From a virus (taxonomy: Duplodnaviria > Caudoviricetes), in the IMG/VR virus record IMGVR_UViG_3300037467_000326, positions 1 to 28,966 of that record: a DNA stretch of 28,966 nucleotides. One strand, given 5' to 3'. Both the position numbers and the translations under genes were made by a program. This document shows positions 1-28,966 of the stretch, piece by piece (within the stretch, counting starts at the first letter, position 1; each line of letters opens with the position of its first letter). Below the pieces are notes generated by a model. That model saw nothing but the letters and a program-made list of their open reading frames with translations, was not told where the DNA came from and searched no databases.

Positions 1-127
1 ATGAAACTTCCACGATGCGGAAATAGTCGGCGCATACCGAATGAATATCCAGGCATAGGGGATGGATATGCATGGGTAATGCATGGTCATTCACGCATTC
101 AGGCTTGAATAGGAGCGTTTTTCTCAG
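1..127. repeat. Exact 127-bp copy of 15616-15742
   Basis: Base-by-base match; first mismatch at 128 (a) vs 15743 (g). Confidence 0.93.
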
Positions 128-198
128 AATGAATGGGAACACCGTCAGTTGTAGGCCAAATAGTATTCCCAGGCCGGCAAAAATGTTGACCGTATTTG

Positions 199-218
199 GA
201 AAGAAATGGCGGTAAAAT
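199..218 (+). promoter_or_regulatory. Candidate terS promoter motif AAAGAAATG-N3/4-GTAAAAT
   Basis: TAAAAT -10 at 213-218; motif recurs before portal and in unit B. Confidence 0.5.
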
Positions 219-258
219 GGAAATATATCGAAGAAAACGGAGGTGCTTTTAGAGCACA

Positions 259-516
259 ATGGCAACAGGACCATATTTGAAGGAAGTACGGAAGTTCCTA
301 CGTACGGCTGACTGGCTTACAGAGGAACATGCGCCGATGGTTGTCCACCTCAAGTCACTTGCATCCACTTTGGACAAGCAGCTTGAGGAGAACGGCGAAA
401 TCTCACAGGGAATCGCGGGGGTTTTCGGTGTGACATGGGGTCGCTTGAAGAAGCCTGAAGTTAAGGGCTCTGCAAGGAAGGATGAAGAGTCTGACCCAGA
501 CTTGCAGTTCAGTTGA
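259..516 (+). CDS. terS: Terminase small subunit
   Basis: 85 aa helical ORF directly before TerL, GGAGGT RBS, homolog at 15874. Confidence 0.75.
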   Translation: MATGPYLKEVRKFLRTADWLTEEHAPMVVHLKSLASTLDKQLEENGEISQGIAGVFGVTWGRLKKPEVKGSARKDEESDPDLQFS

Positions 517-2030
517 GTTGTAAGTATGACCAATGCTCCAGCCCATCAGTCACCTTGCATGGCTATTGCTTGGCTCATGGCTGGATGCCAACGCGCTACA
601 CACCATCCCTTACCGGTACTGAGGAGTTTGTCACTGATGGAGACAAACTCCTCAGAGTCATTGACAAGTACTGGAAGGAACGTGACGTAGCAGGGCAATT
701 CAACGCTGACCCATTCCAGCGCTGGATTATCAGGCATGCCCTGGAGCGCTACCCAGACGATTACCCAGACCCAGAGCTAGCAGGCCGCCTACGTTGGCGT
801 CAGTACTTCGTCAGCATGGGTGTTCAGAACGGTAAGTCAACGATTGGCGCAATGTTTGGCGTCTACGGCTTGCTGTTCCATGAGCACTCACCTTTGGTGC
901 TGTCCCTTGCACAGTCCAGGGAATCAGCTAAGGAAATCTACGAGCGTGTTGGATACACGGTCAGCGCTGTTGCTCAATTCAGCAAAGCAGCGAGGGTTAC
1001 CAAGGGGTCTGGTATCAGCCGCAAGGGTGTGCCAGGCAAGTACATCATCAAGGCATCTTCTGAGAAGGCCATCCAGGGTCTACCGGTCTCTTTGTGCATC
1101 TACGACGAAATGCACCTAACGACTGAGGCTCTGTTCAATCAGGCAAAGAAGCGAATCAGCGCTAGGAAAGACGGAATCATCATCGGACTAACAACCGCTG
1201 GTGATATGAACTCCAAGCTTCTCTTGGGGCTCTACAAGGAGCTTGATGCACTGATTGCCGAGCCTGACGAGACCAACCGGCTGGGTGGAGCTATCTGGGA
1301 AGCCCCCGAGGGTGCCTCACTGACCACAGAAGGGGCTGTAGAGGCTGCTAACCCGGCTGTCGCATGTGGACGCAAGCTCGCGTCTACCGTTCGCTCAGAC
1401 GCCCGTACAGACCACTGGGTTGAGCAGCAGCGATACACGCTCAACAGGTTCGTAGATGTCTTCAATTCATGGATTGACATGCCGGAATGGAATGCCTGTG
1501 TCGGCAAGGGACCGGTTTTGTCTGAAGGCGGACCATACGTCTTTGGCATTGACTCAGCAGACAACATGAATACCGCCACCATCACCATGACAACCAAGAA
1601 GGGTGACGTAGTTAAGTCACGAATGGTGGCAAGTCTGGTCAAGCCAACAACGGACCAGCTACTCAAGTACTGCCAGTACCTACGACGCAAGTACGGCGGA
1701 AGGGCAGCCTTTGTTATCTACAAGCGTTCCCTTAATGAGCTAGGGGAGAAGCTGAAGGAGCGTGGCGGATATGAGGTCTACAGCTTGAGTGACAGCGAGT
1801 TCTCAGAGGCTTGCAAGACCATCTACCGGCTAATCAGCCGTAAGCAATTCGACGTACGTAATGAAGAAGTACTGAGAATGCAGGTTCCAAAGGCCATCCG
1901 AAAGAACTACTACTCAGGATGGAAGTTGGACAAAACACATACCAGCGTGGAACTGGATGCACTGTATGCAACCGTCATTGGTGCATACATTGCCGAAACT
2001 AAGAAGATTGGACAGGCAGCAATCTGGTAA
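513..2030 (+). CDS. terL: Terminase large subunit
   Basis: Walker A-like GVQNGKST, Walker B CIYDEMH, LTTAG coupling motif, EAANPA, nuclease VFGID...LDALYA. Confidence 0.95.
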   Translation: MSCKYDQCSSPSVTLHGYCLAHGWMPTRYTPSLTGTEEFVTDGDKLLRVIDKYWKERDVAGQFNADPFQRWIIRHALERYPDDYPDPELAGRLRWRQYFVSMGVQNGKSTIGAMFGVYGLLFHEHSPLVLSLAQSRESAKEIYERVGYTVSAVAQFSKAARVTKGSGISRKGVPGKYIIKASSEKAIQGLPVSLCIYDEMHLTTEALFNQAKKRISARKDGIIIGLTTAGDMNSKLLLGLYKELDALIAEPDETNRLGGAIWEAPEGASLTTEGAVEAANPAVACGRKLASTVRSDARTDHWVEQQRYTLNRFVDVFNSWIDMPEWNACVGKGPVLSEGGPYVFGIDSADNMNTATITMTTKKGDVVKSRMVASLVKPTTDQLLKYCQYLRRKYGGRAAFVIYKRSLNELGEKLKERGGYEVYSLSDSEFSEACKTIYRLISRKQFDVRNEEVLRMQVPKAIRKNYYSGWKLDKTHTSVELDALYATVIGAYIAETKKIGQAAIW

Positions 2031-2050
2031 AAGGCAGCGGTTATGCTTTT

Positions 2051-2071
2051 GAAAGAAATGTGCCGTAAAAT
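2051..2071 (+). promoter_or_regulatory. Candidate leaderless portal promoter
   Basis: GAAAGAAATGTGCCGTAAAAT; -10 ends 8 nt before ATG 2080; no SD. Confidence 0.5.
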
Positions 2072-2079
2072 TGAATTAA

Positions 2080-3204
2080 ATGAGCAAGTTCATTGATTGG
2101 CTGACAGGAGAAAGCTATAAGACATCAATCGTTGATGAGATTATTGCGAATGCACCAACACAGCCACTAGAGAAGAGGGATGCACCAAGCATTCCGCCGC
2201 CTGGGTATGTAGCACGTACACCAGGAGCACCGGTCACCATTGAAACGGCTTTGAGTCTCTCAGTCGTTTACAGGTCTGTGTCCGTTCTAGCAACCATCAT
2301 TAGCCAGCTTGAGCTAACAGTCTCAACAGTCACTGGCAAGCCTCTGAAGACGTTGCCGGACAGAATTGCAAGGCCTGACTATCAGATTCCTCTATCTGAG
2401 TTTCTGAAGAAGACCGTTACCAGCCTTGCTACGTATGGCAATGCGTACTGGCGTCTATGGCGCACCACAGAAACGGCGATGCCAGACAGGCTAGAGGTGC
2501 TTAACCCAAACAGCGTCAGCATTGAGTACGACGCTGACGACAACAAGGTCTATGTCTATAAGGGTCGCAACGGCAACGTTGTTCGCTTGCAGCCATGGCA
2601 GGTCAGTCACCTAAAGCTCATGGTCAGCTTTGAGACCAACGTCGATTACGGCTCAGGACCAATCCAGCGATGTGCAGAAGAGATTCAGCATGCCCTTGAC
2701 CTGAGGGATTACGCACGCAGGGTCTTTGACGAGTACCCAAGCGGAATTGTCAGCGTAGAAGGCTACCTAGACGAAGACATGCGTGCCGAATACAAGGCAG
2801 CTTGGTACGCGGAACAGGTCAATGGCGAGCGCATTAAGTTCATCGGAAACAAGGCCAGCTACCAGCAGCTGGAGCAGAACCCTGAGACAACTCAGTACGT
2901 ATCTGCACAGCGTCTTGCTGATGCAAAGGTAGCGCGGGCTTTCGGAATGCCACCAAACATGGTCTTGGTTGAGGACGTGTCTAACAAGACGTACCAAAAC
3001 CTTCAGGACGTTGACAGGGCATTCATCCGCAACACGGTTGAGGAGTACCTGACTGTCATTGAGTCAGCATTCTCTGACCTCTTGTTCCCAAAGACAGTCA
3101 AGTTCAACACGGACGCATGGCTACGTGCATTGACCGTTGACACACCAGCAACACAAATCAACGAAGGAGGGCCGGTAGACGAAAGTCAGGCACCAACAGA
3201 GTAA
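2080..3204 (+). CDS. HK97-family portal protein
   Basis: ALSLSVVYRSVSVLA, LATYGNAY, VARAFGMPP motifs; position after TerL. Confidence 0.93.
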   Translation: MSKFIDWLTGESYKTSIVDEIIANAPTQPLEKRDAPSIPPPGYVARTPGAPVTIETALSLSVVYRSVSVLATIISQLELTVSTVTGKPLKTLPDRIARPDYQIPLSEFLKKTVTSLATYGNAYWRLWRTTETAMPDRLEVLNPNSVSIEYDADDNKVYVYKGRNGNVVRLQPWQVSHLKLMVSFETNVDYGSGPIQRCAEEIQHALDLRDYARRVFDEYPSGIVSVEGYLDEDMRAEYKAAWYAEQVNGERIKFIGNKASYQQLEQNPETTQYVSAQRLADAKVARAFGMPPNMVLVEDVSNKTYQNLQDVDRAFIRNTVEEYLTVIESAFSDLLFPKTVKFNTDAWLRALTVDTPATQINEGGPVDESQAPTE

Positions 3205-4751
3205 TGGAACTAGAAACACGAGATTTCGAACTGAGAGGATTCAGCGAGGACAGCCGCACCATCACTGGCATTGCCATTCCATACGGCAAGAAGGCCAACA
3301 TCGGTGGCGGCATGCAGGAGCAGATTCAGCGTGGTGCATTCGGTACCCCCGAGAACATTCCTCTCTTTTACGGACACAACCACCTTCAGGGCCGTATGCC
3401 CATCGGAAAGGTTGTAGCTGTCCGCGATACAGAGCACGGGCTAGAGATTGATGCCGTCATCTCTAAGACCGATGAGGGCGAGCGTGCTTACACGCTTCTT
3501 AAGGACAAGGTGCTTAGCAAGCTCTCAGCCGGATTCGTTCCGGTCGAAAACAAGTTTGACGGCGACACAGTTATCAGGACAAAGGCCGAACTAAAGGAGG
3601 TCTCCATTGTCCCGATGCCTGCCTATGCGCAGGCACAAGTCACGCAGGTTCGTGACAACCAAAATATTAAGGAGGTAGTCGAAAACATGACTACAGAAAT
3701 TGAAACAACCTCCGAGGATGTCACGGAGCTACGTGCGGAGTTTGACGCACGTCTTACGAACATCCAGCGTGAGGTATCCACCCTTGCACAGGGTGGCGGA
3801 AAGAATGACGCTGGTCCACAGTTCCGCTCAGGAATTGAGGCTTACCAGGCATTCCTAAAGGGTGACGACTCTGCCGTAAAGGAGATTCGTGCCTACGTTG
3901 GTGGAACTTCCGCCGACTTCGTAGCTGGTGAGGACTGGAAGGGTCTTCTAGGCGGAATCGTCAAGAAGAACCGTCCACTAGCTGAGGCATTCTCAAGTGG
4001 TCCTCTTGCAGATGGAGCAGAGAGCGTTACTTACGAGAAGATTGCTTCCGTAACCGGTGACGTTGCTGTTCAGGCTGCTGAGGGTGACGTGGTTGCAGCC
4101 CTCCAGGTCACAACTACAAAGGAAACTGCAACTGTTGAGACTCTTGCTGCTTACAGCAACCTCACGTTCCAGGCATTCCAGCGTGTATTGACCTCTTCTG
4201 GTCAGCTAACGCTTGACCGTCTTGCAGCTTCTTACGCAAAGGTCAGCAACGGCAAGGTCCGTACTGCAATGACCAGCGCAACTCCACAGGCTGGATTGAC
4301 TTCATACGCCTTGGCTTCAGCAACAGCAGACAAGTTCATTGCAACTGTCGTTGACGCTATTACCAAGATTGACCTAAACGGCGAGGGTGCTCAGGCAGAC
4401 TTCATCGTCGTATCTGGTGACGTATGGCAGAAGATGGCAAGCCTTGTTGACTCTGCAAGCCGTCCAGTATTCGACGTAAACGGAGATGGTTCTAACACCA
4501 TCGGTTCTTTCAACGCACGTCGCATTGTTGGACAAATCGTAGGATTGCCAATCATCTATGACTCTGGTCTCGCTGCATTGAGCTTCTACGTTGCAAGCCG
4601 TGACGCAGTAACAAGCTGGGAGTCCGCAGGAGCACCAGTACGTATGGAGGATGTAAACATCCAGCAGTTGTTCCGTACGTTCGCTCTCTACGGATACTTC
4701 GTAGCAGCCGCAACTAACGAAAACGGTCTCGTCAAGCAGACCCTTTCCTGA
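3204..4751 (+). CDS. Prohead protease-major capsid protein fusion
   Basis: HK97 protease motifs (ITGIAIPY, LFYGH, LSAGF, LKEVSIVPMPAY) fused to a capsid domain (GQIVGLPIIYD). Confidence 0.92.
   Translation: MELETRDFELRGFSEDSRTITGIAIPYGKKANIGGGMQEQIQRGAFGTPENIPLFYGHNHLQGRMPIGKVVAVRDTEHGLEIDAVISKTDEGERAYTLLKDKVLSKLSAGFVPVENKFDGDTVIRTKAELKEVSIVPMPAYAQAQVTQVRDNQNIKEVVENMTTEIETTSEDVTELRAEFDARLTNIQREVSTLAQGGGKNDAGPQFRSGIEAYQAFLKGDDSAVKEIRAYVGGTSADFVAGEDWKGLLGGIVKKNRPLAEAFSSGPLADGAESVTYEKIASVTGDVAVQAAEGDVVAALQVTTTKETATVETLAAYSNLTFQAFQRVLTSSGQLTLDRLAASYAKVSNGKVRTAMTSATPQAGLTSYALASATADKFIATVVDAITKIDLNGEGAQADFIVVSGDVWQKMASLVDSASRPVFDVNGDGSNTIGSFNARRIVGQIVGLPIIYDSGLAALSFYVASRDAVTSWESAGAPVRMEDVNIQQLFRTFALYGYFVAAATNENGLVKQTLS
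3669..3689 (+). promoter_or_regulatory. Internal SD and in-frame ATG (3687) for stand-alone capsid protein
   Basis: AAGGAGGT then in-frame ATG at the domain junction; conserved in unit B (ATG 19245). Confidence 0.7.
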
Positions 4752-4762
4752 GGTGATTTGAG

Positions 4763-5077
4763 ATGACGATGGAAGACCTAAAGGCATTTCTGGATATCCC
4801 ATCCAGCGATACCAGCCAAGACCTCCGCATTCAGGAATGCTGGACCAACGCTGGTGAGTTGCTGACGCTGGCAACAGCTAAGGCCTTCCGCGTCATTCCT
4901 CAAAGCGTATTGGACTACTGCCAGCTAAGGATTGGTAAAGACATGTTTGACAGTCGGAACACAACCGCTGGCGGTAGTCAGTTCACAACCTTTGAGGGTG
5001 TGACAAGTGCGCGGGCTGCAAGAGACCCATTGGCTGTTGTCGCACCAGTCCTCGCTATGTACGTGGTGAGGTACTGA
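4763..5077 (+). CDS. Head-tail connector/adaptor
   Basis: MEDLKAFL start, ARDPL motif, position after capsid. Confidence 0.8.
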   Translation: MTMEDLKAFLDIPSSDTSQDLRIQECWTNAGELLTLATAKAFRVIPQSVLDYCQLRIGKDMFDSRNTTAGGSQFTTFEGVTSARAARDPLAVVAPVLAMYVVRY

Positions 5078-5478
5078 TGTCAGCACAGTCAGACGCACGA
5101 GCGGAAATCACCGGCATTCTGAATGCCATCACGTTCAACGGACAGCCTCTAGTAGTTAGGGACAACCCAACGAACGTAAATCCATGGTGTGTAGTCATTG
5201 CAAGTGCTGACCCAGTACTTACCAATGAGAACACCAGTGGCTCTGTGGGCGATTACGAATACAACCTGCTATTGCAGTTTGTAGGCGGTAGTCCAGAAAC
5301 ATCCTCTCTGGCAGTCCTTGAGGACATGGTAGAGAGCGCAATTCTTGCGCTGGGTAACAGTGAGTACTGGTACCCAGGAAACGCAAGCGCACCTTTCGTG
5401 GGTGATGGTGGCGACGGAAAGGTCTATTTGACTATTACGTTGCCGGCAACAAAATACATTGAAATTGGAGGGGCATAA
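5077..5478 (+). CDS. Tail terminator/completion protein (probable)
   Basis: 133 aa between connector and major tail; synteny. Confidence 0.6.
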   Translation: MSAQSDARAEITGILNAITFNGQPLVVRDNPTNVNPWCVVIASADPVLTNENTSGSVGDYEYNLLLQFVGGSPETSSLAVLEDMVESAILALGNSEYWYPGNASAPFVGDGGDGKVYLTITLPATKYIEIGGA

Positions 5479-5873
5479 TGCCTACTAAGAGACTACGCAG
5501 CAAGAACGCATTCTTCAGCCTTAACGCCGTTGACTACTCAGACCAGATTGTTGACCTTGAATTGGTTGTAGAGACTGACGCACCAACCACCTTCACTGGT
5601 CCTGAGGGTAGGTACTTCCTACGCGGTACCGGCCTTGCATCTGTAAAGGCTTCAACACTGCACAGGTACCTACGTTCTAACCCAAACGTGGCTGCCATCC
5701 CGTTTGTCTTTGGTCCAGGTGGAGAGACACCATCTGCTGACAACCCAGTCTTCACTGGAACAGTCACGCTCGGTCTAGAGCCAAACATCAAGGCTGGTCC
5801 ATACGGCGAAACATCAACATTCACCATTGATATTGAATGCGATGACAAGCCAACCGAAGACCTAGCACCTTGA
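5478..5873 (+). CDS. Major tail protein
   Basis: VDYSDQI, PSADNPVFTGTV motifs typical of small actinophage tail tubes. Confidence 0.8.
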   Translation: MPTKRLRSKNAFFSLNAVDYSDQIVDLELVVETDAPTTFTGPEGRYFLRGTGLASVKASTLHRYLRSNPNVAAIPFVFGPGGETPSADNPVFTGTVTLGLEPNIKAGPYGETSTFTIDIECDDKPTEDLAP

Positions 5874-5883
5874 GGTTAAGCCC

Positions 5884-6234
5884 ATGACTAACGGAATTGA
5901 GGTCAATGGGACTGAGGCGGTTGCTCAAAGCCTCCAAGACTTTGCGGATGCAGTCGGTAAGCAGGAACAGACGTTCCTCAAGATTGGCGGCATCTTGGTT
6001 GAAGAGGCTAAGAGCATCGTTCCAGTAAGAACGCACAAGCTACAGGGAAGCATCGTTGCTAAGGCAACTGACAACAGTGTCACGATTACCGCAGGCAACA
6101 ACGCAGTTGAGTACGCAGGTGTCATTCACAGACGCAGGGCTTACTTGACAATCGCGCAGTACAACAAGGAAGACGAAGTAGCTCAGGTTATGGCTAAGGC
6201 GATTGATGGCCTAATCAAGCAGCACTTCGAATAA
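5884..6234 (+). CDS. HK97 gp10-like neck/tail protein
   Basis: AKSIVPVRTHKLQGSI and VEYAGVIH motifs. Confidence 0.75.
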   Translation: MTNGIEVNGTEAVAQSLQDFADAVGKQEQTFLKIGGILVEEAKSIVPVRTHKLQGSIVAKATDNSVTITAGNNAVEYAGVIHRRRAYLTIAQYNKEDEVAQVMAKAIDGLIKQHFE

Positions 6235-6252
6235 ATAAACTAGGAGAGAAAC

Positions 6253-6669
6253 ATGAGCAAGACAATTACGATTCCAGGAATCATCAGGTTCTTTGGAGCA
6301 CTGACATACAAGGAGCGAATCCACATTCAGCGTCGTATGGATGTCTCCATTGCTGAGGTCATGGGAAATCCACTTCACCCATTGGCTGATGAGTTGGCTA
6401 TTGAGATGATTTATGCAGCGGCGCGCAGGCTAAACCGTGATGACATTACGCTCGATTCATTGCAGGAAATGGACGTTCCAGAGTTGGACCTTGTAATGAG
6501 AGAGCTTTTCGCTGCTCTTGGCTTTGATGACCAGGAGATTGAGGTGGATGAGAATGGTGTCCCTTTAGTGATGGGCTCTCAGACAAAGAGCGAATCATCA
6601 GAAGACACATCCGAAACGGAGAACTCTTCGACAAGTACTACTGGTGCTTCAGTCTCGGATGGAGCTTGA
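6253..6669 (+). CDS. Tail assembly chaperone (gpG-like)
   Basis: Before tape measure; GGAG RBS; slippery site inside. Confidence 0.75.
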   Translation: MSKTITIPGIIRFFGALTYKERIHIQRRMDVSIAEVMGNPLHPLADELAIEMIYAAARRLNRDDITLDSLQEMDVPELDLVMRELFAALGFDDQEIEVDENGVPLVMGSQTKSESSEDTSETENSSTSTTGASVSDGA

Positions 6670-6770
6670 CACCAGAGCACTACGACACGCTCACACCAGA
6701 TGAGCGAGACGTGATGTTTGAGGCTTTCAACGAATATATGGAGGACAGACAGAAGGATAATGGCGAATAG
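6561..6770 (+). CDS. -1 frameshift extension of the chaperone (gpGT-like)
   Basis: C CCT TTA at 6561-6567; -1 frame open to TAG 6768-6770 (...GELFDKYYWCFSLGWSLTPEHYDTLTPDE...), conserved in unit B. Confidence 0.85.
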   Translation, partial: PFSDGLSDKERIIRRHIRNGELFDKYYWCFSLGWSLTPEHYDTLTPDERDVMFEAFNEYMEDRQKDNGE

Positions 6771-8472
6771 ACCAATCGAGCTTAAGGCAACCCTTGATGC
6801 ATCAGACGTAGATAAGAACGTCAAGAAGATGGCAGCCGGGTTGCAAGACATCCCAGATGCAGCCGGTAAGGCATCTGGGGAAATGCGCAACCTCGCAGAC
6901 TCAACAGACCAGACAGCTACCAAGACAGGCATCATGGCATCCGCTCTGGGTGCCTTTGCTGGTGGCCTAGAGGCTGTTGGACTGGAGAAGTACGGAGTAG
7001 CCCTCCAGGCATCTGCCGTTGGTGTAGACGTATTCTCCAACGCTTCTGACGTAGCCACTCTGGCTCTTGAGTCCAAGTACGTAAAGCTGCTTAGGGATAA
7101 GGCAGCAACCGTTGCCTCTACGGCAGCATCTCTTGCTGCTAGTGCAGCCTCTAAGGCCATGGCTGCTGGTCAGTGGCTACTGAATGCTGCCTTGAGTGCT
7201 AACCCTATTGGCTTGGTAGTTGTGGCTATTGGTGCCTTGGCTGCTGGACTGGTCTTGGCTTACAAGAAGTCTGAGACCTTCCGAAACATCGTCAATGGCG
7301 TATTCGGCGGTATCAAGGATTTTGTCTGGCCTATCATCAAGTTCCTTGGTGAGGGAGTCGTTAAGGCTCTTAGTGCCGTTCTGAACTTCGTACTCGGACC
7401 ATTCAAGGCTATTGGTGAGAAGTTTGGTCTGCTTAAGGATGATACGAATGACCTGAAGAAGGCCATTGTTGATACCGGCCCACCTATGGAGAACTTCGAA
7501 GAGTCACAGAAGAGGCTTGGTGAAGAAACCGACAGAGCACAGCAATACATTGATGACCAGAAGAAGGCTCTTGACGACTACGTTGACTCTCTGACTGCTG
7601 CACAGAATGCAGTACTTGACCTGGCGGATAAGCAAATCGGCGTTGCCGAGGCTACTGATGCTGCTTCTAAGGCTGCCAAGGAAAACGGCAAGACTCATGA
7701 CATTAATACAGAGAAGGGCCGTAACAACGAAAAGGCTCTACACGCTCTGGCTAAGGCAACCAATGAGAACACGGTTGCCATGGTTCAGAACGGTCAGGCT
7801 GAGCTAACCACTGCTGCTAAGGCAGAGGCATCCCGAAAGAACTTCGTCAAGCTGGCTACCCAGATGGGCTATTCAAGGGCTGAGGCTGAGGCTCTTGCTC
7901 GCAAGATGATTGCCATTCCTAACGTGTCTCGTGAGGCAAAGCTGAGAGGTAATGTCGCAGACCTTGATGCCAAGATTGCTGCTGCAAAGAAGCATCTTGG
8001 TGATAAGGGACTGACTGACCCTCAGAAGACCAAGATTAAGGCCGACATCGCAGACTTGGTAGCCAAGAAGGCGGCGGCTGTGAAGGAGCTAAACGCTCTG
8101 CCTAAGACCAAGACGATTGTTGTCCAGTGGAAGAACACAAGCAGTGGTTCCATTCCTCTCAACACAATCGGAAGCCTTGGACGTAGGGCAGCTGGTGGAC
8201 CAGTTGACAAAAACACTCCGTACATTGTTGGTGAGAACGGTCCCGAGATTCTTGTCCCAGACGGCAGCGGAACCATCATTCCTAACCACAAGCTGTCATT
8301 CGCCAGTCCACGCGGTACGGCTACGGCTGCTGGCAGTGCTCCGTCAATCACCTTCAACAACAGCACATTCATTGGTTCTTCAAAGGCTGAGCTTCAGCGC
8401 TGGCTACGTGAGCTATTGGAGTCCGACCTTCGTTACAACGGTGCTGGATGGCTGAAGGAGAGATTGGCATGA
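6760..8472 (+). CDS. Tape measure protein
   Basis: Ala-rich, QWLLNAALSANPIG and AGGPV..YIVGENGPE motifs; start set by alignment to unit B. Confidence 0.92.
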   Translation: MANRPIELKATLDASDVDKNVKKMAAGLQDIPDAAGKASGEMRNLADSTDQTATKTGIMASALGAFAGGLEAVGLEKYGVALQASAVGVDVFSNASDVATLALESKYVKLLRDKAATVASTAASLAASAASKAMAAGQWLLNAALSANPIGLVVVAIGALAAGLVLAYKKSETFRNIVNGVFGGIKDFVWPIIKFLGEGVVKALSAVLNFVLGPFKAIGEKFGLLKDDTNDLKKAIVDTGPPMENFEESQKRLGEETDRAQQYIDDQKKALDDYVDSLTAAQNAVLDLADKQIGVAEATDAASKAAKENGKTHDINTEKGRNNEKALHALAKATNENTVAMVQNGQAELTTAAKAEASRKNFVKLATQMGYSRAEAEALARKMIAIPNVSREAKLRGNVADLDAKIAAAKKHLGDKGLTDPQKTKIKADIADLVAKKAAAVKELNALPKTKTIVVQWKNTSSGSIPLNTIGSLGRRAAGGPVDKNTPYIVGENGPEILVPDGSGTIIPNHKLSFASPRGTATAAGSAPSITFNNSTFIGSSKAELQRWLRELLESDLRYNGAGWLKERLA

Positions 8473-10034
8473 GCAAGATTCGTAACTATGACATCGACTT
8501 GCTGACCTTCTGGATTGCTGAGCCGGGGTTCATTCTTGGTGAGGGAATCCTTGGTGTGAACAAGCTTGGTGGCGACCAAACGGCAGTACAGATTGACATT
8601 GGTGAGTTCTACAGCATGACCATTGATTCACCAAACACTACAGACGGCATCTTTGTGCATCGAGAGGTGCGCAGGCTCACCCTGAATGCAAAGGTAACTG
8701 CACCAATCAATTATGACGGCAAGCGCATCATCGTTAAGTATGACGACATTGAAGAGTTCTATGGGACTGTACGTGAGTACGACGTTCAGGAGTCATGGAC
8801 TGATGCTGTCAATACTCCTGAGGGGCTTCCTTATCGTGAGTACACGGTCAGCATTGTTGCCATGTCTGGTGAGGAGCGCTTTGCAAACACTCCTACACCA
8901 GACAAGAACTTCAATGGTCAGACGATGACTGACAGAGTTACAAGCTATCTCGGTACCAGCACCTACCTACAGATTCCAGATTCTGCTAGAGACATCAACT
9001 ATGGCCTTGCAGCGAATGCGCAAACTGCCAGTGTTGGGCATCTGGTTTATGCGTCAGATGACATGCCAAGCCTGCTTGAGTCCATCAGGAGCGAAATGCG
9101 CCTGATGAACTATCACTACATCTACGAGCCATGGAATTCCAACGTCATCCTGAGAACTAACTCACGATGGCTAGGACCAGATGGGGCAGACGAGTCAACC
9201 GCTCTCACCTTTACCGATAACCCGGCTGACATTGTTGTCACTGGTGGAGATAGCTTTGTTCATGACGGCAACGTCGTTGGCTATACCCAGCGCTCCCTTG
9301 GCAAGAACAGCAGTTACTTCATCAAGGGTGTGACTATCACAATGACCGACAGCAGTGATGTGACAACAACGTACGGACCATACCGGGCATCATCAGCATT
9401 CCCTCAGGATATTGACATCAACATTGGGCGTCAGTCTTCTGCTGGAGAAGCCTTGGCTAAGAAGATTGCTTCCACCTTGCCTCTAAGGTCTAAGGAGCAG
9501 CAGTTCACCTACAGAATCCGCACCAAGCTTCAGTCACGTAAGCAGATGGGTCTTGATGGTGAGGGACCGGGTATGGCGGTACTGAAGTCACAAGGTGTTA
9601 CCAGTCGCATTGCCATTCTTGGAGTGACTCATGTGGTCACCAGAGATGAATGGACTGTTGAATACGCATGTGGACCTGAGCACCTCATTTCACGCGAGTC
9701 AGACAAGCAGCCGTTCATTGTTACGGACTTCTCTGTGACTGAGAACGTGCCAGGAGTCCAGTGGAAGTTCGAATGGACAACTCCAGACCTGAATTCCAAC
9801 GTGCCGCTGTACGCAATCATTTACAGCAGTGGACCTGATGGGGTTGGACCTGGAGAGATTTACCGTGGGGCTGCAAAGGCACCGGGTGTAGTGGAAGACA
9901 TCTTCATCAGTGGTTTCGCGTCAGGCTTCTACACGTTCTATGTGTACTACACCAATAACCCGACTGCTGGTGACTACTCGATTAGCTACATCTACAGTCC
10001 GGGCTCAGCATCGCAGACGCTACTAATTTTCTAA
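8469..10034 (+). CDS. Tail tip/minor tail protein with C-terminal FN3-like beta domain
   Basis: Follows tape measure with ATGA overlap; GFILGEGILG N-terminal motif. Confidence 0.75.
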   Translation: MSKIRNYDIDLLTFWIAEPGFILGEGILGVNKLGGDQTAVQIDIGEFYSMTIDSPNTTDGIFVHREVRRLTLNAKVTAPINYDGKRIIVKYDDIEEFYGTVREYDVQESWTDAVNTPEGLPYREYTVSIVAMSGEERFANTPTPDKNFNGQTMTDRVTSYLGTSTYLQIPDSARDINYGLAANAQTASVGHLVYASDDMPSLLESIRSEMRLMNYHYIYEPWNSNVILRTNSRWLGPDGADESTALTFTDNPADIVVTGGDSFVHDGNVVGYTQRSLGKNSSYFIKGVTITMTDSSDVTTTYGPYRASSAFPQDIDINIGRQSSAGEALAKKIASTLPLRSKEQQFTYRIRTKLQSRKQMGLDGEGPGMAVLKSQGVTSRIAILGVTHVVTRDEWTVEYACGPEHLISRESDKQPFIVTDFSVTENVPGVQWKFEWTTPDLNSNVPLYAIIYSSGPDGVGPGEIYRGAAKAPGVVEDIFISGFASGFYTFYVYYTNNPTAGDYSISYIYSPGSASQTLLIF

Positions 10035-10051
10035 CAAAGGAGGAATTATGC

Positions 10052-10669
10052 ATGACATTTATTGATTTTACAGACGGCAACATCTTTGACGAAGCAGCAG
10101 CGGATGTCTTGATGCGTCAGACCAATATCCATTTGCCAACTACCGCCGACATTACGTCACAGCTTGGCAGCGGTATTCGAACGTTGGGCATGACTGCATG
10201 GGCTGACGATGTGGAGACTATGTACATGTGGAATGGCACCAATTGGATTCCATGGGCAAGCACAGAGAAGACATCATCAGTTGGCTTCACAGCAGGAGGA
10301 ACGAACATCACTTTCGGCAACGCAACTGTTTCTCAGAAGTGGCGCTACTCAGGCGGCATGGTCAAGTGGAACTACCAGTTCACACAAGGCAGCACAAGCA
10401 ACATGCAGTCCGGTAACTATGCTCTATCCCTACCCGTTGCGGTTCATGCTGACCAGCAATTCGGCGTATTGGGACAAGTCAGCTTCTATGACTCAAGCGC
10501 AACAACGATGTATGGCCGTATTGCTGTCAATCTTGGTAACACAACCAATATGGCTATGGTGTCTGAGGGTGGTGTACGTATGTCCACAACGAACCCAATT
10601 GCACCTGGTGTTGGTGACGTATTGAGCATCAGCTTGCTATATAGACCAGCAGTAGGCGCGTTCCTGTGA
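10052..10669 (+). CDS. Minor tail / probable receptor-binding protein
   Basis: Beta-rich, MYMWNGTNW, GNYALSLPV; strong AGGAGG RBS. Confidence 0.7.
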   Translation: MTFIDFTDGNIFDEAAADVLMRQTNIHLPTTADITSQLGSGIRTLGMTAWADDVETMYMWNGTNWIPWASTEKTSSVGFTAGGTNITFGNATVSQKWRYSGGMVKWNYQFTQGSTSNMQSGNYALSLPVAVHADQQFGVLGQVSFYDSSATTMYGRIAVNLGNTTNMAMVSEGGVRMSTTNPIAPGVGDVLSISLLYRPAVGAFL

Positions 10670-10752
10670 CAGAAGAGCAACTGAAGCTAGTAGCAGCAGC
10701 ACTCTTGCTGGGAATGGTTATCAGGATGCTGACAGACAAGGATGATGAATGA
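10666..10752 (+). CDS. 28-aa hydrophobic peptide MTEEQLKLVAAALLLGMVIRMLTDKDDE
   Basis: GTGA overlap with upstream stop; unit B copy differs only by two synonymous changes. Confidence 0.6.
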   Translation: MTEEQLKLVAAALLLGMVIRMLTDKDDE

Positions 10753-10776
10753 CTTCTTCTAACTCTCCGGAAGAAG

Positions 10777-10818
10777 GGCAGACTCTCACTTAGAAATAGG
10801 TGGGAGTCTGTCTATTTT
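10777..10818 (+). terminator. Terminator of structural operon
   Basis: 16-bp stem (with G-U pairs), GAAA loop, TATTTT tail; conserved at 26271-26312. Confidence 0.8.
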
Positions 10819-10826
10819 GACAGCCT

Positions 10827-10835
10827 TGATACGAT
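10827..10835 (+). promoter_or_regulatory. Extended -10 promoter reading across attP
   Basis: TGaTACGAT right after the terminator; identical in unit B. Confidence 0.6.
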
Positions 10836-10854
10836 TGAGCCTCAATATCCCTTC

Positions 10855-10984
10855 GAGAGATGAACCTACACGCTGATGTCTCGTACCTACTCAGTTCAAA
10901 CTTTCGGGTGCCAGATGAACGTCCACGACTCCGAGCGGCTCCGCGGGCTGCTGGACGTGTAAATAACGTGTGGATTCATCTCTC
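10855..10984. other. attP region A bracketed by an 18-bp inverted repeat
   Basis: GAGAGATGAACCTACACG (10855-10872) vs CGTGTGGATTCATCTCTC (10967-10984), 16/18, enclosing a host gene fragment next to the integrase. Confidence 0.8.
10876..10962 (+). other. miaB: 5' fragment of host miaB (replacement N-terminus)
   Basis: [28 protein letters not shown], the MiaB N-terminal GCQMN signature; last 19 sense codons all end in G/C. Confidence 0.9.
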
Positions 10985-11002
10985 AGACGTTCTGAGAGGT
11001 GA
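10976..11002 (+). promoter_or_regulatory. Hairpin occluding integrase RBS
   Basis: TCATCTCTCAGA-cgt-TCTGAGAGGTGA; SD GAGGTG in the 3' arm; ATG at 11005. Confidence 0.7.
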
Positions 11003-11004
11003 GC

Positions 11005-11760
11005 ATGACAATCAGACAGAAGCTCTATCAACAAGCTATGGAGCGAGGTCTACGTCAGACCACTGTCCGCAGTTACGAGACGCTATTAGGCCGACTGGGC
11101 GTCTTGGACCTGGACTACATCAGTCCAGATGACCTGTATGAGCGGCTGTACCGCATCGACAACCCCAATACCCGTAGGGCTGCTGTCATTGCCTGCCGTT
11201 CTGTTTTGGGCATCAAGCTCAAGATTCCCAAGGGTGTCCCGCGCAAGTACAACCTTCCTGATGAGGACACGCTCCGTCTTGCTCTGATGACAAGCCCGCA
11301 TGAAATCCGGGGTTTGTTGATGATGTACGGAGGACTCCGCATTGGTGAGGCATGCGCAACCGTCAACACAGATGCCAACGGAGACCAATTGGCGGTTACA
11401 CGCCAGGTCATCCAGCTACACAAGACGGGTGAGCCCACTGTCACTCGGATAGCCCCGGTCAAAACGACAGAGGGAGCTATCACCATCCCGTATTGGCTCT
11501 CTGAGCGACTTTCAGGAGTCACAGAGACTGCCAAGCCTGACAGTGTGCGAGAGAGCCTCAGAAGGGCAGGAATCAAGGTTGGGATAGCTCTCAACCCGCA
11601 CATGCTCCGCCACTGGTACGCAACAACTCTCCTTGAGCGAGGGCTTCCTTTCAGTCTTGTCTCAAAGCAGATGCGTCACTCTGACATTGCAGTCACGCTC
11701 AGGACGTATTCACAGACCAAGAGCAGTGATGTGCACCGGGTCTTTGGGGAGTCGCTATGA
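11005..11760 (+). CDS. int: Compact tyrosine integrase A
   Basis: GLRIGE (R), VKT (K), HMLRH, MRHSDIAVTLRTY (H,Y); alternative GTG start at 10999. Confidence 0.92.
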   Translation: MTIRQKLYQQAMERGLRQTTVRSYETLLGRLGVLDLDYISPDDLYERLYRIDNPNTRRAAVIACRSVLGIKLKIPKGVPRKYNLPDEDTLRLALMTSPHEIRGLLMMYGGLRIGEACATVNTDANGDQLAVTRQVIQLHKTGEPTVTRIAPVKTTEGAITIPYWLSERLSGVTETAKPDSVRESLRRAGIKVGIALNPHMLRHWYATTLLERGLPFSLVSKQMRHSDIAVTLRTYSQTKSSDVHRVFGESL

Positions 11761-11939
11761 CTCTCAGGAAGGCATCAGAGGTCTCTGTAGGTGACTTTGT
11801 GTCCATGTATGGGGCTTGGTATGAGGTATCGAGTATCAAGGCCACGTTCCACAACCCGCCGAAATTGGCGTTCACGTTTGAGAACGGCAAGACAGTCATC
11901 TTCAACCCTGAGGACGTGTTGCTATTGCTCGACATGTAA
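11757..11939 (+). CDS. Conserved 60-aa small beta-rich protein, function unknown
   Basis: ATGA overlap with int; near-identical protein in unit B with synonymous changes. Confidence 0.75.
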   Translation: MTLRKASEVSVGDFVSMYGAWYEVSSIKATFHNPPKLAFTFENGKTVIFNPEDVLLLLDM

Positions 11940-11973
11940 TCTGTAGTTGCCGGTTTCCTGTTTGCACCGGTAG

Positions 11974-12011
11974 TGGAGAACCCCAGTCAACCCCCGGCTG
12001 GGGTTCTTCCA
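11974..12011 (+). terminator. GC-rich hairpin ending the int operon
   Basis: GAACCCCAGTC...GGCTGGGGTTC; weak U tail; identical in unit B. Confidence 0.6.
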
Positions 12012-12031
12012 TGTCTAGCCTGAGAATGTAT

Positions 12032-12073
12032 TGGCACTAAGCTGCCACGTTCAAAATTGGCACTAACATGCCA
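12032..12073. promoter_or_regulatory. Two TGGCA-N6-TGCCA palindromic boxes
   Basis: 12032-12047 and 12058-12073; arms and 26-bp spacing kept in unit B while spacers differ. Confidence 0.7.
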
Positions 12074-12128
12074 TTCGCGCTTTACCATAAGTGCTGGTTA
12101 TCGGTCAGCAGCCATAACGAGAAATCCG

Positions 12129-12291
12129 TATAATGGAACATGTAAGAGACAAACACCGTGTTGGAGCAGAACACAGGAGGACTTACACCCACAGTTTTCA
12201 TTCCCTGATATGTGAATGGAGGAACCCCCGACCCTGCTCCGGTCGGGGGTTCTTCTTTTGCAAAATTCACATATCAAAGGAGCAAGCAGTA
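12129..12291 (+). promoter_or_regulatory. rep promoter (TATAAT) and structured leader with internal terminator
   Basis: Nested perfect 12-bp stems, U-tract, complementary 7-nt loops; conserved in unit B. Confidence 0.75.
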
Positions 12292-13017
12292 ATGAACATG
12301 GAAGTAAAGGCCCTATGGGCTATCAGAGACGCAAGAGGACTGAGCTACGCAGAGAAGGCCTTCCTCTTTGTCGTCGCATCAAGAGGCTGCATGACAGCCA
12401 AGTGGGACACAGCAGCAGCGGATATGGGCATGTCCAAGAACACCTACTACAAGACCCGCGATTCCCTACTAGGGAAAGGTCTCATCATCAAGGAGACCCG
12501 CTTCAACAACACAACGGTCTACGCAGTCTGCCTTGACAGTCTTCTTTCCCTCACAGGGAATGAGAATGAGAGCCCTGAGCAACCTCTTTCCCTCACAGGG
12601 AATGAGTTTTCCCCCACAGGGAATGACTTTTCCCTGTCAGGCGAAACTAAGGTAACTATTAAGGGAACTACTAAGGAAACTGATAGCGCTGTCGCTGACG
12701 CTCCAGCGCTCACCTTGCAAGAAGATGAAAGCAAGGAAGAAGAGCAAACAGTTGTTGAGACATCCTCCTTGCCTTCAGAAGGAACCCGGATTTCCTCATT
12801 CCTTGACAGGGAAACTCGCCGTAGGGAGGCAGCGGCTGCCGAAATGGCGCGGCTGGAAGAGGCAGAGCAGAACGTCTCAGAGGAAGAGCTAGAACGCAGG
12901 TCTCTTGGCAAGGATGAACGAGAGACCTACCGCGTCTTGACTAAGAAGATGCACATGAGCCATGCAGCAGCAATGGACGAAATCCAGCGACGAAGGGAGG
13001 AACCTGAGGAATGGTGA
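12292..13017 (+). CDS. Replication initiator (N-terminal HTH, internal iterons)
   Basis: LSYAEKAFL...AAADMGMSKNTYYKTRDSLLGKGLI HTH; lambda O-like layout; start by alignment to 27766. Confidence 0.8.
   Translation: MNMEVKALWAIRDARGLSYAEKAFLFVVASRGCMTAKWDTAAADMGMSKNTYYKTRDSLLGKGLIIKETRFNNTTVYAVCLDSLLSLTGNENESPEQPLSLTGNEFSPTGNDFSLSGETKVTIKGTTKETDSAVADAPALTLQEDESKEEEQTVVETSSLPSEGTRISSFLDRETRRREAAAAEMARLEEAEQNVSEEELERRSLGKDERETYRVLTKKMHMSHAAAMDEIQRRREEPEEW
12462..12681. repeat. Probable origin: palindromic iterons plus three 12-mers
   Basis: TTCCC(T/C)-N3-AGGGAA at 12462, 12546, 12588, 12609 and degenerate 12630; A(C/T)TAAGGNAACT x3 at 12646-12681. Confidence 0.8.
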
Positions 13018-13094
13018 TTGAGGATTGGGAACCAGACGAAGAGGACATCTACTGGTACTTGGTAATGCGAGAAGAGGATGGATGCTTTGACTGA
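13014..13094 (+). CDS. 26-aa acidic/aromatic peptide
   Basis: GTGA overlap with rep stop; MIEDWEPDEEDIYWYLVMREEDGCFD; frame kept in unit B. Confidence 0.5.
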   Translation: MIEDWEPDEEDIYWYLVMREEDGCFD

Positions 13095-13215
13095 AATCCG
13101 CCGGATTTTCTACTGTGACGCTGACCATGAACCAATTTCATCAACAGTCTCAGACGAATGTCCCTCTTGTGGAGAGAAGATGCGGGATATTGGCTACTTT
13201 GAATACATGTCGTGA
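13078..13215 (+). CDS. 45-aa zinc-ribbon-like protein
   Basis: FYCDADH...CPSCGEKMRDIG; conserved at 28549. Confidence 0.65.
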   Translation: MDALTEIRRIFYCDADHEPISSTVSDECPSCGEKMRDIGYFEYMS

Positions 13216-13257
13216 GATAATTGAAATACAACATCTGTCGTATATGTTGCACCTAGC

Positions 13258-13305
13258 GAAGAGCACCAGGATTTCTTGCCCTGGTGCTCTTCAATTTGGC
13301 TTTTT
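13258..13305 (+). terminator. Terminator-like hairpin
   Basis: Perfect 13-bp GAAGAGCACCAGG/CCTGGTGCTCTTC followed by T-rich tail; only the loop varies in unit B. Confidence 0.7.
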
Positions 13306-13375
13306 AAAACAAGCAATGAGATAATGAATATATGAGGTTGAAAGACCTTAAATACGCTAGGAGTAACAATGACGA

Positions 13376-13930
13376 ATGAAGACATGCAAGTTTGAGCAAG
13401 ATGGGGTTAGGTGCGAACGCAAGCACTCAGCCCGTGGTTGGTGCGCAACGCACTACCAGCAGCAGTACCTATTTGGTGAGACGTGGCCTATCGGGTCACC
13501 TGGACTCCCAAGAGGAAAGACGCTCGACACACTGGACAAGCCAAAGACCTGCCACTGTGGCAAGCCGGTAAGAAGCAAGGGCCTTTGTGCGAACCACTAT
13601 CAAAGCGAGTACTACCAGCAGGGCAAGGCTGAGCGTCGAAAGACAAACAACAAGACCTTTGTAGGCAACAAGGGTGCTCACCTACGCATCAAGGCACAGC
13701 TAGGCAAGGCAGCCAATTACCAGTGCAACAACCTGGACTGTGACAAGCAGGCTCTTGACTGGAGTCTCAATCACGATGCACAGGAGATTTACACAGGTGT
13801 TGGACTCGCGGGTATTGGGCGAGCGTTCAGCCTGGACATCTTTAGCTATGAACCCCTGTGCCGCACTTGTCATATGGAGAAGGACGGCACGCTAGGAATC
13901 AACTTCCGAAAGACCGGGGGTTCAGAATGA
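13376..13930 (+). CDS. Zn-finger repeat protein with C-terminal HNH-like domain
   Basis: Two C..C..RG(W/L)C..HY-type motifs; ALDWS...YEPLCRTCH. Confidence 0.7.
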   Translation: MKTCKFEQDGVRCERKHSARGWCATHYQQQYLFGETWPIGSPGLPRGKTLDTLDKPKTCHCGKPVRSKGLCANHYQSEYYQQGKAERRKTNNKTFVGNKGAHLRIKAQLGKAANYQCNNLDCDKQALDWSLNHDAQEIYTGVGLAGIGRAFSLDIFSYEPLCRTCHMEKDGTLGINFRKTGGSE

Positions 13931-14082
13931 TTGCCTTGCTTATCATCACAGGCCTACTGACTGGCTACCTTTTCGCCGGGGCTGTCACAGGAAAGCTAAA
14001 GCGACACAACGCAGCAAACGAATTCAGGGTCAGCGAGGAGCTACCCACAAGAACACTATTTCAAAGGAGAGTACAGAGATGA
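13927..14082 (+). CDS. 51-aa membrane protein
   Basis: MIALLIITGLLTGYLFAG hydrophobic N-terminus, basic tail; ATGA overlaps at both ends. Confidence 0.6.
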   Translation: MIALLIITGLLTGYLFAGAVTGKLKRHNAANEFRVSEELPTRTLFQRRVQR

Positions 14083-14288
14083 ACGAAACACAGGCAGACG
14101 CACTACAGCAGGCATCAGCAGAGTTGCAGGCACGTATTGATGACCTAAAGAGTCAGAAGGATGCAGCAGAGCAAGCCCTTGAGAACGTAGCAGCATTGCT
14201 CCCAGCATTTGAGGAGAAGCTTGCATCACTTAAGGACGGGCTACCAGAGGCTCAGCCAACGGTCATTGACGGAGGTGCGAGCGCATGA
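14079..14288 (+). CDS. Coiled-coil hypothetical protein
   Basis: AAGGAG RBS; heptad pattern. Confidence 0.7.
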   Translation: MNETQADALQQASAELQARIDDLKSQKDAAEQALENVAALLPAFEEKLASLKDGLPEAQPTVIDGGASA

Positions 14289-14740
14289 AGAAGACAATCA
14301 AGTACTCACTTATTGGGATTGCCGGAATCCTAGGGCTACTCACAACCATTGGAATCGTTGGTGCTATCGCGGGGGTAGACACCAAGCCTGAGGCAAAGAC
14401 AGTTGTACAGACACCAGCTGTAGCACCACAGCCAGCAAAGCCAGCGGTAAAGGCAACACCAGCAGTCAAGCCAACACCAAAGCCGAGCACAAACGCGCCG
14501 GTTACAAGAGAGGATGCCTACCTCATTGTCATGCGTCACGAATACCCACAGCTAAAGAAGACCAGTGACAAGGTATTGCTCAATGCAGGGCACTCAGTCT
14601 GCGACATGTACAAGGCTGGCTACACCTTTGAAGAAGTTGCCTACGCAGCCATTGATAGTGGCCTGGACGCACAAACAGCCGGGTTCTTGATTGGTGCATC
14701 AACAGCAGCCTTCTGCCCTCAGTACAGTGATGCCTCATGA
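14285..14740 (+). CDS. Membrane-anchored DUF732-like protein
   Basis: N-terminal TM helix, P/A/K linker, AGHSVCD...FLIGASTAAFCPQY. Confidence 0.75.
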   Translation: MKKTIKYSLIGIAGILGLLTTIGIVGAIAGVDTKPEAKTVVQTPAVAPQPAKPAVKATPAVKPTPKPSTNAPVTREDAYLIVMRHEYPQLKKTSDKVLLNAGHSVCDMYKAGYTFEEVAYAAIDSGLDAQTAGFLIGASTAAFCPQYSDAS

Positions 14741-14907
14741 ATGACGCAAAGCAACACGTCATTAAGACTCGCATTGAGTACTTGGAAGAACAGGTACGGG
14801 TCAACAACGACTACCTCAAGACCAGGCTTACGCAGGTTGCCGAGCTAGAACGAACGATTAAGAAGTTTGAGGATGAGCTAGAAGCTCTCCGAGAGGAGGA
14901 CGAATGA
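14737..14907 (+). CDS. 56-aa coiled-coil hypothetical protein
   Basis: MNDAKQHVIKTRIEYLEEQ...; ATGA overlaps at both ends. Confidence 0.65.
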   Translation: MNDAKQHVIKTRIEYLEEQVRVNNDYLKTRLTQVAELERTIKKFEDELEALREEDE

Positions 14908-15149
14908 CAACCAAGAAGACACCAGTTGAGAAGGCAGTAGAGATTCTTACTCCCTACGTCGAAGGCTCAGAGCTTTTCGATAAGCCGGAACAGGGATGGG
15001 AAGTAACCATCCAGAACGGACCAAAGAAGCTAACGCTCACGTTCGCAACTGAAGAGGAATACGTATGGTTCCGCAAGACGACAGGCGTAGTACGCAACCC
15101 AAAGCGCGTGGACCTGGACAAGGCAGTGAACCTAGTAGCAGTGCAGTGA
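14904..15149 (+). CDS. Hypothetical protein
   Basis: AGGAGG RBS, 81 aa. Confidence 0.65.
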   Translation: MTTKKTPVEKAVEILTPYVEGSELFDKPEQGWEVTIQNGPKKLTLTFATEEEYVWFRKTTGVVRNPKRVDLDKAVNLVAVQ

Positions 15150-15171
15150 GCCTTATGGCTCTAGCAAGACC

Positions 15172-15213
15172 AGAGGCAGCCAGCAAATACCGTGAACATA
15201 GCTGGCTGCCTCT
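15172..15213. other. Perfect 13-bp inverted repeat before the HNH gene
   Basis: AGAGGCAGCCAGC-N16-GCTGGCTGCCTCT. Confidence 0.65.
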
Positions 15214-15250
15214 TGCACGAATAGCGCGGGTTATCAGAGAGGAGGTACCA

Positions 15251-15547
15251 ATGTCAGAACAGAGCATGAGAGGACCAGCCTGGAAGAAGACAGCAGAAGC
15301 AATCAAGAAGAGGGACAACTACACATGCGTCTATCAATGGGGCAACTGCTCCTACGACACAGACCTAACGGTTGACCACATCATTCCGCTGGCAGTGTGG
15401 AAGGTGGAGTTCCCAGACGATGACCCAAACCAGGACTGGAATCTAGCAACGGCATGCAGGAGTTGTAACGGCAGCAAGAAGGACAAGAGATTGACAAGAA
15501 GGAATTGGGTAGACCCTGAGGTATTCCCAGAAGGACTACTGAGATAA
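15251..15547 (+). CDS. Packaging-associated HNH endonuclease (HK97 gp74-like position)
   Basis: RDNYTC...TVDHIIP...NLATACRSCN; GGAGGT RBS; upstream of terS. Confidence 0.88.
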   Translation: MSEQSMRGPAWKKTAEAIKKRDNYTCVYQWGNCSYDTDLTVDHIIPLAVWKVEFPDDDPNQDWNLATACRSCNGSKKDKRLTRRNWVDPEVFPEGLLR

Positions 15548-15873
15548 GCAGGCAGGAATACCCAATAGGAAGAACCGTGACAGGGCAAATACCAGAACCG
15601 TCAATGAACTCTCCAATGAAACTTCCACGATGCGGAAATAGTCGGCGCATACCGAATGAATATCCAGGCATAGGGGATGGATATGCATGGGTAATGCATG
15701 GTCATTCACGCATTCAGGCTTGAATAGGAGCGTTTTTCTCAGGATGAGTTTGAACACCGTCAGTTGTACCCCAAATTGAATACCCAGGCCGGCAAAAATG
15801 TGGACCGTATTTGAAAAGAAATGGCGGTAAAATGGGAATATATCGAAGAAAACGGAGGTGCTTTTAGGCACAA
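15548..15873. other. Non-coding HNH-terS gap, probable cos/packaging region
   Basis: Canonical location; exact cut site not determinable from sequence. Confidence 0.5.
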
Positions 15874-16128
15874 ATGGCAACAGGACAGTACTTGAAGGCA
15901 GTTAGGAAGTTCCTACGTAACGCAGACTGGCTTACGGAGGAACATGAGCCAATGATTGTTCACCTGACTTCCCTTGCTCGCACTTTGGACAAGGAGTTTG
16001 AAGAAACCGGCAAGGTTCCGCAAGGAATCGGCGGGGTTTTTGGTGTGACATGGGGTCGCTTGCAGAAGCCAGTAGATAAGACGGCAAAGAAGGACGAAGA
16101 GACAGACCCCATCTTGAATTTCAGTTGA
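15874..16128 (+). CDS. terS: Terminase small subunit (B)
   Basis: Homolog of 259-516. Confidence 0.75.
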   Translation: MATGQYLKAVRKFLRNADWLTEEHEPMIVHLTSLARTLDKEFEETGKVPQGIGGVFGVTWGRLQKPVDKTAKKDEETDPILNFS

Positions 16129-17597
16129 GCAGACCTCTATGGATGCCAACGCGCTACACACCATCCCTCACAGGTACGGAGGAGTTTGTCACTGATGGAG
16201 ACAGACTCCTCCAGGTCATTGACAAGTACTGGATTGAGGAAGATGTAGACGGCAGATTCGTCCTTGACGACTGGCAGCGTTGGCTAATCAGACATGTCTT
16301 GGAGAGATACCCAGACGATTACCCAGACCCTCAGCTAGCAGGACGCTTGCGTTGGCGTCAGGTGGTTATCTCTATGGGTCGCCAGAACGGTAAGTCTGTT
16401 CTAGGGGCAATCTTTGGCGTCTACGGCTTGCTGTTCCACATGCACGCTCCAAGAGTTGTCGGCCTGGGCTACAGCCAGAAGACAGCCAAGATTGTCTATG
16501 ACCGTGTGTCGTACACCATCAACACTCAGCCGGTATTCAAGAAGGTTGTGCGGGTAACGAAGGTTACCGGCATGAAGCGCAAGGATGCTCCAGGCGAATA
16601 CATCATCAAGCCTGCTTCCGAGAAGGCTATCCAGGGATTCCCTATCACCCTTTGCGTCTTCGATGAAATGCACATCACCCCAGAAGCTCTCTGGAATGCA
16701 GCCAAGCAGGGCATGAAGACCAAGGAAGACGGAATCATCATTGGCCTAACAACCGCTGGTGATACCAACAGCGTCTTGCTTAACAAGCTCTACAAGGAGC
16801 TTGAGGGAATCATCTCTGCAACCGCCGCTGCCGACACAGACGAGACCAGCCGCCTGGGCGGGTTCATCTGGGAAGCCCCCGAGGGTGCCTCACTGACCAC
16901 AGAAGGGGCTGTAGAGGCTGCTAACCCGGCTGTCGCATGTGGACGTGTCCCTGTGGCTGTCGTGCGCTCAGATGCCGCCTCAGACCCTTGGGTAGAGCAA
17001 CAGCGCTATGTCCTCAACAGGTTCGTAGATGTCTTCAATTCGTGGATTGAGATGCCGCTATGGAATGCCTGTGTCGGCAAGGGACCGGTTCTGAGTGAAG
17101 GTGGACCATACGTCTTTGCAATTGATGCAGCAGACGTTATGAACACGGCGACTATCACCATGACAACCAAGAAGGGTGACGTTGTTAAGTCACGAATGGT
17201 GGCAAGTCTGGTCAAGCCAACAACTGACCAGCTATTCAAGTACTGCAAGTACCTACGCAAGAAGTACGGACGCTCAGCCTTTGTCGTGTATAAGCGTTCT
17301 CTCAATGAGCTAGGGGAGAAGCTGAAAGAGCAGGGCTTTGAGGTTTACAACCTGAGTGACAGTGAGTTCTCAGAGGCTTGCAAGACCACCTACCGCCTAA
17401 TCACCCGTAAGCAGCTTGAGGTACGCAATGAGGAAGTTCTGAAGATGCAGGTACCACGGGCTATCCGGAAGAACTACTACTCAGGGTGGAAGTTGGACAA
17501 AACACATACCAGCGTGGAACTGGATGCACTGTATGCGACCGTCATTGGTGCATACATTGCCGAAACTAAGAAGATTGGACAGGCAGCAATCTGGTAA
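16125..17597 (+). CDS. terL: Terminase large subunit (B)
   Basis: GRQNGKS, CVFDEMH, LTTAG, VFAID. Confidence 0.95.
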   Translation: MSRPLWMPTRYTPSLTGTEEFVTDGDRLLQVIDKYWIEEDVDGRFVLDDWQRWLIRHVLERYPDDYPDPQLAGRLRWRQVVISMGRQNGKSVLGAIFGVYGLLFHMHAPRVVGLGYSQKTAKIVYDRVSYTINTQPVFKKVVRVTKVTGMKRKDAPGEYIIKPASEKAIQGFPITLCVFDEMHITPEALWNAAKQGMKTKEDGIIIGLTTAGDTNSVLLNKLYKELEGIISATAAADTDETSRLGGFIWEAPEGASLTTEGAVEAANPAVACGRVPVAVVRSDAASDPWVEQQRYVLNRFVDVFNSWIEMPLWNACVGKGPVLSEGGPYVFAIDAADVMNTATITMTTKKGDVVKSRMVASLVKPTTDQLFKYCKYLRKKYGRSAFVVYKRSLNELGEKLKEQGFEVYNLSDSEFSEACKTTYRLITRKQLEVRNEEVLKMQVPRAIRKNYYSGWKLDKTHTSVELDALYATVIGAYIAETKKIGQAAIW

Positions 17598-17646
17598 AAG
17601 GCAGCGGTTATGCTTTTGAAAGAAATGTGCCGTAAAATGTAATTAA

Positions 17647-18774
17647 ATGAGCAAGTTCATGGATTGGCTGACAGGAGAAAGCTATAGGACATCAATCGTT
17701 GATGACATTATTGCTAAGGCACCAACACAGCCACTAGAGAAGAGGGATGCACCAAGCATTCCGCCGCCTGGGTACGTAGCACGTACACCAGGAGCACCGG
17801 TCACCATCGAAACGGCTTTGAGTCTCTCAGTCGTTTACAGGTCTGTGTCCGTTCTAGCAACCATCATCAGCCAGCTTGAGCTAACAGTCTCCACAAGCAG
17901 TGGAAAGCCACTGGCTAAGTTGCCGGACATCATTGCAAGGCCTGACTATCAGATTCCTCTATCAGAGTTTCTGAAGAAGACCGTTACCAGCCTTGCCACG
18001 TATGGCAATGCGTACTGGCGTCTATGGCGCACAGACTCACAAGCAATGCCATCAAGGGTCGAGGTGCTTAACCCCAACAGCGTCAGCATTGAGTACGACG
18101 CTGACGACAACAAGGTGTTTGTCTACAAGGGTCGCAACGGTAAGACGGTTCGCTTGCAGCCATGGCAGGTCACCCACCTAAAGCTGATGGTCAACTTTGA
18201 GACCAATGTTGATTACGGCTCAGGACCAATCCAGCGATGCCCAGAAGAGATTCAGCATGCTCTAGACCTTAGGGACTATGCACGCAGGGTATTCAGTGAG
18301 TACCCAAGCGGAATTGTCAGCGTAGAAGGCTACCTAGACGAAGATGAGCGTGCCGCATACAAGGCAGCTTGGTACGCAGAACAGGTAAATGGCGAGCGCA
18401 TCAGGTTCATGGGAAACAAGGCCAGCTACCAGCAGCTGGAGCAGAACCCTGAGACAACTCAGTACGTATCTGCACAGCGTCTTGCTGATGCAAAGGTAGC
18501 GCGGGCTTTTGGAATGCCACCAAACATGGTCTTGGTTGAAGACGTTTCTAACAAGACGTACCAGAACCTTCAGGACGTTGACAGGGCATTCATCCGCAAC
18601 ACGGTTGAGGAATACCTGACTGTCATTGAGTCAGGGCTCTCTGACCTCTTGTTCCCAAAGTCAGTCAAGTTCAACACGGACGCATGGCTACGTGCTTTGA
18701 CCGTTGACACACCAGCAACACAAATCAACGAAGGAGGGCAGCCAGGAGAAACACCAGGCAGCACTGAACAGTAA
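17647..18774 (+). CDS. Portal protein (B)
   Basis: Homolog of 2080-3204. Confidence 0.93.
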   Translation: MSKFMDWLTGESYRTSIVDDIIAKAPTQPLEKRDAPSIPPPGYVARTPGAPVTIETALSLSVVYRSVSVLATIISQLELTVSTSSGKPLAKLPDIIARPDYQIPLSEFLKKTVTSLATYGNAYWRLWRTDSQAMPSRVEVLNPNSVSIEYDADDNKVFVYKGRNGKTVRLQPWQVTHLKLMVNFETNVDYGSGPIQRCPEEIQHALDLRDYARRVFSEYPSGIVSVEGYLDEDERAAYKAAWYAEQVNGERIRFMGNKASYQQLEQNPETTQYVSAQRLADAKVARAFGMPPNMVLVEDVSNKTYQNLQDVDRAFIRNTVEEYLTVIESGLSDLLFPKSVKFNTDAWLRALTVDTPATQINEGGQPGETPGSTEQ

Positions 18775-20297
18775 TGGAAGTTAGAGAGTTCGAAGTAAGG
18801 AAGGTCAACGAAGAGACCCGCACCATTACCGGTCTTGCTGTCAGCTACAACCGCGATATCAACATCGGCGGAATGGTTGAGCAGTACCGACAGGGTGTAT
18901 TTGGCACTCCCGAGAACGTCAAGTTGTTCTACGGGCACGACCACCTAAACGGTGGAATGCCAATCGGAAAGGTTTCAACCTTCCGTGAAACAGATGAGGG
19001 ACTAGAGATTGATGCCGTCTTCTCTAAGACCCCAAAGGCAGATGAGGTCTACACCCTTGCAAAGGATGGAGTCCTTGACCGTTTCTCAGTCGGATATGAG
19101 CCGGTAGAGAACGAATTCGACGGCGACACAATCATCAGGACAAAGGCCAATCTAAAGGAGATTTCTATTGTCCCGATGCCTGCCGATGAGCAGGCAAAAG
19201 TCACGCAGGTTCGTGACAACCAAATTACAAAGGAGGTAGACAACATGTCTACAGAAATTGAAACAACCTCCGAGGATGTCACGGAGCTTCGTGCCGAGGT
19301 GACCAATCTTAAGAGGGAAATCGCTACCCTTGGACAGGGTGGCGGAAAGAATGACGCTGGTCCTCAGTACCGCTCAGCTATTGAGGCTTACCAGGCATTC
19401 CTAAAGGGTGACGACTCTGCCGTTAAGGAGATTCGTGCCTACGTTGGCGGTACTTCCGCTGACTTCGTATCAGGTGAGGACTGGAAGGGTCTCCTAGGCG
19501 GAATCGTCAAGAAGAACCGTCCACTAGCTGAGGCATTCTCAAGTGGTCCTCTTGCTGATGGAGCAGAGAGCGTTACTTACGAGAAGATTGCTTCCGTAAC
19601 TGGTGACGTTGCTGTTCAGGCTGCTGAGGGTGACGTTGTTGCAGCCCTACAGGTCACAACCACAAAGGAAACCGCAACTGTTGAGACACTTGCTGCTTAC
19701 AGCAACCTCACATTCCAAGCCTTCCAGCGTGTATTGACCTCTTCTGGTCAGCTAACGCTTGACCGCCTTGCAGCTTCTTACGCAAAGGTCAGCAACGGCA
19801 AGGTCCGTACTGCAATGACTAGCGCAACTCCACAGGCTGGATTGACTTCCTACGCTCTTGCTTCCGCAACCGCTGACAAGTTCATTGCAACTGTTGTTGA
19901 CGCAATCACCAAGATTGACCTAAACGGCGAGGGTGCTCAGGCAGACTTCATCGTCGTATCTGGTGACGTATGGCAGAAGATGGCAAGCCTTGTTGACTCT
20001 GCTAGCCGTCCAGTATTCGACGTAAACGGCGATGGTTCTAACACCATCGGTTCCTTCAACGCACGTCGCATTGTTGGACAAATCGTAGGTTTGCCAATCA
20101 TCTATGACTCCGGTCTTGCTGCATTGAGCTTCTACGTTGCAAGCCGTGACGCTGTTACAAGCTGGGAGTCTCCAGGTGCACCAGTACGTATGGAAGACGT
20201 AAACATTCAGCAGTTGTTCCGTACGTTCGCTCTCTACGGATACTTCGTAGCAGCCGCAACTAACGAAAACGGTCTCGTCAAGCAGACCCTTTCCTGA
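18774..20297 (+). CDS. Protease-major capsid fusion (B)
   Basis: LFYGH, FSVGY, LKEISIVPMPA; capsid part nearly identical to A. Confidence 0.92.
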   Translation: MEVREFEVRKVNEETRTITGLAVSYNRDINIGGMVEQYRQGVFGTPENVKLFYGHDHLNGGMPIGKVSTFRETDEGLEIDAVFSKTPKADEVYTLAKDGVLDRFSVGYEPVENEFDGDTIIRTKANLKEISIVPMPADEQAKVTQVRDNQITKEVDNMSTEIETTSEDVTELRAEVTNLKREIATLGQGGGKNDAGPQYRSAIEAYQAFLKGDDSAVKEIRAYVGGTSADFVSGEDWKGLLGGIVKKNRPLAEAFSSGPLADGAESVTYEKIASVTGDVAVQAAEGDVVAALQVTTTKETATVETLAAYSNLTFQAFQRVLTSSGQLTLDRLAASYAKVSNGKVRTAMTSATPQAGLTSYALASATADKFIATVVDAITKIDLNGEGAQADFIVVSGDVWQKMASLVDSASRPVFDVNGDGSNTIGSFNARRIVGQIVGLPIIYDSGLAALSFYVASRDAVTSWESPGAPVRMEDVNIQQLFRTFALYGYFVAAATNENGLVKQTLS

Positions 20298-20308
20298 GGT
20301 GATTTGAG

Positions 20309-20617
20309 ATGACGTGGGAAGACCTAAAGGCATACCTAGAAAAGACCGGCACCAGTGAAGACACTCGCATTGAGGCTTGCTGGGACAACGCTGGTGAGTT
20401 GCTGACGCTGGCAACAGCTAAGGCTTTCCGCGTCATTCCTCAAAGCGTGCTTGATGACATGCAGTTGAAGGTTGGCAAGGGGTTGTACGACAGCAGGAAC
20501 ACAACCGCTAGCAACAGCCAATACACAGCCTATGAGGGTGTCGCAAGTGCGCGGGCTGCAAGAGACCCATTGGCTGAGGTGGCACCAATCCTTGCTATGT
20601 ACGTGGTGAGGTACTGA
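20309..20617 (+). CDS. Head-tail connector (B)
   Basis: Homolog of 4763-5077. Confidence 0.8.
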   Translation: MTWEDLKAYLEKTGTSEDTRIEACWDNAGELLTLATAKAFRVIPQSVLDDMQLKVGKGLYDSRNTTASNSQYTAYEGVASARAARDPLAEVAPILAMYVVRY

Positions 20618-21012
20618 TGTCAGCACAGTCAGATGCACGGGCGGAAATCACCAGCATTCTCAATGCCATCACGTACAACGGTGACCCTCTGCAAGTCAGA
20701 GACAACCCAAGCAACGTGAATCCATGGTGTGTGGTCATCGGCACTGCTGACCCAGTACTGACGAATTCGAACACATCAGGCAGCCGGGGAGATTACCAAT
20801 ACAACCTGCAATTGCAGTTTGTGGGGAATGGTCCCGACTCTCTAGAGCCTCTTGAAGGCATCGTAGAGAACGCAATTCTTGCACTGGCAGACAGTGATTA
20901 CTGGTTCCCAGGTGACGCAAGTGCCCCTTATTGGGGTGATGGTGGCGACGGAAAGGTTTACCTGACTATCACGCTGCCAGCAACAAAACTAATTGAAATT
21001 GGAGGGCTATAA
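20617..21012 (+). CDS. Tail terminator, probable (B)
   Basis: Homolog of 5077-5478. Confidence 0.6.
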   Translation: MSAQSDARAEITSILNAITYNGDPLQVRDNPSNVNPWCVVIGTADPVLTNSNTSGSRGDYQYNLQLQFVGNGPDSLEPLEGIVENAILALADSDYWFPGDASAPYWGDGGDGKVYLTITLPATKLIEIGGL

Positions 21013-21408
21013 ATGCCTAGTAAGAGACTACGAAGTAAGAACGTCTACTTCATGTTGAACGCCGTTGACTACTCAGACGAGATTGTTGACATTGAATTGA
21101 ATGTAGCTCCTGATGAGCCAGTAACACTTGGTGGCCCAGAGGGAAAGTACAGCCTCCAGGGAACGGCTATTGCATCTGTGAAGTCAGCAAGCTTCCAGAG
21201 GTATCTACGCACCAACGCTAATGACACTGGTGTTGCATTCGTCCTTGGATTCGATGGTGCTACGCCATCTGCTGACAATCCTCACTACACAGGAACAGTC
21301 ACACTGCCTCTTGAGCCAAGCCTCAAGGCTGGTCCATACGGCGAGACATCAACGTTCACGTTCAATATCGAGTGCGACGACAAGCCAACAGAAGACATTG
21401 CTCCATAA
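21013..21408 (+). CDS. Major tail protein (B)
   Basis: Homolog of 5478-5873. Confidence 0.8.
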   Translation: MPSKRLRSKNVYFMLNAVDYSDEIVDIELNVAPDEPVTLGGPEGKYSLQGTAIASVKSASFQRYLRTNANDTGVAFVLGFDGATPSADNPHYTGTVTLPLEPSLKAGPYGETSTFTFNIECDDKPTEDIAP

Positions 21409-21420
21409 GGCGGTTGAGTC

Positions 21421-21771
21421 ATGAGCACCGATATTGAGGTAAATGGTGTTGAGGCGAATGCTCAAAGCCTCCAAGACTTTGCGGATGCAGTCGGCAAGCA
21501 GGAACAGACGTTCCTCAAGATTGGCGGCATCTTGGTTGAAGAGGCTAAGAGCATCGTTCCAGTAAGAACGCACAAGCTACAGGGAAGCATCGTTGCCAAG
21601 GCAACTGACAACAGTGTGACGATTACCGCTGGAAACCCAGCAGTCGAGTATGCAGGTGTCATTCACAGACGCAGGGCTTACTTGACAATCGCGCAGTACA
21701 ACAAGGAAGACGAAGTAGCTCAGGTTATGGCTAAGGCGATTGATGGCCTAATCAAGCAGCACTTCGAATAA
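21421..21771 (+). CDS. HK97 gp10-like protein (B)
   Basis: Nearly identical to 5884-6234. Confidence 0.75.
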   Translation: MSTDIEVNGVEANAQSLQDFADAVGKQEQTFLKIGGILVEEAKSIVPVRTHKLQGSIVAKATDNSVTITAGNPAVEYAGVIHRRRAYLTIAQYNKEDEVAQVMAKAIDGLIKQHFE

Positions 21772-21789
21772 ATCAAACTAGGAGAGAAT

Positions 21790-22170
21790 ATGTCACAGCA
21801 AGGAATTTTGAAGCTCTACGGCTCACTCAAGATGAAGGAGCGTATTGCTATCCAGAGACGCATGGAAGTGTCTCTAGGTGAAGCACTGAGCAACGCTGAA
21901 TACAACGAATGGCTCATGTGCGAACTAATCTACGTCGCTGCAAGACGACTCAACCGCGATGACATCACGCACGGCTCAATTGAGGAGCTAACCGGCGATG
22001 AGATGGTTGAGCTAATGGATGAGATGACGCAGGAGCTTGGGTACGAAGACATTGACGAAGAGGATGAGGAAGTCCCTTTGGACCAAAAGAGCGACTCATC
22101 AGAGACGCCATCCGATACGGCGAACTCTATGACAAGTACTACGCCTGCTTCAGCACAGGATGGAGCATGA
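21790..22170 (+). CDS. Tail assembly chaperone (B)
   Basis: Divergent homolog sharing AARRLNRDDIT. Confidence 0.75.
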   Translation: MSQQGILKLYGSLKMKERIAIQRRMEVSLGEALSNAEYNEWLMCELIYVAARRLNRDDITHGSIEELTGDEMVELMDEMTQELGYEDIDEEDEEVPLDQKSDSSETPSDTANSMTSTTPASAQDGA

Positions 22171-22268
22171 CGCCAGAGCATTACGACACGCTGACTCTTG
22201 ATGAGTTGCAAGTCGTAATCCAGGCGCATAACGAATTTGTAGAGGATATGAACGAAGGTGGCGAATAG
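22074..22268 (+). CDS. -1 frameshift extension (B)
   Basis: C CCT TTG at 22074-22080; -1 frame ...GELYDKYYACFSTGWSMTPEHYDTLTLDE... to TAG 22266-22268. Confidence 0.85.
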   Translation, partial: PFGPKERLIRDAIRYGELYDKYYACFSTGWSMTPEHYDTLTLDELQVVIQAHNEFVEDMNEGGE

Positions 22269-23970
22269 ACCAATCGAGCTTAAGGCAACCCTTGATGCAT
22301 CAGACGTAGACAAGAACGTCAAGAAGATGGCAGCCGGGTTGCAGGACATCCCAGATGCAGCCGGTAAGGCATCTGGGGAAATGCGCAATCTCTCAGAGTC
22401 AACAGACGTAACGGCAACAAAGACAGGCATCATGGCATCCGCTCTGGGTGCCTTTGCCGGGGGTCTAGAGGCTGTTGGACTGGACAAGTACGGAGCAGCC
22501 CTCCAGGCGTCCGCAGTCGGCGTAGACGTGTTCTCTAACGCTTCTGACGTAGCCACGCTGGCTCTTGAGTCCAAGTACGTAAAGCTGGTTAGGGATAAGG
22601 CAGCAACCGTTGCCTCTACCGCTGCTGCTATTGCTGCTGGTGCTGCCTCTAAGGTCATGGCTGCTGGTCAGTGGCTATTGAATGCTGCGTTGACTGCTAA
22701 CCCAATCGGCTTGGTTGTTGTTGGTATCGCTGCCTTGGCTGCTGGTCTCGTCCTGGCCTACAAGAAGTCTGAGACGTTCCGAAACATCGTCAATGGTGCA
22801 TTCGGAGCTATCAAGGACGTTGCCTGGCCTGTCATCAAGTTTCTTGGTGAGGGTGTCGTCAAGGCACTCGGCAAGATTGTTGACTTCGTAGTTGGTCCAT
22901 TCAAGGCAATTGCTGAGAAGTTCGGGCTATTCAAGGACAAGGCCGATGAGGTTAAGCAGGCCATGGTTGATACCGGTCCTCCTGCTGAGACATTCGCAGA
23001 AGCTCAGGACAGACTGGCTCAGCAGACTGATGCAGCACAGCAGGCCATTGATGACCAGAAGAAGGCTCTTGACGACTATGTGCAGTCTCTAACTGAGACT
23101 CAGAATGTCGTACTAGACCTGGCAGACAAGCAAATCAGCGTTGCTGAGGCTACAGACCAGGCCACGAAGGCTGCCAAGGACAATGGCAAGACTCACGACA
23201 TCAACACCGAAAAGGGACGGGCTAACCAGAAGGCCTTGCTTGCTCTTGCTAAGGCCACCAATGACAACACAACTGCCATGGTGCAGAACGGTCAGGCTGA
23301 GTTGACGACTGCTGCTAAGGCAGAAGCGTCACGAAAGAACTTCGTCAAGCTGGCTACGCAGATGGGCTATTCCAAGGCTGAGGCTGAGGCTCTTGCTCGC
23401 AAGATGATTGCTATTCCTAGCGTGTCTCGTGAGGCAAAGCTGAAGGGAAACATTGCAGACCTTGACGGCAAGATTGCTACGGCTAAGAAGCGTCTGGCTG
23501 ACAAGAACTTGACTGACCCTCAGAAGACCAAGATTCGTGCAGACATTGCAGACTTGCTAGCCAAGAAGGCAGCGGCTGTGAAGGAGCTAAACGCTCTGCC
23601 TAAGCAGAAGACGATTGTTGTCCAGTGGAAGAACACAAGCAGTGGCTCTATTCCAATCAACACCATTGGAAGCCTTGGACGTAGGGCTTCTGGTGGATGG
23701 GTAGACCCAGAGAAGACCTATCTCGTTGGTGAGAATGGTCCTGAGTTGTTCACCTCTGAATCCGGCGGCAACATCATTCCTAACCACAAGCTTGGATTCG
23801 CCAGTGCACGTGGTACGGCTACTGCTGTAAGTGCGCCTGTAGTCAACGTCAATATCGGTACTGCAATTGGCGGCACCAAGGCTGAGCTTCAGCGTATGTG
23901 GCGAGAGATTATCGAGTCTGACCTAAGGACGAACGGCAATGCTTGGCTGAAGGGAGCGTTGGCGCGATGA
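22258..23970 (+). CDS. Tape measure protein (B)
   Basis: 570-aa homolog of 6760-8472. Confidence 0.92.
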   Translation: MANRPIELKATLDASDVDKNVKKMAAGLQDIPDAAGKASGEMRNLSESTDVTATKTGIMASALGAFAGGLEAVGLDKYGAALQASAVGVDVFSNASDVATLALESKYVKLVRDKAATVASTAAAIAAGAASKVMAAGQWLLNAALTANPIGLVVVGIAALAAGLVLAYKKSETFRNIVNGAFGAIKDVAWPVIKFLGEGVVKALGKIVDFVVGPFKAIAEKFGLFKDKADEVKQAMVDTGPPAETFAEAQDRLAQQTDAAQQAIDDQKKALDDYVQSLTETQNVVLDLADKQISVAEATDQATKAAKDNGKTHDINTEKGRANQKALLALAKATNDNTTAMVQNGQAELTTAAKAEASRKNFVKLATQMGYSKAEAEALARKMIAIPSVSREAKLKGNIADLDGKIATAKKRLADKNLTDPQKTKIRADIADLLAKKAAAVKELNALPKQKTIVVQWKNTSSGSIPINTIGSLGRRASGGWVDPEKTYLVGENGPELFTSESGGNIIPNHKLGFASARGTATAVSAPVVNVNIGTAIGGTKAELQRMWREIIESDLRTNGNAWLKGALAR

Positions 23971-25532
23971 GCAAGATTAGAAACTATGACATCGACTTGC
24001 TGACGTTCTGGATTGCTGAGCCGGGGTTTGTTCTTGGTGAGGGCATCCTTGGAGTGAACAAGCTTGGTGGAGATGAAGCACCAGTCCAGATTGATATGGG
24101 CCAGTTCTACAGCATGATGATTGATTCGCCAGACACAGTTGATGGTGTATTCGTGCATCGAGAGGTACGCAGGCTAACCCTGAATGCAAAGGTCACGGCA
24201 CCAGTCAACTATGACGGCAAGCGCATCATCGTCAAGTACGACGCTGTGGAATTGTTCTACGGAACCGTACGTGAGTACGACATTCAGGAATCATGGACTG
24301 AGGCTGTCGACACTCCAGAGGGAATTCCCTACCGCGAGTACACAGTCACGATTACTGCCATGTCTGGTGAGGAGCGTTTTGCAAACACTCCTACGCCAGA
24401 CAAGAACTTCAATGGGCAGACGATGACTGACAGGGTTACGAGTTATCTCGGCACCAGCACCTACATGCAGATTCCAGACTCTGCTAGAGACATCAACTAT
24501 GGCCTTGCAGCGAATGCGCAAACTGCCAGTGTTGGGCATCTGGTGTATGCGTCAGATGACATGCCAAGCCTGCTTGAGTCCATTAGGAGCGAAATGCGCC
24601 TGATGAACTACCACTACATCTACGAGCCATGGAACTCCAACGTCATCTTGAGAACTAACTCACGATGGCTGGGACCAGACGGTGCAGACGAATCATCCGC
24701 TCTGACCTTTACCGACAACCCGGCTGACATTGTTGTCACTGGTGGAGACACCTTTGTTCATGACGGCAATGTCGTTGGTTATACCCAGCGCTCTCTTGGT
24801 AAGAACAGCAGTTACTTCATCAAGGGTGTGACTATCACCATGACCAACAGCAGTGATGTGACAACAACGTACGGACCATACAGGGCATCATCAGCATTCC
24901 CTCAGGACGTAGATATCAACATTGGTCGCCAGTCTTCTGCTGGTGAAGCTCTGGCTAAGAAGATTGCATCCACATTGCCTCTAAGGTCCAGAGACGAACA
25001 GTTCACCTACAGAATCCGCACCAAGCTTCAGTCACGTAAGCAGATGGGTCTTGATGGTGAAGGTCCAGGTATGGCAGTTCTGAAGTCTCAGGGAACGACA
25101 CAACGCATTGCCATCCTTGGTGTTACTCATACGGTCACTAGAGATGAGTGGACTGTTGAGTACGCATGTGGACCAGAGCATCTGATTTCACGCGAGTCAG
25201 ACAAGCAGCCGTTCATTGTTACGGACTTCTCTGTGACTGAGAACGTGCCTGGAGTCCAGTGGAAGTTCGAATGGACAACTCCAGACCTGAATTCCAACGT
25301 TCCGCTGTACGCAATCATTTACAGCAGTGGACCTGATGGGGTTGGACCTGGAGAGATTTACCGTGGGGCTGCAAAGGCACCAGGTGTAGTGGAAGACATC
25401 TTCATCAGTGGTTTCGCGTCAGGCTTCTACACGTTCTATGTGTACTACACCAATAACCCGACTGCTGGTGACTACTCGACTAGCTACATCTACAGTCCGG
25501 GCTCAGCATCGCAGACGCTACTAATTTTCTAA
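23967..25532 (+). CDS. Tail tip protein (B)
   Basis: Homolog of 8469-10034. Confidence 0.75.
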   Translation: MSKIRNYDIDLLTFWIAEPGFVLGEGILGVNKLGGDEAPVQIDMGQFYSMMIDSPDTVDGVFVHREVRRLTLNAKVTAPVNYDGKRIIVKYDAVELFYGTVREYDIQESWTEAVDTPEGIPYREYTVTITAMSGEERFANTPTPDKNFNGQTMTDRVTSYLGTSTYMQIPDSARDINYGLAANAQTASVGHLVYASDDMPSLLESIRSEMRLMNYHYIYEPWNSNVILRTNSRWLGPDGADESSALTFTDNPADIVVTGGDTFVHDGNVVGYTQRSLGKNSSYFIKGVTITMTNSSDVTTTYGPYRASSAFPQDVDINIGRQSSAGEALAKKIASTLPLRSRDEQFTYRIRTKLQSRKQMGLDGEGPGMAVLKSQGTTQRIAILGVTHTVTRDEWTVEYACGPEHLISRESDKQPFIVTDFSVTENVPGVQWKFEWTTPDLNSNVPLYAIIYSSGPDGVGPGEIYRGAAKAPGVVEDIFISGFASGFYTFYVYYTNNPTAGDYSTSYIYSPGSASQTLLIF

Positions 25533-25545
25533 CAAAGGAGGAACT

Positions 25546-26163
25546 ATGACATTTATTGATTTTACAGACGGCAACATCTTTGACGAAGCAGCAGCGGATG
25601 TCTTGATGCGTCAGTCCAATATCCATCTGCCAACTACCGCTGACATTACGTCTCAGCTTGGTAGTGGTATTCGAACATTGGGCATGACTGCATGGGCTGA
25701 CGATGTGGAGACTATGTATATGTGGAATGGCACCAATTGGATTCCATGGGCAAGCACAGAGAAGACATCATCAGTTGGCTTCACAGCAGGAGGAACGAAC
25801 GTCACCTTCGGCAACGCAACTGTCTCTCAAAAGTGGCGTTACTCAGGCGGCATGGTCAAGTGGAACTACCAATTCACAGTAGGCAGCACAAGCAACATGC
25901 AGTCAGGTAACTACGCTCTATCTCTGCCAGTTGCGGTACATGCTGACCAGCAATACGGCGTATTGGGACAAGTCAGCTTCTATGACACCAGCACAGCAAT
26001 TATGTATCACCGTGTGGCTGTCAATCTGGGCAACACAACCAATATGGCAATGGTGAATGAGGCTGGTACACGTATGGGTACAACGAACCCAATTGCGCCT
26101 GGTGTTGGCGATGTACTGAGCATCAGCTTGCTATACAGACCAGCAGTAGGCGCGTTCCTGTGA
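25546..26163 (+). CDS. Minor tail / probable receptor-binding protein (B)
   Basis: Homolog of 10052-10669. Confidence 0.7.
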   Translation: MTFIDFTDGNIFDEAAADVLMRQSNIHLPTTADITSQLGSGIRTLGMTAWADDVETMYMWNGTNWIPWASTEKTSSVGFTAGGTNVTFGNATVSQKWRYSGGMVKWNYQFTVGSTSNMQSGNYALSLPVAVHADQQYGVLGQVSFYDTSTAIMYHRVAVNLGNTTNMAMVNEAGTRMGTTNPIAPGVGDVLSISLLYRPAVGAFL

Positions 26164-26246
26164 CAGAAGAGCAACTGAAGCTAGTAGCAGCAGCACTCTT
26201 GCTGGGAATGGTTATCAGGATGCTGACAGATAAAGATGATGAATGA
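26160..26246 (+). CDS. 28-aa hydrophobic peptide (B)
   Basis: Same peptide as 10666-10752. Confidence 0.6.
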   Translation: MTEEQLKLVAAALLLGMVIRMLTDKDDE

Positions 26247-26270
26247 CTTCTTCTATCTCTCCGGAAGAAG

Positions 26271-26312
26271 GACAGACTCTCACTTAGAAATAGGTGGGAG
26301 TCTGTCTATTTT
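26271..26312 (+). terminator. Structural operon terminator (B)
   Basis: Same stem as A with one G-U changed to A-U. Confidence 0.8.
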
Positions 26313-26320
26313 GACAGCCT

Positions 26321-26329
26321 TGATACGAT
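26321..26329 (+). promoter_or_regulatory. Extended -10 promoter (B)
   Basis: TGaTACGAT. Confidence 0.6.
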
Positions 26330-26346
26330 TGAAGCTCAATCCGATA

Positions 26347-26466
26347 GTCAGGAGTTGCAGGTAGAACGGCAAGGACTACACCATGCAGGACGGCGACGTC
26401 GTGGAGTTCCGCTTCAACGTCTGATGCTGGTTCTGCTTTTCAGTAGTTGCACCTGCAATTCCTGAC
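26347..26466. other. attP region B bracketed by a 16-bp inverted repeat
   Basis: GTCAGGAGTTGCAGGT (26347-26362) vs ACCTGCAATTCCTGAC (26451-26466), 15/16. Confidence 0.8.
26368..26424 (+). other. ychF: 3' fragment of host ychF (replacement C-terminus)
   Basis: GKDYTMQDGDVVEFRFNV*, the YchF C-terminal signature; all 18 sense codons end in G/C. Confidence 0.92.
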
Positions 26467-26484
26467 ACTTCCTAGGGAGTGTCA
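26463..26484 (+). promoter_or_regulatory. Hairpin occluding integrase B RBS
   Basis: TGACACTTC-ctag-GGAGTGTCA; includes GGAG and the A of ATG 26484. Confidence 0.7.
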
Positions 26485-27236
26485 TGACAGAAATGCCTCA
26501 GAGTTGTGAGGAATTCGCCAGAGAGAGACTGGCAAATCGGGCCATTAAGGACTCCACCTATCGGGAGTACATGGCTACATTGAGGGCTCTGAACCTCACT
26601 GATGTTCCTTACGAGTGGGCAACGCTTGCAATGCTCACTTCTCGGCTGCAAAGGGTGATTAACCCTGGAACCCGGCGCAAACACGCTATCAACCTGAGGG
26701 CAACCCTTGGAGTAAAGGTTCCCTGCCCTCGCGCGGTTCAGAAGGTCTACATCCTTCCTGACAATGACGTGTTGCATGAGGCTCTAGCTGCCAGCGCTTA
26801 CGCCATGTACGGATTCAGCATGCTCTATGCCGGTATGCGTCTTGGTGAGTCCTGCATAAAGCAGCCTCAGAACCAGAGCATTCTCAACATTGACAGGCAG
26901 AGGCGAGCAGACGGCACCATCACAGCAGCTAAGACCATTGGTCCTGTCTACGTTCCTCAGTGGTTTGCAGATGCCTACAAGGACTTCAAGCCACATCACG
27001 CAACCAACACGGTCTATATCGGCATTCGTAGGGCTTGCAAGAAGACTGGTATCACTCTCAACCCGCACATGCTCAGGCATGCCTTTGCAACCAATCTGGT
27101 CAATGCGGGGGCTACGCCAGAAGTTCTGAGAAGGCAGATGCGTCATCACGATGTAGCAGTGTCCTTGCGTTACTACGTCCAGACGACAGAGGCAGACATC
27201 ACCAAGGTAGTTAATGCCATTGGTGGTGACCGATGA
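26484..27236 (+). CDS. int: Compact tyrosine integrase B
   Basis: GMRLGE, AKT, HMLRH, MRHHDVAVSLRYY; distant from integrase A. Confidence 0.92.
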   Translation: MTEMPQSCEEFARERLANRAIKDSTYREYMATLRALNLTDVPYEWATLAMLTSRLQRVINPGTRRKHAINLRATLGVKVPCPRAVQKVYILPDNDVLHEALAASAYAMYGFSMLYAGMRLGESCIKQPQNQSILNIDRQRRADGTITAAKTIGPVYVPQWFADAYKDFKPHHATNTVYIGIRRACKKTGITLNPHMLRHAFATNLVNAGATPEVLRRQMRHHDVAVSLRYYVQTTEADITKVVNAIGGDR

Positions 27237-27415
27237 CTCTCAGGAAGGCTTCAGAGGTCTCTGTAGGTGACTTCGTGTCCATGTACGGGGCTTGGTATGA
27301 GGTTGCGAGTATCAAGGCCACCTTCCACAACCCGCCGAAATTGGCGTTCACCTTTGAGAACGGCAAGACAGTCATCTTCAACGCTGATGACGTGTTGCTG
27401 TTGCTTGACCTGTAG
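27233..27415 (+). CDS. Conserved 60-aa protein (B)
   Basis: Homolog of 11757-11939. Confidence 0.75.
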   Translation: MTLRKASEVSVGDFVSMYGAWYEVASIKATFHNPPKLAFTFENGKTVIFNADDVLLLLDL

Positions 27416-27449
27416 TCTGTAGTTGCCGGTTTCCTGTTTGCACCGGTAG

Positions 27450-27487
27450 TGGAGAACCCCAGTCAACCCCCGGCTGGGGTTCTTCCA
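27450..27487 (+). terminator. Hairpin ending int operon (B)
   Basis: Identical to 11974-12011. Confidence 0.6.
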
Positions 27488-27508
27488 TGTCTAGGCTGAG
27501 AATGTGAA

Positions 27509-27550
27509 TGGCACAATTGAGCCAATCCCTAAATTGGCAGGAACATGCCA
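27509..27550. promoter_or_regulatory. Two TGGCA-N6-(T/A)GCCA boxes (B)
   Basis: 27509-27524 and 27535-27550. Confidence 0.7.
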
Positions 27551-27604
27551 AGTGGCTTTACCATAAGTGCGGGTAATCGGTCAGCAGCCATAACGAGAAA
27601 TCCG

Positions 27605-27765
27605 TATAATGGAACATGTAAGAGAAACACCGTGTTGGAGCAGAACACAGGAGGACTTACACCCACAGTTTTCATTCCCTGATATGTGAATGGAGGAACC
27701 CCCGACCCTGCTCCGGTCGGGGGTTCTTCTTTTGCAAAATTCACATATCAAAGGAGCAAGCAGTA
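27605..27765 (+). promoter_or_regulatory. rep promoter and structured leader (B)
   Basis: As unit A apart from a 2-nt indel outside the stems. Confidence 0.75.
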
Positions 27766-28485
27766 ATGAACATGGAAGTAAGGGCCCTATGGGCTATTAG
27801 AGACGCAAGAGGACTGAGCTACGCAGAGAAGGCATTCCTCTTCGTTGTCGCATCAAGAGGCTGCATGACAGCCAAATGGGATACAGCAGCAGCGGATATG
27901 GGCATGTCCAAGAACACCTACTACAAGACCCGCGATTCCCTACTAGGGAAAGGTCTCATCATCAAGGAGACTCGCTTCAACTCAACCACGGTCTACACAG
28001 TCTGCCTAGAGAGTCTTCTTTCCCTCACAGGGAATGAGAATGAGAGCCCTGAGCAACCTCTTTCCCTCACAGGGAATGAGTTTTCCCCCACAGGGAATGA
28101 GTTTTCCCTGTCAGGCGAAACTAAGGTAACTATTAAGGGAACTACTAAGGAAACTGATAGCGCTGTCGCTGACGCTCCAGCGCCCACCTTGCAAGAAGTA
28201 GAAAGCAAGGAAGAAGAACCAGCAGTTGTTGAGACTACTTCCTTGCCTTCAGAAGAAACCGGGCTTGTTCAAAGGATGCTCGCGGAACGCGCCGAACAGA
28301 AGGCACGGCTAGAGGCTTTCCTTGCTGAGGAAAATGAGACCCCATCAGAGGAAGAGCTAGAGCGACGGGCTCTAGGCAGGGATGAGCTAGCACATTATTG
28401 GACGTGCCGACGCAGGAAGGGAATGACACATGCAGAGGCTATGGCTGACGTAGACCAAAAGAGAGAGGTTGATATTGAATGGTGA
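27766..28485 (+). CDS. Replication initiator (B)
   Basis: N-terminal two-thirds nearly identical to A; C-terminus divergent. Confidence 0.8.
   Translation: MNMEVRALWAIRDARGLSYAEKAFLFVVASRGCMTAKWDTAAADMGMSKNTYYKTRDSLLGKGLIIKETRFNSTTVYTVCLESLLSLTGNENESPEQPLSLTGNEFSPTGNEFSLSGETKVTIKGTTKETDSAVADAPAPTLQEVESKEEEPAVVETTSLPSEETGLVQRMLAERAEQKARLEAFLAEENETPSEEELERRALGRDELAHYWTCRRRKGMTHAEAMADVDQKREVDIEW
27936..28155. repeat. Probable origin iterons (B)
   Basis: Same iterons and 12-mers as A. Confidence 0.8.
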
Positions 28486-28565
28486 CAGAAGATGATTGGG
28501 AACCAAACGAAGAGGACATCTACTGGTACTTGGTAATGCGAGAAGAGGATGGATGCTTTGACTGA
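28482..28565 (+). CDS. 27-aa acidic peptide (B)
   Basis: Homolog of 13014-13094. Confidence 0.5.
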   Translation: MTEDDWEPNEEDIYWYLVMREEDGCFD

Positions 28566-28686
28566 AATCCGCCGGATTTTCTACTGTGACGCTGACCATG
28601 AACCAATTTCATCAACAGTCTCAGGCGAATGTCCCTCTTGCGGAGAGAAGATGCGGGATATTGGCTACTTTGAATACATGTCGTGA
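28549..28686 (+). CDS. Zinc-ribbon-like protein (B)
   Basis: Homolog of 13078-13215. Confidence 0.65.
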   Translation: MDALTEIRRIFYCDADHEPISSTVSGECPSCGEKMRDIGYFEYMS

Positions 28687-28728
28687 GATAATTGAAATAC
28701 AACATCTGTCGTATATGTTGCACCTAGC

Positions 28729-28763
28729 GAAGAGCACCAGGAGTTCTTGCCCTGGTGCTCTTC
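28729..28763 (+). terminator. Terminator-like hairpin (B)
   Basis: Same 13-bp stem as 13258-13292. Confidence 0.7.
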
Positions 28764-28839
28764 AATTTGGCTTTTTAAAAGAACCAATGAGATAATGAAT
28801 ATATGAGGTTGAAAGACCTCAAATACGCTAGGAGCAACA

Positions 28840-28966
28840 AATGACGAATGAAGACATGCAAGTTTGAGCAAGATGGGGTTAGGTGCGAACGCAAGCACTC
28901 AGCCCGTGGTTGGTGCGCAACGCACTACCAGCAGCAGTACCTATTTGGTGAGACGTGGCCTATCGG
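28840..28966. repeat. Exact 127-bp copy of 13368-13494
   Basis: Base-by-base match to the window end; mismatch immediately before. Confidence 0.93.
28848..28966 (+). CDS. Zn-finger/HNH-like protein (B), partial
   Basis: Identical to the start of 13376-13930; cut by window end. Confidence 0.7.
   Translation, partial: MKTCKFEQDGVRCERKHSARGWCATHYQQQYLFGETWPI

Follow-up and report, generated by a model that had tools for sequence, protein, structure and literature searches.

Armless integrases raise the question of how their prophages keep Int off, and the locus described here bears on it. The window, i.e. the whole of the virus record that was analysed (28,966 bases), holds two related genomes of ~15.6 kb, head to tail, from a family of small phages of soil actinobacteria. 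Each genome carries an int cassette (A and B), and in both cassettes the order is a -10 hexamer, a left arm, a host-gene fragment, a right arm, the RBS and int. The original prediction was that this common architecture encodes an RNA switch, in which the left arm frees the int RBS in the attP form and a hairpin silences int after integration. Our repeat analysis confirms the order, the coordinates and the counts of arms and hairpins on which this was built.

Features of the two integrase cassettes, in window coordinates
Feature	Positions	Strand	Evidence or remark
Terminator-like hairpin upstream of cassette A, closing the structural operon (putative function)	10779..10810	+	14-nt inverted repeat; counterpart at 26271-26306
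TTGACA box	10817..10822	+	7 nt 5′ of the -10; not at -35 spacing
Predicted extended -10 promoter A	10827..10835	+	TANNNT by the distal arm in 25/25 elements
Left (distal) arm A; predicted anti-anti-SD strand	10855..10872	+	direct and inverted repeat, phasing, folding
Phage-borne replacement miaB 5′ end, holding the attP common core	10876..10962	+	NCBIfam, Pfam, integrated relatives
Core half-site in miaB, copied by the arms	10914..10927	+	repeat search, miaB relatives
Right (proximal) arm A, inverted; supplies the 5′ strand of the RBS hairpin and is likely an Int site	10967..10984	+	
12-bp hairpin over the int A Shine–Dalgarno (10996-11002)	10976..11002	+	inverted repeat, folding
Integrase A, 251 aa, tyrosine recombinase, little room for an arm-binding domain	11005..11760	+	PF00589, phrog_1
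Terminator-like hairpin upstream of cassette B (putative function)	26271..26306	+	inverted repeat
Predicted extended -10 promoter B	26321..26329	+	
Left (distal) arm B	26347..26362	+	52 bp from a similar core motif in ychF
Phage-borne replacement ychF 3′ end with stop codon, attP common core	26368..26424	+	
Right (proximal) arm B	26451..26466	+	
9-bp hairpin over the int B Shine–Dalgarno (26475-26479)	26463..26484	+	folding
Integrase B, 250 aa	26484..27236	+	PF00589

The two genomes are 84% alike over 1-10846/15616-26340 and 90% alike over 11757-13494/27233-28966. The likeness ends just 5′ of the left arm and returns at the int stop codon, which indicates that the arm-core-arm-int block has been exchanged as a module. 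The cassette sequences had been called unrelated. This is incorrect for the integrases, which are 36% identical with a profile-match probability of 100%. Each genome has a unit-length contig: window positions 1-5887 and 8005-11074 are matched at 100% by a record of 15,997 bases, and 16484-28966 at 99.97% by one of 15,578 bases. The window is therefore most likely a co-assembly or a recombinant of two phages. Judged by their sequence, cassettes A and B are both uncut attP sites. The middle of the window tracks the B-type contig (99.5% at 13009-15721), and 10948-14288 is 97.7% like the A-type contig; a chimeric join likely lies somewhere in 13009-16484. Among the matches listed, no contig over 9500-17500 has a strand-changing joint at att and none bridges the A-to-B junction, neither of which carries any evidential weight.

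Family and profile searches recognised terminase, portal, capsid, tail and integrase genes in the window, and PHROG and Pfam searches recognised no repressor family there. Neither genome has a recognised polymerase or dedicated lysis gene; tail genes are present, and the sole endolysin match in the window is on the tape measure protein. Both genomes are possibly helper-dependent. A conserved 60-aa gene (11757-11939 and 27233-27415), overlapping int at its stop codon, matches nothing in Pfam or PHROG and is a candidate excisionase (RDF) or regulator. Further downstream, a GC-rich terminator-like hairpin (12220-12261 and 27694-27735) lies within an optional upstream extension of a replication-initiator-like ORF and has a weak ctRNA match (E 0.37). 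Rfam gave three weak matches at E≤1 in the window, none of them within either cassette, and ARAGORN found nothing in either cassette.

The fragment in cassette A has its own miaB start, 28 codons and then a stop, and its positions 10876-10959 match MiaB N-terminal models (TIGR01574, E 5e-5; TIGR00089, E 2e-5). The fragment in B shares 38 identical bases with the end of a G002 gene that scores as YchF (TIGR00092, 415 bits). The arms of A are complementary at 16/18 positions, with a U-G and a C-A mismatch, and those of B at 15/16, with one G-U mismatch, extendable to 21 nt at 86%. It is correct, as had been noted, that all of these mismatches but one in A can form G-U pairs. The right arm overlaps the RBS hairpin by 9 nt in A and by 4 nt in B.

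As far as their sequences tell, Int A and Int B are simple tyrosine recombinases (CB+CAT) with an intact catalytic set. Both score above the PF00589 cut-off, and the catalytic residues R112, K153, H199, R202, H225 and Y235 are invariant across 32 aligned rows; the C-termini vary among relatives. The closest PDB relatives are Xer-like, and together with a length of 250-251 aa this leaves little space for an N-terminal arm-binding domain. More distant integrases (27-32%) occur in low-GC small phages (L009-L018, L070-L083; loci are numbered with an L). Three of these (L009-L011) have a tRNA-like fragment upstream, and L009, L010, L017 and L018 have predicted hairpins over or beside the RBS.

A sigma-70 scan called no promoter, missing the extended -10 of both A and B. 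Nevertheless, 25/25 elements have a TANNNT hexamer on the distal arm or a short way upstream of it, compared with 2% of 1940 host windows and 12% of 629 windows from the record. The transcript of cassette A would start near 10842, and it is the place of the -10 that speaks for a left arm within the message. The sequencing runs listed include no RNA run with this sequence. In L005, L048 and L049 the -10 and the distal arm overlap, whereas 2-23 nt separate them in the remaining 22/25, with a gap of 2 nt in L039; in L005, L048, L049 and L039 the arm would therefore be transcribed in part or not at all. A TTGACA placed 7 nt 5′ of the extended -10 (10817-10835, 26311-26329) is also found in L002, L067, L197 and MulchRoom (L221). 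Conserved but off the -35 spacing, it may be a factor-binding box.

What integration does to this arrangement can be read from relatives, for which 22 genome loci, 25 metagenome loci and additional viral loci were gathered. Both prophage ends were located for 20 integrated relatives, with shared cores of 14-101 bp. In these, one arm remains by int, and the other arm and the TANNNT hexamer are found at the far prophage end, which bears out the claim that integration parts the promoter and left arm from the right arm and int. The miaB start is rebuilt, and the far-end hexamer and left arm would drive the repaired host gene. More than 300 A-type and 82 B-type integrases were counted. A-type int is present in 7/401 Streptomyces genomes and in 5/381 genomes of the G002 family. 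B-type int is present in none of those 381 (0/381), and a search with it at E≤1e-50 found 4/401 Streptomyces genomes, two of which are A-type. Other targets, named by eye, are what we take to be glutamine synthetase genes, a DEAD-box-like helicase and two unnamed genes. Two loci were dropped, L211 as a chance pattern match and L206 for having no recognisable arm pair. A 7-bp overlap, guessed from half-site symmetry, was dropped since L153 differs inside it.

The orientation of the host-gene fragment varies. In a tree of 36 integrases the core is reversed in 26 and forward in 10, which needs 6 changes, at least 3 of them forced by well-supported branches. In most relatives, then, the target gene cannot read through into int; in reversed miaB elements the host gene points away from int. 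The integrase tree implies several flips of the att segment with respect to int. A (window 10950-10984) and L003 have in common the inner flank of the downstream arm, which suggests an inversion between the arms. In five reversed elements (L045, L052, L037, L080 and L159) the arm contains an ATG that could serve, in frame, as the start of miaB; miaB would then need a promoter leaving the int 5′ region, antisense to int.

The arms have the marks of DNA sites. Left arm A directly repeats the miaB core (13/15 identical), its positions 10859-10872 being a copy of the core half-site 55 bp away, and in miaB elements the arms hold a GAA-N4-CACG consensus in either core orientation. Arm-to-core distances are 44, 54-56, 65-67, 76-77 and 155 upstream (n=30) and 46, 56-57, 67-68 and 79 downstream (n=15). 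They follow a period of 10.85-11.05 bp with R 0.91 upstream and 0.96 downstream (p≤1e-4 against uniform draws, also on distinct values alone). These distances were entered by hand with near-copies collapsed. The uncertain picks, i.e. both L035 arms and the downstream arms of L037, L049, L151 and L165, were left out, as was L054, which nearly duplicates L033 and has a downstream distance of 65, ~3 bp out of phase. Constraints of reading frame could account for distances of 54 and 66, but not for 44, 55, 56, 65, 76 and 77. The spacing of A, 55/61, recurs in L163, L164 and L061, which have other target genes, and the 52/58 of B recurs in L136, though its core is flipped and comes from another gene; L039 has 66/50. 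Both hallmarks of accessory sites of the TnpI DR type, a core-like motif and a fixed geometry, are thus found in the arms. Since their sequence repeats the core half-site and their distance from the core is a whole number of helical turns, the arms are likely Int-binding DNA sites in their primary role. We consider it very probable that the armless Int binds them as accessory copies of the core half-site, held on one face of the helix. This may be how a simple tyrosine recombinase builds an attP without an arm-binding domain, and it bears on the steps proposed, in the available part of PMC3694055, towards lambda-type integrases.

In order to look at the arms as RNA, attP leaders, observed or reconstructed, were folded for 24/29 elements; left aside were L037, L049 and L151 (unclear arms) and L067 and L170 (no arms set). 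Including the left arm lowers the predicted cost of opening the Shine–Dalgarno (SD) in 8/8 forward elements, and a shuffled left arm does not. The changes, in kcal/mol, are 12.7->6.5 (A), 6.8->4.8, 10.2->5.6, 11.8->10.2, 10.6->8.3, 13.5->6.5, 11.6->4.6 and 9.9->4.8 (B). The ranges obtained for the two window hairpins are 11.2-12.7 without and 6.5 with the left arm in A, and 9.9-10.1 and 4.8-5.2 in B. Three more forward rows (L163, L164 and L061) drop by 4.0-6.4, bringing the total to 11/11 forward rows from about six lineages. Two mutually exclusive helices, one of them over the SD, are computed in all 11, partially in B, where the left arm merely shortens the RBS hairpin and a predicted 5-bp remnant still sits on the SD. 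The proposed release of the RBS in attP therefore stands as a computed effect, in part for B and, for two further elements, only as a kinetic one. In these (L043 and L050) the computed pairing of arm with arm is 0.00 at equilibrium and reaches 0.82-0.91 for transcripts that end at the right arm. It is predicted solely for the time until the RBS has been transcribed, and any release in these two would have to be kinetic. No release by the left arm is predicted for L005 and L048, where the -10 overlaps the arm, or for L170 (9.0 vs 6.9). Among 16 reversed or unoriented elements, 4 lose at least 2 kcal/mol at the SD with the left arm, and 6 lose at least 6 over a wider footprint, in which the start-codon region is paired to the right arm.

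The predicted lock is tighter where the host gene reads towards int. In a comparison of 20 elements (L048, L054, L080 and L145 additionally left out), the local SD-opening cost is 12.5 kcal/mol in 8 forward elements vs 6.0 in 12 others (p 2e-4), 5.3 in 28 window genes (p 7e-5) and 8.0 in 230 locus ORFs (p 6e-4), p-values that treat related rows as independent when there are about six forward lineages. This fits a lock that matters where the host gene reads into int. Over the wider ribosome footprint, occlusion in forward elements does not surpass that of GC-rich genes from the loci (p=0.46). A number of contrasts between sisters are weak, e.g. B at 9.9 vs L067 at 5.5, L170 at 11.0 and L136 at 10.5. 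It had been proposed that the hairpin silences int despite host read-through. The predicted lock supports this for forward elements, but with the core flipped in 26/36 elements of the tree, read-through from the target gene is no general premise.

In pairing with the RBS, the native right arm does better than 40 shuffles (≤0.05) in 6/8 forward and 3/12 other elements, and it beats every other family arm in 4/6 forward and 2/10 reversed miaB elements; that of A is no better than other family arms (62% are as good). Set before ordinary genes, family arms change the cost by a mean of +0.08 kcal/mol, with 1/112 trials reaching 4.9, hence RBS pairing is not a trivial product of a pyrimidine-rich arm. 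Hairpin sequences vary between lineages and the overlap of arm and hairpin is retained. We consider it probable that the right arm has been selected to pair with the int RBS, which would leave a host transcript entering from attL untranslated.

One argument for selection at the RNA level has to be given up. The G-U-capable mismatches had been taken as a sign of it, but across relatives the arm-arm helix has 12 G-U to 7 C-A over 17 pairs (p=0.36), i.e. no bias, and 5:5 in forward elements, a count in which L165 was mis-picked. The view of the arms as RNA elements is supported in part by the folding with its controls and has to be widened, as arms that copy the core half-site and are helically phased are not purely RNA. 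Arms that serve Int as DNA sites and nothing else, the outcome that the original prediction named as fatal to it, are not what the data point to either; as modelled, these suggest DNA and RNA roles both.

The most serious competitor nonetheless assigns the arms to Int-binding alone. On this account the RBS hairpin is a selected constitutive damper, promoter loss switches int, and arm pairing in the attP message is a by-product that hardly affects translation. Phasing and core likeness indeed require no RNA role, a G-U bias is absent, and release is partial in B and nil at equilibrium in L043 and L050. Promoter loss alone is reported for CyranoPS (10.64898/2026.10.29.762952) and promoter gain in ICEclc (PMC5812530), going by the available parts of both papers. 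However, if a damper of 10-15 kcal/mol were never released, Int would be blocked at infection as well, and the hairpin repeatedly draws its anti-SD strand from the arm. Beyond the Int-like site, the inverted repeat of A, L002 and B continues into that strand. We regard this account as doubtful, though well worth keeping in mind. The opposite extreme, a pure RNA switch with no role at the DNA level, would explain the folding results in forward elements, but an RNA stem has no need of an 11-bp period or of being identical to the host core. The arm sequence also stays family-specific when the core flips, and arms are kept where the -10 overlaps them, all of which makes this reading very improbable.

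The distal arm might instead be an Int operator, with Int bound near the -10 and transcript start repressing its own transcription and RNA pairing being secondary. The hexamer overlapping or adjoining the arm, as given above for all 25 elements, speaks for it, but the co-adaptation of right arm and RBS in forward elements is left unexplained. As the main role this seems improbable to us; as an added layer it is compatible with dual-use arms. Folded single-stranded DNA hairpins serve as recombination substrates in CTXphi attP and integron attC. Two inverted core-like sites separated by ~90 nt, and an integrase with no arm domain, resemble these, and the arms could in principle fold single-stranded phage DNA likewise. 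In the integrated relatives, however, each prophage end has one arm and the common core lies in the loop, placing the crossover outside the stem, and the terminase, portal and tail genes are those of dsDNA phages. We give this idea next to no credence and rejected it on the attL/attR anatomy of the integrated relatives.

Our preferred reading, towards which we lean with some reserve, is that the arms have a dual use, in the first place as likely Int sites and in the second as a predicted switch of translation. When the phage is excised or incoming, the left arm would be transcribed first, capture the right arm and open the int RBS. We find it rather plausible that Int is made from attP in this way and that its synthesis stops after integration. 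In the attL transcript the right arm would lock the RBS. Int would then be made at infection or after excision and be silent in the lysogen, with the same arms organising the synapse as DNA and gating Int translation as RNA. The chances are about even that this holds for the family at large, i.e. that an armless actinobacterial Int family senses its integration state by a protein-free RNA switch made from its DNA-binding sites, the RBS lock being re-tuned to read-through at each flip. If true, a phage can sense its own integration without a regulatory protein, and the cassette is a compact part of ~150 nt that reports DNA state without a regulator. It would also be a third answer, beside proteolysis and promoter loss, to the question of how Int is kept off.

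These two known answers come from small simple tyrosine recombinases of actinobacterial phages, to which the present integrases are alike, namely those of BPs, Brujita and CyranoPS (IntBrujita subgroup, PMC8138268). According to the available parts of the respective papers, the level of Int sets direction in BPs, with proteolysis limiting it (PMC3694055), integration deprives CyranoPS int of its promoter, and armless integrases are reported without directionality, their lysogens showing high spontaneous induction (10.64898/2026.10.29.762952 for both). In BPs, Brujita and CyranoPS, as described there, the repressor gene contains attP and degradation tags exert the control, whereas attP in our cassettes lies in the int leader between promoter and RBS and includes a host-gene fragment. 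Also unlike the BPs/Brujita type, no repressor was recognised here and the targets are protein-coding genes.

The only phage with a related integrase in the collection examined is the Streptomyces satellite phage MulchRoom (OQ784832.1), whose integrase is 59.5% identical to Int B. Its int leader has a -10 hexamer and a reversed ychF 3′ end, making up a predicted, unannotated attP at 7270-7450, and on this sequence its attachment site is predicted at ychF. The term attP is absent from the available portion of the main text of the MulchRoom paper (PMC10690885). Its arm-like sites resemble direct repeats, its predicted folding is wired differently from that of cassettes A and B, and it is a satellite phage, whereas the window genomes carry tail genes. 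MulchRoom and L067 share a long hairpin, which brings the predicted cost of SD opening down from 8.2 to about 4.3 kcal/mol.

Other systems share single components. The available text on TnpI/IRS of Tn4430 describes a tyrosine recombinase that binds two accessory sites (DR1, DR2) beside the core, shaping the synapse (PMC2847244). Our elements likewise have core-like motifs next to the core site, with putative binding. TnpI is, in that source, a resolvase whose two direct repeats both lie on the same side; our elements have one site on each side, mutually inverted, at variable whole turns, in a phage attP. The dusA-associated integrases target the 5′ end of a gene for tRNA modification, which they provide with a substitute start and promoter, as does cassette A, albeit with another target and host group; the terms 'inverted repeat' and 'arm' are absent from their text as available (PMC4482086 in part). 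The ICEclc Pcirc/Pint promoters offer a parallel at the level of transcription. As in our cassettes, a far-end promoter stands before int only in the excised form, and the portion of that paper available to us treats transcription only, with no RNA arm across the attachment site that controls translation (PMC5812530).

A literature search, most subscription papers being outside its scope, found no description of a recombination-gated RBS switch, in agreement with the original prediction, and returned none for miaB prophages. There is no such switch in the available parts of PMC8138268, PMC2869324, PMC10111431, PMC13587820 and PMC12822802. Promoter swap and anti-anti-SD logic are each of a known kind; their coupling through likely Int sites was not found in the searchable literature. 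Related in principle are also IS10, IS50 and lambda sib. In the fold-back inhibition of IS10 and IS50, RNA structure shields the recombinase gene from read-through, and in IS10 the inhibitory strand arrives with the read-through RNA. The lambda sib element lies 3′ of int, is split from it by integration and acts on decay. In our model, unlike in IS10 or sib, the strand would be an activating one that lies 5′ of att, is removed by recombination and doubles as a likely Int site.

What the first reader, a model, noticed from the sequence alone, without database searches (positions are those of the whole stretch)
12129..12297. rep leader with kissing-loop/anti-SD logic: possible RNA-only immunity in a repressor-less temperate element
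Seen: after TATAAT lies hairpin GTGTT-GGAGCAG-AACAC (loop 12163-12169). Next is a terminator stem 12222-12252 with loop CTGCTCC (12234-12240) and a U-tract, nested in a perfect 12-bp stem (12206-12217/12265-12276). CTGCTCC is the exact complement of the first loop and pairs 6 bp with the rep SD GGAGCA (12279-12284). TTCATT (12197-12202) can also pair over the rep ATG. All of these are identical in unit B. Established: P4 CI RNA, P1 c4 RNA and the IncI repZ pseudoknot control lysogeny or replication through short loop complementarities. Inference: this leader replaces a CI repressor.
Basis: partly seen in the sequence, partly recalled or inferred. Interest (0 to 1): 0.82.

Follow-up and report, generated by a model that had tools for sequence, protein, structure and literature searches.

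The report
Loop-coded RNA switch in actinophages
Small temperate soil phages carry, ahead of their replication module, an RNA leader with two exactly complementary 7-letter loops that change together across 15 relatives; it likely acts as an on/off switch whose short form would silence phages with the same loop code, possibly standing in for a repressor protein.

Summary
The structure is real at the stated coordinates. It belongs to an RNA family with no Rfam match, in small integrase-bearing actinophages. In 15 of 19 related elements a promoter is followed by a weak hairpin (loop L1) and a strong terminator whose loop (L2) is the reverse complement of L1. There are 14 different loop codes, and pairing is kept in all 15. 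In a scan blind to complementarity, 11 of 13 promoter-linked terminators show it, against 4 of 61 other hairpins. Folding models have L1 capturing L2 as it emerges and delaying terminator closure; masking L1 restores it. No conserved antisense promoter was found. Best reading (0.55): an attenuator in which terminated short RNA masks L1 in trans, like P4 CI RNA, giving loop-coded repression and immunity. No HTH repressor was detected in the window's two phages, but one close relative has both the leader and a divergent Xre gene. Three gene-less members place the leader before a structured noncoding element, possibly an RNA-primed origin. There are no expression or functional data.

The parts
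12129..12134 (+). -10 hexamer TATAAT of the leader promoter (start near 12141, inferred)
   Evidence: TAnnnT invariant in 15 of 15 aligned leaders
12158..12174 (+). Hairpin 1, weak 5-bp stem presenting loop L1
12163..12169 (+). L1 (GGAGCAG): predicted anti-terminator seed and target of the short RNA
   Evidence: covaries with L2 in 15 of 15 leaders; folding
12175..12184 (+). Purine run AGGAGGA plus RACTT motif; possible processing site between the hairpins (inferred)
   Evidence: purine fraction 0.70 vs 0.46; RACTT in 9 of 15 linkers vs 1.4 in shuffles; no conserved uORF
12197..12217 (+). 5' arm of the outer stem including anti-SD TTCC (12201-04)
12218..12260 (+). Intrinsic-terminator-like hairpin (16 bp) and U-tract
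12234..12240 (+). L2 (CTGCTCC), terminator loop, reverse complement of L1
12265..12284 (+). 3' arm of the outer stem and rep SD
12292..13017 (+). Rep-like initiator (241 aa) with internal iteron-like repeats at 12545-12641
   Evidence: PHROG 270 E 2.8e-5; repeats D18; 16 homologs
12032..12073 (.). Two TGGCA-N6-TGCCA palindromes upstream of the promoter; binder unknown
   Evidence: half-sites largely kept in unit B and L043 while spacers change
10905..10955 (+). attP core of unit A, matching the 5' end of actinobacterial miaB
   Evidence: G1015 prophage sits in miaB
11005..11760 (+). Tyrosine integrase of unit A
   Evidence: Pfam PF00589
11757..11939 (+). 60-aa KOW/SH3-like protein, possible RNA-binding helper (only in units A and B, L043, L044)
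   Evidence: model pLDDT 96; Foldseek EF-P/eIF5A domain I, E about 0.01, not significant
27605..27765 (+). Same leader in unit B (L1 27637-43, L2 27708-14; rep 27766-28485)

Best explanation
The leader carries two complementary loops and a strong terminator-like hairpin ahead of the rep gene, and it likely works as a self-regulating attenuator whose terminated short RNA would repress new transcripts in trans. Shown: promoter-like -10, L1 hairpin, terminator with L2 equal to the reverse complement of L1, covariation over 14 codes, and an outer stem covering the SD. Inferred steps: (1) In a naive cell L1 pairs with L2 as L2 leaves the polymerase and delays hairpin closure, so some transcripts read through into the replication module. 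(2) Transcripts that do terminate give a ~118-nt RNA; cleavage in the linker (near 12182, a mycobacterial RNase E-type RR^CNU site) would remove L1 and leave a ~78-nt RNA with L2 always exposed. (3) This RNA would bind L1 of nascent transcripts, its own or those of an incoming phage with the same code, so the terminator closes and replication stays off. (4) Rare read-through RNA would be kept untranslated by the outer stem. The 7-nt code would define immunity groups.
For: Covariation: the cognate complement is 6-8 nt in 16 of 16 leaders, sum 111 vs 64.7+-4.4 permuted, 0 of 200,000 (the set was partly chosen on complementarity). Blind test: 11 of 13 promoter-linked terminators vs 4 of 61 other hairpins (elements are related, so not independent). 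Folding at L2+6 nt: L1:L2 paired >=0.81 and terminator <=0.07 in 15 of 15 core leaders; with L1 masked the terminator is >=0.79 in 10 of 15. L2 is open (>=0.71) in RNA lacking hairpin 1 in 16 of 16. No antisense -10 (>=5/6) lies downstream of L2 in 16 of 16. The SD pairs with the linker arm at 0.50-0.99 in 10 of 10 gene-bearing leaders. Loops differ between close relatives (unit A vs L043: same GTGTT/AACAC stem, 2 of 7 loop pairs changed). The downstream gene is Rep-like in 6 of 10. Precedent: P4 CI and P1 c4 (PMC4825925, PMC5320573, passages).
Against: There are no RNA or functional data. At L2+12 nt the terminator wins at equilibrium even with L1 free in 13 of 15, so antitermination would have to be kinetic. 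The folding model cannot represent a true kissing complex, in which both hairpins coexist. An unprocessed short RNA would quench its own L2. The processing motif was picked after the fact, is missing in 6 of 15, and the looser RRCNU form is barely enriched (11 vs 7.6; 318 of 5,000). L043 has a divergent Xre-HTH gene, and G1015, G982 and Mulchroom have GntR-HTH genes. L051 and G892 share one code although their integrases are distant. Masking L1 does little at L2+6 nt in L043, L044, L049 and G1178. Covariation alone does not tell cis from trans.
Confidence: 0.55

Rival explanations
1. Cis-only switch: L1 and L2 form an intramolecular kissing or pseudoknot structure that sets termination or SD access. 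It is flipped by a protein (for example the 60-aa KOW-like protein, Rep, a helper-phage or host stress factor) or a ligand, and the short RNA has no trans role.
For: Covariation fits cis pairing equally well. The L1-L2 gap is 41-73 nt in 15 of 15, enough to span the stem. Some loop positions are biased (A-U in 14 of 16, G-C in 12 of 16). A KOW-like protein lies upstream in 4 elements.
Against: There is no conserved sequence pocket (only TAnnnT is invariant). The KOW-like protein was not found by blastp in the other elements. Fast change of the loop code between close relatives is easier to explain by specificity (inference).
Confidence: 0.25
2. L2 represses translation by pairing directly with the rep SD, L1 being a decoy.
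For: 6-bp match in the window. Matches of 4-5 nt near the SD in G1015, L047, L048 and L050. The duplex-energy permutation is borderline with the window included (7,915 of 200,000).
Against: Not significant without the window (WC 33 vs 32.7; energy 30,982 of 200,000). Five core leaders have no adjacent gene yet keep L1:L2. A relative in run X11 has SD AAGGAAG. L1 resembles an SD, so the match can be incidental.
Confidence: 0.07
3. Classical counter-transcript control (pT181, pIP501 or IncI type): a cis-antisense RNA blocks the L1:L2 pairing.
For: Same logic upstream of rep genes (PMC8383071, passages). Weak Rfam ctRNA_p42d hit, 24 bits vs cut-off 50.
Against: No TANNNT at all on the minus strand in the window from L1 to about 100 nt past L2. 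No >=5/6 site lies downstream of L2 in 16 of 16; the one hit, in L047, lies inside the terminator arm.
Confidence: 0.05

Closest known systems
Phage P4 CI RNA (seqA/seqB/seqC)
   Same: A small RNA from the same leader is proposed to cause premature termination of replication genes by pairing with an upstream complement; processing is needed (PMC4825925, passage).
   Different: Here the determinant is the loop of an intrinsic terminator and only the upstream target is conserved (no seqC equivalent). P4 termination is Rho-linked and CI matures by RNase P (recalled). No Rfam match; actinobacterial hosts.
P1/P7 c4 antisense RNA (Rfam C4)
   Same: Processed ~77-nt RNA with variable loops that set immunity specificity (PMC5320573, passages).
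   Different: c4 has three stem-loops, two target loops, RNase P processing, and occludes an RBS of an antirepressor operon beside a C1 protein repressor (the last point recalled). Here there is one 7-nt loop, and no Rfam C4 hit.
Gifsy-1 IsrK
   Same: Short terminated and long read-through isoforms; the short one acts in trans on its own mRNA (PMC4825925, passages).
   Different: IsrK activates translation; here repression is inferred. No uORF; no Rfam hit.
IncI repZ pseudoknot and pT181/pIP501 attenuators
   Same: Loop pairing or alternative stems in a rep leader switch expression (PMC8383071, passages).
   Different: These need a counter-transcribed RNA, for which no conserved promoter was found.
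RNA-based origins of cluster A mycobacteriophage prophages
   Same: A noncoding RNA replaces repA (PMC7157519, passages and Discussion); possible parallel to the downstream element of gene-less members.
   Different: No sequence match to mycobacteriophage records. Those phages are parABS plasmid prophages; these carry integrases.

Membership tests
P4 CI-type immunity RNA | Complement of the RNA's loop upstream in the same leader (seqA) | tested here: met
   15 of 15 core leaders
P4 CI-type immunity RNA | Second complement downstream (seqC) | tested here: not met
   no excess over permuted loops
P4 CI-type immunity RNA | Processed RNA acts in trans and confers immunity | not testable with these tools
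   needs RNA data and immunity assays
Rfam C4 / isrK / ctRNA families | Covariance-model score above the gathering threshold | tested here: not met
   window best 24 bits vs 50; 0 hits in 12 loci; only tRNAs in 4 more
Counter-transcript attenuators (pT181, pIP501, IncI Inc) | Antisense promoter opposite the leader | tested here: not met
   consensus scan only
Counter-transcript attenuators (pT181, pIP501, IncI Inc) | Mutually exclusive terminator and antiterminator folds before rep | tested here: inconclusive
   predicted only as a transient state
Leader-peptide attenuators | Conserved uORF | tested here: not met
   the in-frame ATG at 12133 overlaps the -10 box and the frame is broken in unit B
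Repressor-less temperate phage | Integrase and att site present | tested here: met
Repressor-less temperate phage | No DNA-binding repressor gene | tested here: inconclusive
   no HTH family in 88 window ORFs, but undetected folds remain possible and L043 has an Xre gene

The most novel reading that the evidence does not exclude
A widespread actinophage lineage keeps lysogeny and superinfection immunity with RNA alone. The loop of the terminator is itself the repressor, a 7-letter code defines immunity groups, and the same switch gates either a Rep protein or an RNA-primed origin shared with large lytic Streptomyces phages.
Probability: 0.3. Interest if true: 0.92.

Novelty: new variant of a known kind. 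Interest (0 to 1): 0.82.

Why it matters
RNA-based phage immunity is known mainly from enterobacterial P4 and P1. Here an uncatalogued family with natural, orthogonal 7-nt codes sits in small actinophages, including the cultured satellite Mulchroom, so it can be tested now. If it works in trans, it explains how compact temperate phages without a CI gene stay silent, shows a minimal terminator-loop-as-repressor design, and offers orthogonal RNA switches for Streptomyces and relatives.

Tried and rejected
Exact hairpin scan in viral contigs: 9 loci, 2 real (units A and B), 7 unrelated. Rep searches in phage and plasmid records found nothing. The Rep profile reached distant ICE-like loci without the leader. 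Empty genome searches: 0 of 39 and 0 of 8. Sequencing runs: no RNA holder listed. Contigs laid on the leader showed only unit A/B alleles and short loose ends. Leader not found in G1290 (whole 14.6-kb element seen), G1324:C7 (contig ends) or G124 (5 kb seen). L045 and L046 lack the region; L053-L056 (distant integrases) had none. G982 has loops but no -10 and a 24-nt gap: doubtful, left out of the core 15 but included in the 16-element tests. Purine run extending the antiterminator: weak (12 of 16 above the shuffle mean, 6.0 vs 4.5 bp). The loop-exchange control agreed but is not independent and is not used as evidence. MAFFT could not align the loops, so no covariance model was built. Atlas search for the 60-aa protein: best 0.89, no family. 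Earlier findings of the scan: none.

Full report
Observation. The 7-nt complement arises in 62 of 20,000 shuffles, and as a hairpin loop in 1 of 20,000. The window holds two related ~15.5-kb siphophage-like genomes, most likely joined by the assembler; each exists as its own contig (L017 is circular; L018/L013). Unit B is therefore not independent evidence. Both have tyrosine integrases. Unit A's attP holds the 5' end of miaB: a 51-bp core matched at up to 98%, with matches in 275 of 301 Actinomycetes genomes (MiaB confirmed). Unit B's attP reads like the end of ychF (label recalled, not tested). The gene after the leader is a Rep-like initiator (PHROG 270) with internal iteron-like repeats.

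Finding relatives. A Rep profile found a 31.8-kb prophage in miaB of G1015 (1 of 401 genomes). Its leader has the same layout with loops GGTCCAG/CTGGACC. The integrase led to the satellite phage Mulchroom, with loops GACCCAA/TTGGGTC. An integrase profile gave 15 viral loci and matches in 3 of 331 and 5 of 291 genomes. Of 19 elements scanned, 15 have a clear leader, 1 is doubtful (G982) and 3 have none (G1290 whole; G1324:C7 and G124 partial).

What is conserved. All 15 have a TAnnnT -10, L1 at 12-33 nt after it, a purine run, a linker, and an 11-19-bp terminator-like hairpin whose loop complements L1 over 6-8 nt, in 14 different codes. The permutation test gives 111 vs 64.7+-4.4, 0 of 200,000, but the set was partly selected on complementarity. 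The scan blind to it gives 11 of 13 promoter-linked terminators with >=6 nt against 4 of 61 other hairpins in the same elements. The elements share ancestry, so these are not independent draws. Unit A and L043 have near-identical integrases and the same hairpin-1 stem but different codes. Rfam has no match.

What is not conserved. The L2-SD pairing holds in the window but not in the family (33 vs 32.7 without the window). Instead, in 10 of 10 gene-bearing leaders a pyrimidine-rich arm before the terminator is predicted to pair over the SD (0.50-0.99; SD windows set by hand). The downstream gene is Rep-like in 6 of 10, weakly sigma-like in L047, and unassigned in 3. Five leaders have no adjacent gene. 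In 3 of them (Mulchroom, L044, L052) a ~330-nt noncoding element follows, shared with lytic Streptomyces phages such as MulchMansion, with 27 of 59 predicted pairs changed on both sides among 4 sequences and a terminal G-tract. An RNA-primed origin is my inference.

Mechanism. Folding of growing transcripts has L1:L2 paired (>=0.81) and the terminator unformed six bases past L2 in 15 of 15; masking L1 lets it form in 10 of 15. Twelve bases past L2 the terminator wins in 13 of 15 regardless. L1 is thus a plausible kinetic antiterminator, not an equilibrium one, and the model cannot show true kissing. No conserved antisense promoter or uORF was found, which leaves the terminated sense RNA, with L2 exposed, as the natural L1 blocker. 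It would need to lose its own L1. RACTT lies in 9 of 15 linkers (1.4 expected; chosen after the fact) and fits the RR^CNU preference of mycobacterial RNase E (PMC10641625, abstract and passages). In the window this would leave ~78 nt. Trans action, processing and immunity are all inferred.

Repressor question. No HTH family was found in 88 window ORFs (earlier 29 and 31). Against a strict replacement: L043 has a divergent Xre HTH_3 gene (E 2.6e-12); G1015, G982 and Mulchroom have GntR HTHs; L051 has an NsdA-like HTH; many have Lsr2. The Mulchroom paper calls integrase plus GntR-HTH its lysogeny module; the terms 'non-coding' and 'intergenic' do not occur in its main text (PMC10690885, passages; supplements not seen). 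A 14.9-kb corynephage uses a protein repressor (10.64898/2026.10.29.762952, abstract), so small size alone does not imply RNA control. For relatives only the region from the integrase to ~2.5 kb past the leader was scanned.

Known systems. It works most like P4 CI and P1 c4 (PMC4825925, PMC5320573, passages) but fails membership: no downstream target, no Rfam match, and the determinant is a terminator loop. It differs from pT181 and IncI control in lacking an antisense promoter (PMC8383071, passages). PMC7157519 (passages, Discussion) gives precedent for RNA origins in actinophages; PMC13587820 (passages) describes another Mulchroom-like satellite whose genome I did not examine. Ten literature searches showed no description of this leader. 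The library lacks most subscription papers, and motif catalogues outside Rfam were not checked.

Verdict. A real, uncatalogued RNA family with strong covariation; new variant of a known kind; trans-acting attenuator 0.55; interest 0.82.

Noticed in passing
L041:9456-9789; L044:1626-1981; L052:3078-3428; L067:1497-1809: ~330-nt covarying structured noncoding element ending in a G-tract, shared by small temperate elements and large lytic Streptomyces phages; no Rfam hit on the Mulchroom copy; candidate RNA-primed origin.
   Followed up: partly
window 12032-12047 and 12058-12073; L043 ~5630-5695: Two TGGCA-N6-TGCCA palindromes with largely conserved half-sites and variable spacers; binder unknown.
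   Followed up: partly
window 11757-11939: 60-aa protein folds as a KOW/SH3-like barrel resembling EF-P/eIF5A domain I (not significant); overlaps the integrase stop.
   Followed up: partly
window 10876-10962: attP supplies a replacement 5' end for host miaB; the same site is used by the G1015 and G1290 elements.
   Followed up: yes
window 26365-26424: Unit B attP reads like the 3' end of ychF (recalled label); matches upstream of the Mulchroom integrase.
   Followed up: partly
window 1-28966: Most likely a chimeric join of two phages that share the rep module but have different integrases (35% identical) and att sites.
   Followed up: yes
window 13216-13300; L043:6749-6825; L048:1398-1484: Second promoter-like site with a short-spaced terminator-like hairpin after rep, without loop complementarity in the relatives checked; possible second small RNA.
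   Followed up: no
L034:15573-15760: Decayed second rep-like fragment with palindromic repeats upstream of the G1015 leader.
   Followed up: no
L034:12752-13023: The G1015 prophage carries three tRNA genes (Pro, Leu, Val), a sigma-like gene and Lsr2.
   Followed up: no
window 1-15615: No endolysin gene was identified in unit A (the PHROG 'endolysin' hit lies on the tape measure protein); lysis may depend on a helper or an unrecognised gene.
   Followed up: no
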